Part shown: in pieces, positions 1 through 64,000 of the stretch
Numbering within the stretch: position 1 is the first letter of the stretch
How the letters are laid out: the number at the start of each line of letters is the position of its first letter
From: Alphaproteobacteria bacterium
Lineage (GTDB): Bacteria > Pseudomonadota > Alphaproteobacteria > GCA-2731375
Direction: 5' to 3'
Length of the DNA stretch: 64,000 nt
Assembly: GCA_965225945.1 (NCBI GenBank)
Contig: CBDDBZ010000026.1
Span: 32,001-96,000, forward strand
The notes under the pieces: model-generated
Databases searched by the model: none
What the model saw: only the letters and a program-made list of their open reading frames with translations
What the model was told of the DNA's origin: nothing
Made by a program: the position numbers and the translations under genes

Positions 1-31
1 TCAGGGTTGAAACAGACTGTATCCGGGTGCG

Positions 32-1981
32 ATGAAGTTGGAAAAAAGTGTGTTGACCTCCGAATCGACGGACGGGGGGGCGGAGATTGAACGCCAAATC
101 GGCGAGGCGGCCGAGTCGCTGCTCGACGTGCAAAAGGCCGATGGTCACTGGATCTTCGAACTCGAGGCCAATTCGACGATCCCCTCGGAGTACATTTTCC
201 TCAAGCATTATCTCGACGAAGTCGATCTCGAACTCGAGGGCAAGATCGCCAATTACCTGCGGGCGGCGCAGGCCGACCACGGCGGCTGGCCACTGTTCGA
301 GGACGGCGCCTTCGACCTCTCGGCGACGGTAAAGGTCTATTTCGCGCTGAAGCTGGTGGGTGATCAGCCCGACGCGCCCCACATGCGCCGTGCCCGCGAG
401 GCGATCCTGGCGCATGGCGGGGCGGAGGCGTCCAACGTATTCACCCGCTTCAGCCTGGCACTCTTCGGTCAGGTGCCGTGGCGCGCGGTGCCTTTCATGC
501 CGATCGAGATCATGCTGCTGCCGAGGTGGTTCCCCTTCCACCTCTCCAAGGTCTCCTACTGGTCGCGCACCGTGATCGTGCCCTTGCTGATCATCATGGC
601 GCTGAAGCCCAGGGCGCGAAATCCGCGCGGCGTGAATGTGCGCGAGCTGTTCCGCACCCCGCCCGAGGCGGTCGCGCGTTACAACAGCAATCCCACCGGG
701 GATCGGGTCGGCGACCTGGTCCTCGCCGCCGACAAGGCGGTCCGCATGTTCGAGCCCTTCTTTCCCAAGGGCAGCCGCCAGAAGGCGATCCAACGGGCGA
801 TCGAGTTCATTACCCCCCGGCTCAACGGCGAGGACGGCTTGGGCGGCATCTTCCCGGCCATGGCCAACGCCGTGATGGCGCTGGACGCGCTGGGCTACGA
901 CAAGGATCACCCCGACTTGGTGACCGCCAAGCGGTCGGTCGACAAGCTGCTGACGGTGCAGGGCGACAAGGGCTATTGCCAGCCCTGCCTGTCGCCGATC
1001 TGGGACACCACGCTGGCACTGCACGCGCTGCTGGAAGCCGGCGTGCCGGCGGAAGACGCTCGCGTCGCCCGGGCCTTCGAGTGGATGCTGGGGCGCCAGA
1101 TCCTCGACGTCGAGGGCGATTGGGCGACGAAGCGAGCCGGCGTCCGTCCGGGCGGCTGGGCCTTCGAATACTGGAACGACTACTATCCCGACGTCGACGA
1201 CACCGCCGTCATCGTCATGGCCATGGACCGGACGGGCGATCCCCGCTACGCCGACGCCGTGTCCCGGGCGACCGAGTGGATTATCGGCATGCAGTCCAAG
1301 AACGGCGGCTGGGGCGCCTTCGACGTCGACAACACCTTCCGCTTCCTGGAACTCATTCCCTTCGCCGATCACGGCGCGCTGCTGGATCCGCCGACCGCCG
1401 ACGTCACCGCGCGTTGCGTGCAGATGCTGGGACAGCTCGGCTACGACCGCCGCCATCCGACGGTTCGGCGCGGCATCGACTACCTGATGCGCGAGCAGGA
1501 GCGGGACGGCTCCTGGTTCGGGCGCTGGGGCGTCAACCACGTCTACGGCACCTGGTCGGTGCTCTCGGCCTTCGAGGCGCTGGGCGAGGACATGCGCGCC
1601 TCGCATATCCGGCGCGCCGTTCGCTGGCTGCTTCAGCGCCAGAAGGAGGACGGCGGCTGGGGCGAGGACTGCGCCACCTATTCGCCCGGCCAGCGTCACC
1701 TGATGAAGACCAGCACGCCGTCACAGACGGCTTGGGCGTTGCTGGGCCTGATGGCGGCGGGCGAGGCCGGAAGCACGGCGGTGCGTCGCGGCGTCGACTA
1801 TTTGCTGGGCGCCGAACGCAGTGGCGGCAAGTGGGTGGAGAGCCTCTATACCGGCACCGGCTTCCCGCGGGTCTTCTACCTGCGCTACCACGGCTACAGC
1901 GCCTATTTCCCGCTCTGGGCGCTGTCGCGTTATCAAAACCTGATGCGCGCCCGCGCCGAGACCCGCCGCTACGGCACCTAA
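32..1981 (+). CDS. shc: Squalene-hopene cyclase (HpnF)
   Basis: DVDDTA catalytic motif, repeated QW motifs (QSKNGGW, QERDGSWFGRWG, QKEDGGWGE), C-terminal GTGFPRVFYLRYHGY. Confidence 0.97.
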   Translation: MKLEKSVLTSESTDGGAEIERQIGEAAESLLDVQKADGHWIFELEANSTIPSEYIFLKHYLDEVDLELEGKIANYLRAAQADHGGWPLFEDGAFDLSATVKVYFALKLVGDQPDAPHMRRAREAILAHGGAEASNVFTRFSLALFGQVPWRAVPFMPIEIMLLPRWFPFHLSKVSYWSRTVIVPLLIIMALKPRARNPRGVNVRELFRTPPEAVARYNSNPTGDRVGDLVLAADKAVRMFEPFFPKGSRQKAIQRAIEFITPRLNGEDGLGGIFPAMANAVMALDALGYDKDHPDLVTAKRSVDKLLTVQGDKGYCQPCLSPIWDTTLALHALLEAGVPAEDARVARAFEWMLGRQILDVEGDWATKRAGVRPGGWAFEYWNDYYPDVDDTAVIVMAMDRTGDPRYADAVSRATEWIIGMQSKNGGWGAFDVDNTFRFLELIPFADHGALLDPPTADVTARCVQMLGQLGYDRRHPTVRRGIDYLMREQERDGSWFGRWGVNHVYGTWSVLSAFEALGEDMRASHIRRAVRWLLQRQKEDGGWGEDCATYSPGQRHLMKTSTPSQTAWALLGLMAAGEAGSTAVRRGVDYLLGAERSGGKWVESLYTGTGFPRVFYLRYHGYSAYFPLWALSRYQNLMRARAETRRYGT

Positions 1982-1986
1982 TCTAG

Positions 1987-2673
1987 ATGCGGCTGGGGCT
2001 GGTCACCGGCCTCGCGCGGGAGGCGACGCGCCTCCGACATCTCGATCTCGGCCCCGGTCACGAGCTGTTGATGCGGACCGCCTTCGGCGCGGCCGCGAGC
2101 GTGGCGGCCGAAAGCTTGGTCGCGGCCGGCGCCGAGGTGCTGGTCAGCGCCGGCTACGCGGGCGCTCTAGCGCCCGAGGCGCGGTCCGGCGACCTGATCG
2201 TCGCCGAGGCGGTCGCGACCGCCGATGGCAGGCGTTTCCAGACCGATCCCGATTGGCAAGTTCTGCTGCTTCGCCGAACCCGCAGCTGCGGCATTCCCGC
2301 CCACGGCGGCGGAATCGCCGAAAGCGGGCAAATCGTCGCCACGCCCGAGGACAAACGTGCGCTCTTCGCCCGCACGGGCGCCTGGACGGTCGACCAGGAG
2401 AGCGGTCGGGTGGCGCGGGTCGCTGCGGCGCGCGGTCTGCGGTTCGCCGTGCTCAGGGTGGTGCTAGATCCCTCGGGCCGCGCGTTGCCTCGCGCGGCGA
2501 CGGCGGGGGCGACGGCCACGGGTGCCACGAGCGCAGGCCCGATGCTCGCCGCGCTCGCCCGCCGGCCGTGGGAAATCGTCGATCTGTTGCATCTCGTGGG
2601 CGATACCCGACGGGCCGACGCGACTCTAGGCCGCGTTGGACGAATCGGTCCGGGGCTGCTGCCGCTCGACTGA
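1987..2673 (+). CDS. hpnG: Hopanoid-associated nucleoside phosphorylase
   Basis: GLVTGLARE start, SAGYAGAL and VDQES motifs of the PNP/MTA phosphorylase fold; lies directly after shc. Confidence 0.85.
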   Translation: MRLGLVTGLAREATRLRHLDLGPGHELLMRTAFGAAASVAAESLVAAGAEVLVSAGYAGALAPEARSGDLIVAEAVATADGRRFQTDPDWQVLLLRRTRSCGIPAHGGGIAESGQIVATPEDKRALFARTGAWTVDQESGRVARVAAARGLRFAVLRVVLDPSGRALPRAATAGATATGATSAGPMLAALARRPWEIVDLLHLVGDTRRADATLGRVGRIGPGLLPLD

Positions 2674-3771
2674 CTTGACCAGCGCCTCGGCGATCACGGC
2701 CTCGAAGGGGTATTCCGCCGGGCGCTGCGCCTCGAGTGGAATTTCCGGCGCCATCGGGCCCTCGGTGTCGATCCCGAAGAGCGCAATTCTGGCCGCCTTC
2801 AAGGGGTGGCGGACGGTATCGTTCACCGCCGTCGCCTCGTAGCCGCAATGGACCATGCAGTCGGCGCATTTCTCGTAGTTGCCGGTCCCGTAACGGTCCC
2901 ATTCGGTCTCTTCCATGAGTTCGCGGAAGGTTCCCACATAGCCCTCGTTCAAGAGATAGCAGGGACGCTGCCAACCGAAGACGTTGCGGGTCGGATTGCC
3001 CCACGGCGTGCAGCGATAGGACTGGTTTCCGGCGAGGAAATCGAGGAACAGGCTGGACTGGCTGAAGCGCCATTTCTTGCCCTTGCCGAGGCGGAAGACT
3101 TCGCGGAACAACTCCTTGGCGCCCCGGCGCTTGAGGAAGTGCTCCTGATCGGGCGCGCGCTCGTAGGAATAGCCGGGCGAGATGGTCACGCCCTCGACGC
3201 CGAGCGCGGTCGCGAAGTCGAGGAACTCGGCGACCTTGGCCGGCTCGGCGCCGTCGAAGAGGGTGGTGTTGACGTTGACCCTGAAGCCCCGCTCGCGAAC
3301 CTTGCCGATGGCGGCGACGGCACGATCGAAGACGCCCTCCAGATCCACCGCCCGGTCGTGCTCCTCGCGCTGGCCGTCCAGATGGATCGAGAAGGTGAGA
3401 TAGGGCGAGGGCTGGAACAAATCGAGCTTCTTTTCCAGCAGCAGCGCGTTGGTGCAGAGATAGATGAACCGCTTGTCGTCGATCAGGCGCCGGACGACCT
3501 CGCCGATCTCGCGATGCAGCAGCGGCTCGCCGCCGGCGATGGAGACGATGGGGGCGCCGCATTCCCTGGCCGCGTGGACGCATTCGTCCGCGCTCAAGCG
3601 ACGATTCAGAATACTGTCGGGATAGTCGATCTTGCCGCATCCCGGACAAGCGAGATTACAACGGAACAACGGCTCCAGCATCAGCACCAGGGGATAACGT
3701 TCCCGCCGGATCAGGCGTTGCTTGAGGATGTAGGCGCCGACGCGCGCCTGCTGGCGAATGGGTACCGGCAT
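2626..3771 (-). CDS. hpnH: Adenosyl-hopene transferase, radical SAM
   Basis: LVLMLEPLFRCNLACPGCGKIDYP (CxxxCxxC), CTPWGNPTRNVFGWQRPCYLL, CADCMVHCGYE. Confidence 0.95.
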   Translation of the reverse strand: MPVPIRQQARVGAYILKQRLIRRERYPLVLMLEPLFRCNLACPGCGKIDYPDSILNRRLSADECVHAARECGAPIVSIAGGEPLLHREIGEVVRRLIDDKRFIYLCTNALLLEKKLDLFQPSPYLTFSIHLDGQREEHDRAVDLEGVFDRAVAAIGKVRERGFRVNVNTTLFDGAEPAKVAEFLDFATALGVEGVTISPGYSYERAPDQEHFLKRRGAKELFREVFRLGKGKKWRFSQSSLFLDFLAGNQSYRCTPWGNPTRNVFGWQRPCYLLNEGYVGTFRELMEETEWDRYGTGNYEKCADCMVHCGYEATAVNDTVRHPLKAARIALFGIDTEGPMAPEIPLEAQRPAEYPFEAVIAEALVKSVERQQPRTDSSNAA

Positions 3772-3954
3772 CAATCACTTCCGAAATTGGGATCACTTCC
3801 AAGATTGGAACCAAGCCGCCGGAATCGCGAATCACCCCACCAGCGGATGCGCGCCAATATGGTGGTCGCGTCGGTCCGCGTCCAGGGGAAATCCGCCCCC
3901 CCGCGCGATCGATGTCGAAAGCGTGATCGAATAGACTCGAATGGCCCGGCGCCA

Positions 3955-4446
3955 CTAGTCGCTCGACGGCGACGACGCCTCCTCGCCTTCCCTAGCCGGG
4001 GCCACCCGAAGCAGGACGCCGTCGACGCCGACCACCTCGACCTGTCGCCCGGCCGGGATGTCGGGTCCGATGACGCGCCACATCGTGTCGTCGACATGGA
4101 GCCGTCCCCGGCCGTTCTCCATCGCCTCCGCCAGGGTGAAGGTGCGGCCCACATACTGCTGGCCCCGGCGATTGAGTCCCGGCCGGTCGGTCTCGATCGG
4201 ACGGCGCTTGAGGTAGATCCGGGCGGCGATCACGCTCGCCACCGCCAGCACGGCGAAGAGCAGGAACTGGTAGCGCCAATCCATCTCCGGCGCCACCAGC
4301 ACGACCACCCCGGTGGCGCCCGCGGCGATCCCCATCCACAGCAGGAAGACGCCGGGGGCGAGCATCTCCGCCCCCAGCAGGACCACGCCCAGGACCCACC
4401 AATGCCAGTGGCCGAAGCCGGCGAGAAATACGGCGAGCGGTTCCAT
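3955..4446 (-). CDS. NfeD-like (YbbJ-type) membrane protein
   Basis: Hydrophobic N-half, LNRRGQQYVGR and DTMWRV OB-fold C-terminus; downstream of the SPFH gene. Confidence 0.88.
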   Translation of the reverse strand: MEPLAVFLAGFGHWHWWVLGVVLLGAEMLAPGVFLLWMGIAAGATGVVVLVAPEMDWRYQFLLFAVLAVASVIAARIYLKRRPIETDRPGLNRRGQQYVGRTFTLAEAMENGRGRLHVDDTMWRVIGPDIPAGRQVEVVGVDGVLLRVAPAREGEEASSPSSD

Positions 4447-4456
4447 GCGACGGCCC

Positions 4457-5530
4457 TCAATCGGCGTCTGCGCTCGGCGAAACCCAGCTCTGGCTCTCCG
4501 GCACCGAACCTCGCCTCGCCGTCACGGAACCGCCATCGCTCGGTCGCGACGGACGGGGCGCGCGGGGCCGCTCCGCCCCGTCACCACCGCCGCCGCCGTC
4601 GCCGAACGCCTGCTTGGCGATCTCGGTGATGCCACCGATCGCGCCGATCACGCTCGCGGCTTCCAGCGGCAGGAAGAGGATCTTCTGGTTGGGTGAGTTG
4701 GCGAAGGCGCCGAGCGCATCGATGTATTTCTGCGCGACGAAGTAGTTGATCGCCTGCACCTCGCCGCCGGCGATCGCCTCGGAAACCATAGTGGTCGCGC
4801 GGGCCTCGGCCTCGGCCTCGCGCTCGCGCGCCTCGGCGTCGCGGAAGGCGGACTCGCGCCGGCCCTCGGCGGCCAGGATCGCCGCTTGCTTCTCGCCCTC
4901 GGCCCGCAGAATTTCGGCCTGCCGCTCGCCCTCCGCGTCCAGGATCGCGGCGCGCTTTTCGCGCTCGGCCTTCATCTGGCGGGCCATGGCGTCGACCAGG
5001 TCGCGCGGCGGGGAGATATCCTTGATCTCGATCCGCGTCACCTTGACGCCCCAAGGCGTCGTCGCCTCGTCGACCACGGTCAGCAGTCGGGCATTGATCT
5101 CGTCGCGTTTGGAGAGCAACTCGTCGAGGTCCATCGAGCCCATCACCGTCCTTATGTTGGTCATCGTCAGGTTCAGCGAGGCGATCTCCAACTGGCGCAC
5201 CTCGTAGGCCGCCTTTGGCGCGTCGAGGATTTGAAAAAATACCACGCCGTCGACCGCGACCATGGCGTTGTCCTTGGTGATGACCTCCTGCGTCGGCACG
5301 TCCAGTACCTGCTCCATCATGTTCATCTTGGCACCGATCCCGTCGACGAACGGCACGATGAAATGCAGACCCGGCGTCAGCGTCCGGGTGTAACGGCCGA
5401 AGCGCTCGACCGTGTGCTCGAAGCCCTGTGGGATCCGCTTGACGCTGGTCAACAGCAGAATGATCGCCATCGGCACGGCGACGACCACGAAGATCGTCCA
5501 TCCCGAAGGGTCCATAAACAGCTCTTCCAT
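4457..5530 (-). CDS. SPFH/band-7 (QmcA/stomatin-like) protein
   Basis: [35 protein letters not shown] motifs; start codon uncertain. Confidence 0.92.
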
Positions 5531-5747
5531 CGTTCCAACCCCCTTCTCGCCCCTCGGGGCAAGTTTTTCCATAATCACCTATCCCGAAGTATGGCATTCC
5601 CTGGCGCCGGGACAACCGGAAGATCGCGCGGCGAATCCGCCCTCGCGCTGCTCGCGCGCTTTTCCCCCCTCGCGCGCTCGCTAGGGACGGTGCGATATCC
5701 GAGGTGGAGACGGGCGCCATGGTGGCGATACGGGACGAAGGTTGGTG

Positions 5748-7148
5748 TCAGATCGCCAGTTCGCTCACCGGGCGCTTGAAGGTCTCGGTGGTGTAGCGGT
5801 GGACCACGACGTCTTCCGCCCAATAATCCTTCGCCAGGCCCGCCTTCACTTTCAACTTGGCGAGGAATTCGGCCGCGTCGGCGCATTGCTCCCAGACCTG
5901 GGGCAGGAACACGCCGCGCCGCTTGGCCGACTCCAGGATCAGCCCGTCGACGCCGGGGCGAAGCTGGCCCAACAGGTCCGCCTGGTCGCCAAAGCGCATC
6001 CGCCCCGGCGCGCCCAGGATCGATATGGAAAGCGTCAGCCGCCCGAACTCTCGGCTGCCGAGCTTCTTGAAGCGCGGATCCTCGAAGGCCGACTTGAAGG
6101 CGTTTTCCACCACGTCTCGAACCAGCGGCGCGCGCGGCTGGACCGAGCCGATACAGCCCCGGAGCCGATCGCCGACGGTCAGGGTGATGAAACTCGCCCG
6201 CTCTGCCTCCAGTTCCGGGCCGAAGGTGGCGAGGCGGACCTTGGAGGGGCGGCCGCGCACCAGGCCGTTGCGGATCGAGCGGGCGGCGCAGGCGAGCAGC
6301 ATCGCGCGGCCTTCCTCCGTCAGCCGGGTCGCCGCCGCCTCCGTCAGCGCCCAGGCGCCATAGCCGACGACCCGATCCTTCGGGCCCGCCGTATCGCCGG
6401 AGTTGCAAAGCTCGATCGTGGTGGCGCGCAGGTCCCTGAGTTGGGCCAGGCGCAAGAGGCCGTGGATCGGCCCCGCGCCGCAGGCATCGCCGGCGGAAAT
6501 CCGCTCGAAGCGCAGAGTCTCGATCGCCGTCCGGGTCGCCGCGTCCCGGGTCCGGGCGCTGGTGTCGTCGAGGTAGTGGCTGAGGTCCGAGCTGACGACG
6601 ATCACCGTCTCGGCCTCGCCCCACAGTTGTTCCAGGACCGCCGCCACCGTCTCCGCGTCCGCCTTGCCGACGACGATCGGCACCAGGCGAAAGCCATCAC
6701 CCAGCACGCGCCGCAGAAACGGCAGATGGACCTCGAGCGAATGCTCCTGGCGGTGCGCCTCGTCCAGCTCGACGACGCCGGGAAGCGTCTTCAGCCCCTC
6801 GATCGCCGCGCGGTCGAGGGGCACGGGGCCGAGCGGGCCTTCGAAGGCGGCGACGCTCGGCACCGCCAGGCCGTCGAAAGCGACCCGGTGCGCCGGCCCC
6901 AGCAGGACGACGCGTTCGACGTCGTCCGCGATCGGGGCAAAGCGCGCGTGGGCGCGGGCCGCCGTGGCGCCGGAATAGACGTAGCCCGCATGCGGCGCGA
7001 TGATCGCCTTGGGCACCGGCGCGCTGCCCGAGATCTCGGCCCGCGCCGTCTCGAGCAAGCCGTCGACCATCCGGGCGAGTTCTCCGGCCGTTCCCGGATA
7101 GAACATGCCGGCCACCGCCGGCGGTCTCGACAACGCGGGCGTCGCCAT
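5748..7148 (-). CDS. AmmeMemoRadiSam protein B (MEMO1) fused to protein A (AMMECR1)
   Basis: N-terminal RPPAVAGMFYP, PHAGYVYSG, EHSLEVHLPFL, SSDLSHY, VVGYGA; C-terminal LRGCIGS, AFEDPRF, FLPQVWEQ. Confidence 0.92.
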   Translation of the reverse strand: MATPALSRPPAVAGMFYPGTAGELARMVDGLLETARAEISGSAPVPKAIIAPHAGYVYSGATAARAHARFAPIADDVERVVLLGPAHRVAFDGLAVPSVAAFEGPLGPVPLDRAAIEGLKTLPGVVELDEAHRQEHSLEVHLPFLRRVLGDGFRLVPIVVGKADAETVAAVLEQLWGEAETVIVVSSDLSHYLDDTSARTRDAATRTAIETLRFERISAGDACGAGPIHGLLRLAQLRDLRATTIELCNSGDTAGPKDRVVGYGAWALTEAAATRLTEEGRAMLLACAARSIRNGLVRGRPSKVRLATFGPELEAERASFITLTVGDRLRGCIGSVQPRAPLVRDVVENAFKSAFEDPRFKKLGSREFGRLTLSISILGAPGRMRFGDQADLLGQLRPGVDGLILESAKRRGVFLPQVWEQCADAAEFLAKLKVKAGLAKDYWAEDVVVHRYTTETFKRPVSELAI

Positions 7149-7182
7149 CGCCTTCGTCCTCCGTTGAGCGTATGATTTTACC

Positions 7183-8339
7183 ATGGATCGGAACCACTCG
7201 CCCGGAAACGAAGTGCCGGAGATGTCAGCCTTCGAGGGGGCGCATCGCGGGCGCTATTTCCATCGTCTCGCCGACGGCCGCCAGCAGTGCGATATCTGCC
7301 CCCGGAAATGCCGGCTGCGCGAGGGACAGCGCGGCCTCTGCTTCGTCCGCGCGGCGGATGCCGACGGTATCGTGCTGACCACTTACGGGCGCTCCAGCGG
7401 TTTCTGCGTCGACCCGATCGAGAAGAAACCGCTCAACCATTTTCTCCCCGGAACGCCGGTCCTCTCCTTCGGCACGGCCGGCTGCAATCTCGCCTGCAAA
7501 TTCTGTCAGAACTGGGACATCTCGAAATCGCGCCAGGTCGACACGCTGGCCGACGCGGCGAGCCCCGAGATGCTGGCCCGCGCCGCCAAGCGGCTCGGCT
7601 GCCGCTCGATCGCCTTCACCTACAACGATCCGGTGATCTTCCTCGAATACGCGGTCGATGTGGCGATCGCCTGCCGCGAGGCGGGCATCCGCAGCGTCGC
7701 CGTCACCGCCGGCTATATCGAGGCCGAACCCCGAGTCGAGTTCTTCGCCCACATGGACGCGGCCAATGTCGACCTCAAGGCCTTCACCGAGCGCTTCTAT
7801 CACAAGATAACGGGTGCGCACCTGGCGCCGGTGCTGGAGACCCTGGTCTACCTGGCCCACGAGACCAGCGTCTGGGTCGAATCACCACCTTGGTGATCCC
7901 GGGCGAGAACGACGGCGACGAGGAGTTCGATGCCATGACCGGCTGGATCGCCGAAAGCCTGGGCCCCGACATTCCCGTCCACTTCACCGCCTTCCATCCC
8001 GACTACAAGATGCGCGACAAGCCCCGGACGCCGCCGGAGACGCTCCGCCGCGCCCGCGAGATCGGCCTGGCCAACGGCCTCCGCCACGTCTATGTCGGCA
8101 ACGTCCACGACAAGGCTGGCGACAGCACCTATTGCCACGGCTGCGGCCAGGTGGTGATCGGGCGGGACTGGTACCAGCTCTCCGAATGGCGGCTCGACGC
8201 GGGCGGGTGTTGCACGAGCTGCGGGACCGCGCTCGCCGGGGTCTTCGACGGCGCCCCCGGCCAGTGGGGCCGCAAGCGCCAACCGGTCCGCCTCACTCCC
8301 GGCGCCCCCCGCCGGCCAAGACCCCGCCCTAGCGCCTGA
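7183..8339 (+). pseudogene. AmmeMemoRadiSam radical SAM enzyme with a 1-nt frameshift near 7880 (possible sequencing indel)
   Basis: DPIEKKPLNHF, GCNLACKFCQNW; WVE continues as ITTLVIPGEND in the next frame (GAA ATC is read as GA ATC). Confidence 0.88.
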
Positions 8340-9024
8340 TCCGCCAGAGGGCGCGGCGGTTGGCGCGGACGGCGGCGGCTCGCGCCTGAAGGCGGACGCG
8401 CCACTTGTGTTGCCCGGCTTGACGGCGTTCCTCGGCCGCCTCGCGCCGCACCCGGTTCCACATGGCGCGAACCTTGGCCGCGTAAGGCACGGCGAAGCGC
8501 GGCGTGCGGGAATGATAGCGCGAGATGGCCTTGCTCCAGGTCCGCGTCTCGCGCTTCAGGGCGGCGAGGAAGCGGCCGGCATAGGCGGTGTTGGTGGCGG
8601 GATCGAAGGCACGCTCCAGGCGCTCGAAGGCGTCGGGGTGATAGCCGAGGTTCACCTGCATGCAGCCGACGTCGATGTTGGCGATGCCGCGCGCGCGGAG
8701 CCTCTCGACCTCGCGGATCGCCGCCAGCTTGCTCGGCAGATAGCGCCCCCTGCCCTCGGCATAAACCGTCCAGGGCCAGGCAACGCTTGCCCCCACCGCC
8801 TTCACCCAGCGGCCCGATTCGACCCGCCCGATGGCCCTCAGCGAGCCCGCCGGAATGCGCTCCGCCCGCTCCACTCGCTGGCTCGCCAGACGGCAGAGTT
8901 CGGGTGCCTCGGGGCCCGAAGACACGGCGCCCGGCGCGGTTGCACCGAGCGCCGGGCCGAGCGGCAAAAGGACGAGCGCGAGGGCGATGATGCGCGGGAG
9001 CCGAATGCGGGACCGGGTAGGCAT
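8329..9024 (-). CDS. Lytic transglycosylase (SLT domain), exported
   Basis: Signal peptide, AIGRVESGR, WPWT, NIDVGCMQVN, RYHSRTP. Confidence 0.85.
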   Translation of the reverse strand: MPTRSRIRLPRIIALALVLLPLGPALGATAPGAVSSGPEAPELCRLASQRVERAERIPAGSLRAIGRVESGRWVKAVGASVAWPWTVYAEGRGRYLPSKLAAIREVERLRARGIANIDVGCMQVNLGYHPDAFERLERAFDPATNTAYAGRFLAALKRETRTWSKAISRYHSRTPRFAVPYAAKVRAMWNRVRREAAEERRQAGQHKWRVRLQARAAAVRANRRALWRIRR

Positions 9025-9067
9025 GCCCTCTCCGATGCAGCTTCCGTGCCAGCCGTCGAGCGAGGCT

Positions 9068-9945
9068 CTATTCGGCGGCGAGTGGCCTTTCCAGGCGGTA
9101 TTCGGCGAGGCGGGCGACGACCTGGGCGAGCCCCGCCGCCACCCGGTCGAAATCGTCGTTCGGCGTGATCGCCGCCTCGTTCATGTAGAGGGCGCGGTTG
9201 ATCTCGACCTGAAGCGCGTGGAAGCCGTCCGCCGGGCGGCCGTAATGGTGCGTGGTGAAGCCGCCGGCATAAGGGTTGTTGCGGGCGACCACGAAGCCCG
9301 CCTCGCGGAACGCCTGGCGGGCCCATTCCACCAGCTCCGAATTCGCCGTGGTCCCGAAGCGATCGCCGAGCACGATGTCGGATCGGCGCCGGCCGCCGTC
9401 GCTGTCGTTCGGCCCACCGATCGAGGGCATGGAATGGCAGTCGATCAGCACCGCATGGCCGAACGCCGCCCGCGTCTCGGTCAGAAGCGCGCCGAGCGCC
9501 TGGTGGTAGGGGCGATAGATCGTGTCCAACCGCGCCTCGATCTCCGCCAGCGCCAGCTTGCCACGATAGACCTCCGCCCCCTCGGCAACGACCCGGGCGA
9601 TGGTGCCGAGACCGCCGGCGACACGCAAGCTGGTGGTGTTGGCGTGCGCCGGCAGGGGCTCGTCGTACATCGTCGGGTCGAGCTCGTAGGGCTCGCGATT
9701 GACGTCGAGGTAGACCCGGGCGTAACGCGCGCGGATGAGCGGCGCGCCATGCGCCGGCGCGGCGGCGAACAGACGATCGACGAAGGCGTCCTCGCTTCGC
9801 CGCAAGGTCAGCGGATCGAGCGAGGAGGCGGCGACGAACGGCCTGGGGTAGTGATCACCGCTGTGGGGCGAGGCATAGACGACGGCACCGGCCGTCGGGT
9901 CGGCGCGATCACCTCGAATGGCGGTGGCGAAGCCCGGCCCGTCAC
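9068..9945 (-). pseudogene. N-formylglutamate amidohydrolase with a 1-nt frameshift near 9882
   Basis: ASPHSG, RRSEDAFVD, DVNREPYELDP, IDCHSMPS, PYAGG, LQVEINRALY; the N-terminus PFEVIAP lies in another frame, with GGAGG before GTG 9945. Confidence 0.82.
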
Positions 9946-10019
9946 ACTCGAAACCTCCGCTCGTATACTCACGACCGCGTGGTCCCGAGCGCGGCGCACC
10001 TTAGCATGGTCGACCGACC

Positions 10020-11144
10020 TCACGTGAAGAGGGAAAGCACGCCGGTATAGGCATAGAGTCGATTGTGCGAGACCTCGCCGTTGCCGAAGAAGCCGACCAG
10101 CGGCACCTCGCCCAGCGCCTCGCGGATCGCCCCCAGCTCCTCGTTTTCGGTCCCGAAGAGGTTCGGCCCCCGGGCGAGGCAGGTGTGGTAGAGCGCGCCC
10201 CGAGGCGGGCCGTCGAGCCGGGCCTTCAGCTTGTCCAGCATGCGCCCCAGATCCTCCTCGGCGGCGGCCCGATCGCGCCGGCAGAACATCACCTGATCGC
10301 CGGGCTCGACCACCTCGGCGATGGCGACGAGCTGGCGCTCCGGATCGATGCCGGTCAGGTTGCGCACCATGTAGTCGCCCCAATCGCTGCCCCGGACCGG
10401 CACCGCCGCGAAGATGTAGCCGGCGACGCGGCGTGGATCGCGGGCCAGCAGCTCGCCGATATCCTCCTTGAAGACCTCCAGCGCCGGACGGCCGTCGAGG
10501 CGGACCAGAATGTTTCCCTCGGCCTCCGTCACCTCGCGCGGCGGGCCGATCGGCGTGCAGCCTTGCGTCAGCCCGGTGGCGACCGCGACGCCGCCGGAGA
10601 TTAGCAGGCCGGAGAGACCGCCCTCCGTCACCTCGTCCGCGACCTGGCCGTGCGCGGCGCGCGAGGAGGTGAGGCCCCCCACCAGGAAACTGGAGCTCGC
10701 CTCGCCGAGGCTCGCGAGCAGCTCGGCCAAGCGCGGTTCGCGCGGATCGGCGTGAACCACCCCGAAGTTTCCGGGGAAGCGGGCGAGCCAGCCCCGGTTC
10801 CGCTCGACGAAGTGGCCAAGGTCGTCACGCCGAGAATCGAAGACGGCGAAACCGCCGGCGGGCAAGGCGCCGACCATCACCACCAGCGCCGGTTGGTCGA
10901 AATATTCGACGCCGCTGGCGCAGACGCCGATCCCAGTGCTGCCGACCCAGGACTCGATCCCGGTCCCGGCTCGCAACAGCTCGAGAATATCGGCGAGGCC
11001 ATCGACCATCAGGTCGGTGAGATAGAGGAAGCCGATGTTGGCGCCTTCGGGGAGCGGCAACAGGGTGTCGAGACAGGCGCGGGTCACCGCCTCCCAGTCG
11101 TCCCCCGTCGCGTGGGCCGCCTTGAAGCCGCCACTGCCGCTCAT
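10020..11144 (-). CDS. FIST N/C domain protein
   Basis: TQGCTPIG, CLARG, GFFGNGEV..LYAYTGVL motifs. Confidence 0.88.
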   Translation of the reverse strand: MSGSGGFKAAHATGDDWEAVTRACLDTLLPLPEGANIGFLYLTDLMVDGLADILELLRAGTGIESWVGSTGIGVCASGVEYFDQPALVVMVGALPAGGFAVFDSRRDDLGHFVERNRGWLARFPGNFGVVHADPREPRLAELLASLGEASSSFLVGGLTSSRAAHGQVADEVTEGGLSGLLISGGVAVATGLTQGCTPIGPPREVTEAEGNILVRLDGRPALEVFKEDIGELLARDPRRVAGYIFAAVPVRGSDWGDYMVRNLTGIDPERQLVAIAEVVEPGDQVMFCRRDRAAAEEDLGRMLDKLKARLDGPPRGALYHTCLARGPNLFGTENEELGAIREALGEVPLVGFFGNGEVSHNRLYAYTGVLSLFT

Positions 11145-11320
11145 GCCCTGGTCCCCCGACGAATTCCAGCCGTCGCCGCCGAGGCCATCTTGCCCGGCCG
11201 TCGCGATCGCCGCAAATCGGGCTCGCCCGACCGCCGATCCCCGCTTGCGAGGCAGATGGTCGACTTGATAGTCTCGATGCGGATTCGAGGAACCACGATG
11301 ACGGGAGGATCGATACGAGC

Positions 11321-11827
11321 ATGGCCTATACGCTAGAGCAACTCGCCGCCGACTGCCGCGCCGCGCTGCAGGCCGATCCGGGCCTCGCCGGCCGCGAGAA
11401 AATCAAGGGCTACGTCGAAAAGGCGCTTCGCGACGATGCCTTCCAGGCGGCGCAACTCGGCTCCAATGCCCGCAAGGAGCGGGAAATCATCCACGAGGAC
11501 GCGGAGCTGGGGTTCTGCATCTGCCGCCACGCCCACGACGGCGCGAGGCAAGGCTTCCCGCACGATCACGGCCCCACCTGGGCGATCTACGGGCAGGCCG
11601 AGGGCGAGACCAAGATGACCGACTGGGAGTTGAAGATCCCGCCGAACGGCGACGAACCGGGCCAGGCGGTCGTCACCCGGACCTATCACATGAAGCCGGG
11701 CGACGTTCATTTCTACGACGTCGGTGACATCCACGCGCCCTACCGGGACGGTCCGACCAAGCTGCTCCGGATCGAGGGCAGCAACACCGAGCACGTCACC
11801 CGTGACAAGATCGTCGCCGCGGAATAG
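11321..11827 (+). CDS. Cupin / cysteine-dioxygenase-like metal-binding protein
   Basis: PHDHGPTWAIYGQAEG and GDIH cupin motifs. Confidence 0.72.
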   Translation: MAYTLEQLAADCRAALQADPGLAGREKIKGYVEKALRDDAFQAAQLGSNARKEREIIHEDAELGFCICRHAHDGARQGFPHDHGPTWAIYGQAEGETKMTDWELKIPPNGDEPGQAVVTRTYHMKPGDVHFYDVGDIHAPYRDGPTKLLRIEGSNTEHVTRDKIVAAE

Positions 11828-11838
11828 GTGATCGGGCC

Positions 11839-13908
11839 TCAACGACCTTCGCGATACCAGGCCATCGCCGTCAGGCCCAGCACCAGGGCCAGGACGACGA
11901 GCGCCGGCATCAGCGGGATCTGGTCGACCCCGGTGACGCGATATTCGCCGTTGGCCCTGAGGCCCATCCAGCCGCGGCCGGATGCGTCCCGCCCCGCCGC
12001 CACGCGGCGGAACGAGGGCAGGCCGTCGACCAGCCAGGCGACACCGCCGCCGCCGCGCCGGATCACCGGTTCCAGGGGCGCCGAGGTCGCGCGCAGGTCG
12101 GCGTATTCCCGCGGGTTGAGGTCGCCGACCGCGACGATTTGGGCGCGTTGGCCGTCCGACAAGCGGTAGAGCCCCGGCTCGTCGACGTCGATCGCCGCCC
12201 GCGCCCGGCCGTCGGCCGCTGGCGTGAGCGTGATCCGCCGGCTGACGCCCGAGGGGGTGGTGACCGTGATCTCGACCGGGGCTTCGCTCAGGCTGCGGCG
12301 GTGGACGGTCATCCGGCCGGCGGCGACCCGGGCGCTGAGATCCTCCTCCTCCAGGTCGGGCTCCTTCATCAGCCAATGGGCGACGCGGCGCAGCAGTTCG
12401 GCCTGCGGCCCGCCACCCTCGAAACCTCGGGCCCAGAGCCAGACGTGATCGGAGAGCAATTGCGCCACGCGGCCCTCGCCGACCCGGTCGAGGATCAGCA
12501 GCGGCCGCTCGGCGATGCCCTGCATCAACACCTGGCCGGTCTCGACCTCGACGTCGACCATGCGGAACCAGCGTCCCCAACTCGGCGTCTCGCCCTCGGC
12601 GCCGGCGAGGTCGGCGGTCACCGGATGGCGCTGGCCCACGGCGCTGAGGCGGGGGCGGAAGCCCTCGGTCAGCAGGCGCCCGGTCGGCTGGCTCGGCAGC
12701 ACGGTTTGCAGCGAGGTTCGGTGCAGGCTCAAGGGCGTGGCGAAAGCCGGCCCGGCGGCGACCAGGATCGCGCCACCCTCGGCGACGTAATCGGCGACGT
12801 TCTTGAGATAGATGTCCGGCAACACGCCCCGCCGGCGGTAACGGTCGAAGATGATCAGGTCGAACTCGGAAAGCTTGGTCTGAAACAGCTCCCGCGTCGG
12901 GAAGCTGATCAGCGACAGCTCGCGGATCGGCGTGCCGTCCTGCTTCTCGGGCGGCCGCAGGATGGTGAAATGCACCAGATCGACCGAGGGATCGGACTTC
13001 AAGATATTGCGCCAGGTCCGCTCGCCCGCGTGCGGCTCGCCCGAGACCAGCAGCACCCGCAACCGATCCCGGACCCCGCTGATCGAGACCACGGTGCGAT
13101 TGTTGCGCTCGGAGAGCTCGTCCGCGACCGTCGCCACCTCGATCTCGATCAGGGTCTCGCCGCTGTGGCTCAAGGTGAAGGGCAGGACCTGCGTGACTCC
13201 GACCGGCACCCGGCGTGATCGCGGCTCGCCACCGTCGACGCGGATCACGACAGTGGCCGGCAATTCGCTGTCGCCACCCTGATCCTCGACGCGGAAGTTG
13301 AGGTGGAGACCGGCGTCGACCAGGCCGTAGCGCGGCGCCTCCTCGATCACCAGGCGGCGGTCGCGCTCGTGCCTGTCGCCGGTCAACAGAAGGTGGACCG
13401 GGCCGCCCGGATCGAAGCTCGCCAAGCGCTCCTCGGGTTCGTGGGTCTGCCCGTCGGAGATCACCACGACGCCGGCGACGCGATCCTTCGGCACGTCGGC
13501 CAGCGCCCGCTCGATCGCCCGCAAGAGCCGCGTCCCCTCGCCGAGATCGGCCCTGGTGGTGGAGGTGGCGACGACGCGATGCTCCAGATCCTCCATCCGG
13601 TCGAGCCGCTCCTCGATCTGGGCGACGGCCGTCTCGGCCCGGCTCGCGCGCTCGCCGATCCCCTGGCTCGGCGAATCGTCGACCACCACGATGGCAACGT
13701 CGGCAAGCGCTTCGCGCGCCTCATCCAGGAGGCTCGGGTTGGCCAGCGCCAGCAGCCCGGCGAGGAGCGCCAGCCCCCGAAGCGGCACGCCCGGAAGGCG
13801 GCGGAGGAAGGCGAAGCTCAGCAGCGCCGCGCCGATTGCCCCGAGCGCCGCGAGCCAGGGCCAAGCCAGGAGCGGCGCGAACTCGATGCTGGTGACGCCG
13901 CTCGTCAT
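11839..13908 (-). CDS. Membrane protein with vWA-like and glutamine-amidotransferase-like domains (MoxR cluster)
   Basis: VVDDSPSQ, SDGQTH, LLVSGEPHAGERTWRNILKSDPSVDLVHFTILRPPEKQDGTP; N- and C-terminal TM helices. Confidence 0.8.
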   Translation of the reverse strand: MTSGVTSIEFAPLLAWPWLAALGAIGAALLSFAFLRRLPGVPLRGLALLAGLLALANPSLLDEAREALADVAIVVVDDSPSQGIGERASRAETAVAQIEERLDRMEDLEHRVVATSTTRADLGEGTRLLRAIERALADVPKDRVAGVVVISDGQTHEPEERLASFDPGGPVHLLLTGDRHERDRRLVIEEAPRYGLVDAGLHLNFRVEDQGGDSELPATVVIRVDGGEPRSRRVPVGVTQVLPFTLSHSGETLIEIEVATVADELSERNNRTVVSISGVRDRLRVLLVSGEPHAGERTWRNILKSDPSVDLVHFTILRPPEKQDGTPIRELSLISFPTRELFQTKLSEFDLIIFDRYRRRGVLPDIYLKNVADYVAEGGAILVAAGPAFATPLSLHRTSLQTVLPSQPTGRLLTEGFRPRLSAVGQRHPVTADLAGAEGETPSWGRWFRMVDVEVETGQVLMQGIAERPLLILDRVGEGRVAQLLSDHVWLWARGFEGGGPQAELLRRVAHWLMKEPDLEEEDLSARVAAGRMTVHRRSLSEAPVEITVTTPSGVSRRITLTPAADGRARAAIDVDEPGLYRLSDGQRAQIVAVGDLNPREYADLRATSAPLEPVIRRGGGGVAWLVDGLPSFRRVAAGRDASGRGWMGLRANGEYRVTGVDQIPLMPALVVLALVLGLTAMAWYREGR

Positions 13909-13927
13909 CGCGCCCCACCACCCGCGT

Positions 13928-16681
13928 TCATTGCCCCAGACGCTCCAGAATCGCCGGGACGTGGACCTGATCGGCCTTGTAGTTGCCGGTCAGGGTGTAC
14001 ATCACCAGGTTGACGCCGAAGCGATAGGCGAGTTCCCGCTGGCGTGCGCCGCCGGGAACGACGGCGGCGAGATGGCGGCCCTGGCCGTCGACCGCCCAGG
14101 CGGCCGCCCAGTCGTTGCCGCCGATGATCACCGAGGCGACGCCGTCGTTGACGCCACCCGGCGGCAGCTCGACCCAGAGCCGGCCGCCCGCATAGCGACC
14201 GGGGAAGCCCTGCATCAGATAGAACGCCTTGGTCAGCACGTGCTCCTGCGGTACCGGAACCAACGGCGGCACGTCGAGCCGACGCAGCAGTCGGCGCAGC
14301 GGTCCGCCGGTGCCGCCGCCGCGCCGCCCGAGGGCGGGCAGCGCCAACTGCGCGTCGCGGGTGTCGAACAGGATCGTGCCGCCGGTCTTCATGAAGGCGT
14401 TGAGCCGCATGGCCGCCCGGTCCGAGATCGCCTCCTGGTCCGGCGTGATCGGCCAGTAGAGGAGCGAAAAGAACGCGAGCTCGTCCACTTCCAGATCGAC
14501 CGAGAGAGGTTCGGCCGCCTCGATCGAGGTCCTGAGCCGCAACACCTCCGACAGGCCGACCAGGCCCGCATGGGCCAGCGAATCGATCTCGTCGTTGCCG
14601 GTGAGGACATGGGCGAGCCGGGTTTCGGAGGTCGCCTCGATCGCCCTCCGATCCGGCTCGGAGGGGGAGTCGGACTGGGCGAGCGTCGCTCGCGGCGCGG
14701 CCGTCGCCGCCAGGGCCAGGATCGCCAGGGCCGCGAGGCTAGCGGCGCGGGCGCCGGTCAAGCGCGGCAACACACCGCGAAGCGCCAGGGCCGCCACCAC
14801 GTCGATCAGACCCAGCGCCAGCGCCAGCAGCAGCAGCCAGGGCTTGAGGTCGGTTTCCGCCGTCGTCTCGTAACCGCTCGCGAGCGCGCCCGCCGGCGCT
14901 GGCGGCAAGGGCCGGAGCGCCTCCCCGGCCCGAACCAGGTTCAACGCCCGGCGGCTCTCCTCGGTGCCGTAGAAGCCCGGCGGATGGCGCGGGCCGACCG
15001 GCGTGCCGTCGATCCGGTCGGCGGGGATCGCGACGGCTGTCGCCGCCGGACCGCCGAGGTGGCCCTGGCCGTCCAGGCTGGCGAGCGGTGGTAACAGCCG
15101 GCTGCCTTCCTCGCCGGCGACGCCGCGAGAGAGCCCCAGCAGGCGGCGCATCATCTCGACGAAGAGGCCGGAGATCGGCAGATTCGACCAGCTCGTGTTG
15201 GCCGTCGTGTGGAACAGGACCAACCACCCCTCACCCCGCCGCTCGGCGGTCACCAGGGGCGTGCCGTCCGTGAGCCAGGCCCAGGTCTTGCCGTCGAGCT
15301 CCAGCGAAAGCTCGGCCAGCACCTGGCGATTTACCCGGACGTCGTCGGGGATCGCGAGGCCATGGAATGGGCTCGTGTCATGGAAGGGAGCGAGGCGGGC
15401 CGGCCGGGTCCAGGTCAGCGCGCCGCCGAGCGCGCGACCGCCGCCCCTGAGTCTGACCGGCAGCAGGTCGTCGGCGTTTTGCGCGAGACGAGGTCCAGCG
15501 AAGCGGACCAGCATGCCGCCCGCCTCGACCCAGCGGCCGACGCGGTCGGCCTCGCCGGGGCTCAAGCTGCCGACGTCGGCCAGCACGATCATGGCGAGGG
15601 GGCGCTCCAGCAGCTCCGCCAGCGCGCCTTCGCCGAGCTCGGCGAAGGGCGCCATTGCGCGGCCGAGATAATAGCTGTTGGAGAGCAGCGGCTGCGAGCG
15701 TTCGCGCGCGTCGGCGCCGGAGTGGATCCCCACCGGGCGACGACGCCAGCGCTCGTCGAGCAACAGCACGGCGGCGGCCGAGTCCTCGCCCTCGATCGCC
15801 AGGCGCGCCACGCGGTTTCGCACCTCGTTCGGCAGCCTGAGCAGCGTTTCGGTCACTTCCGCGCCCGGGGTGAAGGCCGCTTCCACCGCGCCCAGCACGC
15901 GACCGTCCTCGCCCAGCGCCAAGACCCGCGTCGTCTCCGGCGCCTGGTTGGCCAGGCGCCGAACGACCAGGGCGAAGCCACCCGCGACCGAGTCCGGGAC
16001 GCCGAGGACCTTGGCGTCGACGACGTCGGGCGCCATGACGAGAAGCTCGCCGAGCGCCCCCAACCGTTCCGCCAGTCGCGCCGCGTGCCCGTCGTCTAGC
16101 CCGTCGGCGAGCCAGACGACGTCCCTCGTCTGGTCCGCCGGCAGCGCCCGCAGGCGTTCGCGCGCGAGCGCCCGGTCGACGTCCCAGGGCTTAGGTCCGA
16201 GCGCGCGGACGCGGGCCCGGGCCTCCGTCGCCGAGATCATATTCGGCGGCCCCTCGGCGCTCTCCGTCGCCGCCGGCGCGGTCGGCAGGATCATCACCGG
16301 CTTGCGCTCGCGGGCGGCGCGGGTCAGCAGCTCGTCCATCGCCTCGACCCGGCGCGCCCAACCGTCCGCCGCCGCCCAGCCGTCGTCCACCACCAACAGG
16401 AGCGGCCCCTCGGTCTTGAATTCGCCACCCGGATCGAGCGTCGGACGGGCCAACGCCAGGATCACCAGCGCCGCCAGCAGCAGGCGCAGCAGCAGCAGCC
16501 AGAGAGGTGTCGCCGCCGGCGTCTCCTCGGTCGGCGTCAGCATCATCAGCAGGCGGACGGGCGGGAAGGTCTGCCGCCGGGGGGTCGGCGGCGTCACTCG
16601 GAGCAGCCACAAGATCGCCGGCAAGGCCAACAGCGCCAGCAGCATCCAAGGGTCGAGGAAGGCGAGCGGCCCGAAGGTCAC
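13928..16681 (-). CDS. BatA N-terminal double-TM / DUF4159 protein
   Basis: LLRVTPP..FPP..TPLWLLLLR N-terminus; C-terminal NDWAAAWA..RFGVNLVMYTLTGNYKADQVH. Confidence 0.87.
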   Translation of the reverse strand: MTFGPLAFLDPWMLLALLALPAILWLLRVTPPTPRRQTFPPVRLLMMLTPTEETPAATPLWLLLLRLLLAALVILALARPTLDPGGEFKTEGPLLLVVDDGWAAADGWARRVEAMDELLTRAARERKPVMILPTAPAATESAEGPPNMISATEARARVRALGPKPWDVDRALARERLRALPADQTRDVVWLADGLDDGHAARLAERLGALGELLVMAPDVVDAKVLGVPDSVAGGFALVVRRLANQAPETTRVLALGEDGRVLGAVEAAFTPGAEVTETLLRLPNEVRNRVARLAIEGEDSAAAVLLLDERWRRRPVGIHSGADARERSQPLLSNSYYLGRAMAPFAELGEGALAELLERPLAMIVLADVGSLSPGEADRVGRWVEAGGMLVRFAGPRLAQNADDLLPVRLRGGGRALGGALTWTRPARLAPFHDTSPFHGLAIPDDVRVNRQVLAELSLELDGKTWAWLTDGTPLVTAERRGEGWLVLFHTTANTSWSNLPISGLFVEMMRRLLGLSRGVAGEEGSRLLPPLASLDGQGHLGGPAATAVAIPADRIDGTPVGPRHPPGFYGTEESRRALNLVRAGEALRPLPPAPAGALASGYETTAETDLKPWLLLLALALGLIDVVAALALRGVLPRLTGARAASLAALAILALAATAAPRATLAQSDSPSEPDRRAIEATSETRLAHVLTGNDEIDSLAHAGLVGLSEVLRLRTSIEAAEPLSVDLEVDELAFFSLLYWPITPDQEAISDRAAMRLNAFMKTGGTILFDTRDAQLALPALGRRGGGTGGPLRRLLRRLDVPPLVPVPQEHVLTKAFYLMQGFPGRYAGGRLWVELPPGGVNDGVASVIIGGNDWAAAWAVDGQGRHLAAVVPGGARQRELAYRFGVNLVMYTLTGNYKADQVHVPAILERLGQ

Positions 16682-17592
16682 GACGAAAGCCTTCCGAAAG
16701 CGCCCGAGATCGCCTGGTACAACGCCAGCAGCGCCATCTCCGGCGGCCGGTCGGTGCGATGGCGGGCGATCGTCCAGCCGATCCGATGCACCAGCGAGGT
16801 CAAACGTCGCCGCCGGTCCGCCAACAGCTCGAGATAGTCGGGACGCAGCGCCTCGACCCGGCCGACGGTGAGGCCGCCCTCGGCCTCGGGCCCGTCGAAG
16901 CGAATTCGGCCGTTAAACGGCAGATCCTCCTCGGCGGGATCGACGATCTGCAACAGATGGCCGAAGACGCCGGCACCGGCATAGTTCTTGATCAGGGCCT
17001 CCAGCTCGTCCAAGGGCGAGAGCAGATCACCGATCAGCACCAATTGCGCATGCCCCGGCAGGCGCTCGCGCGCCGGCAAACTCTCGAGCGAGGCGGCGGC
17101 GTCCTCGGCCTCGGCGACGATGCGGGCGGCGAGCCGGCCGAGCGCGAGTCGGCCGGTCCTCGGTCGTTCCCCGCCGCCCAGGAGCGCCACCCGCTCGCCG
17201 CCGCGGATCAGCAGCGCCGCCAGCGCCAGCAGCAGCAGGTCGGCCCGCTCCCGCTTGACCGTCGGGCCTCGGCTTGAGCGATAGTCCATCGAGGGCGAGG
17301 CGTCGCGCCACAGCCATACGCTCTGCGCCGCCTCCCACTCGTGCTCGCGGACGAAGATCTTTTGGCTCTTGGCGGATTGGCGCCAGTCGATCTGTTGCGC
17401 CGCATCGCCCGGCTGATAGCGGCGGAACTGCCAGAAGCTCTCGCCGGCGCCGACGCGGCGTCGGCCGTGCACGCCCTGGGCCACCGTGTTGGCCACCCGA
17501 TACGCCGCGACCAGAAGCGGGGGAAGCGGCTGGGCGAGTTGCTCCGCCCGTTGCCGCAGGCTCGTCCTCGAAGCCGCCGCGCGGTCCGCCAT
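16678..17592 (-). CDS. DUF58 family protein
   Basis: GVHGRRRVGAGESFWQFRRYQPGD..IDWRQSAK. Confidence 0.92.
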   Translation of the reverse strand: MADRAAASRTSLRQRAEQLAQPLPPLLVAAYRVANTVAQGVHGRRRVGAGESFWQFRRYQPGDAAQQIDWRQSAKSQKIFVREHEWEAAQSVWLWRDASPSMDYRSSRGPTVKRERADLLLLALAALLIRGGERVALLGGGERPRTGRLALGRLAARIVAEAEDAAASLESLPARERLPGHAQLVLIGDLLSPLDELEALIKNYAGAGVFGHLLQIVDPAEEDLPFNGRIRFDGPEAEGGLTVGRVEALRPDYLELLADRRRRLTSLVHRIGWTIARHRTDRPPEMALLALYQAISGAFGRLSS

Positions 17593-17602
17593 CTGGCCCG
17601 CG

Positions 17603-18601
17603 TCACCCGTACGGGGCGGCGAGGCGCGAGACGACGTCCACCAACCTGACGCCCTCGGCCCGGGCGACGAAGCTGAGCGCCATGCGGTGGCGTAGAATCG
17701 GCGGCGTCAGGGCCACGACGTCGTCGATCGAGGGCGCGAAGCGGCCGTCCATCAGCGCCCGGGCGCGAACCGCCAGCATCAGCGCCTGGCTGGCCCTCGG
17801 CCCTGGGCCCCAGTCGAGTTGCGCGCCCGTCTCCGCGTCGGCGCCGGCCTCGGGCCGGCCGGAGCGGACCAGGCTCAGAATAGCCTCGACCACGCTCTCG
17901 CCGACCGGGATGCGCCGCACCAAGCGCTGCGCGGCGATCAGCTCGTCGGCCGTCAGCACCGGCACGGCCCGCGCTGCCTCGACCCCGGTGGTCTCGATCA
18001 GCATCCGCCGCTCGGCCTCGTAATCGGGATAGTCGACGTCGATCTGCATCAGGAAACGGTCGAGCTGCGCCTCGGGCAGGGGGTATGTACCCTCCTGCTC
18101 CAGCGGATTCTGCGTCGCCACGACGTGGAAGGGCGAGGGCAGCGGATGGCTGGCACCGGCGATCGAGACCTCGTGCTCCTGCATCGCCTGCAGCAGGGCC
18201 GACTGGGTGCGCGGGCTCGCCCGGTTGATCTCGTCCGCCATCAAGAGCTGGCAGAACACCGGCCCCGCGATGAAACGGAAGCCACGGCGGCCACTTTCGC
18301 TCTCCTCCATCACCTCGGAGCCGAGAATATCGGCCGGCATCAGATCGGGGGTGAACTGCACCCGTTTCTCGTCGAGGCCGAGGACCACGCCGAGGGTTTC
18401 GACCAGCAGGGTCTTGGCCAGGCCGGGCACGCCGATCAGCAGCGCGTGGCCACCGGCGAGGATGGTGATCAGGGTCTGCTCGATCACCTCCTCCTGGCCG
18501 AAGATAACCCGGCCGATAGCGGCGCGGACCTCCGCGAGACGCTTGCCGACGGCCGAGATTTCGGCCGAAAGATCTTCGTTGTGGGGGGGCATGGGCTGCA
18601 T
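17603..18601 (-). CDS. MoxR-family AAA+ ATPase
   Basis: GVPGLAKT Walker A, RVQFTPDLMPADI, DEINRA, ATQNPLEQEGTYPLPEAQLDRF. Confidence 0.95.
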   Translation of the reverse strand: MQPMPPHNEDLSAEISAVGKRLAEVRAAIGRVIFGQEEVIEQTLITILAGGHALLIGVPGLAKTLLVETLGVVLGLDEKRVQFTPDLMPADILGSEVMEESESGRRGFRFIAGPVFCQLLMADEINRASPRTQSALLQAMQEHEVSIAGASHPLPSPFHVVATQNPLEQEGTYPLPEAQLDRFLMQIDVDYPDYEAERRMLIETTGVEAARAVPVLTADELIAAQRLVRRIPVGESVVEAILSLVRSGRPEAGADAETGAQLDWGPGPRASQALMLAVRARALMDGRFAPSIDDVVALTPPILRHRMALSFVARAEGVRLVDVVSRLAAPYG

Positions 18602-18676
18602 GGGCGCGATAATAGTCTATATTTCTCCGGGGCGCGCGAGGCGCGCGTGCATTGAAGGTAACGTCTGTGCGAGCCG

Positions 18677-19324
18677 GTGGCCAGGAATCATGAGCTTCTC
18701 GGGAACCCTTTCGTGACCGCCCAGTCCAATCAATCCAAGGCACCGAACAAGTCCGAGGCACCGGATCCGGCAGCCATCGCCCGCGCCCTGGAGGGCGGCC
18801 GTCTGCCGCCCGTGCATCTATGGAATCCCGACAATTGTGGCGAAATCGAGATGCGAATCAGCCGCGACGGCACTTGGTACCACGAAGGCCGGCCGATCAC
18901 GCGGCGACGCATGGTGCGGCTGTTCTCGACCATCCTCAGGCGCGACGCCGACGGCGTGCATTATTTGGTGACGCCGGCCGAGAAGCTGGCGATCCAGGTG
19001 GACGACGCGCCCTTCGTCGCGGTGGAGATGACGACCCACGGCGCGGGCGAGGCGCAGGTGCTGGTCTTCCGCACCAACGTCGACGACCAGGTGATGGCGG
19101 GACCCGCGCATCCGATCCGCCTCGAGCGGGCGGGGGCAAGCGACGAGCCCGCGCCTTACGTCCGGGTGCGCGACGGGCTGGACGCCTTGATCGCGAGGCC
19201 AGTGTTCTACGATCTGGTCGAGCTCGGCGTCGAGGCGGAGGTAGCGGGCGAGGCCCACCTCGGCGTCTGGAGCGCCGGCGCCTTCTTCCCCCTGGCGCCG
19301 ATGGCGGAACTGGAGGATCTCTAA
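18677..19324 (+). CDS. DUF1285 family protein
   Basis: PPVHLWNP..CG, DGTWYHEG, LVTPAEK, FRTNVDD; start uncertain. Confidence 0.85.
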   Translation: MARNHELLGNPFVTAQSNQSKAPNKSEAPDPAAIARALEGGRLPPVHLWNPDNCGEIEMRISRDGTWYHEGRPITRRRMVRLFSTILRRDADGVHYLVTPAEKLAIQVDDAPFVAVEMTTHGAGEAQVLVFRTNVDDQVMAGPAHPIRLERAGASDEPAPYVRVRDGLDALIARPVFYDLVELGVEAEVAGEAHLGVWSAGAFFPLAPMAELEDL

Positions 19325-19327
19325 GCG

Positions 19328-19957
19328 GTGTCGTCCGCCCCCACGGCACGGCGGCTGATCGAAAGCTGCATCCTCGCGCACGCGACATCGCATGCGCCGC
19401 CGGTCGGCGACTTCGACCTCGATCGCGACGAGGGGCAATGGCGCGACGACGACTGCGTGCTCAGTCCGGCGGCGGTTTTAGTCCCGCTGGTCGAACACGC
19501 GAGCGGCCTCACCGTGTTGCTGACCCGGCGCACCGATCATCTGAAGCATCACGCGGGGCAAGTGAGCTTTCCCGGCGGCCGCGTCGAGGCGCACGACCGT
19601 GGCCCCGTCGACACCGCGCTGCGCGAAACCGAGGAGGAGATCGGACTGCGGCGCGACCGTGTCGAGGTCGCCGGCTACCTCGACGGCTACGAGACCGGCA
19701 CCGGCTTCCACATCACGCCGGTGGTCGGCTTCGTCCAGCCCGGCTTCACCTTGAAGCTCGACAGCTTCGAGGTGGCGGAGGCCTTCGAGGTGCCGCTCGA
19801 GTTCATCTTCGATCCGGCCAATCACAAGCGTCACAGCCGCATGCAGAACGGGCGCGAGCGACGCTATTTCGCCATGCCCTACGGCGATTTCTACATCTGG
19901 GGCGCGACGGCCGGTATGCTGATGAACCTCTATCGCCGCGCCCACGACCTGCTATGA
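19328..19957 (+). CDS. CoA pyrophosphatase (Nudix, NudL-like)
   Basis: LLTRR..HAGQVSFPGG..ALRETEEEIGL, IWGATAGML. Confidence 0.92.
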   Translation: MSSAPTARRLIESCILAHATSHAPPVGDFDLDRDEGQWRDDDCVLSPAAVLVPLVEHASGLTVLLTRRTDHLKHHAGQVSFPGGRVEAHDRGPVDTALRETEEEIGLRRDRVEVAGYLDGYETGTGFHITPVVGFVQPGFTLKLDSFEVAEAFEVPLEFIFDPANHKRHSRMQNGRERRYFAMPYGDFYIWGATAGMLMNLYRRAHDLL

Positions 19958-20173
19958 GTGTCCGATCGAAAAGTCGCCAGCGGTGACTTTTGGCGCCATC
20001 ACCGGCCCGCTCCCTGTACCGTCGAAAGGGTTCCGGGTCGAGCCGGGGAGTCGCCATTCGTGGCCGTTGGTGTCACTTCCAGGGGGCGACAGCGTGCTGA
20101 GCGATCGTGTAAAAACCGTACGCGAGCGGCCCCTGCGCGGCCCCATCAGGGGATCAGGGTCGAGGAAGGTGGC

Positions 20174-21154
20174 ATGAAGGCCGTTCTCTGCAAGCAGTTC
20201 GGACCGCCGGAAAGCCTGGTGCTGGAGGCGGTGGCCTCGCCCACGCCCGGCCCCGGCGAGGTGCGCCTTCGCGTCCATGCGGCCGGAGTGAATTTTCCCG
20301 ACACCCTGATCATCGAGGGGAAATATCAATATAAGCCCGAGTTTCCCTTCTCGCCCGGTGGCGAGGTGGCCGGCGAGGTGCTGGAGGTCGGCGCAGCAGT
20401 GACCGACGTGGCCCCCGGCGACCGGGTGATGGCCGGCATGACCTATGGCGCCTTTGCCGAGGAGGTGGTGGCCGGCGCCGAGCGGGTGATGCGGATTCCG
20501 GACGAGTTGGATTTCCTCACCGCGGCCTCGATGTCGCTCACCTATGGGACCGCCGCGCACGCACTGATCGAGCGCGGGCGGCTCCAGGCCGGCGAGACCC
20601 TGTTGGTGCACGGCGCGGCGGGCGGGGTCGGCCTCTCCATGGTCGAGGTCGGCAAGGCTATGGGCGCCCGCGTGATCGCCACCGCCGGCACGGAGGAGAA
20701 ACTTCGCGCCGCGAAAAGCCACGGCGCCGACGAGGTGATCAACTACGTCGAGAACGAATTCCGCGACGCGGTCAAGGATTTGACCGATGGCAAGGGCGCC
20801 GACGTGATCTGCGATCCGGTCGGCGGCGACGTGTTCGACCAGTCGCTGCGCTGCATCAACTGGGGTGGCCGTCTGCTGGTGATCGGTTTCGCGTCGGGAC
20901 GAATCGCCTCGGCGCCGGCGAACCTGGTGCTGCTCAAGGGCTGTTCCCTCGTCGGGGTCTTCTGGGGCAGCTACATCGAGCGCGATCCCGAGGGCAACGC
21001 GGCGAACTTCGAGCGGATTTTCCAATGGTGGCGCGAGGGCGCGATCAAGCCGCATATCTCCCATACCTTCCCGCTCGCCCAGGCCTCCGACGCGCTTTAT
21101 GCGCTGCTGGAGCGCAAGGTGATCGGCAAGGCGGTGCTGAAGATCGTTGACTGA
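20174..21154 (+). CDS. NADPH:quinone oxidoreductase (MDR family)
   Basis: GVNFPD, HGAAGGVG, IGFASG; RBS before ATG 20174. Confidence 0.9.
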   Translation: MKAVLCKQFGPPESLVLEAVASPTPGPGEVRLRVHAAGVNFPDTLIIEGKYQYKPEFPFSPGGEVAGEVLEVGAAVTDVAPGDRVMAGMTYGAFAEEVVAGAERVMRIPDELDFLTAASMSLTYGTAAHALIERGRLQAGETLLVHGAAGGVGLSMVEVGKAMGARVIATAGTEEKLRAAKSHGADEVINYVENEFRDAVKDLTDGKGADVICDPVGGDVFDQSLRCINWGGRLLVIGFASGRIASAPANLVLLKGCSLVGVFWGSYIERDPEGNAANFERIFQWWREGAIKPHISHTFPLAQASDALYALLERKVIGKAVLKIVD

Positions 21155-22412
21155 GGACGAGCGAGACGGCGCGGCGGGGGCGGTTCGCCGGCAATACGAG
21201 GCGCTGCCCTATCCGGAACGCGATCCGGGCGACGAGGCCGGGCGGCTGATAACCGGCTCGCCCAGCCACCTTCTGGAGATCGAGCATTACGTCTACGCCG
21301 GTCGCCGCGCCGGGCCGATCCGCGCGCTGGTCGCCGGTGGCGGCACCGGCGACGGCGCCATCATGCTGGCCCAGCATCTCAGCGATCGGGGCGAGGGCGA
21401 GGTGGTCTACCTCGACATCTCCCGGCCGGCGCTGGAGATCGCCCGTGCCCGCGCCGAGGCGCGCGGCCTCGACAACATCGGCTTCCACTTGGGCTCCCTT
21501 CTCGCCATCGACATGCTCGAACTCGGGCGTTTCGACTACATCGATTGCTGCGGCGTGCTGCACCACTTGGCCGATCCGGCGGAAGGGCTGCTGGCGCTGA
21601 CCCAGTCATTGGCCGACGACGGCGGCATGGGGCTGATGCTCTATGGCGCGTTCGGGCGAACCGGCGTCTATCCGCTGCAACGGGCGCTCCGGCGGCTCGC
21701 GGGCACGGCCGATCTCTCGCGCCGCCTCGACCTCGCCCGCGCGGTGCTGAACGCCTTGCCCGAAACCAACTGGTTCCGGCGCAACGTTGGGCTCGCGGAC
21801 CATCTGGCGGGCGGCGACGCCGGTCTCGCGGACCTGCTGCTGCACGCCCAGGATCGGGCCTACACGGTGCCGGAAATCGCCGCCCTGTCGGCCCGGGCGG
21901 AACTCAGGATCACGGGCTTCGTGCCCGCCGCCGGCTACGACCCCGGGCTCTATCTCCGCGACGCGGCGCTCAGGGCCCGCCTCGACACGCTCGATCCGAT
22001 CGAGCGGGCGGCGCTCGGCGAGGAGTTGGCGGGCAATCTCAAGACCCACGTGTTCTATGTCGTCAAGGCGGCGAACCGGGCGGGCGGGCACGCCGATCCC
22101 CGGGATCGGTCCCTGACGCCGATCGCGCGCGAGCACGATCTCCAGGCGGTCGCGCGCTCGCTCGCCAAATCGCCGCGTCTGAAGGTCGATCTGGACGGTA
22201 TCGAGGCTCGCTTCGAGCTGCCCGGCGGGGCCGACAGAATCATCGCCCTGATGGATGGCCGGCGGAACGGCGGCGAGATCCTGGAACGACTCCGCGCGAC
22301 CAACAGCCGTCTCTCGGAACGCGCGGCGGACGCGCTGTTCCAGGGCGTCTACGACATTCTGCATCCCCTCAACATGCTGCTCCTCGCCGGCCCCCACGCT
22401 CCGCCGCGTTGA
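21147..22412 (+). CDS. Class I SAM-dependent methyltransferase
   Basis: QYEALPYP, LVAGGGTG, FDYIDCCGVLHHLADP. Confidence 0.85.
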   Translation: MTEDERDGAAGAVRRQYEALPYPERDPGDEAGRLITGSPSHLLEIEHYVYAGRRAGPIRALVAGGGTGDGAIMLAQHLSDRGEGEVVYLDISRPALEIARARAEARGLDNIGFHLGSLLAIDMLELGRFDYIDCCGVLHHLADPAEGLLALTQSLADDGGMGLMLYGAFGRTGVYPLQRALRRLAGTADLSRRLDLARAVLNALPETNWFRRNVGLADHLAGGDAGLADLLLHAQDRAYTVPEIAALSARAELRITGFVPAAGYDPGLYLRDAALRARLDTLDPIERAALGEELAGNLKTHVFYVVKAANRAGGHADPRDRSLTPIAREHDLQAVARSLAKSPRLKVDLDGIEARFELPGGADRIIALMDGRRNGGEILERLRATNSRLSERAADALFQGVYDILHPLNMLLLAGPHAPPR

Positions 22413-22446
22413 GGCCGCACGGGCCGCGGACGCCGCGGACAATGAC

Positions 22447-22474
22447 TTGCACCCTCGGGGCAATCATGTATAAG
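22447..22474 (+). promoter_or_regulatory. Putative sigma70 promoter of the rpsF operon
   Basis: TTGCAC-16 nt-TATAAG in an AT-richer patch upstream of rpsF. Confidence 0.45.
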
Positions 22475-22581
22475 TGCGCGCCCTGAGACGCCTCGCCGTC
22501 GCCAGCCGGTACCTGCGGCGTCTTTTGGCGTTCCAATCGAGCCGATCCGAGGGCCATGCGACACCAGGAGATCGAGAGCGC

Positions 22582-23046
22582 ATGCCAAGTTACGAAAGCG
22601 TGCTGATCGCGCGCCAGGACATTTCCGCGCAGCAGGTGGAAGGGTTGTCCGAGGCCCTGAAGGCGATTATCACCGAGAACGGTGGCACCATCGCCAAGAG
22701 CGAATATTGGGGCTTGCGCAACCTCGCCTATCGGATCAAGAAGAACCGCAAGGGGCATTACGTCCTGATGCAACTCGACGCGCCGGCCGAGGCCGTCGCC
22801 GAGTTCGAGCGCAACCTGCGGATCAACGAGGACATCATCCGCTACCTCACCGTCCGAATCGAGGCGGTCGACGAGACGCCCTCGGTCATGATGCAGACTC
22901 GCGCCGCGCGCGACGGTGCCCGGCGCGATCGCAACCGCGGCGACCGTGACCGCGGCGATCGAGACCGCGGCGATCGCGACCGCGGCGATCGAGACCGGGG
23001 CGATCGAGACCGGGGGGCGCGCCGCGACGGCGCCGCTCGGTCCTAG
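22582..23046 (+). CDS. rpsF: 30S ribosomal protein S6
   Basis: [33 protein letters not shown]. Confidence 0.96.
22936..23010 (+). repeat. Five 15-bp tandem units encoding RGDRD in the S6 tail
   Basis: CGCGGCGATCGAGAC-like unit x5. Confidence 0.9.
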
Positions 23047-23067
23047 GCGCGGGACGGGAGAAAGACG

Positions 23068-23325
23068 ATGGCGCAAGACCTCAAAATCAGCCAGATGCCG
23101 CTGCGCCGGCCGTTTCATCGCCGGCGCAAGACCTGTCCCTTCAGTGGCCCCAACGCCCAGACGATCGACTACAAGGACGTGAAGATGCTACAGCGCTTCA
23201 TCTCGGAGCGGGGTAAGATCGTGCCCAGCCGCATCACCGCCGTGTCCGCCAAGCGGCAGCGGGAGCTGGCGCGGGCCATCAAGCGGGCTCGCCAGCTCGC
23301 CCTCATTCCCTTCGTCGGACAGTAG
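23068..23325 (+). CDS. rpsR: 30S ribosomal protein S18
   Basis: [25 protein letters not shown]. Confidence 0.97.
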
Positions 23326-23370
23326 CGGGCCGGAGCGCGGCGCGGCGCCACCCGGACGGGAGGCACAGGG

Positions 23371-24303
23371 ATGATCGCTTGGCTGCCCTTGTCGATCGCG
23401 GCGGGGCTGGTGAGCGCGCTCATCGTCGCCGGATCCGGCCAATCGCTGACCCTGGCGCTCGTCATTTCGCCCTTCGCGCAACTACCCCTGTTCCTGACCG
23501 GCCTCGGCCTCGGTCTGACCCCGGTGCTGGTCGCCGGGCTCGGCGGGGCGTTCGCCTGCGCCGTTCTGGGCTCGCCCTATCTCGGCGTCGTTTTTCTCTT
23601 CATGCATGCCGTGCCGGTGGTCCTCATCACCCGTCACGCCCTGCTCTCGCGCACGACCGAGGCGGGCGGTGTCGAGTGGTATCCGCCCGGCCGATTGTTG
23701 CTCTGGCTCGCCGCCATGACAGCCACTTACTTCCTCGCGGTGTGGGCGTTCTTCCAATTTACCGGCGACGGTCTCGGGCCCGCGATCGAGAGCGCGCTCC
23801 GCCAGGTGATGACGGCGATGCGGGTGCCGGCCGACGCCGAGATGGACGCGGCGATCGAGGCGAACGCGCGCTACGTTCCCGGCATGGTGGCGACGCACAT
23901 GATGCTGCTCGTGGTGGTCAATGGTGGCCTGGCGCAGCGCATCCTGGTCCGAACGGGGCGAAATTTCAGGCCGTCGCCCCGGATGGACGAGTTGGAGCTG
24001 CCGAAATGGCTCGCCGGGGTATTGCTCGCCGCCATGCTCGCCGCGAGCTTCGTCGAGTCGTTCCGAATTCTGGGCCTGACGCTTGCTTTCATACTCGGCC
24101 TCGCGTATTTCCTCCTCGGCCTCGCGGTGGTGCATGCCTTCTATCGTGGTCGACCGAGCGTCCCCTTCGGGCTGGTCGGCTTTTACGTGATGTTGACCGT
24201 GATGACGATGATCGCCTTTCCGGTGGTCTTGGGCTTGGTTGCCGTCGGTTTGGCGGAGCAACTGATCGGGTTGCGTGCGCGTTTCGGCCCTCGCGTACCC
24301 TAG
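23371..24303 (+). CDS. DUF2232 (YybS-like) membrane protein
   Basis: Multi-[11 protein letters not shown] motif, typical position between rpsR and rplI. Confidence 0.8.
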
Positions 24304-24314
24304 GAGAAAGAACC

Positions 24315-25007
24315 ATGGAGATCATTCTGCTGGAGCGGATCGAGAAACTCGGGCAGATGGGCGAAATCGTCACGGTCAAGAACGGCTATGCCCGCAATTT
24401 CTTGCTGCCCAGGGGGCGTGCGCTTCGCGCCACCAAGGCCAATATCGAACGCTTCGATAATCAGCGGGTCGAGTTGGAGGCCAGTAATCTGGCGCAGCGC
24501 GGGGATGCGGAAAGCGTCGCCATCCGCATGGACGGGGCCAAGATCGTGCTGGTTCGCCAGGCGAGCGACATGGGTCAGCTCTATGGCTCGGTCAGCGCCC
24601 GTGATGTCGCCGAGGGTCTGATCGAGGGCGGTTTCGGCGTCGAGCGACGGCAAGTCGTACTCGACCGGCCGATCAAGACGCTGGGCCTCCATGCCGTGCG
24701 CGTCATGTTGCACCCCGAAGTCTCGATCACGATCGAGGCCAACGTCGCCCGCAGCCTCGAGGAGGCGGAGCGGCAGGAGGCCGGGATCTTCTTCGACGAC
24801 CCCGACCGGGAGGACGGCGAGTTGGAGGAAGAGGCCGAAGCCCTCTTCGCCGCGTCGAGCCCGATGGACTCGGAAGACGAGGCCGGCGAGGATAAGGGCG
24901 AGGCCGCGTCCGACTCCGAGGCGGTCACGGCCGACGACGGCGAGGCCGCGTCCGACTCCGAGGCGGTCACGGCCGACGAGGACGAGACCCAGCCTCCCAC
25001 CGGCTGA
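24315..25007 (+). CDS. rplI: 50S ribosomal protein L9 with acidic tail
   Basis: [31 protein letters not shown]; RBS GGAGA. Confidence 0.96.
24897..24980 (+). repeat. 42-bp tandem duplication ([13 protein letters not shown] x2) in the L9 tail
   Basis: Two units identical except at the last base. Confidence 0.9.
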
Positions 25008-25507
25008 TCATTTTTCCATAGGTCCGACGAGCAGCGCCGGGTCCAGCCGTTCGGCGAACCAATTGACCCGCCAGTCGAGGTGCGGGCCGGTGGCGCGGCC
25101 GCTTGCGCCGACGGTGCCGAGCGCCTCGCCCCGGCGCAGCACCTGTCCGACCGTCACGCTCACCCGATCCAGATGCGAGAACACCGAGCTCACGCCGTGA
25201 CCGTGATCCAGCATCACCGTGCCGCCGGTGAAGTAGAGGTCGGCTTCCGCCAGCGCGACGCGGCCGGGCGCCGGCGCCGTCACCGGCGTGCCCCGGGGGG
25301 CCGCGATATCGACGCCGTAGTGGGGGCAGCGCGGCTCGCCGTTCAGAATTCGCTGGCTGCCGAAGACGCCGCTGATCGGGCCCCGGACCGGCCAGACGAA
25401 ACCGTCGGCGAACCAGGTCTCGGCCGTGTCGAGCCGGCGTATCTTTCCGATCGCCTTGGCTTCGCGGCGAATCCGTTTCAGCACCTTGGCGTCGGGCGTC
25501 ACCATCT
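25008..25507 (-). pseudogene. M23 peptidase, 3' part (gene split by IS630)
   Basis: HYGVD, SHL, TGPHLDW motifs; rejoins the 5' part in frame as IDGLPP-K-MVTPD. Confidence 0.9.
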
Positions 25508-25603
25508 TATACCAATTGGCCTTGAGGGAGACTCACTTTGAGGATTCCCATGGTGGATGATTTCTGACTCAATTCCGGTGATTCGGAGTTGAGGAGGTTC
25601 ACT

Positions 25604-26359
25604 ATGGGAGCGGCGATCGGGTTACGAGAGGATTTCGATGCGGCGGAGCTGCGTCGCTTGGCGAAGCTTTCCAAGGATGCCGGCCAGAGCCGCCGGCTCT
25701 TGGCTCTCGCGGTGATCTATGACGGTGGGCGGCGGACGGATGCGGCACGGACCGGCCACGTGGGGCTTCAGGTGATCCGAGATTGGGTGTTGCATTTCAA
25801 CGCCGAGGGCCCGGACGGCTTGATCGATCGCAAGGCGCCCGGTGCGGTGGCGAAGCTCGACGATGCACAACGCCAGGCGCTGGGGGCACGCGTCGATGCG
25901 GGGCCGAACCCGGCGGTCGACGGCGTGGTGCGCTGGCGGCTGAAGGATCTGGCGGGCTGGATCCGGGATATGTTCGCGATCTCGCTCGACGAGACCACGG
26001 TGAGCCGGGAATTGAAGGCGATGGGCTTCACGAAGATGACGGCGCATCCGCGCCACCATGCCCAGGAGGAGGGCGTCATCGAGGATTTTAAAAAAAATTC
26101 CCCGAGCTGGTGGCGCAAGCCCGCCGGCGCCTGCCCGCCGGCACCGAGATAGAAATCTGGTGGCAGGACGAAGCCCGTGTCGGCCAGAAGAACAAGATCA
26201 CTCGGCGCTGGGCGCGGCGCGGAACCCGGCCCCGCGCACCGCATGACCAGCGCACCAAATCAGCCTATATCTTCGGCGCCATCTGTCCCAAACGCGGCGT
26301 CGGCGCCGCCCTCGTGCTCCCCCACTGCGACACCCAGGCCATGCAGCTGCATCTGGAGG
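25604..26359 (+). pseudogene. IS630 transposase 5' part (OrfA, -1 slippery site T4A8 at 26086-26097, start of OrfB)
   Basis: HTH OrfA; WWQDEARVGQK in the -1 frame; cut at the IS21 insertion. Confidence 0.88.
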
Positions 26360-26760
26360 TGTCGGTGGCGATGAAAAACCGCGCTTAGATGGTGATTTCA
26401 GCGACATCGGGCATCGTGGCGCTGTAGCTGCGTGGTTTGCAGGCGGGAGTTGGCTCGGCGCAGCGGTGGGTAAGTAGCTCGCCGCAGCGACCGCCAAGAG
26501 TCTGGCGGCGGCGGGCTGCTTATCCACCGCGGGCGGGCGTCTCGATTCCTGTTTTGGCTGGCTGGCGGCGGCGGTTCCGCGGACCTGACAAGGGGAGCCG
26601 CGGGAGTACACTCGGGCCGCTGAGAACGACGCGGCGCCGGCCCCGTTTGCTTGCTGGCAACGACCGGCACCGCACCCCCCGAGCCATGCAAGGCACGACC
26701 CATATGCGCAGTATCGTGCGGGTTTGGGCGTGGGTCCACCCCGTTCTCATCGGCTGCGCG

Positions 26761-27201
26761 ATGAAGAACACCGCCCGCCTGTTCAACTGCGCCTCGTGCC
26801 ATCAACAGGTGGTTCTCTGCCGGCACTGCGACCACGGCAACATCTACTGTTCACGGAGCTGCAGCGATCGGGTGCGCCGGCGATCGCAGCGCCATGCCGG
26901 GCAGCGCTACCAGAACAGCCGGCGGGGCCGTCACAAGCATGCTGAGCGCCAGCGGCGCTATCGCGAACGCCGGCGGCGCCGGACGCCGGTGAATCGGCGC
27001 CGCGGGCAGGAAGTGACGCATCACCCTTTGACCGCCGCGCGGCGGCGTCCTGTTGTGGCGCGGACGCCGGCAGGGCGTCCCGGAACACGGCCCTTCGGGC
27101 ACGAGCGGCCCGCCAGGGTCTTCCGCTGCGATCGCTGCGGCCGGTTCTGCGGGCAGGCGGTCTATCCGGGGCTGCGCCCGACGGGAAAGGGGGTGAGATG
27201 A
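26761..27201 (+). CDS. Cys-rich, Arg-rich putative zinc-binding protein (IS21 passenger)
   Basis: CASC-x6-CRHC-x6-CSRSC and C-terminal CDRC..C; ATGA overlap with istA. Confidence 0.7.
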
Positions 27202-28703
27202 CCATCAACAAGGAGACCCGCGCGGAGATCCTGCGCCTGTATCACGTCGAGAAGTGGACGGTCGGCACGATCACACGCCAGCTCGGCGTGCATCGCTACA
27301 CCGTCGAGCGCCTCCTCACCGCGGCTGGCGAGCCCCGGGACGCGAGGTCGCCCAGGCCGTCGATGATCGATCCATACGTGCCGTTCATCGCCGAGACGCT
27401 GGCATCCTGGCCGACGCTGCCCGCCAGCCGGCTCTACCAGATGGTGCGCGAACGCGGCTATCCGGGCGGCGGCGACCACTTCCGTCATCTGCTCAGCCAC
27501 TTCAGGCCCAGGCCCGTGGCCGAGGCCTATCTGCGCCTCAAGACCCTTCCCGGCGAGCAGGCCCAGGTCGACTGGGGACACTTCGGCAAGGTGACGATCG
27601 GCCGCGCGGAGCGCCGCCTGATGGGCTTCGTGATGGTTCTCAGCTACTCGCGGCGGATCTTCCTGCGCTTCTACCTCGACGCCGGGATGAGCAACTTCCT
27701 GCGCGGCCATGTCGAAGCCTTCGAGGCGTGGCAGGGCGTGCCCCGCGAGCTCTGGTACGACAACCTGAAGAGCGTCGTGCTGGAGCGCCGCGGCGCCGCC
27801 ATCCGGTTCAATCCCCGGATCCTCGACCTCGCCGGCCACTACCACTTCCTGCCCAAGCCCGTCGTGGTCGCGCGCGGCAACGAGAAGGGGCGCGTGGAGC
27901 GGGCGATTCGCTATGTCCGGACCAGCTTCTTCGCCGCCCGCCGGTGGCGCGATATCGACGATCTCAACGCCCAGGCCCTGGCCTGGTGCCACGGCATCGC
28001 CGCCGACCGCCCCTGGCCCGAAGACCGCTCGATCACCGTGCGCGAGGCCTTCGAGCGGGAACGCGGCTCTCTCATCGCGCTGCCCGGCGATCCCTTCCCC
28101 GACCACGACCGGGTCGAGGTCGCCATCGGCAAGACCCCCTACGCCCGCTTCGATCTCAACGATTACAGCGTGCCGCACACCCATGTGCGGCGCACCCTCG
28201 TCGTGGTCGCGACGCTCGACGAGGTGCGCATCCTCGACGGTGTGGACGTCATCGCCAGCCATCCGCGCAGCTTCGACAAGGCGGCCCGCATCGAGAACCC
28301 CGAGCACATCGCCGAGCTGGTCAGGCGCAAGAGCCATGCCCGCCGCCTTCGCGGCCAGGACCGGCTGGTCCAGGCCGCGCCCAACAGCGAGCGCCTGCTC
28401 GCCGAGGCCGCCCAGCGCGGCGGCTATATAGGCGCCACCGTCGCCGCCCTGTTGCGCCTCCTCGACGCCTACGGCGCCGCCGAGCTCGAGGCGGCCATCG
28501 ACGAGGCCCTGAAGCGGGACGTTCCCCATCCCAACGCCGTGCGCCTGAGCCTGACCCGGCGGCGCGAGCTGCGGCACCAACCCCCGCCCATCCCCGTCGA
28601 ACTGCCCGGCGATCCGAGAGTGCGCGACATCACTGTCCGCGATCACGACCTCGTCGGATACGACGGGCTGGCCGGCGAACCCGAGGAGGACAGCGAGCAA
28701 TGA
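27198..28703 (+). CDS. istA: IS21 transposase IstA
   Basis: [26 protein letters not shown]. Confidence 0.95.
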
Positions 28704-29488
28704 ACGATACCCTCATGGGCCGTGCCCGGGCGCTCGGCCTGCACGGCCTCGCCGCCCACTGGGGCGAGGTCGCCGGGCATGACTGGCCCGCTGCGCTGGT
28801 CGCCTGGGAAGAGGAGGAACGGCGAAGCCGCAGCCTCAAGCGCCGCCTCGGCGACGCCCGCCTCGGACAGTTCAAGCCGCTCGCCGACTTCGACTGGGCA
28901 TGGCCGCGCCGCTGCGACCGCATGGCCGTCGAGGATCTCATGAGCCTCGAGTTCCTCAACGAGGCCGCCAACGTCGTCCTGGTCGGCCCAAACGGCGTCG
29001 GCACGTCGACCATCGCCGCCAATATCGCCCACCGCGCCGTCCTCGAGGGCCACACCGTGCGCTTCGCCACCGCGGCCAGCATGCTCGGCGAGCTCGCCGC
29101 CCTCGACAGCGACACCCTGCTTCAGCGCAGGCTGCGCTTCTACGCCCGCCAGCACCTGCTGGTGATCGACGAGGTCGGATACCTGTCCTACAGCAACCGC
29201 CATGCCGATCTGCTGTTCAACATCGTCTCCAGCCGCAGCCAGCAGAACTCCACCATAATCACCACCAACCGGCCCTTCGCCGAGTGGGGTGAGGCCTTCC
29301 CCAACGCCGCCTGCCTCGTCGCCCTGGTCGACCGCCTCGTCCACAACGCCGAGATCATCGCCATCGACGCCGAGTCCTGGCGCCGCAAGGAGGCCGAGGA
29401 ACGCCAGAAGCAGCGCAGCGCCGAGCGCCGCCGGCGGCGAGCCGGCAAGGCCGGCGCGCAGGACCGCGGGGAACCGCCGCCGGCGTAG
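28700..29488 (+). CDS. istB: IS21 helper ATPase IstB (Walker A Lys replaced by Thr)
   Basis: [39 protein letters not shown]. Confidence 0.9.
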
Positions 29489-29490
29489 CC

Positions 29491-30387
29491 ATGGATGGTC
29501 CCCGCCTCTGGGACCGGCGGGTGCGGGCCGAGGCCCTGCGAGGCTATCCCCTCGAAGACGTCGTCCGCCGCCTCGGCTACCGCCGCGATCCCACCGATGC
29601 CGCGCGCTGGAGGCGTCCCGGATCCGTCATCAGCATCAACGGCTTTATGTTCTACGAACATCTGCGCGGCGAGGGCGGGGGCGGAGCGATCGACCTGGTA
29701 ATCCATGCCTGCCGGTGCACCGTGCCCGAGGCCCTCGGCTTCTTCTCGGAACTGCCGTGCCGTGACCGGTTCCCGGCCGATCGCCACCCGAAGCCGCCGT
29801 GCCCGGACCGCCACTGGCCCGCCATCCAGAGCTACCTCGTCGAGCAGCGCGGCCTCGCGGATGTGCTCGTCGCCCTGTGCCGCGACCTCGGCTTGCTCTA
29901 CGCCGACCGCCACGGCAACGCCGTGTTCGTCCGCCGAAACGCGGCCGGCGAGGCTCTCGGCGCCGAGATCGTCCCTGCCGCGGCGCCACGCCGCCTCGCG
30001 CCGACCGGCGCCGCCGCGCGCGGCGGCTTCTGGATGTCGTGGGAACCCGACTGGCCGAACTCCGTCATCCTCGCCAAGAACGCAATCGACGCCCTGTCGG
30101 TCCTCTCCCTCCACCTCGTCCCGGCCGGGCGCAAGGGATGCGCCGTGGTCTCAACCGGCGGCGCCACCGCAAGCCTCCCCGAATGGATCGAGGCCTGGAA
30201 CCCCGGCCGGATCTTCTGCGCCTACGACGCCACCCGCCAGGGCGATGACGCCGCGGCACGGCTCATCCGAAACGACAGCAGGGTCGTCCGCCTGCGCCCT
30301 GCCCTCGACGGCCTGGACTGGAACGACATGCTCATGCGCGACCGCGCCGGCGAACCGCTCCAGATCGATGACCGGCCCCTCGACTGA
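29491..30387 (+). CDS. Toprim/primase-like (DUF3991-type) passenger protein
   Basis: GGGAIDLVIH, AIDALS, IFCAYDA..QGD, DWND motifs of Toprim-domain proteins. Confidence 0.65.
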   Translation: MDGPRLWDRRVRAEALRGYPLEDVVRRLGYRRDPTDAARWRRPGSVISINGFMFYEHLRGEGGGGAIDLVIHACRCTVPEALGFFSELPCRDRFPADRHPKPPCPDRHWPAIQSYLVEQRGLADVLVALCRDLGLLYADRHGNAVFVRRNAAGEALGAEIVPAAAPRRLAPTGAAARGGFWMSWEPDWPNSVILAKNAIDALSVLSLHLVPAGRKGCAVVSTGGATASLPEWIEAWNPGRIFCAYDATRQGDDAAARLIRNDSRVVRLRPALDGLDWNDMLMRDRAGEPLQIDDRPLD

Positions 30388-30500
30388 ATAGCCACAGCGC
30401 GAAACAAAATCAGCCAAGCCCAAAAGCATCCCGTCAGCCAACCGCCACCGACCGCTCAAAAAGAGCACCATATAAGCGCACCCTGGAACCACCGCTAACA

Positions 30501-30810
30501 GGAGGAGATCTCCTCCCGGGTAGGCGCGCGCGCGCATGCCCTCCTGCTCCTCGATCAGGCGGGTTGGCACACCACGGACAAGCTGAAGATCCCCGCCAAC
30601 GTTACCCTCCTGCCCCTGCCACCACGCTCGCCGGAGCTCAATCCGACCGAAAACATCTGGCAGTTCATGCGCGACAACTGGCTGTCCAACTTGGTCTTCC
30701 AATCCGACGAGCAGATCATCACCTCCTGCTGCGAAGCCTGGAACAAGCTCATCGATCAACCATGGAACATCACGTCCATCGGGCGGCGTAAATGGGCGCA
30801 TGAGTTCTGA
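30501..30810 (+). pseudogene. IS630 transposase 3' part
   Basis: LDQAGWH, LPPRSPELNPTENIWQFMRDNWLSN. Confidence 0.9.
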
Positions 30811-30827
30811 TTAATGCCGATTGGCAT

Positions 30828-31137
30828 TAGGCGGCAGGCCGTCGATCCGCTGCACGGGATAGTTTCGCGGCACGATCTCCAGGACCCGGCGATGCTCGCC
30901 GCCACCGGGGCTTCGGACCACCAGCACGGCGGCTGAGCCGAAGTCGCGCCCGAAGCCGATGACGAAGCGGCCCTGGGGCCCGACGCGGACGGGCTTGCCG
31001 TCGAGGTGAACGTGGCTGCCGGGCCCAACCCGGCCCACCATCATGCCGCCCTGAGTGGCGTCCCCCTCGAGCCGTGGCGCCTCGGCCACCGCGGGCCACG
31101 CCAGCAGCAGGGCGAGGAACGGGACGGCGAGCCGCAT
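30828..31137 (-). pseudogene. M23 peptidase, 5' part with signal peptide
   Basis: [18 protein letters not shown].., FVIGFGRD, YPVQRIDGLPP. Confidence 0.85.
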
Positions 31138-32579
31138 CAGAAGAGTTCGCCCTGATTGACGCCGGGTTTCCGCCGGCGCCCGCCGGACGTCGGTGAGCCC
31201 CGGGCAGGCTTGCCGTCGACCGTCGCTGGCACCTCACCGTCGTGGAACTCCAGCCGGAAGGCGCGGCCCGGCGTCGCCTCGGCGACGGTGGTGAGGGCTC
31301 GGCCGTCGGTGCCGCGCGCCACCGCGTAGCCGCGCGCGAGCACGTTGCGGTAGGACAGGTTCTCCAGCCGCTGGCCGAGGCCCGCCACGCGCTCGGCGAT
31401 GCGCTCGCGGCGCACCCGCTCCGCGCGGCGGGCCCGAGCGGCGAGATCGGCCAGTCGCTCGGCCCCCCGCCGGAGCTCCGCCGCCAGCAGGCGCGGGCGC
31501 AGCAGCGCCGCCAGTTCCATCAAGCGCGCGCGGCGATCGCGGGCGAGGGCGGCCAGTGCGCGGGGCAGCCGTTCGGCGATATCGTCGAAACGCTGGCTGG
31601 CGATCGCCAGCAACTCACGCGGCCCCCGAAGCCCCCGGGCCAGCCCCTCGATCCGATAGCGATGCTCGTCCAACCGGCGCCTGAGCGCTATTCGCTGGCG
31701 CCGCTCCAGCTCGCCCACGTGGTCGATCAGATCGCGCCGCACCGGGACCGCCATTTCCGCCGCCGCGCTCGGCGTCGGCGCGCGGCGATCGGAGGCGTGG
31801 TCGATCAGCGTGGTGTCGGTCTCGTGGCCGACGGCGGAGATCAGCGGGATCTCGCTTTCCGCCGCGGCGCGGACCACGACCTCCTCGTTGAAGGCCCAGA
31901 GATCCTCGATGCTGCCACCGCCCCGGGCGACGATCAGCAGGTCGGGGCGCGGCGCTGGCCCGCTCCCGTCGAAAGCGTTGAAGCCCCGGATCGCGGCGGC
32001 GATCTGTTCCGCCGCGCCCTCGCCCTGCACCAGGGTCGGCCAGATCAGCACCCGGCGGGGAAAGCGGTCGCGCAGGCGATGCAGGATGTCGCGGATCACC
32101 GCACCCGTAGGCGAGGTGACGACGCCGATCACCTCCGGCAGGAAGGGCAGCGGGCGCTTGCGGTCCTCGGCGAACAGCCCCTCGGCCTCGAGCTTGCGCC
32201 GCCGTTCCTCCAAGAGCGCCATCAGCGCCCCGATGCCGGCCGGCTCCATCCGCTCGATCACGAGCTGATAGCGCGAGCGGCCCGGATAGGTCGTGAGCTT
32301 GCCGGTGCAGACGACCTCCAGCCCGTCCTCCGGCCGGCAGCCGAGGGACCGCACGGTGCCCCGCCAGCAGACCGCGTCCAGCACCGCCTTGTCGTCCTTC
32401 AACGCCATGTAGAGATGGCCCGAGCGCGCCTCGGTGAAGCCGGAGATCTCGCCGCGAACCCGGACATAGGGGAAGGCGTCCTCGACGATCCGCTTCAGGT
32501 GGAAGGAGATCTCGGAGACCGAAAATTCCGGCAGGTTGGCGTTCGGATCGTCGCCTGTATCGGGGGGAAGTGCACTCAC
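31137..32579 (-). CDS. xseA: Exodeoxyribonuclease VII large subunit
   Basis: [47 protein letters not shown]; start uncertain. Confidence 0.95.
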
Positions 32580-32681
32580 CGTCTGTCCTCGATTCAGGCG
32601 CCATGATACAAGAGGCGCGCAGGGGGAAACATCTCCCGAAACGGCCTCGAGAAGCCGACGGGCGAGGGCGCGGGGGGTGCC

Positions 32682-33950
32682 ATGAACATTCTCGTCATCG
32701 GATCCGGAGGGCGGGAGCACGCGCTCTGCTGGGCGCTTGCCGATTCACCGCTCACCGACACTCTGTTCTGTGCCCCCGGCAACGCCGGAATCGCCGAGCT
32801 CGCCCGCCCGCTCGACATCGACCCGATGGATTTCGAAGGCATACTCGGCTTCTGCCGCTCAGAGGAGATCGACTTCGTCGTCGTCGGGCCGGAGGCGCCG
32901 CTGGTCGCGGGGCTCGTGGACCGGCTCGACGCCGCCGGGATCAAGGCTTTCGGACCCAACGCCGAGGCGGCGAAGCTGGAAGGCTCCAAGGCATATACCA
33001 AGGATCTCTGCGCCGAGGTCGGTATTCCCACCGCCGAATATCGCCGCTTCACCGACCTGGAGGCAGCGACGGCGTACATCCAGGCCCGCGGCGCGCCGAT
33101 CGTGGTCAAGGCCGACGGTCTCGCCGCCGGCAAGGGCGCTATCGTGGCTGGCGACGTCGAGGCGGCGATCGAGGCGGCCGGAGAAATCCTGGGCGGGCGC
33201 TTCGGCGCGGCGGGTGCCGAGATCGTGGTGGAGGACTTCCTCGAGGGCGAGGAGGCGAGCTTCTTCGCGCTGACCGACGGGGAGAGCGTGCTGGCGCTCG
33301 CCACTGCCGAGGACCACAAACGCGTGGGCGAGGGTGACGTGGGTCCCAACACCGGCGGAATGGGCGCTTATTCGCCGGCCCCGGTGATGACCGAGGCGAT
33401 GGTCGAGGCGACGCTCGAGCGCATCGTCAAACCTACGGTCCGGGCCATGGCGGCGCGCGGGCGGCCCTACAAGGGGGTGCTCTACGCCGGGCTGATGATC
33501 AACGACGCCGGGCCCCATCTGATCGAATACAACTGCCGCTTCGGCGATCCGGAATGCCAGGCGCAGATGGCCAGGCTCCGCTCCGATCTGCTGCCGGCGT
33601 TGATCGCTTGCGCCGACGGTCAACTTCGCAACGTCGACCTCCGCTGGCGCGACGAGGTGGCGCTGGTCGTGGTCATGGCCGCCTCGGGCTATCCGGGCGA
33701 GTATGCCAAGGGAAGCGAGATCGCGCGGACCGAACTGGCGGGCGAGCTGCCGGACGTCACCGTGTTCCACGCCGGCACCCGGCGCGACGGCGGCCGGCTG
33801 GTGGCGAACGGAGGTCGGGTGCTGGGGGTCACCGCGCTCGGCGCGGACGTGGCGGCGGCCCGGCGGCGGGCCTACGAGGCGGTCGACGTCATCGACTGGC
33901 CCGACGGCTTCTGCCGCCGCGATATCGGTGCCCGGGCGTTTCGCCGCTGA
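32682..33950 (+). CDS. purD: Phosphoribosylamine-glycine ligase
   Basis: [37 protein letters not shown]. Confidence 0.97.
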
Positions 33951-34031
33951 GTGGGGGAGCGGGTGGTTCCGTCAAGTCTGACAATGCATTAGGATCGCCC
34001 ACCCGGGGGGTCTGCCCAGGAATCGGAGATC

Positions 34032-35147
34032 ATGAACGAGCAGCTCATCTACGATCCGGTTTACGATGTCGTCGATCCGAGCGAGTTTCGCCGCCTGATC
34101 GAGGTCGACCGCTACAATCGCCGCTCGGCGGCCTTCGACCCCATCATCTCCGCCACCAACGATCACTTCTGGGACCCGACGGACAAGCGATACGTCGACT
34201 TCACGGTGCCGTTCGACATCGACCGGGACTACATAATGCCGGCCCACCGGCTGCCCGAATTTCGCAGCCCCCTGGTCCAGGCCCTGCCGGAAGACCGGAA
34301 GGCCCGCCTCGCCAACGAGATCACCCGCTGGCAGCTCTCCGCGATCCTGCACGGCGAACAAGGGGCGCTATCGCTTTCGGCCGGGCTCTGCAGCCTGCTG
34401 CATGACGCGGGCGCCCAGGAATACGCCGCCAACCAGGCTCGCGAGGAGGCCCGCCACGTCACCGGCTTCGCGCTCTATATCGAGCATCGCTGGGGCGAGG
34501 CGCTGCCCGTGGGCGACGTGCTGGGTGATCTGCTGGAGGACCTGGTCGCCACCCCGATCATTTGGAAGAAGCTGGTCGGCATGCAGATGCTGCTGGAGGG
34601 CCTGGCGATGGGTGCCTTCGCCAACATCCATGCCCATACCAACGATCCGGTGCTGAAGCGCCTGGTACAGCTGGTCATGACCGACGAGGCCTTCCACCAC
34701 CGTTTCGGCAAGATCTGGGCCGATCGCACGATGCCGAAAATGAGCCAGGCCGAACGTGACCAGATCGAGGACTGGGCGGCGGAATGCTTCGAGGCGCTGC
34801 TCTTCAACTTGGTGAACATCCGCCAGAAGCGGGTCGTTTACGGCCAGTTCGGCCTCGACTGGGAGGAATTGCGCGAGACCATCCGCGAGGTTTACGACGA
34901 CAGTGACCGGCGCAACGAGCTCAAGGAAGGCTCCAACGTCTTCCGGGTGCTGACGCGGACCTTGATCAAGGCCGGCATCATCACCAAACGCACCCGCTCG
35001 CTCTACGGCGCCTGGGTCGACATGGCCGAGCTGGAGAGCGAGGGCGACGAGATGGTGGGCGACGCCATCGCGGCGGAGGGGATCGACACCCTCCTCGCGA
35101 TCAACAGCGGGCGGCGCAACATCGCCGCCAAGACCGCCGCCGCCTGA
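34032..35147 (+). CDS. Ferritin-like diiron protein (AurF-like)
   Basis: HGEQGAL, EEARH, LEGLA, DEAFHH diiron ExxH motifs. Confidence 0.8.
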   Translation: MNEQLIYDPVYDVVDPSEFRRLIEVDRYNRRSAAFDPIISATNDHFWDPTDKRYVDFTVPFDIDRDYIMPAHRLPEFRSPLVQALPEDRKARLANEITRWQLSAILHGEQGALSLSAGLCSLLHDAGAQEYAANQAREEARHVTGFALYIEHRWGEALPVGDVLGDLLEDLVATPIIWKKLVGMQMLLEGLAMGAFANIHAHTNDPVLKRLVQLVMTDEAFHHRFGKIWADRTMPKMSQAERDQIEDWAAECFEALLFNLVNIRQKRVVYGQFGLDWEELRETIREVYDDSDRRNELKEGSNVFRVLTRTLIKAGIITKRTRSLYGAWVDMAELESEGDEMVGDAIAAEGIDTLLAINSGRRNIAAKTAAA

Positions 35148-35179
35148 GCACGAAGCGTCGCAGCCGAGGGGGACGAGGG

Positions 35180-36253
35180 GTGGATCGCGGCGCCGAGATG
35201 CAGCGGAACTTCGCCGGCACCATGGCGGTGCGCGCGCAGCACCGCTTCGACTTGGGGCCCCTGCAACGCTTCATGGAGGGCAATGTCGAGGGCTTCTCCG
35301 GCCCGCTCGAAGTCGAGCAGTTCAGGGGCGGGCAGTCCTGTCCGACCTATCGGCTCTCCGCCGGCGGGCGGCACTACGTGCTGCGCCGCAAGCCACCGGG
35401 CAAGCTGCTGCCCTCGGCCCATGCGGTCGAGCGCGAATACCGCGTCATCACCGCGCTTCGCGACACCGCCGTCCCGGTGCCCAGGACCTTCGTCCAATCG
35501 GGCGACGAAGCGGTGGTCGGCACCGCCTTCTACGTCATGGAGTGGGTCGACGGCCGGGTGTTCTGGGATCCGACGCTGCCCGACCTCGCCGGAAGCGAGC
35601 GATACCGGATCTACGACGCCATGGGCGAGGTCATGGCGGCGTTGCACAAAGTCGACTATGACGCGGTCGGCCTGGGCGATTTCGGCCGGCCGGGGAGCTA
35701 CATCCAGCGCCAGATCTCCCGCTGGTCGAAGCAGTATCGGGCCTCCGAGACCGAGACCATTCCCGAGATGGACCGGCTGATCGAATGGCTGCCGGCGACG
35801 CTCGCGGCCGCGGACGAGACCTGCCTGGTGCACGGCGATTTTCGCCTCGACAACATGATCTTCCATCCCAGCGAGCCGCGCGTCCTGGCGGTGCTCGACT
35901 GGGAATTGGCGACCCTCGGCCATCCCTTGGCCGACTTCACCTATCTCTTGCTGGGCTGGCGGCTCGGCGGCGACCTGTTCCGGGGCGTCGGCGGCCAGGA
36001 CCTCGAGGCACTGGGCATCCCGAGCGAAGCGGAGTTCATCCAAGCCTATTGCCGGCGGATGGGGCGGGCCGGGATCGACGATATCGACTGGTACCAAGCC
36101 TACAACATGTTCCGCCTCGCCGCGATCCTGCAGGGGATCATGGGCCGCGCGCTGGACGGCACCGCGGCCAGCGAGCATGCCTGGGAAGAAGGCAAACGGG
36201 CCCGCCCGATGGCCGAGGCGGCCTGGCGGCAGGTCGAGAAGATCGCCGGATGA
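35180..36253 (+). CDS. APH-family phosphotransferase (ACAD10/LvaA-like), copy 1
   Basis: GGQSCPTY, LLPSAHAVEREY, HGDFRLDN, LDWEL. Confidence 0.9.
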   Translation: MDRGAEMQRNFAGTMAVRAQHRFDLGPLQRFMEGNVEGFSGPLEVEQFRGGQSCPTYRLSAGGRHYVLRRKPPGKLLPSAHAVEREYRVITALRDTAVPVPRTFVQSGDEAVVGTAFYVMEWVDGRVFWDPTLPDLAGSERYRIYDAMGEVMAALHKVDYDAVGLGDFGRPGSYIQRQISRWSKQYRASETETIPEMDRLIEWLPATLAAADETCLVHGDFRLDNMIFHPSEPRVLAVLDWELATLGHPLADFTYLLLGWRLGGDLFRGVGGQDLEALGIPSEAEFIQAYCRRMGRAGIDDIDWYQAYNMFRLAAILQGIMGRALDGTAASEHAWEEGKRARPMAEAAWRQVEKIAG

Positions 36254-37311
36254 GGCACGAGGCCGCCTACGAGGGCGTCGAGATCATACCCGCGCGCGAG
36301 GCGCATCGGCTGGACGAGGCGGCGCTCGAGGGCTATCTCCGGGCGTTCGTCGAAGGTTTTCGGGGCCCCCAGGTCGTGCGCCAATTCGAGGGTGGTCAAT
36401 CGAACCCGACCTATTTCCTGGAGGCGGGCGGACGGCACTATGTCATGCTAAAGAAGCCGCCGGGAAAGCTGCTGCCCTCGGCTCACGCGGTCGAGCGCGA
36501 ATACCGCGTCATCACCGCGCTTCGCGACACGCCCGTGCCGGTGCCCGAGACCTGTCTCCTCTGCGCGGACGAGAGCATCCTCGGCACGCCCTTCTTCGTG
36601 ATGTCGTATGTGCCGGGCCGGCTGCTGGTCGACCCGCGCCTCCAGAGCCTGGCGAAGGCGGATCGGATGCCGCTGCTGATGCATTTCGTCGAGTGCCTGG
36701 CCGCGCTCCACGGCGTCGACCATGAGCGAATTGGCCTCGCTGAATTCGGCCGGCCAGGGAACTACTATCGCCGGCAGTACGACCGCTGGGCCAAGCAGTA
36801 TCGCGCCTCGGAGACGGAAACGATTCCGGCGATGGACCGGCTGATCGCGTGGCTGCCGGACCGGATCCCCGAGACCGACGAGACCACCCTGGTGCACGGC
36901 GACTACAGAATTGGCAATTGTCTGGTCCACCCGAGCGAGCCACGCGTCGCCGCCGTGCTCGACTGGGAGCTCTCGACCCTCGGCCATCCGCTGGCCGACC
37001 TCGCCTATACCTGCATGGTCTATCACGCCGATACCGGGCGGACCGGAAACTTTCTGGAGCTCGACTTCGAGACGGCGGGGGTGCCGACGGAAGAGGAATT
37101 CGTCGGCCGCTATTGTGCACTCACTGGACGCGAGGGAATCGACGACTGGCCCTTCTACGTGGTCTTCGCCATCTTTCGCATCGCGGCAATCGTCCAGGGT
37201 GTCTACAAGCGCGGCCTCGACGGCATCTCCGCCTCGGCGCAATCGCTCGAGTTCAAGGACGTCTGCCGGCTCCGCGCCGAGCAGGCCTGGCGCCTGGTCG
37301 AGCGGATCTGA
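36250..37311 (+). CDS. APH-family phosphotransferase (ACAD10/LvaA-like), copy 2
   Basis: GGQSNPTY, LLPSAHAVEREY, HGDYRIGN, LDWELSTLG; ATGA overlap with copy 1. Confidence 0.9.
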   Translation: MRHEAAYEGVEIIPAREAHRLDEAALEGYLRAFVEGFRGPQVVRQFEGGQSNPTYFLEAGGRHYVMLKKPPGKLLPSAHAVEREYRVITALRDTPVPVPETCLLCADESILGTPFFVMSYVPGRLLVDPRLQSLAKADRMPLLMHFVECLAALHGVDHERIGLAEFGRPGNYYRRQYDRWAKQYRASETETIPAMDRLIAWLPDRIPETDETTLVHGDYRIGNCLVHPSEPRVAAVLDWELSTLGHPLADLAYTCMVYHADTGRTGNFLELDFETAGVPTEEEFVGRYCALTGREGIDDWPFYVVFAIFRIAAIVQGVYKRGLDGISASAQSLEFKDVCRLRAEQAWRLVERI

Positions 37312-37323
37312 GGTCGGCCCGAG

Positions 37324-38883
37324 ATGCAACTGACGCAAGGTCTCAAACGCGCGGTGCAGGCCAACGCGGGCGGCATCGGCTGCGAGGGCGAGGGCTTCAG
37401 GCGCGAGTGGGCGGAGGTGGCGGAGCGGATCCAGCGGCTCGCCGCCGGCCTCCGCGCGCTCGGCCTCCGGGACGGCGACCGGGTGGCGATCCTCAGCCTC
37501 AACTCCGCCCGCTATTTCGAGCTGCTCTACGCCGTCGCCTGGGCGGGCGGGGTCTTCGTGCCGGTCAACTCGCGGCTGGCAGGGCCGGAGGTTGCCTATT
37601 GGCTGAATGATTCCGAAGCCCGGATCTTCTGCCTCGACGACGCCTTCCTCGACCTCTGGGGCACCATCCGCGAGCAAGTGCCCGCGGTCGAGAGCCTGGT
37701 CTATATCGCCGACGACGCGGCGCCGGACGGCATGACCCATCACGAGGCGCTGATCGAGGCCAGCGCGCCGATCCCGGACGCGGGCAAGGGCGGCGACGAT
37801 CTGGTCGGCCTGTACTATACCGGCGGCACCACCGGTCGCTCCAAGGGCGTGATGCTGAGCCACCGGAACCTGGTCTCGAACGCGATGCAGGTCGTTTGCG
37901 GCCTGGGCTTCGAGCGCCAGTCGAGTTGGCTGCATATCGCGCCGATGTTCCACCAGGCGGATGCCTTGGGCACTTTCGCGATGACCATGGTGGCGGGGCG
38001 ACATTGCTTCGTGCCGAGCTTCACGCCCGAAGGCGCGCTCGAGGCGATGTCGCGTTACCGGATCAGCCATGCGATCTACGTGCCGACGATGATGAACATG
38101 ATCGTCAATCACCCCGACGTGACGGCCTACGACCTGAGCTCGGTGCGCCGGATCCTCTATGGCGCCTCGCCCATGCCGGAGGCGGTGCTGCGGCGCGCGC
38201 TCGAGGTGATGGCGGGGGTGGAATTCGTGCAAGGCTATGGACTGACGGAAGCGGCGCCGATCCTGACCATGCTGGCGCCCGAATATCACTCGGGCGCGAG
38301 CGCGGAAGCGGGCAAGATCGCCTCCGTCGGCCAGTCCGCGTTCGCGGTCGAGGTCCGGATCCTGGACGAGGACGGGGCCGAGGTGGCGCCCGGCGTGGTC
38401 GGCGAGATCTGTGCCCGGGGGCCGAACGTGATGCTCGGCTATTGGCGCCAGCCGGAGCTGACGGCCGAGACGCTCCGGGACGGCTGGCTGCATACCGGCG
38501 ACGGCGGCCATATGGACGAGGATGGCTTCCTCTACGTCGTCGACCGGCTGAAGGACATGATCATCACCGGGGGCGAGAACGTCTTTTCGGCCGAGGTGGA
38601 AAATGCGCTCTACCAGCATGCCGCCGTGCTGGAATGCGCCGTCATCGCCATCCCCGACGACAAATGGGGCGAGCGGGTCCACGCCATCGTCCGCCTGAAG
38701 CCGGACATGGCGGCGAGCGAGGACGAACTCGTCGCCCATTGCCGGAGCCTCATCGCCGGCTACAAGGTGCCGCGCTCGGTTGCTTTCCGCGCCGAAGCGC
38801 TACCCTTGAGCGGCGCCGGCAAGATCCTGAAGACGGAGCTCCGCGCGCCCTATTGGCGAGATCGTGATCGGCGGGTGAATTGA
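37324..38883 (+). CDS. Acyl-CoA ligase (AMP-binding)
   Basis: YTGGTTGRSKG, GYGLTE, LHTGD, DRLKDMIITGGENV. Confidence 0.92.
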   Translation: MQLTQGLKRAVQANAGGIGCEGEGFRREWAEVAERIQRLAAGLRALGLRDGDRVAILSLNSARYFELLYAVAWAGGVFVPVNSRLAGPEVAYWLNDSEARIFCLDDAFLDLWGTIREQVPAVESLVYIADDAAPDGMTHHEALIEASAPIPDAGKGGDDLVGLYYTGGTTGRSKGVMLSHRNLVSNAMQVVCGLGFERQSSWLHIAPMFHQADALGTFAMTMVAGRHCFVPSFTPEGALEAMSRYRISHAIYVPTMMNMIVNHPDVTAYDLSSVRRILYGASPMPEAVLRRALEVMAGVEFVQGYGLTEAAPILTMLAPEYHSGASAEAGKIASVGQSAFAVEVRILDEDGAEVAPGVVGEICARGPNVMLGYWRQPELTAETLRDGWLHTGDGGHMDEDGFLYVVDRLKDMIITGGENVFSAEVENALYQHAAVLECAVIAIPDDKWGERVHAIVRLKPDMAASEDELVAHCRSLIAGYKVPRSVAFRAEALPLSGAGKILKTELRAPYWRDRDRRVN

Positions 38884-40100
38884 GCCCAGCCTCGCCCGCC
38901 GGCGAGCGAAGCGCTCGCCACGTCGCGGTGACCGCCATCGCCTTCTATTCGGCCACCGTCGCCTGGGGCATCACCTTCTACGGTCACAGCGTCTACATGG
39001 CGGAACTGCAGGCCCGCCACGGCTGGTCGGCGAGCTTGATCTCCAGCGCCATCTCGCTGGGCTGGCTGGTCGGCATTCTCGCCACCATGGCCTATGCCCG
39101 TTTGATCGAGCGGGGCCGGGCGCCGCTGGTCGTCGTCCTGGGGGTGGTGGCGACGGCGCTCGCCGTGGCCTCGCTCGGTCAGCTTCGCCCGCCCTGGCAG
39201 CTCTTCATCGCCTTCCCCCTCATGGCCTGCGGCTATCCGGCGCTGGCGGCGCCGGCGATCAGCGCGGTGCTGGCCGACTGGTTCGAGCGGCGCTACGGTC
39301 TGGCCCTCGCCCTCGCGCTCAGCGGCGCCAGCCTGGGCGGCGCGGTGCTGCCGCCCCTGATGGTCTGGGCGAGCGCGCGTTACGGCTTTCCCTGGATGGT
39401 GGCTGGGCTCGCCGCCCTGACCGCGGCGACGATGCTGCCGCTGGCCGGCGTGCTTCTCCGCCTGGGCCAGGGACCGGTCCGTCGACGGCGGATGGCGGCG
39501 AGCCTGGCGGAGGGCGGCGGCTGGGACCGCCGGCTTCTGCTTCGCACGCCAGCCTTCTGGCGGATCGCCGTCGCCTGCTCCCTCGCGCTCTTCGCCCAGG
39601 TCGGCTTCCTGGCCCATCAGGTGCCGATGCTGGGCGGCGCCCTCGGCCCGCAGACCGCCGCGCTCGCGGTCAGCGCGACGGCGATTTCGGCCGGTGTGGG
39701 CCGCCTGATCGTCGGATATCTCGCCGACCGGGTTCCCCTGGCGCCGCTGACGGCGGCCTGCCACCTGATCCAGCTCGCCGGCTTCGTGATCGTGCTTCGG
39801 GCGGAGAGCGGGGCGGCGCTCTTCCTCGCTGCGGGCGTGATCGGCTTTCCGGTCGGCGCCATCGTCCTGCTGCCGGCGCTGCTGCTGCGCCAGGCCTTCG
39901 GCGGCCGCCATTACGGCCGGGTCTACGCCATCGCCAACGTCGGACTGGCGCTCGGTATCGGCTTCGGGCCCGGCGTGGTCGGCTGGCTCCACGATGCCGC
40001 CGGCGGCTACGGCCCGGCGCTCTGGTGTCTGGTCGCGGCCCAACTGGCGGCGGCGGTGGTAATCCTGCTGGGCCGAGATCGGCGAGCCCGCGTAACGTGA
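38880..40100 (+). CDS. MFS transporter
   Basis: About 12 TM segments, WFERRYGLA, GYLADR. Confidence 0.85.
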   Translation: MSPASPAGERSARHVAVTAIAFYSATVAWGITFYGHSVYMAELQARHGWSASLISSAISLGWLVGILATMAYARLIERGRAPLVVVLGVVATALAVASLGQLRPPWQLFIAFPLMACGYPALAAPAISAVLADWFERRYGLALALALSGASLGGAVLPPLMVWASARYGFPWMVAGLAALTAATMLPLAGVLLRLGQGPVRRRRMAASLAEGGGWDRRLLLRTPAFWRIAVACSLALFAQVGFLAHQVPMLGGALGPQTAALAVSATAISAGVGRLIVGYLADRVPLAPLTAACHLIQLAGFVIVLRAESGAALFLAAGVIGFPVGAIVLLPALLLRQAFGGRHYGRVYAIANVGLALGIGFGPGVVGWLHDAAGGYGPALWCLVAAQLAAAVVILLGRDRRARVT

Positions 40101-40150
40101 GCTGCCTTTCGGGCACGAGGCGCGGGCGGTCCCGCGCGCTTCCAGTATCG

Positions 40151-41104
40151 TTATCCGCCCTCGGGGCCGTGCAGCGCGCGCTTGGCCAGCATCACATGGA
40201 CGCCCTTGTTGACGTTCACCATCTGGGTGATGCGGAGGTCGGCGGCCAGGCTGCAGAGGGTATAGGCATCTTCGCGGGAGAGGTTGGTGCGCTCCTGGAT
40301 CAGCTCGATCATGTCGCGTAGTGCCTGGCGCGCGGCGCTGTCCAGGTCCTCGTGGAAGTCCATGGTTATGTAGTGGCTCGGCGTCTCGGCCCGGGGCCGG
40401 ACCAACGCGAGGTCGGGGCGGCGGATCAGCTCGAAGCTGCCGCTCAGCGCCGTCTCGATCGCGGAAACGCAGACCTCGCCGTCGCCCTGCACCGCGTGGC
40501 CGTCCCCGGCGGAGAAATTGGCGCCCGCCACGTGCACCGGCAGGAACAGCGTGGTGCCGGCGATCAGCTCCTTGTTGTCCAGGTTGCCGCCGTGGCGGCG
40601 CGGGATGATCGAAGTGATGCGGCCCCAAGCCGGCGGCGGCGCCACGCCCATGACGCCGAAGAAGGGGCGGAGCGGCAGGTCGACGCCCCAGGGCAGCTTG
40701 CCGACCATTCTGGCCGAGTCGAGCGGGATGTGCAGCAGCCGCTCCTCGGCGAACTCGTCGGGCAGCGCGCCCGAGAGCGGGCGGACCACGTTCCAGCCCC
40801 AGTCGGTGCGCAGGCGCACGTCGAGGATCCGCACTTCCAACACCTCGCCCGGCTCGGCGCCACGGACGGCGATCGGACCGGTCAGGATATGGCCCGGCAT
40901 CTCCGGGCCCCGCTCCCGGTGCAGTTGGCGCTGCTCCTCGGGCACGTGGAAGCCCGCGTCGGGGGTCACCTCCGGGGCGCCGGAAATGCTGTGCAGGGTC
41001 ACCCGGTCGCCCGACTCGATTTCCAGGCGCGGCGGGAGCGCCGCATCGAAGATCCCCCAATGGACGTTCTCCGGCGTCGCCTGGATCTCGTGCTCGGTGG
41101 CCAT
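40151..41104 (-). CDS. Acetamidase/formamidase family protein
   Basis: GHILTGPI, HGGNLDNK, GDGHAVQGDGEV. Confidence 0.9.
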   Translation of the reverse strand: MATEHEIQATPENVHWGIFDAALPPRLEIESGDRVTLHSISGAPEVTPDAGFHVPEEQRQLHRERGPEMPGHILTGPIAVRGAEPGEVLEVRILDVRLRTDWGWNVVRPLSGALPDEFAEERLLHIPLDSARMVGKLPWGVDLPLRPFFGVMGVAPPPAWGRITSIIPRRHGGNLDNKELIAGTTLFLPVHVAGANFSAGDGHAVQGDGEVCVSAIETALSGSFELIRRPDLALVRPRAETPSHYITMDFHEDLDSAARQALRDMIELIQERTNLSREDAYTLCSLAADLRITQMVNVNKGVHVMLAKRALHGPEGG

Positions 41105-41123
41105 CGGCCCTTCCCTTTGTCCC

Positions 41124-41780
41124 TCAAAGCGCCCGGTCGCTCGAGGCCAGCACCAGATCGAAGCGCGCCGCCACCGCGCCGGCCTCCAGATCGTCGGCCG
41201 GCGCCACCTCGGCTTTCAGCAACGCGCGCCGCGCCGGCTCGGCGACGCCCATGAACAGGCCGTCGCGCCGGTTGCGGGGGTTTCCCTCGAGGTACATCTG
41301 CGTCGTCAGCGCTCGCACCCTCGGCCCCTCGACCCGGAAGTGGATATGCGGTGCGCGGCCCTGGTAGGGCACGGGCGTGACGGTGCGGAAGCGATAGCGC
41401 CCCTCGGCGTCCGTGACCGTCTGGCCGAAGCCGCGAAAATAGCGATCGGCTTTGCCGCGCGGTTCGCCCGGATGGTGGTAGCGGCCGAGCGCGTCGGCCT
41501 GCCAGATGCGCAAGGCGGCACCCGAAATCGGCTCGCCCCATTGATCCAGCACCCGGCCCAGGACGTGCATCACCTGGCCGTAGGCCCCTCGGGGCTGGCC
41601 CTCGACGCTCACCAGGTCCCAGTCCACGTCGCCCGACCATTCGAGGGGAACGAAGGGTCCCGCGCCCTGCGCCGGCGTGGTGGGCCGAACGCGCGCCGCC
41701 AGCGCCGCCCCGCCGACAAGCGCCAGCGCCCAGGCAGCGCCGACGAGGCCGCGTCGCGTGAGGTTCCGATCGAATATCAT
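41124..41780 (-). CDS. Intradiol ring-cleavage dioxygenase family protein with Tat-like signal
   Basis: TRRGL, GPF, IWQADALGRY, PVPY.GRAPHIHF, LTTQMY. Confidence 0.85.
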   Translation of the reverse strand: MIFDRNLTRRGLVGAAWALALVGGAALAARVRPTTPAQGAGPFVPLEWSGDVDWDLVSVEGQPRGAYGQVMHVLGRVLDQWGEPISGAALRIWQADALGRYHHPGEPRGKADRYFRGFGQTVTDAEGRYRFRTVTPVPYQGRAPHIHFRVEGPRVRALTTQMYLEGNPRNRRDGLFMGVAEPARRALLKAEVAPADDLEAGAVAARFDLVLASSDRAL

Positions 41781-41844
41781 GTTGCTCTCCCGTGTGCGCC
41801 CCTGGCCCATGATGTGCGACGCCGGGCCGCGTCGTCCCGTCGCG

Positions 41845-42480
41845 CTAGCGGAGCGGCGAGAAGGGCGCCGGCGTCAGAATGATCGAGTCCATCTCCTCCA
41901 GGCAGTGGCCGGCCTTCTTGCGGAATTCGCCCCACTCGGGGTCGACGTCGACCTTGGCCCGCGCCTCGCTCCTGGCCTCGAGGTTCGGATAGGCCCAGAG
42001 GTGGGAGACCTGGTTCGGGTCCGGCGTTTCCATCTGCCAGATGCCGATGTTCTGGGAGTACTTCTCCCGCACCGGCTGGATCTCCAGGAAATGACCGAGC
42101 CATTCCTTGGCCTTGCCGACGCCGGTCCGGTAGGCGCGGTATTCGTAAATGTTGCCGGTGGTCGCCAGCGGCGTGATCGGCTTTTGTGGGGTGAGAAAGC
42201 GGACTTCCTGCCTCAGGATCAGCGGGTAGACCTTCGGCACGTACTCCTGGGTCCAGTCCTTGTTCTCGGCCAGGCGGCGGCGGTTCTCCTGGCGCGCATC
42301 CAGGCTCTCGTGGCTCCAGATATGGACCACTTGGTTGAGCTTGCCGAACTCCGTCGACCAAAAGCCTTCGAGCTTGCCATATTCGTCACCTCGGATGGGA
42401 ATGCCCACGTTATTCGCCAGCTCGACGAACTTGGGCGCGCCGCCCGGCGTCAGCGTGTAAATCCTGAGCTCGTGCAGCAT
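41845..42480 (-). CDS. NIPSNAP family protein (two domains)
   Basis: HELRIYTL, YEYRAY, NQVSHLWAY, PAPFSPL. Confidence 0.85.
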   Translation of the reverse strand: MLHELRIYTLTPGGAPKFVELANNVGIPIRGDEYGKLEGFWSTEFGKLNQVVHIWSHESLDARQENRRRLAENKDWTQEYVPKVYPLILRQEVRFLTPQKPITPLATTGNIYEYRAYRTGVGKAKEWLGHFLEIQPVREKYSQNIGIWQMETPDPNQVSHLWAYPNLEARSEARAKVDVDPEWGEFRKKAGHCLEEMDSIILTPAPFSPLR

Positions 42481-42620
42481 CACCCTCTCCCTCACCGACC
42501 AACGCGTTCTCGAACGCGCGGCGATCATAGCGGCGCCCGGCGCGCGCCGGAAGGGTCCACCCCGACCAGGCCATCGAATGCGCTATAGTTCCGTTGGCGT
42601 GGCGATGGGGAGACGAGAGC

Positions 42621-43451
42621 ATGAGCCAGGCGGAGAAGGCGGCGCGGTTTCGCGCGCTGCACGAGGCGGAGGGGGCGTTCCTGATCCCCAATCCCTGGGA
42701 TATCGGCACCACCAAGATCATGGAGGACATGGGCTTTTCCGCGCTCGCCACGACCAGCGCCGGCCTCGCCTACAGTCTCGGCCGCGTCGACGGCCGGGCG
42801 CTGGTGAGCCGCGAGGAGGCGCTGGCGCACGCGGCCCAAATTGTCCGGGCGACGTCGCTGCCGGTCTCGGCGGATCTGGAAAACGCCTTCGCCGACACGC
42901 CCGAAGGCGTCGCCGAGACGATGCTGATGGCTAGGCAAGTCGGTCTCGCCGGCGCCTCGGTGGAGGACGCGACGCCGGACCCGGAGGTGCCGATTTACGG
43001 CTTCAATCTGGCGGTGGCGCGGGTCGCGGCGGCGGCCGAAGCGCTGGCCGAGGCGCCGGGAGACTTCGTGTTGACGGCGCGGGCGGAGAACTTCCTGCAC
43101 GGCCGGCCCGATCTCGACGATACCATTCTCCGCCTGAGGGCCTTCGAGGCGGCGGGCGCCGACGTGCTCTATGCGCCGGGCCTGCCGGACCTGGCGGCGG
43201 TGAAACGGGTGGCCTCCTCGGTCTCGAAGCCGGTGAACGTGATCCTGGCGGGGCCGCTTCGCCGCCACTCGGTCGCCGAGTTGGCCGCGGCCGGCGCCAA
43301 GCGGATCAGCATCGGCTCCGGCCTGGCGCGGGCCGCCCTCGGCCTGGTGATGCGGGCGGCGAGCGAGATGGCCGAGGAGGGCACCTTCGGCTGGTTGGAA
43401 GGCACGCCCACCTTCGCGACGCTCGATGCCTTCATGGACGGCCCCGACTAG
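42621..43451 (+). CDS. Isocitrate lyase/PEP mutase family protein
   Basis: PNPWD, ALATTSAG, SADLEN, ARAENF, GADVLYAPGL. Confidence 0.9.
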   Translation: MSQAEKAARFRALHEAEGAFLIPNPWDIGTTKIMEDMGFSALATTSAGLAYSLGRVDGRALVSREEALAHAAQIVRATSLPVSADLENAFADTPEGVAETMLMARQVGLAGASVEDATPDPEVPIYGFNLAVARVAAAAEALAEAPGDFVLTARAENFLHGRPDLDDTILRLRAFEAAGADVLYAPGLPDLAAVKRVASSVSKPVNVILAGPLRRHSVAELAAAGAKRISIGSGLARAALGLVMRAASEMAEEGTFGWLEGTPTFATLDAFMDGPD

Positions 43452-43518
43452 GCCGAGGGGCGCGTGCAGCGGGAGCCGGCGTGCGCGTGTCGGCATTCGT
43501 TCAACTCACACCCGGCCT

Positions 43519-43543
43519 ACCCCCGAGACTCTCCGTAACATTA
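43519..43543 (+). other. Island-boundary motif 1 (XerD-arm-like)
   Basis: ACCCCCGAGACTCTCCGTAACATTA, 18/25 identical to 52071-52095. Confidence 0.5.
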
Positions 43544-43565
43544 TGGAAAGCTAAAGTGGTAATTG

Positions 43566-43644
43566 TTAAGCGTTGTCGGACACCTGCCGAGGCGCAGGGG
43601 TTGCATCCGGCGGACTGGATCGGCAGGTGTCGGACAACGCTTAA
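43566..43644. repeat. Terminal inverted repeat/hairpin, 25-bp arms (1 mismatch), 29-nt loop
   Basis: TTAAGCGTTGTCGGACACCTGCCGA ... TCGGCAGGTGTCGGACAACGCTTAA. Confidence 0.9.
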
Positions 43645-43916
43645 GGGAGGAAACCGCGGGCAGGACTAGGCTCGGCGGTGCGGCACGCTCGGTCTATGGG
43701 GATTTGCGAGCGGCGGGCCAGCTTTCTCGGGTGGCCGGCGCTGCTGGATGGCTCGGATCTGATTGGCGACGACACCGGCAGGGTGGTTTGATGGCGACTT
43801 CGGGTCGATGCCGGCGGGTCTCGCAGGTGGTTCCCTGCGCGCTCGATGGTGTTGCGGCGAGCGGGATCGTGGCCGCGGGTGAGCGGCGGCAATAGCGTTA
43901 TTCGAAGCGGTGTCGG

Positions 43917-46170
43917 TCATGCTGCCGTGGCCCTGGCCAGGGGCCGTGCACGGGGCGGGGCGCGTGGTTGGGCGCCGGCCTCGAAGCGCTCGATGACGAT
44001 CATACGGCCGCCGCACTGCGGGCAGGGCTCTGAGAGGGACGGCGGTTCGGTATCATCGTCACTCGCGGCATCGTCGGCCTCACTCTCCGGTGCCGGCATG
44101 GCAAGCAGTTCGCGGGCAAGGGAGATGTTGCGGGTGCGACCGCCGTTGGCGAAGAGGCCGTAATGGCGGATGCGGTGAAAGCCCGAGGGCAGGACATGGA
44201 GGAGGAAGCGGCGGATGAACTCGGGCACGGCCAGGGGCAAGGTCTTGTAGCGCTCGCGTCCTTTGCGCCGGTAGTCCTTGTACTTGAAGATGACGCCTTG
44301 GCTGTCGCAGCTGACCAGGCGGCTGTTCGAGATGGCGACACGGTGGGTGTAGCGGGAGAGATAGGCGAGCACGGCCTCTGGTCCGCCGAAGGGCGGCTTG
44401 GCGTAGACGACCCATTCTTGTTCCTGATTACGCACTAACCTCAGCCAACTTCAGGAGCCGATATGGCATGGGCGGCGTGCGCAGGGCATCGCGGCCGAGG
44501 GCTTCGATCATGTCGGCGAGCCGGTAGCGGCGGTTGTATCGGTACTGGAACGCCACCAGTTAGCGCGGCACATGCTTGGGTCGGATCGCATGGTAGGTAC
44601 CGCGCAGGGTGTTTTTGAGGTTGCCGAGGGTGGTGTTGACCCATTTGAAGGCGGGCACGGCGACGGCCCCGGGTCCGGAGCCAGTGGGTATCGGATGGTG
44701 CGCACAGCCTTGCGCGGTGACCGCGGTGAAGCAGCCGAGCCCATCGCTGACAACCGTCGCCAGCGGGCTCAGGTCGCGCTTGGCCATCTTGGCGATCTCG
44801 CTCTTGCGGAAGCCCTTGACGCGGCGGAGCTTGATGCGCACGGGCTGGCCCTCCGCCGTGGTCTGGACGGCGGCGACGAACGGCGTCTTGCCCGGCGCGC
44901 CTCGGCCGCGCTTGGCCCCGGAACGCCGGCCGCCGAGGTAGGCATCGTCCATCTCCACCCGCCCGGTGAGCGGCAATTTGGCATCGCGCTCGAGCATGGA
45001 TTGCATCAGTTTCTGCTTGATCTTCCAGGCCGTGGTCTGGGTGACGCCGAGCCGGCGGCCGAGTTCGATGGAGGAGATCCCCTTCTTCGATTGGGTCATG
45101 TGATAGATCGCCGAAAACCACAGGGTCAGCGCCAGCTTGGTCGCGTGGAAGAGCGTGCCGGCGGTCAGCGAGACTTGATGACGGCAGGCGGCGCATTGGT
45201 AGAGCTTGCGGCCGGCGATCTCGCAATGGCGCGTGGCGCCGCATCGGGGGCAGGAGAAGCCCTCCGGCCAACGCCAGCGGAACAGGGCCTCGCGGCACTG
45301 CTCCTCGGTGCCGTACATTTCACGGAAACGCGGCTCGCTGAGCCCCTTCTGGAACTGAACCTTGTTGCGTGGCATCGTGAATCTCCTGTAAAACCACCAA
45401 AGGTTCATGATTTGTACCACACCTGGTCCGGCTGAGTGACGTGCGTAATCAGGTTCTTGTTTGCGCATCGGTGCGAGGAAGACACGGAAGGCCGCCGGCT
45501 CGGCGAGGCTGGTGTGGTCGGTGAAGAACTTCAGGCGCCCTGCCTCGTGGGCGGCGAGGAGCTTCTCGATGAAGAGGCGGCGGAAGAGGCGCGAGAGCAC
45601 GCGGACGGGCAGGAAGAAGCCGGGCCGGCAAGAGATCCAACTGCTACCGTCAGGTGAGATTCCGCCACCCGGCACGATCATGTGGATGTGGGGATGGTGG
45701 GTCATGGCCGAGCCCCAGGTGTGGAGCACGGCGGTGATGCCGATCTTGGCGCCGAGATGCTTGGGATCGGCGGCGATGGTGAGCATGGTCTCGGCGCTCG
45801 CCTTGAACAGGATATCGTAGATCACCGACTTGTTCTGATAGGCGATGTCGGCGATCGCCGCTGGCAGGGTGAAGACGAGATGGTAGTAGGGGACGGAGAG
45901 CAGTTCGGCCTCTCGCGCCGCCAGCCATTCGCGCGCGACCTGGCCTTGGCATTTGGGACAATGGCGGTTGCGACAGGAATTGTAGGCGATGTGGTTCTGC
46001 CCGCAGTCCTCGCAGGCCGCGACATGACCGCCGAGCGCGGCGGTGCGGCAACACTCGATCGCCGACATGACCTTCAGTTGGCCGAGGCTCAGACGACCGG
46101 CCCGGGCCCGACGGAAGCCGGGCCCGTGGTCGCGGAAGATGTCCTGGACCTCGAGCGCGGGACGCGGCAC
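43917..46170 (-). pseudogene. IS91-type HUH transposase, split by IS1595
   Basis: Identical to the intact 52507-53721 gene on both sides of the insertion. Confidence 0.92.
44423..45453 (-). mobile_element. IS1595-family element (IS1595 subgroup), transposase inactivated
   Basis: IR CCTGATTACGCAC; 8-bp TSD TTCTTGTT; transposase 45375-44428 (zinc ribbon, VEMDDAY, SDG) with premature TAA at 44560. Confidence 0.92.
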
Positions 46171-46183
46171 CGAGGCCGCCGGC

Positions 46184-47089
46184 TCACTTCGGCGGCTTGC
46201 GCTTGGTCTTGGGCGTCGGCGGCTCGAGCAGGTCCAGTGGGCTCTTGGCGCGCCGCAAGGTGGTGCTGGCGACCTGGGTGTAGTGAGCCGTGGTCTCCAG
46301 CTTCTTGTGCCCCAGTAGAACCTGGATCACGCGGATGTCGACGCCCTGTTCGAGGAGATGGGTGGCGAAGCAGTGGCGCAGCGTGTGAAGCGAGATCCGC
46401 TTCTCGATCCCCGCCCCCGCCTTGGCGCCATCGAGGGCGCGACGGAGCTGGCGGGTGGTCAACGGGTTGACCGGGTTCTGGCCTGGAAACAGCCAACCGC
46501 CGGGCAGCATCACGCCGCGGGCGCGGCCAAGCAACCACCAGACCCTGAGCTGCTCGACGGCGCGATCCGAGAGCATGGCGTAGCGATCTCGGCGGCCCTT
46601 ACCTTGCTCGATGCGAAGCGTCTTGCGGTTGCTGTCGATGTCCGGGACCTTGAGATGGACCACCTCCGAAGCGCGCAGGCCGGCGCCATAGGCCAGCGAA
46701 AAGGCCGCCTTGTATTTGGGACCGGGGGCGGCATCGAGAAGCCGCGCCATTTCCTCGACGCTCAGGATCACCGGCAGCTTGCGCGGCATTGCCACCGTCG
46801 TCATGCCGATCTCGGCGTCGCCTCGGCCGAGCGTGACGCCGAAGAAGAACCGCAATGCCGAGACCGCCGCGTTCATCGTCGTCGCCGATGCGCCTGCTTT
46901 GCGCATATGCACTTGATAGCGCCTGAGATCCTCCGCCTCCGCCCGATCCGGAGAGCGTGCGAGAAAGTCGGAAAAGCCGGCCACCGCACTGATGTAGCCG
47001 CGCTGCGTGTTGGCACTGAAGCCGCGAAGCACCATGTCGTCGATCATGCGCTGGCGCAGCGGGCTGATGGTCTTGTCACTATCGGTCAT
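46184..47089 (-). CDS. Tyrosine recombinase (intact)
   Basis: YGAGLRASE, GKGRRDR, HTLRHCFATHLLE, LLGH, AHY catalytic set; N-terminal SAM-like domain. Confidence 0.94.
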   Translation of the reverse strand: MTDSDKTISPLRQRMIDDMVLRGFSANTQRGYISAVAGFSDFLARSPDRAEAEDLRRYQVHMRKAGASATTMNAAVSALRFFFGVTLGRGDAEIGMTTVAMPRKLPVILSVEEMARLLDAAPGPKYKAAFSLAYGAGLRASEVVHLKVPDIDSNRKTLRIEQGKGRRDRYAMLSDRAVEQLRVWWLLGRARGVMLPGGWLFPGQNPVNPLTTRQLRRALDGAKAGAGIEKRISLHTLRHCFATHLLEQGVDIRVIQVLLGHKKLETTAHYTQVASTTLRRAKSPLDLLEPPTPKTKRKPPK

Positions 47090-47249
47090 GGGTCTGCTCC
47101 CGTGTTGCGTGAGCTTCGGAACTCCAAACCTCAACACAGGATCGACCCATCCGTTACGCCACCGACCTCACCGCCCGGCACCACGAACTACCGCTGAAAG
47201 CGGTTTCGTTCGTTGACCTGAAACGGACATAAGCCGCAGCCGTGAGAAT

Positions 47250-49002
47250 TTATGGCGGTAGTCCCACCACGCCGAGCGCTTCGCTTAAGGGCACGGCGAG
47301 CAATTCGTGAATATCGAATGCGGCGCACAATCCGCTGATGGTAAAGCCCGGCTCCAGCTCAAGGACGCGCTCGGCGGCGGACTTAGCCGCGTCGAGCCGC
47401 CCAAGCTTCGCGTGCGTTGCCGCCAGCAGAAAGTGCGCCGAGCTCCAATAGGGATTTGCCTGGAAAACCTTGTGCGCCGCCTCGGCCGCCGCCTCGTAAT
47501 CGCCGCGCTGAAAATGGCCGAGGGTAATCGAGAACCATGGGGAGTAGTTCATCGGATCGAACGGGCTCCAACGGAGCGCTCGCTCGCCCCATTCGATGCC
47601 GCGGTCCGCATCACCGGCAAGGACCATCACGACGCTGCCTAAGTTGTAGGAAAGCGCGCATGACGGGCTGAGGGCCAGCGCCGCCTCGAAGGCCTGGCGC
47701 GCGGCTTCGCGGTCGTGCGCGACCAAGCCGATGGCAAAGCCTCCGAGCGACAGCGCGATGGCGTCGTCGCGCCCGTGGGCGATCGCCGCATGGGCGTGGC
47801 GGGTCGCCCCGAGGCGGTTCTCCTCGCGCGCGCCGCCGCGCGCGAACAGGATTTCATGGCTCCAGGCGGCAAATCCGTGCGCCAGCGCGTAATTGGGTTC
47901 CATGTTGAGCGCACTCTCGAAGAAGCGGCACCGCCTTCGCGGCCCCGTCCGGCATCGCCGGATAGACGTGTGGGATGGCGCGGAGCACGAGGTCATAGGC
48001 GTCGAGACTGTCAGGCCGTTTACGCTTGACGCGCTCAATCTCCGCCTGGCGCAAGCTCGGCTCGATAGCGGCGACCACGCTCATCGTGAGCTCGTCCTGG
48101 ATCGCGAAGACGTCGTCAAGAGTGCGGTCGTAACGATCCGCCCAGACGTGCCGGCCAGTTTCCGCTTCGATGAGCTGACCGGTGACGCGCACGCGACTTG
48201 ACGCCTTGCGTACGCTCCCCTCGAGAATGTAGCGCACGCCCAGCTCACGCCCGGCCTGCTTCACGTCCACGGATTCACCCTTGTAGGCGAAGCTCGAGTT
48301 GCGCGCGATCACGAAGAGCCACTTGATGCGCGCGAGGCCGGTAATAATGTCCTCGGTGAGTCCATCGGAAAAATACTCCTGCTCCGGATCGCCCGACATG
48401 TTGTCGAACGGCAGCACCGCTATTGAGGGCTTGTCGGGGAGAGTGCGTGGCTCTTCATGGGGCACAGTGTCGCCAGCTACAGCACCCCTATCCGGGCGCC
48501 ATTGCCACACCCGCACCGGGCGATCGATGTTCTTGAGCTCTTGCTCGCCCAAGTCCTCTAACGCCAAGTCGACGCGGTCGCGTACTTGCTCGTGGACGCT
48601 ACCGGAGACGCAGATGCCGCCCGGCCGCGCCAGTCCCTCCAAACGCGCCGCCACGTTGACCCCGTCGCCCTGGATGTCGTCACCGTCGATGACCACGTCG
48701 CCCAGATTGATGCCGACGCGGAACTCGATCCGTTTGTTTTCCGGCAGGTCCGCATTGTGTTCGGTTAACGCTACCTGCGTCTCCACGGCAGCATGAATAG
48801 CATCCACGACGCTCGCGAACTCCGCCAGCATACCGTCGCCCATGAGTTTGACGATCCGCCCATGGTGCTCAGCGATCTTGGGATCGATGAGATCGGCACG
48901 CAGGGCCTTGAGAGCCGCTATCGTGCCTTCCTCATCGGCCCTGATCAGCCGCGAATAGCCGACCACGTCAGCGGCCATGATGGCGGCGAGACGACGCTCC
49001 AT
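47250..49002 (-). pseudogene. Class III adenylate/guanylate cyclase-TolB N-TPR protein with a 1-nt frameshift near 47920
   Basis: RRLAAIMAADVVGYSRL, GDGVNVAARLE, PSIAVLPFDNMS, TPR tail in the other frame. Confidence 0.88.
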
Positions 49003-49366
49003 CGAAATCCTCCCTGGCGGGGAGCTTAGCGGCAAAGGACAGGAGAATCTATGCGCGCTGGCGACGGGGCCGAATGGTCACCTCGCCCTGACGGGGAAGG
49101 TATCCCTGAATCCCGACGCTCCGCCGATCGACGCACCGACCCGTCTCGTCTGGTCGGGGCCTGTACACAATCGACCATGCGAGCGACACGACGGGCCCTC
49201 CAACGAGATCTCCGCGACACCTTCGTATTTGGCTCACGACGCTCCGAACGACATGCATGCCGGCCATGGTGGGGGCCTCGGCTGGTGATGCGCGCGGCAG
49301 GCTTGCCAGCCCCGGGCGATTGGCCCAGGTTCTATGCCGTCCATGGACCAGGCGGGGGCCCGTCCG

Positions 49367-49855
49367 ATGACCACCAAGAGCCGCATCCACTCCTTCCATC
49401 CCGAGAGCTACGGCGACGCCAAGTCCGCCGTCCGCTCGCTGCTGCATGCCTCGGGCGGCGAGGCCCGCGCGGCGGCGCGGTGCCGGGTTTCCAAGTCGAC
49501 CCTCTCGGAATATGGCAACCCCGCGCACCCCGAGCGGCATATGCCGCTCGACGTGGTCGAGGCGCTGGAAGCCGCGGCCGGCGAGATGCCGGTGACCGGC
49601 CATCTCGCCGCCGCCCATGATTGCCTGCTGCTGCGCTTGCCGGCCCCGGACGTGGCGAGGGAATGGCTCGCGCACCTGACCAGCATCGGCAAGGAGGCGG
49701 GCGACGTCTTCAACCACGCGGGCGCGTTCCTGGCCGACGACGGCGATATCGACGCCGAGGAGGCGCCGGTGCTGCTGCGGGAGTTGGACGAGCTATTGGC
49801 CGCCGTCGCCGCGATGCGGACCGCCGTCCGCCAACGGATGCCGCCGAGCTCGTAG
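49367..49855 (+). CDS. Phage-regulator (CII-like) HTH protein
   Basis: HTH-like RVSKSTLSEY, MPLDVVEALE, KEAGDV..LADDGDID.EE pattern seen in phage regulatory proteins. Confidence 0.55.
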   Translation: MTTKSRIHSFHPESYGDAKSAVRSLLHASGGEARAAARCRVSKSTLSEYGNPAHPERHMPLDVVEALEAAAGEMPVTGHLAAAHDCLLLRLPAPDVAREWLAHLTSIGKEAGDVFNHAGAFLADDGDIDAEEAPVLLRELDELLAAVAAMRTAVRQRMPPSS

Positions 49856-49863
49856 TCGCGCCC

Positions 49864-51147
49864 CTATTCCGCGATGCGCGGCACCACGTAGGGGCCCTCG
49901 GGGATCACCGCCAGGCGGTTGCAGCCGGCCCGCTGGATGGCGGCGGCGATGGTGGCGCTCAGGTCCTCGGTCATGGCCACGCCGGTCAGCTCCCGGTCCT
50001 CGCCCGCAAGGCCGTCGCTATAGAGATGGATGGTGCCGATGCGCATCGGCTTCAACTGCATCTCGGTCTGCCACTCGTCGATATCGGCATGGGCTTTGGC
50101 CTCGATTTCCTCCAGAAAGCGCTCCGGCCCGCCCGCGACCAGGCGGCGCTGCGCCTCGACATAGGGGGCTGAGCCGATGCCCTCGGCGCACTCCGACGCG
50201 ATGATCAGGTCGCCGCCGGGGCTGAGGATGTCCATCGGCGCCACCATGGCCTTCACGGTCTGATAGTAGGTCTTGTCGAGCGGATAGCCGGCGGCGCTGG
50301 TGAGGATGGTGGGAAAGCGCTCCGCCACCTCCACCTCGGCGTGCTCGCGGGCATGCGCCACCGCCAGGAGGTGGCTCTCCACGATCTCGCCGAAGTTGAC
50401 GAAGCAGAGCTCGCGATCCTCGGTGATCACGGTGTTGAGGGCGAGCGCGCCGCCCAGCATGCGCACGATCTCCAACTGCTCCTCGTGCAGCGGATTGCCG
50501 TCGAGCACGCAGTTGGCGGCGTTGGCGTGCTCCATGAAGCGGGCGGCGTGGAAGGTGGTGATGGTCTGGCTGTGCGCGACGCCGGGGGCGATCACCTTGC
50601 GGCCGCCGGAATAGCCGGCCATGAAGTGCGGCTCCACCAGGCCGGTGGCGATCTTCAGGTCGGCCTCCACCAGCCGGCGGTCGAGGCGGACCACGGTGCC
50701 CCGGCCCGAGGTGCGGCCGAGATCGACATGCGCGGAATCGTCGGTGGCGAAGTGGTTCTCCACCCGCACCTGGTTCAGCACCCAGGGATCGCCAACCAGT
50801 TCGGCAAGTTCCTCGCCCTCGTTCGGCCGATGCAGGCCGGTCGCCACCAGCACGGTGATGGCGTCGGCCGGCATGCCGGCGGCGATCAGGCGGCGGATCA
50901 GGATCCCCAGGAAGAGCCCGTTCGGCACCGGCCGGGTGATGTCGCAGATCAGGATGCAGGCGCTTTGGGCACCTCGGGCGAGCTGTTCCAAGGGCGGCGC
51001 GCCCACGGGCTCGGAGAGCGCGGCCTCGATCGCGCGCGGAGAATCGGCGAGCGTCGGCATGTCGCGCTTGGCGATCACGGTGACGTCCAGTCCCTCCGGC
51101 AGCTCGACCGGGAGCTTGCCCTTGCCATAGTTGATCTCGACCCGCAT
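49864..51147 (-). CDS. Nickel-pincer-dependent lactate racemase (LarA) family protein
   Basis: DITRPVP, ATGLHR, EPHFMAGYSGGRK, GYPLD..YQTVK. Confidence 0.88.
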   Translation of the reverse strand: MRVEINYGKGKLPVELPEGLDVTVIAKRDMPTLADSPRAIEAALSEPVGAPPLEQLARGAQSACILICDITRPVPNGLFLGILIRRLIAAGMPADAITVLVATGLHRPNEGEELAELVGDPWVLNQVRVENHFATDDSAHVDLGRTSGRGTVVRLDRRLVEADLKIATGLVEPHFMAGYSGGRKVIAPGVAHSQTITTFHAARFMEHANAANCVLDGNPLHEEQLEIVRMLGGALALNTVITEDRELCFVNFGEIVESHLLAVAHAREHAEVEVAERFPTILTSAAGYPLDKTYYQTVKAMVAPMDILSPGGDLIIASECAEGIGSAPYVEAQRRLVAGGPERFLEEIEAKAHADIDEWQTEMQLKPMRIGTIHLYSDGLAGEDRELTGVAMTEDLSATIAAAIQRAGCNRLAVIPEGPYVVPRIAE

Positions 51148-51275
51148 CGCGCCCTCCGGATCTCGTCGCAACTCGGCGAGTATATCAACACTTGCCGCCC
51201 GAGGCATGGTGCCGCTTTCGCGCCGGCGGGTGGCGCGCTACCATCGCGGATGGCACGTTGAGGGGAGAAGCGACC

Positions 51276-52037
51276 ATGCGGCTCGCCCAGGATCAGCTCG
51301 AGCATTTCCGGCGAGAGGGCTATCTGCTCTCGAAGGGATTTTTGGAGGCCGAGGAGATCGCGCACCTCCGCGACTGCTACACGGAGATCGCAGCTCGGCT
51401 GCAGGCCGAGCAGGCGCTCGAGAATGTGCAGTCGGGCGACGATCGGGACGAGGATTTCCAGGTCTATCAGATTCGCACGGCGCATCTCCGCCACCCGATT
51501 TTCCGCATGCTGATCAACGATTCTCGCCTGCTGGACCTGGTGGAATGCCTGATCGGACCGGATATCCGCCTGATCCACTACCAGGGCCTCTACAAGCCGG
51601 CGGCGACCGGCGGCGCCGTCGGCTGGCACCAGGACAACTATTATTTCAACGTCGCGGGCGAGCGCACCGTCAGTGTCTGGATGGCGCTCGACGACGCAAC
51701 GATTGCGAACGGCTGCATGTGGTACCTGCCGGGCCGACACGGTGCGCGGATGGCGCACCAGCAACTCTGGGACAGCTCGGTCAAGAAGGGTTTCTATTTC
51801 GCCATTCCCGAACTCGACGAGACGGGCGCCGTGGCGGCGGAGGTGCCGGCGGGCGGCCTCGCCATCCATCACTGCCTGATGCCGCACCGCTCGTTGCACA
51901 ACCGGACCGACCGGCCACGCCGGGGCCTGGCGATGCACTTCATGGATGCCAAGGTGGCGGACCCGGAGATGCTGAAGCTTCTGCCGGAGGGCGCGACCCC
52001 GGTGCTGCGCCGCGCCCGGACCGAGGGAGCGGGCTGA
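51276..52037 (+). CDS. Phytanoyl-CoA dioxygenase (PhyH) family Fe/2OG oxygenase
   Basis: KP..GWHQDNYY, VWMALDDAT..NGC, H..N.TDRPRR. Confidence 0.9.
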   Translation: MRLAQDQLEHFRREGYLLSKGFLEAEEIAHLRDCYTEIAARLQAEQALENVQSGDDRDEDFQVYQIRTAHLRHPIFRMLINDSRLLDLVECLIGPDIRLIHYQGLYKPAATGGAVGWHQDNYYFNVAGERTVSVWMALDDATIANGCMWYLPGRHGARMAHQQLWDSSVKKGFYFAIPELDETGAVAAEVPAGGLAIHHCLMPHRSLHNRTDRPRRGLAMHFMDAKVADPEMLKLLPEGATPVLRRARTEGAG

Positions 52038-52070
52038 ACGACGCCCGGACGTGGTCGCGATGTCCGGAGC

Positions 52071-52095
52071 ACCCTCGGGATTTGCCATAATATTA
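52071..52095 (+). other. Island-boundary motif 2 (XerD-arm-like)
   Basis: ACCCTCGGGATTTGCCATAATATTA; ATTTGCCATAA matches 9/11 to the reverse complement of the E. coli dif XerD arm. Confidence 0.55.
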
Positions 52096-52100
52096 GTCGA

Positions 52101-52147
52101 TACAAACAGATTACAAACAGAGTACAAACAGATTTGATACAAACAGA
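52101..52147 (+). repeat. Four exact TACAAACAGA direct repeats
   Basis: Starts at 52101, 52112, 52123 and 52138. Confidence 0.92.
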
Positions 52148-52506
52148 GTCCTGTGTTAAGCGTTGTCGGACACCTGCCGAGGCGCAGGGGTTGCATCCGG
52201 CGGACTGGATCGGCAGGTGTCGGACAACGCTTAAGGGAGGAAACCGCGGGCAGGACTAGGCTCGGCGGTGCGGCACGCTCGGTCTATGGGGATTTGCGAG
52301 CGGCGGGCCAGCTTTCTCGGGTGGCCGGCGCTGCTGGATGGCTCGGATCTGATTGGCGACGACACCGGCAGGGTGGTTTGATGGCGACTTCGGGTCGATG
52401 CCGGCGGGTCTCGCAGGTGGTTCCCTGCGCGCTCGATGGTGTTGCGGCGAGCGGGATCGTGGCCGCGGGTGAGCGGCGGCAATAGCGTTATTCGAAGCGG
52501 TGTCGG

Positions 52507-53721
52507 TCATGCTGCCGTGGCCCTGGCCAGGGGCCGTGCACGGGGCGGGGCGCGTGGTTGGGCGCCGGCCTCGAAGCGCTCGATGACGATCATACGGCCG
52601 CCGCACTGCGGGCAGGGCTCTGAGAGGGACGGCGGTTCGGTATCATCGTCACTCGCGGCATCGTCGGCCTCACTCTCCGGTGCCGGCATGGCAAGCAGTT
52701 CGCGGGCAAGGGAGATGTTGCGGGTGCGACCGCCGTTGGCGAAGAGGCCGTAATGGCGGATGCGGTGAAAGCCCGAGGGCAGGACATGGAGGAGGAAGCG
52801 GCGGATGAACTCGGGCACGGCCAGGGGCAAGGTCTTGTAGCGCTCGCGTCCTTTGCGCCGGTAGTCCTTGTACTTGAAGATGACGCCTTGGCTGTCGCAG
52901 CTGACCAGGCGGCTGTTCGAGATGGCGACACGGTGGGTGTAGCGGGAGAGATAGGCGAGCACGGCCTCTGGTCCGCCGAAGGGCGGCTTGGCGTAGACGA
53001 CCCATTCTTGTTTGCGCATCGGTGCGAGGAAGACACGGAAGGCCGCCGGCTCGGCGAGGCTGGTGTGGTCGGTGAAGAACTTCAGGCGCCCTGCCTCGTG
53101 GGCGGCGAGGAGCTTCTCGATGAAGAGGCGGCGGAAGAGGCGCGAGAGCACGCGGACGGGCAGGAAGAAGCCGGGCCGGCAAGAGATCCAACTGCTACCG
53201 TCAGGTGAGATTCCGCCACCCGGCACGATCATGTGGATGTGGGGATGGTGGGTCATGGCCGAGCCCCAGGTGTGGAGCACGGCGGTGATGCCGATCTTGG
53301 CGCCGAGATGCTTGGGATCGGCGGCGATGGTGAGCATGGTCTCGGCGCTCGCCTTGAACAGGATATCGTAGATCACCGACTTGTTCTGATAGGCGATGTC
53401 GGCGATCGCCGCTGGCAGGGTGAAGACGAGATGGTAGTAGGGGACGGAGAGCAGTTCGGCCTCTCGCGCCGCCAGCCATTCGCGCGCGACCTGGCCTTGG
53501 CATTTGGGACAATGGCGGTTGCGACAGGAATTGTAGGCGATGTGGTTCTGCCCGCAGTCCTCGCAGGCCGCGACATGACCGCCGAGCGCGGCGGTGCGGC
53601 AACACTCGATCGCCGACATGACCTTCAGTTGGCCGAGGCTCAGACGACCGGCCCGGGCCCGACGGAAGCCGGGCCCGTGGTCGCGGAAGATGTCCTGGAC
53701 CTCGAGCGCGGGACGCGGCAC
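52507..53721 (-). CDS. IS91-type HUH (Y2) transposase (intact)
   Basis: Zn-binding CRT..CxxC..SCRNRHCPKC, LHTWG..HPHIH (HUH), YLSRYTHR (Y2), IRHYG. Confidence 0.93.
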   Translation of the reverse strand: MPRPALEVQDIFRDHGPGFRRARAGRLSLGQLKVMSAIECCRTAALGGHVAACEDCGQNHIAYNSCRNRHCPKCQGQVAREWLAAREAELLSVPYYHLVFTLPAAIADIAYQNKSVIYDILFKASAETMLTIAADPKHLGAKIGITAVLHTWGSAMTHHPHIHMIVPGGGISPDGSSWISCRPGFFLPVRVLSRLFRRLFIEKLLAAHEAGRLKFFTDHTSLAEPAAFRVFLAPMRKQEWVVYAKPPFGGPEAVLAYLSRYTHRVAISNSRLVSCDSQGVIFKYKDYRRKGRERYKTLPLAVPEFIRRFLLHVLPSGFHRIRHYGLFANGGRTRNISLARELLAMPAPESEADDAASDDDTEPPSLSEPCPQCGGRMIVIERFEAGAQPRAPPRARPLARATAA

Positions 53722-54590
53722 CGAGGCCGCCGGCTCACTTCGGCGGCTTGCGCTTGGTCTTGGGCGTCGGCGGCTCGAGCAGGTCCAGTGGGCTCTTGGC
53801 GCGCCGCAAGGTGGTGCTGGCGACCTGGGTGTAGTGAGCCGTGGTCTCCAGCTTCTTGTGCCCCAGTAGAACCTGGATCACGCGGATGTCGACGCCCTGT
53901 TCGAGGAGATGGGTGGCGAAGCAGTGGCGCAGCGTGTGAAGCGAGATCCGCTTCTCGATCCCCGCCCCCGCCTTGGCGCCATCGAGGGCGCGACGGAGCT
54001 GGCGGGTGGTCAACGGGTTGACCGGGTTCTGGCCTGGAAACAGCCAACCGCCGGGCAGCATCACGCCGCGGGCGCGGCCAAGCAACCACCAGACCCTGAG
54101 CTGCTCGACGGCGCGATCCGAGAGCATGGCGTAGCGATCTCGGCGGCCCTTACCTTGCTCGATGCGAAGCGTCTTGCGGTTGCTGTCGATGTCCGGGACC
54201 TTGAGATGGACCACCTCCGAAGCGCGCAGGCCGGCGCCATAGGCCAGCGAAAAGGCCGCCTTGTATTTGGGACCGGGGGCGGCATCGAGAAGCCGCGCCA
54301 TTTCCTCGACGCTCAGGATCACCGGCAGCTTGCGCGGCATTGCCACCGTCGTCATGCCGATCTCAGCGTCGCCTCGGCCGAGCGTGACGCCGAAGAAGAA
54401 CCGCAATGCCGAGACCGCCGCGTTCATCGTCGTCGCCGATGCGCCTGCTTTGCGCATATGCACTTGATAGCGCCTGAGATCCTCCGCCTCCGCCCGATCC
54501 GGAGAGCGTGCGAGAAAGTCGGAATGAGTCGGACCCGATTTCCTTGGACACAGAATTGGCTTAATCGAAGTGTCCAAGGAGGACCGGAAC

Positions 54591-55001
54591 ATGACCGACA
54601 ATTTTGAGAACAAAGTTGCTGTTGATGGGCCTGTGGTAAACGAGGGCGAGCTTGGCTCGTCCACGTTTTCCCCGGGCCAGGTTTCGCCGGCAGGCCCGCT
54701 GGGACTTGGCCAGCGGTGGACGGTGACGCGCAAGCGTGAGGTTGCCCTGCGGCTTTTGCGTGGCGAGCCGGTGGAACTTTTGTCGCGGCAGTTGGGCGTG
54801 GAGATTTTCCGGCTCGAGCAGTGGCGTGAGAAGGCGATCGCCGGGATCGATGCCTCGCTCAAGGAACGCAAGGGCGATCCGGTAAAGGCGGAACTGGACA
54901 TCGCCATGAAGCGGATCGGGGAGTTGATCATGCAGGTGGAACTGCTGGAGGCCAAGACGGAGACGTCCGGCCCTTTGGGGCGGCGGAGGTCGCGGCGATG
55001 A
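54591..55001 (+). CDS. IS OrfA (HTH)
   Basis: RWTVTRKREVALRLLRGE..LSRQLGV; AGGAGG RBS. Confidence 0.8.
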   Translation: MTDNFENKVAVDGPVVNEGELGSSTFSPGQVSPAGPLGLGQRWTVTRKREVALRLLRGEPVELLSRQLGVEIFRLEQWREKAIAGIDASLKERKGDPVKAELDIAMKRIGELIMQVELLEAKTETSGPLGRRRSRR

Positions 55002-55909
55002 GTGCCGCCACCTCTCCCGGCACGGGTTTGGCCTACGGCCTCCAGCGGGTCTGTGCGGCCTGGGGTTTTGCCCGTTCCTCGTTCTACGCCATGAAATCCC
55101 GGCAGCAGGCCACCGCTGAGCGCCCACCAGCAAAGCGCCGGGGACCGAAGCCCTCGATCTCGGACGAGGCTCTGCTGGTGGCCATCGAGGCCGACCTGGA
55201 GGCATCCCCCTGGGAGGGCGAGGGACACCGCAAGGTCTGGGCTCGGCTTCGGGTCTGTCGTGGCATCCGTGTTTCCCGCAAGCGGGTGCTCCGGGTGATG
55301 CGCGAGAACAACCTGCTCTCGCCCCATCGCTGCCGCCGCCGTGGCGGAAATCCCCATGTCGGTGAGATCATCACCCATGCCCCCAACCTCATGTGGGGCA
55401 CGGACGGCGTTCGGGTGTTCACGGTGGACGACGGCTGGGGCTGGATATTCACCGCCATCGAGCATTGGAACGCCGAGTGCGTCGGCTGGCATGTGTGCAA
55501 GCGAGGCGACCGCTTCGCCGCCCTTCAGCCGATCTCCATGGGGCTTGCGAGGCTGTATGCCTCGACCTCCGCCGGTGCGGCGCGGGGGCTGGCCTTGCGG
55601 ATGGATCACGGCTCCCAGTATCTGTCGGACCACTTCACCAACCAGATCAAGTTCTGGGGCATCCAGCCGTCCTACGCCTTCGTCGAACAGCCCCAGACCA
55701 ACGGCGTCGCCGAGAGGTTCAATCGCACGCTCAAGGAACAGATCATCCATGGCCGCATCTACCGCAACATCGCGGAGCTGCGGAACGCCGTCCGCGGGTT
55801 CGTCGAACAGTACAATGCCCAGTGGATCGTGGAGAAGAACGGCTACCTGAGCCCCGCTCAAGCTCGTCAGGCGTGGCACACCGCGATGTCACTCAGGCCC
55901 GCCGCATGA
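54998..55909 (+). CDS. IS OrfB, integrase-core DDE transposase
   Basis: WGTD, MDHGSQY, NGVAERFNRTLKEQ. Confidence 0.9.
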   Translation: MSAATSPGTGLAYGLQRVCAAWGFARSSFYAMKSRQQATAERPPAKRRGPKPSISDEALLVAIEADLEASPWEGEGHRKVWARLRVCRGIRVSRKRVLRVMRENNLLSPHRCRRRGGNPHVGEIITHAPNLMWGTDGVRVFTVDDGWGWIFTAIEHWNAECVGWHVCKRGDRFAALQPISMGLARLYASTSAGAARGLALRMDHGSQYLSDHFTNQIKFWGIQPSYAFVEQPQTNGVAERFNRTLKEQIIHGRIYRNIAELRNAVRGFVEQYNAQWIVEKNGYLSPAQARQAWHTAMSLRPAA

Positions 55910-56347
55910 GACAAACTTGTGTCCAAGGAACCGGGTGCGATACACGAGAAAGTCGGAAAAGCCGGCCACCGCACTGATGTAGCCGCGCTGCGTGTTGGCA
56001 CTGAAGCCGCGAAGCACCATGTCGTCGATCATGCGCTGGCGCAGCGGGCTGATGGTCTTGTCACTATCGGTCATGGGTCTGCTCCCGTGTTGCGTGAGCT
56101 TCGGAACTCCAAACCTCAACTCAGGATCGACCCATCCGTTACGCCACCGACCTCACCGCCCGGCACCACGAACTACCGCTGAAAGCGGTTTCGTTCTATG
56201 TCCTCGTAGCCGACCAAGAAGGGTCTCTGGCGGCGGCGAGATCGCCGGTGACACCCGGCGGCCTGCGCGTTATGGTCCGTCCCTTGGACTCCATCAACCC
56301 CGGGGCGTAAACTCGTGCCAACCTGACCGAATTAGGAGAGTACCCCC

Positions 56348-56475
56348 GTGGCCGAACGCGAAGTACTACGGAAACTCACAGCAATCCTTGCCACCGATGT
56401 AGTCGGCTACAGCCGGCTCATGGAGGCGGACGTGCCCGGCACGCTCGCCCAGATGAAGGCGCACCGGCTGGAACG
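56348..56475 (+). pseudogene. 5' fragment of a class III adenylate cyclase gene
   Basis: RKLTAILATDVVGYSRLMEAD..GTLA, then similarity ends. Confidence 0.75.
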
Positions 56476-56755
56476 GCTCGCCAGGCCGCCGCCGCTCGCG
56501 GTAGCATCTCGGCAGACTGCCTGTGAGAGGTCGGGACGTTGATCTCGCCAGCGTTGGCCCATGGCACGAGTGGCGATGGCTCGGTGGGGGGCTTCGGGCC
56601 ACTGATTCTGCTAGCGGTTGCTATCGTGTTCGTCCTTGTCTTCGTGGTCGAGGCGAAGTGGCGCAGGCGCAAGCAAAGGCGCGATCGCAGTGGTATTTTG
56701 CGGGATCGCTGAGCGCCTCGATGCGCGCAGCAACCTCGCGAATCAATCTACCTTA

Positions 56756-57833
56756 CGTCCCTATCCGGTTAAGGCAGGCAGCGCTCCCTGCGATTGTATA
56801 CCGTCGACCAGTTCCCTGTAGGTGATGGTCGGTCGGGTCATGGCGCGGTGCAACACGAAATCGGCAAGGTCGAAGATGCGTTTGCGCCGGTTGAAGCGGT
56901 AGTTCCATTCCCGGACGTAGCGCGGCAAATGCTTGGCGCTCACCCCGTGGTAGGTTCCGTTGAGCCACGTCTTCACGTTGGAAAACAGGACATGGACGAC
57001 CGGCATGAGCTGCTCGGCGTTCTTGCCTTGGCCTTGAACGACGGGCTGGTGGCGATAAGTATCGCCAAGCTTGGCGTAACTCTTGAAAGCGTCGCTGTCG
57101 AGGCGGCTTCCCGGCTTCACCGAGGCGCGCACGAAGTCGCCCAACTCACGGGCGGTGGCCTCGGGCAGGATGGCGAGCCGCGCGGCGCCGGCGGCGAAGC
57201 CGCTCCCCTTGATGCCCTTGCCCGACCCGACCGGCCACTTCTCGACCGCCATCACCAACAGGCTCTTGTTCGGGTTGGAAAGCCCGCGCCCCCGGCTCTC
57301 CGGCTTGCCCCGCCCGCCGTAATAGCTCTCGTCGACCTCGACCAAGCCCTCCAGCGGGAACTCCGGGCGCTCCGTCAGGGCATGGCGCAGCTTGTGGGCC
57401 ATCAGCCAGGCGGTGTCGTAGCGCAGGCTCAACTCTCGCGACAGAAACAGCGCCGAGACCCCGCGCTTGTCGCGCCCCATCCACCACGCCGCCAGGAACC
57501 ATTTGCGCAACGGTGTGCGGGTGCGGTGGAAGACCGTGCCCGCGGTCACCGATTCCTGATGGCCGCAACCGGCGCATTCGAAGACCCGCGGCCGCGTCTT
57601 CAATTGGTAGTTCCGCCTCTCGCCGCAACGCGCGCAGACGTAGCCTTGCGGCCAGCGCAGCCGAGCCAGCGCCTCGATGCAGTCCGCCTCCGATCCATGG
57701 CGTTCGAGGAACTCCAATATCCCGCTCATCGAATAGTCCTCCAAAAGCTCCAGCCGATGCGATCAGCCTACACCTCTATGGAGAACATATCAAGAACATT
57801 CGGAGCCCATCCTGCTTTGACCAGATAGGGACG
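56756..57833 (-). mobile_element. IS1595-family element (ISSod11-type ends), apparently intact
   Basis: IR CGTCCCTATCCGGTTAAGGCAGG / CCTGCTTTGACCAGATAGGGACG; 8-bp TSD CTACCTTA. Confidence 0.92.
56761..57744 (-). CDS. IS1595 transposase
   Basis: CARC..CAGC zinc ribbon, VEVDESY, SDA, NVK, YVREWNYRFNRR. Confidence 0.92.
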   Translation of the reverse strand: MEDYSMSGILEFLERHGSEADCIEALARLRWPQGYVCARCGERRNYQLKTRPRVFECAGCGHQESVTAGTVFHRTRTPLRKWFLAAWWMGRDKRGVSALFLSRELSLRYDTAWLMAHKLRHALTERPEFPLEGLVEVDESYYGGRGKPESRGRGLSNPNKSLLVMAVEKWPVGSGKGIKGSGFAAGAARLAILPEATARELGDFVRASVKPGSRLDSDAFKSYAKLGDTYRHQPVVQGQGKNAEQLMPVVHVLFSNVKTWLNGTYHGVSAKHLPRYVREWNYRFNRRKRIFDLADFVLHRAMTRPTITYRELVDGIQSQGALPALTG

Positions 57834-57873
57834 CTACCTTATATGAAGGTTAGCCAGGACAAGGAGGCCTGCC

Positions 57874-57988
57874 ATGACACGTGGGGGCGGCAGACACCGA
57901 CCGAGCAGCGGCCCTTTCATTCGAAGTGAATGCTGTCCAGCCATAGGGTTCGAAGGAGAGATAGTTGGCCGAAACACCGGCCGCGTGG
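57874..57988 (+). pseudogene. 5' part of an exported protein gene split by IS256
   Basis: AGGAGG RBS; rejoins 61534-61880 in frame across TSD CCGCGTGG (NTGRV-AVSVS). Confidence 0.65.
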
Positions 57989-58002
57989 GATTGAGCAACC
58001 TG

Positions 58003-59422
58003 TGTATCGCACCCGGTTCCTTGGACACAAGTTTGTCTCATGCGGCGGGCCTGAGTGACATCGCGGTGTGCCACGCCTGACGAGCTTGAGCGGGGCTCAG
58101 GTAGCCGTTCTTCTCCACGATCCACTGGGCATTGTACTGTTCGACGAACCCGCGGACGGCGTTCCGCAGCTCCGCGATGTTGCGGTAGATGCGGCCATGG
58201 ATGATCTGTTCCTTGAGCGTGCGATTGAACCTCTCGGCGACGCCGTTGGTCTGGGGCTGTTCGACGAAGGCGTAGGACGGCTGGATGCCCCAGAACTTGA
58301 TCTGGTTGGTGAAGTGGTCCGACAGATACTGGGAGCCGTGATCCATCCGCAAGGCCAGCCCCCGCGCCGCACCGGCGGAGGTCGAGGCATACAGCCTCGC
58401 AAGCCCCATGGAGATCGGCTGAAGGGCGGCGAAGCGGTCGCCTCGCTTGCACACATGCCAGCCGACGCACTCGGCGTTCCAATGCTCGATGGCGGTGAAT
58501 ATCCAGCCCCAGCCGTCGTCCACCGTGAACACCCGAACGCCGTCCGTGCCCCACATGAGGTTGGGGGCATGGGTGATGATCTCACCGACATGGGGATTTC
58601 CGCCACGGCGGCGGCAGCGATGGGGCGAGAGCAGGTTGTTCTCGCGCATCACCCGGAGCACCCGCTTGCGGGAAACACGGATGCCACGACAGACCCGAAG
58701 CCGAGCCCAGACCTTGCGGTGTCCCTCGCCCTCCCAGGGGGATGCCTCCAGGTCGGCCTCGATGGCCACCAGCAGAGCCTCGTCCGAGATCGAGGGTTTC
58801 GGTCCCCGGCGCTTTGCTGGTGGGCGCTCAGCGGTGGCCTGCTGCCGGGATTTCATGGCGTAGAACGAGGAACGGGCAAAACCCCAGGCCGCACAGACCC
58901 GCTGGAGGCCGTAGGCCAAACCCGTGCCGGGAGAGGTGGCGGCACTCATCGCCGCGACCTCCGCCGCCCCAAAGGGCCGGACGTCTCCGTCTTGGCCTCC
59001 AGCAGTTCCACCTGCATGATCAACTCCCCGATCCGCTTCATGGCGATGTCCAGTTCCGCCTTTACCGGATCGCCCTTGCGTTCCTTGAGCGAGGCATCGA
59101 TCCCGGCGATCGCCTTCTCACGCCACTGCTCGAGCCGGAAAATCTCCACGCCCAACTGCCGCGACAAAAGTTCCACCGGCTCGCCACGCAAAAGCCGCAG
59201 GGCAACCTCACGCTTGCGCGTCACCGTCCACCGCTGGCCAAGTCCCAGCGGGCCTGCCGGCGAAACCTGGCCCGGGGAAAACGTGGACGAGCCAAGCTCG
59301 CCCTCGTTTACCACAGGCCCATCAACAGCAACTTTGTTCTCAAAATTGTCGGTCATGTTCCGGTCCTCCTTGGACACTTCGATTAAGCCAATTCTGTGTC
59401 CAAGGAAATTGGGTCCGACTCA
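58003..59422 (-). mobile_element. IS3/IS481-like element, copy B (1420 bp; OrfA 58946-59356, OrfB 58038-58949)
   Basis: Near-identical to copy A; 14-bp TSD GATTGAGCAACCTG. Confidence 0.9.
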
Positions 59423-59472
59423 GATTGAGCAACCTGATGTGTGCAAATTCGGAACGCCGTTGATCAGTCATC

Positions 59473-60227
59473 CTTGCCTATCCGGTTATCACCCACACCC
59501 ACTATATGTAGTGGGCACCCATTTTCCTGAGTAAAGCTCGGTGCAGGTCGAAGCGGAGATATCTCCGGCGATGCCGAGCAGGGACTCGGACGGCATTGTA
59601 GCGCCTTTTAGGCGACACTTTAGCGTGGTGGAAATCCTAATCATTGAGTCGGATTTGGCAAAACGCCACGTTGCATAAAGGACCGTCACTTCATTGAAAT
59701 TTATCTGAAATCGGAGGTGAACGACACCGATGGAATATTCCAGGAAATCAGAGCTTCATTGAATTGTAGGATTCGAGTGCCGGATTATTCACAAATAGCT
59801 CTGTGAACTGGTTTTCAAGTTCGCTCAATACGTCATATGAAGTAAACGGATTGAGGATCACGTTCTTGCGTGTCGCTTCGTCTTCGCTGCGACTCAAAAC
59901 GCGCAGGAGACTAACAGGCGCGGACGGGTTCTTCGCAACGATTCGTGCCAGCGCGTCGCTTTCTTCGACTAGTGCCGTCAATCGCTCAGACGATGTCGTT
60001 TCATCAGCAGCTTCCCGTCTGGCCGTGGGTTTCTTCGTTTTTCCCTTGGTCGCCACCGTTCCGTCCCCCGATGTTAAGTACGTGACGTGAATTAAACTCC
60101 GGTTCGGTTTTCAGAACAATCAAGAATTAGCCGGATCGCCTCCTCAATGCGCCTGCGCCGGCCCTTGCCTGCAGTCCAAGGAGACACACTACATATAGTG
60201 GGTGTGGGTGATAACCGGATAGGCAAG
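59473..60227. mobile_element. Non-autonomous IS1595-type cassette (MITE/MIC), 755 bp
   Basis: Perfect 41-bp TIRs, 8-bp TSD CAGTCATC, no transposase. Confidence 0.88.
59748..60056 (-). CDS. Small helical-repeat (LRV/HEAT-like) passenger protein
   Basis: VAKNPSAP..LL..LS..D..TR..V..NP repeat pattern; lower GC than host. Confidence 0.55.
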   Translation of the reverse strand: MATKGKTKKPTARREAADETTSSERLTALVEESDALARIVAKNPSAPVSLLRVLSRSEDEATRKNVILNPFTSYDVLSELENQFTELFVNNPALESYNSMKL

Positions 60228-61405
60228 CAGTCATCCTCTGCTTTCCAAGTGATGTAGGGTTTTTCGGTGGTTTCCCATTTCTCGTCGATTTCGACGAGGA
60301 TGGCGGTGACCAGACGTTCGAGCGAGGCCTCGTTGGGAAAGACCCTGACCTTTACGGTGCGGCGCTTGATCTCCTGCTGGATGGATCGCTCCATGGGGTT
60401 CGAGGTTCGCATGCGCTTTTGGTGGCGCTCGGGCAGGGCGAAGACGGCGAGGCCCTCGGGGATCGCCGTCTCCAGCCAATCGGCGAGCTTGGGGGCGCTA
60501 TCGCGGTAGGCCGCCACCAGATGGCCCAGCTCGGCCTCGGCGGCCTTGCCGTCGGCGGCGTTCCAGACCCGGCGCAGCTCCTTGCCGATGGCCTTTCGGA
60601 TGGCGAGGTTGGGGGCGTGATGGATGGCGTTTTGAGCCAGATGGTACTGACAGCGCTGCCAGACGGCGGCGCCGAGGACGGCCTTGCGCGCGGCGCCGAG
60701 GCCTGGATGATCATCGGAAACGATATAGGCGACACCGCGCATGCCACGGGCAACCAGGGTCTCCAGGAAGGCGCGCCAGTGCACTTCGGCCTCGGAGAGC
60801 GCACAGGAAACACCGAGCACCCGGCGGCGCTGGTCGGGGCCGATGCCGATCACCGAGAGCACGGCGGCGTCGCGCACCACGCCACCCTCTCGGACTTTCT
60901 CATAGCGCGCGTCGAGGAGCAGGTAGCGGATCTCGCCCAGCGGCCGGTTGCGCCAGGCATCCAGCTCCCCATCCAAGAGCTTGGCGGCGCGGCTGACCTG
61001 GCTCGACGACAGGCTCTCCAGGCCGAACTCGCGCATCACCGCCTCGGCGTCACGGGTGGAGACGCCTTTGATATACATCTCCGCCACGGCCAGCATGACA
61101 GCGCGGCAGGAGCGCCGTCCGCGCTCCAGGGCTTGGGGGTAAAAAGGCGCCTCATGACCGGCGGTCTTGGGAACCTCGAGCCTCACCGTACCGGCCGGGG
61201 TGTCGATCTTCTTGGGTCTGGTGCCGTTGGCGTATCCCCGCCGCTCGGGCGTGCGCTCATAGTGGCCGGCGCCCAAGAACCTCTCCCGCTCGATCCGCAT
61301 GGCGAGATTGAAAAGGCCGGCGAAGACCGTCGCCATGTTCTCGCTACCGCCTTCGATCAATTGTTCCACCAAAGCCTCGACAGCGCTATCCTGGTCTTTC
61401 CGCAT
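60092..61405 (-). CDS. IS256 transposase (native stop displaced by the cassette; now reads through)
   Basis: EMYIKGVSTR, LDARYEKVR, SDDHPGL, WQRCQYH, RTSNPMER. Confidence 0.92.
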   Translation of the reverse strand: MRKDQDSAVEALVEQLIEGGSENMATVFAGLFNLAMRIERERFLGAGHYERTPERRGYANGTRPKKIDTPAGTVRLEVPKTAGHEAPFYPQALERGRRSCRAVMLAVAEMYIKGVSTRDAEAVMREFGLESLSSSQVSRAAKLLDGELDAWRNRPLGEIRYLLLDARYEKVREGGVVRDAAVLSVIGIGPDQRRRVLGVSCALSEAEVHWRAFLETLVARGMRGVAYIVSDDHPGLGAARKAVLGAAVWQRCQYHLAQNAIHHAPNLAIRKAIGKELRRVWNAADGKAAEAELGHLVAAYRDSAPKLADWLETAIPEGLAVFALPERHQKRMRTSNPMERSIQQEIKRRTVKVRVFPNEASLERLVTAILVEIDEKWETTEKPYITWKAEDDCLPIRLSPTPTICSVSPWTAGKGRRRRIEEAIRLILDCSENRTGV

Positions 61406-61457
61406 ACTGGTTCTCCATGTTTGTTTGGACGCTTTCATGGATAACCAAAATGACGGA

Positions 61458-61493
61458 TCGCCCCGCGCCGGGGTATACCCCGGCGCGGGGCGA
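61458..61493. repeat. Perfect 36-bp palindrome inside IS256, upstream of the transposase
   Basis: TCGCCCCGCGCCGGGGTATACCCCGGCGCGGGGCGA. Confidence 0.9.
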
Positions 61494-61525
61494 AGCCAAA
61501 TTTCCAGACCTCACGCTACACAAGC

Positions 61526-61880
61526 CCGCGTGGCGGTGTCGGTCTCAGCCAGTGTGATAGGTGTGTTGGTGATGTTCGTCTTGGGAAACGGTTCTGCCGT
61601 CGCCCACCAGCAAGGAAACAAGCTGCACTTGGGGGATGCGCCACCGGACCAACAGGTCGAGGGCATCAGCTATTGCGACGGCATCTATCGAGTGATCACT
61701 AAGGAGGGCTCCCCAGTCGAGTATCCCGAGTTCGATCTTCGCTTCAAGACGGACGCGAGCCCGGACGGGCCTCCGCCGGGAACGCCAGTGGTCATAAATG
61801 CCGGTATGAAAGGGGACCGAGGTTTCGTCATCTTCTCTGCCCCCAGCGAGATCGGCGCCTTCATCAAGACCAAGTGTTAG
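61526..61880 (+). pseudogene. 3' part of an exported protein (domain resembling a cytochrome-c-associated C-terminal domain)
   Basis: Hydrophobic segment, then ISYCDG.Y, EFDLRFKTD, GMKGDR..VIF; upstream of SCO. Confidence 0.6.
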
Positions 61881-61914
61881 TGGATGCTGGCCCAGCAAAA
61901 CGCAGGATATCCCG

Positions 61915-62607
61915 ATGCGCTTGACGAGATCGTCAGTTGCCGCCCTGAGCCTCGCGCTGGTCACTGCTATCATCATGTCGGCAAGGGCTCATTCGCTGAA
62001 GGAGCTCGAAAGCCAACTAGATGACCGTGAGAAGTACTTCCAGCCGATCGACAAAGACGCGCCGGGTTTCGCGCTGCGGGATGCCGCCGGGCGCACAGTG
62101 CAGCTGGCCAATTTCCAGGACAAGGTCGTAGTCCTCCACTTCATCTATACAAGCTGTCCGGACGTCTGTCCGCTGCACGCCGACCGCATCGCCCAAATCC
62201 AGGAGATGGTCAATCAGACGCCGATGCGGGACCAGGTGCAGTTCGTCAGCATCACTACCGACCCTGAGAACGATACGGCCGATGTCCTGCGAACCTATGG
62301 TCCCGCGTACGGCCTGGACCCAGTGAACTGGGTGTTCCTGACAAGTGGCTCCGACCGTCCGTCGGCAACCCGCGAGCTTGCCGAACGTTACCGCCACAAG
62401 TTCACAAAGACCGAGGGCAGCTACCAGGTGCATGGGGTGGTCACGCACGTAATCGACCGCGAGGGACGTTGGCGGGCGAACTTCCACGGTCTTGAGTTCA
62501 ATCCGACAAATCTCGTCCTCTTCGTCAACGCTCTGGTCAACGATATACACAACGATCACGGAAATGAGGAGCAGTCCCTTTGGAACAAGCTTTGGAATCT
62601 ATTCTGA
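61915..62607 (+). CDS. SCO1/SenC copper chaperone
   Basis: FIYTSCPDVCP, SITTDPEND, conserved His (QVHG). Confidence 0.92.
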   Translation: MRLTRSSVAALSLALVTAIIMSARAHSLKELESQLDDREKYFQPIDKDAPGFALRDAAGRTVQLANFQDKVVVLHFIYTSCPDVCPLHADRIAQIQEMVNQTPMRDQVQFVSITTDPENDTADVLRTYGPAYGLDPVNWVFLTSGSDRPSATRELAERYRHKFTKTEGSYQVHGVVTHVIDREGRWRANFHGLEFNPTNLVLFVNALVNDIHNDHGNEEQSLWNKLWNLF

Positions 62608-62792
62608 GATACTCAAGCCAATCCCAAGCTTTCCTTCGCCGTTCCTTAGCGGCGAACGGTGCAAGAGAGTAACCCGCGTAACAACTGTCTCTCGCATGCC
62701 GGAAAAGACCGGGCAGTGACTGGCCTTCCGCACTTCGCGGTTATCCGGTCAGCCGATTTTGGAAGATTTCGGATTTCTCACACACGTTCTTA

Positions 62793-62836
62793 AGTCCGCT
62801 TATGATGCTGTGGACGGCTCCCACCACCGGCATCGC
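62793..62836 (+). mobile_element. Probable IS110-family left-end remnant
   Basis: TGATGCTGTGGACGGCTCCCACCACCGGCATCGCAATGTGCCA resembles alphaproteobacterial IS110/IS1111 ends (from recall); no transposase follows. Confidence 0.4.
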
Positions 62837-63144
62837 AATGTGCCAAAGTCCGGTTTCTGCAGGAATCGCCAATGTCAGCTCTTGGCTATCAATGACCGAA
62901 TCCGCCATCCTCTCCCGACGGAGACTGTACCCCTGATAGCCGACATTGGTGGCCTGGCGGCGCGGAGGATGCCGCCCGGGGCGCGTTCGGCGACGATTTC
63001 GGCTGACATGATGGCGGTTTCCTGGCTGAGGGCTGAAAAACGGCGCCATCTCGACCCATCGCCGCTGGCCAAGCACGCGAAAATGCGGTCCTCGGGCCGG
63101 CGCGGGCTATACTTTGCCGGGAAACCAGCAACGGAGGGGCGGCG

Positions 63145-64000
63145 ATGGCGATCGTCAAGGTGGCGGAACTGGCTTACGGGCGACTTCGGGCGCCGGACTT
63201 GGACCTGATGGAGGAATTTCTGGTCCATTTCGGCATGACGCGGGCGGCGCGGACGGCCGACGCCCTCTACATGCGCGGGACGGACGCGCGCCACCACATC
63301 CACGTCACCGAGTAGGCGAAGCCGCCTTCGTCGGCTTCGCCTACTCGGCCCAGAGCAGGGACGACCTGGAACGCCTGGCGGCGCGCGCGCCCGGGGCCTC
63401 GGCGGTGGAGGCGATCGAGGAGCCCGGCGGCGGCCACCGGGTGCGGCTCACCGAACCGAACGGCTACGCAATCGAGGTGGTGCACGGCATCGAGACGCCG
63501 ACGGCGATCGCGGTGGCGCGCCAGGCGCTCAACAGTGGGGCGGAGCCCCTGAGGCGCGCCGGCGAGGTGCTGCGACTGCCGGCCTCGCCCTCGCCGGTGA
63601 AGCGGATCGGCCACGGCGTGCTGGCGACGCCCGAGGTGGTGGCGACGGCGAGCTGGTTCCGCGACACGCTCGGCTTCCTCCGCTCCGACGACGTCTATGT
63701 GGCTGAGGAGGCGAACATCGTCGGCTCGTTCAACCGCTGCGACCGGGGCGAGGCCTTTACCGACCACCACGTGCTGTTCTGCGTCCGCAACGATCGCGCC
63801 GGCCTCAACCATCTGTCGTTCGAGCTGCCGGACGCCGACGCGGTCTTCAAGGATCACGAATACATCGCCGGCCTCGGCAAATACGAGCACATGTGGGGGA
63901 TCGGCCGGCACATCCTGGGCAGCCAGATCTTCGACTATTGGTGCGATCCCTGGGGTCGGGTCCACGAGCGCTGGGCCGACACCGACCGGCTGAACGCGGC
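63145..64000 (+). pseudogene. VOC-family extradiol dioxygenase-like protein, frameshift near 63313, runs off the window
   Basis: LAYGRLRAPDL..FG, IGHGV, DHH, LNHLSFE, WGIGRHILGSQIFDYWCDP. Confidence 0.82.

Follow-up and report, generated by a model that had tools for sequence, protein, structure and literature searches.

Introduction

IS91-family elements mobilise adjacent genes by read-through of their termination end, and because read-through moves neighbouring genes, the place where such an element lands matters. Elements of the CTX/TLC type use host XerCD at dif, with a dif-like site of two arms and no recombinase of their own. The terIS of IS801 and IS1294 is described as a single subterminal palindrome followed by GTTC (PMC13181058), and the list of REP-targeting insertion sequence families given by Tobes and Pareja comprises IS3, IS110, IS4, IS256 and IS5, with IS91 absent from it (PMC1525189). 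For the ISMno24-like subgroup of the IS91 family, we found no description of a target rule or of docking in a mosaic repeat in the literature searched (supplements may hold insertion-site tables), in agreement with the initial annotation of the locus described here, which likewise knew of none. The literature found does not address the role of the recombinase gene that accompanies hundreds of alphaproteobacterial copies either.

Here we analyse a window of 64,000 nucleotides from an alphaproteobacterial genome (GCA_965225945.1, contig CBDDBZ010000026.1), in which two loci had been interpreted as accessory islands, each opening with a related 25-mer, continuing with a shared element and ending in a cyclase gene or a fragment of one.

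Results

The shared element measures 2609 bp after removal of secondary insertions, and the source genome contains about 20 near-identical copies of it; a sister species has a copy that is 100% identical. Copy A (43564..47211, minus strand; 99.9-100% identical to the other copies) consists of the 2609 bp plus a 1031-bp secondary element (44423..45453) bounded by 24-bp terminal inverted repeats and flanked by an 8-bp duplication (44415-44422 / 45454-45461). The ORFs of this insert had no match in Pfam or NCBIfam, and the same insert is found at the identical position in at least nine element copies. It breaks the transposase gene of copy A into two pieces and leaves intact the gene for an Xer-like tyrosine recombinase of 317 aa (46184..47137, minus strand), which matches Pfam Phage_integrase (1e-40) with a SAM-like N domain and the NCBIfam XerA, IntI, XerD and XerC models at 1e-50 to 1e-55, all under their cut-offs. 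Copy B (52154..56196, minus strand) has its recombinase gene broken by a 1421-bp IS3-family insertion sequence (54525..55945, plus strand; rve, HTH_21), of which a second, inverted copy lies at 58002-59422. The transposase gene of copy B is intact (52507..53721, minus strand), and its product contains Zn_Tnp_IS91 (Pfam, 4e-32) and Y2_Tnp (5.5e-68) and scores 427.6 bits against NCBIfam NF033538 (IS91 family transposase), for which the cut-off is 125. One end of the element is a large terminal hairpin with 25-bp arms (43566..43644), taken as oriIS, with a single-stranded DNA fold of -32.5 kcal/mol (z -8.6) that none of 200 shuffles equalled. The other end, taken as terIS, has a small subterminal palindrome (47165..47211, plus strand; fold -9.4 kcal/mol, z -2.8) and then ...TTTCGTTC, with GTTC as the putative cleavage tetranucleotide.

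The element belongs to the ISMno24-like subgroup of IS91-family (HUH, two-tyrosine) insertion sequences and carries an Xer-like recombinase gene. Its transposase combines N-terminal zinc-binding and Y2 HUH domains, and in place of terminal inverted repeats its two unlike ends have subterminal palindromes, one of them followed by a GTTC-type tetranucleotide (the elements of relatives end in GTTC, GTCC or GTGC). Comparison of occupied with uninterrupted copies of the target repeat described below revealed no target-site duplication. The CTTG/GTTC tetranucleotide typical of the family was not found in the flank next to oriIS, which means either that this subgroup reads its target differently or that the element ends have been assigned the wrong way round; the ori/ter assignment follows likeness to published ends only, and the ends may be reversed. 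Indirect signs of rolling-circle copying, with a putative single-stranded circular intermediate, are that shortened copies (1-81, 1-260 and 1-368) all begin at the hairpin end and that relatives form tandem copies. The pairing of recombinase and transposase genes is as common as the initial annotation had stated: in 77 of 80 related loci the recombinase gene immediately precedes the transposase gene in the same orientation (two of the three exceptions have no room for it on the contig), and 435 plasmid records annotated with 'IS91 family transposase' beside 'site-specific integrase' have DNA 60-90% similar to the element. The NCBI label for such elements is 'IS91-like element ISMno24 family transposase'.

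The two 25-mers (43519-43543 and 52071-52095) are identical at 18 of 25 bases, with transitions making up six of the seven differences, and both lie outside the element, 20 bp (copy A) and 58 bp (copy B) from its hairpin end. This identity, the 2609-bp element, the two distances and the cyclase neighbours had all been reported in the initial annotation, and all were reproduced. Both 25-mers sit within members of one repeat family, which we call Y (nhmmer E 3.4e-11 and 5.8e-6), and their likeness is therefore due to homology and not to chance. Past the PEP_mutase gene, which ends at 43451, the Y copy at 43477..43563 (plus strand; nhmmer match C26:75477-75559, model positions 11-90) holds the first 25-mer and is interrupted on its 3' side by element A, beyond which Y resumes with the 3' target half (GTTGACC...GGACAT; 47212..47230, plus strand). 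Past the PhyH gene, which ends at 52037, a diverged Y copy at 52052..52110 (plus strand; nhmmer match C26:84052-84110, model positions 31-89) holds the second. The gap at copy B is 58 bp instead of 20 bp because of an 11-bp tandem repeat of 3.1 copies between the 25-mer and the element (52101..52134, plus strand), which has another copy number at the duplicated locus on contig C9. As judged by sequence comparison, the 25-mers are the best-conserved block of the ~125-bp intergenic repeat Y and not island-edge signals.

Repeat Y has 41 nhmmer matches in the source genome, or 52 by a sequence-only model, covers ~0.1% of that genome and mostly stands without the element. The sequence-only model also found 38 copies in the sister species G002, 5 in G001, 10 in G014, 7 in G017 and 5 in G015, and a search at E<=1e-30 found no IS91-like transposase in the Y-holding genomes G014, G015, G017, G003, G010 and G008. 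A motif with 41-52 mostly element-free occurrences, present also where no IS91-like transposase was found, does not behave as the island boundary that had been proposed. Y is instead native to this bacterial lineage, occurs also in related genera without the element and, like the targets of REP/BIME-directed elements, forms many dispersed intergenic copies common to related genomes independently of the element. Y is joined in mosaic repeats to another module, X, which is rich in hairpins and has inverted repeats obvious by eye, and in uninterrupted copies the 3' end of Y precedes the start of X. Of the pairs of neighbouring Y copies within 20 kb, 13 of 17 in G000 and 7 of 9 in G002 point the same way, with an overall strand bias of 34:18; clustering, examined with Y arrays as cassette ends in mind, is estimated at only ~2x the random expectation. 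Y repeats also hold an IS110-family element, which in the source genome strikes at AATGTCGG^CT(T/A)TCG, as well as ends belonging to three or more further repeated elements.

Several other identities for Y were considered. A structured RNA was rejected: eight Y copies had no Rfam match at E<=1, positions 40000-62000 of the window had none at the gathering score, 22 copies gave no consensus fold and the fold of one copy was no better than those of shuffles. A promoter or leader of cyclase genes would not account for the repeat when only ~4 of 52 copies precede a cyclase (a rough GC3-based gene call places the downstream gene on the strand of Y in only 14 of 52 copies), and a short ORF start (SD plus NTG) was dropped, since relatives also carry CTG there. 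Y was also rejected as the true end of a longer element: the elements are 99.9% identical but the Y copies beside them match at only 18/25, and the majority of Y copies stand without an element. Descent of Y from the element as a miniature form is unsupported, its ends being unlike the element ends and its copies occurring in genomes without a detected IS91-like transposase. Y may have an ancient origin from the element; its comparison with the element interior gave no similarity above shuffles (best local score 11, with 168 of 200 shuffles as high).

Seven of the 24 hairpin-end junctions lie in Y, representing six independent loci as contig C9 duplicates the window. The insertion point in Y is fixed, 20-22 bp past the 25-mer on its 3' side and immediately ahead of [T/G][T/A]TG[G/A]C[C/T]: an uninterrupted Y reads ...GGAGAAT GTTGACCC..., and in an occupied Y the element stands exactly between the two parts. 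Among 17 distinct flanks after the GTTC end, T occupies position +3 and G position +4 in 16 each, C occupies +6 in 15, and related elements elsewhere have TG at +3/+4 in ~24 of 39 readable ends (read by eye). Near-identical targets, TGACCCTGAA.GGAC, were found in L022, L038 and a Bradyrhizobium plasmid, whose copies are too diverged from one another for defining ends. A distal GG[AT]CA box, a motif chosen post hoc, is present in 5 of the 17 flanks versus 1.85% of 11,007 background TTGRCY sites, an enrichment of ~16-fold, and the four bases before the hairpin end have no consensus across the 24 junctions. A second IS91-like element of the source genome (83% identical) follows Y in one case and precedes X in at least two, and in the sister species G002 positions after Y are taken by a solo hairpin and by a 76%-identical relative. 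The source genome holds 11,011 TTGRCY sites, so this hexamer alone cannot account for six insertions in ~50 repeats. The looser pattern TG[AG]C[CT]C..G[GA][AT]CAT was rejected as a target definition, its 46 sites being mostly genic with only 2 in annotated Y.

These junctions qualify the earlier proposal that the 25-mers are docking sites. A preferred, fixed site beside the 25-mer is borne out by six independent loci and by diverged relatives, but the conserved signal is on the opposite side of the insertion point from the 25-mer, and on the hairpin-end side, where the shared motif had been expected, 17 of the 24 junctions have no Y. As the flank motif follows nearly every copy, and many relatives elsewhere, recognition probably takes place 3' of the insertion point, with the 25-mer as a passenger. 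Site-specific docking is real, the class of the element is ordinary and its target rule is undescribed.

A cyclase gene occurs within 1.5 kb past 5 of 22 far element ends. At copy A it is a class III cyclase and TPR gene (Guanylate_cyc, TPR; 47250..49035, minus strand) in two overlapping frames (a frameshift or sequencing error), convergent with the repeat; three others are co-oriented, with their starts at distances of 110-143 bp. At copy B, a cyclase N-terminal fragment lies 143 bp past the terIS end, at about 56339..56473 (plus strand; tblastn match C26:88339-88473, 51% identity). The region 43452-49298, including the cyclase gene, is absent from the syntenic place in G002. The view of the cyclases as cargo is not supported: past the element, the flanking DNA is not related from one copy to the next even though the elements themselves are 99.9% identical, which indicates that the cyclases were not co-mobilised, and an uninterrupted, empty Y copy already lies 74 bp upstream of a cyclase. 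At the two duplicated loci (window and contig C9) the flanks are 99.4% identical and the cyclase only ~85%, by rough arithmetic. The cyclase genes are frequent neighbours of some Y copies, not cargo, and island-building by the element is unsupported.

The reported likeness of the 25-mer to the XerD arm of dif did not extend beyond a single site either. The XerD-arm 11-mer, scored as the initial annotation had supplied it, matches at 9 of 11 positions in copy B only and at 2-7 of 11 in 22 other members of the Y family. A search for an 11-(6-8)-11 dyad in 24 sequences gave best matches of 6-8/11, with at least 46 of 200 shuffles as good in each. The sites thus have no two inverted 11-bp arms and no conserved XerD-arm sequence of the kind that marks a dif-like site.

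Discussion

We consider it probable that an IS91-type element lands at the junction of Y and X by a target rule residing in its 3' flank, with the 25-mers forming a block of Y. The element would move by rolling-circle transposition without target duplication, inserting directly 5' of [T/G][T/A]TG[G/A]C[C/T], often with GG(A/T)CA ~10 bases later. The start of module X, or a short form, TTGACCC..GGACAT, following Y, provides this target sequence, which sets the landing point at the Y/X junction, 20-22 bp past the 25-mer. The transposase and not the recombinase would read the target, perhaps because the target resembles the opening ~20 bases of the element's hairpin end (a modest likeness, 17/27 by eye for one Y copy), and the 25-mer would be carried along as a passenger. 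Several points sit less easily with this mechanism: the canonical IS91 tetranucleotide is not seen beside oriIS, the TTGRCY hexamer is too common to explain the insertions in Y by itself, selection against genic insertions would also enrich intergenic repeats, and a transposase-only mechanism leaves the near-constant recombinase linkage (77 of 80 loci) unexplained.

That linkage, which implies that the recombinase gene is under selection with the element, lends some weight to a different and, in our judgement, unlikely route, in which the element's Xer-like recombinase integrates an HUH-made circle at the Y/X junction, Y blocks and possibly the 25-mer serve as accessory sites, and host XerD plays no part. 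The protein is closest to XerA, integron-integrase and XerC/D models, but the integron-integrase cut-offs are not reached (TIGR02249: 2.9e-51, 174.7 bits against a cut-off of 265, with only the model's first half matched; NF011946: 112.9 bits against 435). The hairpin end GTTAAGC and its partner arm GCTTAAC presumably resemble the integron core and inverse-core consensus, yet in attC these 7-mers stand in the opposite order. In some relatives the element begins with the same four bases as the far flank (TTCG/TTCG, TTGG/TTGG, ATGA/ATGA), as would be expected of a shared crossover core; no duplicated core is present at the Y sites of the element itself. The insertion point is fixed inside a conserved ~125-bp sequence and the canonical IS91 target tetranucleotide is absent, as such a recombinase might lead one to expect, but the 17 hairpin-end junctions without Y on their left mean that Y blocks are not required, and the only sequence common to nearly all sites is 3' of the insertion point. 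Furthermore, Y has no significant similarity to the element interior, the ends look standard for the IS91 family (palindrome plus GTTC) and the shortened copies, all beginning at the hairpin end, fit rolling-circle copying.

It is more doubtful still that the enrichment in Y reflects survival and not recognition, such that a short motif (~TTGRCY) suffices and insertions persist in harmless intergenic repeats. The exact insertion position is reproduced in six independent Y copies and in another species, the distal box exceeds its frequency at background TTGRCY sites by ~16-fold, and near-identical 17-base targets recur in unrelated genomes, all of which weigh more with us than the 11,011 available hexamers, the several element copies at non-repeat sites and the presence in the same repeats of the ends of three or more further elements alongside the IS110-family one, as a harmless landing zone would collect. 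We give similarly little credence to a two-enzyme element, whose HUH transposase would peel off a single-stranded DNA circle and whose Xer/integron-like recombinase would join the folded hairpin (GTTAAGC...GCTTAAC) to the Y/X junction, such junctions then acting as reusable, cassette-like landing pads that collect unrelated mobile elements. Finally, it is very improbable, and already contradicted by the family-wide comparison, that the 25-mer is a dif-related XerD-arm site at which host XerC/D and an HUH protein integrate the element with cyclases as island-building cargo, because the 9/11 arm match of copy B, the cyclases past 5 of 22 far ends and the region missing from G002 are set against poor arm matches in 22 other family members, no dyad beyond shuffles, ~50 mostly element-free occurrences of the motif, unrelated flanks around 99.9%-identical elements, a convergent cyclase at copy A and three co-oriented ones, an empty Y upstream of a cyclase, and cyclases more diverged than the flanks at the duplicated loci.

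The mechanism we favour, landing at the Y/X junction by a 3' flank rule, can draw on a natural data set of ~20 near-identical copies, a 100%-identical one in the sister species, two further related elements at the same junction and ~50 empty target repeats. Taken together, these sequences suggest that the element follows a target rule other than the tetranucleotide of textbook IS91. For annotation, the 25-mer is a marker of a lineage-wide intergenic repeat and not of an island edge or an Xer site.

Compared with ISMno24-type IS91 elements, the element has the same layout (recombinase, then Zn-ribbon plus Y2 HUH transposase), a size of ~2.6 kb and unlike ends with subterminal palindromes; there is no structural difference, and it is a member of that group. 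It shares with canonical IS91, IS801 and IS1294 the HUH Y2 transposase (NF033538) and the absence of target duplication, and its relatives form tandem head-to-tail copies as canonical IS91-type elements do. One of its ends matches the terIS of IS801 and IS1294 as described in PMC13181058, and the other has a larger palindrome. It differs in having an extra recombinase gene where canonical IS91 has orf121 and in its flanks: IS91 is described as requiring CTTG/GTTC beside oriIS, whereas in the present element the bases beside oriIS have no consensus and the conserved motif is found past the opposite end. With CTX/TLC-type elements it has in common single-stranded or circular DNA intermediates (here putative) and the Xer-type recombinase family, but unlike them it has a multi-copy site, no dyad and a recombinase of its own. 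The resemblance to integron attC x attI recombination consists of a folded palindrome with GTTAAGC/GCTTAAC termini at one end and insertion beside a GTT-containing site, but the hairpin 7-mer order is reversed relative to attC and no integron platform is present. The REP/BIME-targeting elements IS1397, IS621, ISPpu9/10 and ISRm22 are likewise found repeatedly at a single fixed place within a multi-copy intergenic repeat; unlike REPs, module Y has no predicted hairpin, inverted repeats being visible by eye in module X, and unlike those insertion sequences, the element strikes the junction between two modules.

The element and its two copies in the window

Self-comparison of the window revealed a shared 2609-bp element in two copies, copy A (43564-47211), into which a 1031-bp element flanked by an 8-bp duplication has inserted (44423-45453), and copy B (52154-56196), broken by a 1421-bp IS3-family element at 54525-55945. 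The element encodes an IS91-type transposase (52507-53721, minus strand; Zn_Tnp_IS91 and Y2_Tnp) that scores 427.6 bits against the NCBIfam model 'IS91 family transposase' (cut-off 125), and a tyrosine recombinase (46184-47137, minus strand; Pfam Phage_integrase, 1e-40) whose nearest NCBIfam models are XerA, integron-integrase, XerD and XerC, with a score under the cut-off of each. Its ends are unlike: a large hairpin with 25-bp arms (single-stranded fold -32.5 kcal/mol, z -8.6), taken as oriIS, and a small palindrome followed by TTTCGTTC, taken as terIS. Similar DNA in 435 plasmid records is annotated as 'IS91 family transposase' beside 'site-specific integrase', and once as 'IS91-like element ISMno24 family transposase', so the architecture is already named in NCBI annotation; within this catalogued IS subgroup the element is an ordinary member.

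The 1031-bp insert has 24-bp terminal inverted repeats and the 8-bp duplication, and its open reading frames matched no Pfam or NCBIfam family. It disrupts the transposase gene and sits at an identical position (852-859) in at least nine element copies, including those on contigs C37, C38 (two), C34 (two), C39, C9, C31 and C20. The composite may have spread because intact copies helped it in trans; otherwise the position would be a very strong hot spot. Around the far end of copy B, two inverted IS3-family copies (54525-55945 and 58002-59422, 99.9% identical) flank a 2056-bp segment, which contains that end, an IS1595-type transposase gene (56761-57744, minus strand) and a fragment of a cyclase gene, so the right flank of copy B may be rearranged. 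The self-comparison also returned a direct repeat of about 600 bp (35360-35944 and 36424-37008, 75% identical) and a short tandem duplication (24897-24986).

The element docks at a fixed point in a host repeat

A 25-mer lies 20 and 58 bp beyond the hairpin ends of copies A and B (43519-43543 and 52071-52095, respectively); as the initial annotation had it, the two are identical at 18 of 25 positions and six of the seven differences are transitions. Searching the whole genome (6.27 Mb, 39 contigs, with the window at C26:32001-96000) with up to six mismatches gave 25 matches, the majority without the element nearby and all within longer conserved sequence. This sequence, module Y, is an intergenic repeat of about 125 bp, with 41 copies in this genome at E<=0.01 by nhmmer profile and 52 by a sequence-only covariance model, and the 25-mer is its most conserved block. 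Uninterrupted, Y reads ...ATGTCGG..TTCGC..CGTCTGGTGTACCCCCAAGACTC.CCGTAA.ATTAGC..GCGCTAAC.GGAGAAT GTTGACCC.....GGACAT. It gave no Rfam match, no consensus secondary structure and no dif-like dyad scoring above shuffles, and by a rough gene call most copies are found either between two convergent genes or directly 3' of a gene in the same orientation. The sequence-only model also found Y in the sister species G002 (38 matches), in G001 (5) and in another genus of the same family (G014, 10; G017, 7; G015, 5). A transposase search at E<=1e-30 returned nothing in G014, G015, G017, G003, G010 or G008. Because Y occurs in genomes lacking a transposase match at this threshold, it is independent of the element, and the motif is a block of a host-lineage repeat.

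BLAST located about 20 copies of the element in the genome, counting partial ones, and seven have an intact transposase gene. Hairpin-end junctions fall in Y in 7 of 24 cases (C38:127365, C36:267613, C34:82250, C34:289527, C26:75564 for copy A, C26:84154 for copy B, and C9:34681), representing six independent loci because window 45358-54524 recurs on C9 as a segmental duplication. Of the 24 rows, about eight adjoin partial element copies, other insertion sequences or contig ends and are uninformative on the target. Comparison of occupied and empty Y copies places the insertion point between ...GGAGAAT and GTTGACCC..., with no target duplication. The 25-mer stands 20-22 bp from the hairpin end in four loci, 58 bp in copy B and 44 bp in its C9 duplicate, the longer distances arising from tandem amplification of an 11-bp unit. 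As Y makes up about 0.1% of the genome, six hits are far above chance. Site-specific docking is real and statistically strong, bearing out the proposal of a preferred place beside the motif.

Within the duplication, identity with C9 reaches 99.4% over window 49507-54524 and, by our arithmetic, only about 85% in the cyclase-TPR gene; C9 has an additional 224-bp piece matching window 59473-59696. Given the assembly contamination figure of 5.58%, a second strain may lie behind the duplicate.

Conserved bases follow the GTTC end

Across the 24 junctions, the bases 5' of the hairpin end show no consensus. After the GTTC end, 17 distinct flanks have T at +3 (16/17), G at +4 (16/17) and C at +6 (15/17), giving the consensus [T/G][T/A]TG[G/A]C[C/T]. 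A GG[AT]CA box, a motif picked post hoc, follows some 10-20 bases further in 5 of the 17, against 1.85% of 11,007 genomic TTGRCY sites. Copies outside Y mostly adjoin module X, a second repeat with inverted repeats evident by eye (50 nhmmer hits) that begins nTTGGCTA. The X start is preceded, where uninterrupted, by the 3' end of Y (...CATTAG-N7-CTAACGGAAAAT), which makes the Y|X junction the general landing point, and TTGACCC..GGACAT appears to be an abbreviated X start. Since the side of the insertion point that bears the 25-mer is not conserved among sites, the 25-mer is probably a passenger and not the recognised part.

Related elements behave similarly. This genome has another IS91-like element, of about 2642 bp and about 83% identity, which ends ...GCGATTTAGTGC; three of its copies are followed by TATGGCTA/CTTGGCTA, that is, module X, and the hairpin end of one copy lies exactly after Y (...GACGGAGAATC); a third variant adjoins X at C29:100545. 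In G002, a 76%-identical relative begins exactly after a Y copy, a solo 81-bp hairpin follows another Y, and a copy of the window's element (G002:C5:1415981-1418351, 99.8-100% identical) is followed by TATGGCTA. The IS3-family element, too, is present in G002, at 92% identity, whereas the core genes of the two species show only about 80%, which indicates recent transfer of mobile DNA between the species.

Scanning one genome per species yielded at least 448 related loci with transposases 63-73% identical, and in 77 of the best 80 of these the recombinase gene lies directly upstream of the transposase. In six other genomes, elements delimited by comparing pairs of copies measure 2.55-2.67 kb and end in GTTC, GTCC or GTGC. 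By our own reading of the list, nnTG[G/A]C follows about 24 of 39 readable far ends of relatives, with TTCGGCCG or TTCCACC after smaller groups. Elements in two metagenome-assembled genomes and on a Bradyrhizobium plasmid are followed by a nearly identical 17-base target (TGACCCTGAA.GGAC), and several relatives begin with the same four bases as their far flank (TTCG/TTCG, TTGG/TTGG, ATGA/ATGA; TGTG against nnTG). Partial copies comprising only the hairpin end (1-47, 1-81, 1-260, 1-368) often stand in tandem directly ahead of a full copy (C38:203234, C39:252595/252932 and C31:10312/11154 in this genome; loci L129 and L139 in G002, L132 in G001), and solo 81-bp hairpins occur too.

A probable rolling-circle mechanism

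Several features fit rolling-circle transposition, in which the HUH transposase would move the element: its family, its unlike ends, the missing duplication, the head-to-tail tandems seen in relatives and the truncated copies, which all start at the hairpin end. We infer that the enzyme would nick the target 5' of a sequence like the start of the element's own hairpin end; in one copy, TGTTAAGCGTTGTCGGACA matches GTTGACCC....CGGACA at 17 of 27 positions by eye. Integration could also be performed or guided by the conserved recombinase. Alternatively, ori and ter could be assigned the wrong way round. According to PMC13181058, IS91 needs CTTG/GTTC in the flank adjoining oriIS. The same paper describes terIS of IS801 and IS1294 as a single subterminal palindrome adjoining the GTTC cleavage site, with which the small-palindrome end agrees.

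The cargo, island-building and XerD readings of the initial annotation were rejected, given the family-wide motif mismatch, the lack of a dyad and the unrelated flanks. Among 44 cyclase-domain hits in the genome, cyclases lie within 1.5 kb past 5 of 22 far ends, all five at Y sites; three are co-oriented and start 110-143 bp away, and two are convergent. The flanks are wholly different among loci although the elements are 99.9% identical, and at C35:212653 a cyclase has an unoccupied Y 74 bp upstream of it; some Y copies thus adjoin cyclase paralogues and the element arrived later. The cyclase-TPR gene of the window (47250-49035, minus strand) reads in two overlapping frames (47854-49035 and 47250-48038), owing to either a frameshift or a sequencing error. 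In G002, the syntenic place comprises a PEP-mutase homologue, 476 bp and a homologue of window 49299-49843, with no Y, element or cyclase. The window segment is accessory, but its absence from G002 does not show that the element brought it, and most 25-mer matches have no element nearby, so island-building fails. The XerD-arm likeness reaches 9/11 in copy B, yet 2-7/11 in 22 other Y copies, and the second arm is absent.

Other mobile DNA at the same repeat

The Y/X mosaic repeat has a second site-specific user, an IS110-family element whose 350-aa transposase starts MTMAHFVGLDVS. Its insertion site is AATGTCGG^CT(T/A)TCG, in the 5' part of Y and the reverse complement of X, with copies outside the window at about C21:100.1k, C33:104.8k, C34:289.6k, C37:341.4k, C24:96.8k, C38:275k and C26:9.3k. 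At least three other repeated sequences also have an end that adjoins the X start, ...CCCCTATCCCGATC (C9:30132, C38:209779, C36:320110), ...CAACGGACAT (C34:8748, C33:199213, C19:8691, C29:109787, C37:331460) and ...TTTTTCAACAGC (C38:229021, C33:194728, C19:12416); mobile DNA may in general have a hot spot at the Y|X junction. At C38:212484 and C9:32073, a group II intron 5' end (GTGTGCCC...) adjoins the element's small-palindrome end with the last base replaced, and next to a related element on the Bradyrhizobium plasmid (L145:4117-4719) a group II intron maturase gene lies just past the corresponding end. Group II introns may target the terminator-like palindrome.

Comparison with known systems

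In the papers searched, we found no account of the target or recombinase role of the ISMno24-like subgroup, and the target rule and shared landing junction appear undescribed. Targeting of REP-type repeats is known for five IS families, IS91 not being among them (PMC1525189). Compared with textbook IS91, the oriIS-side flank is free here, whereas conservation is seen past the opposite end.
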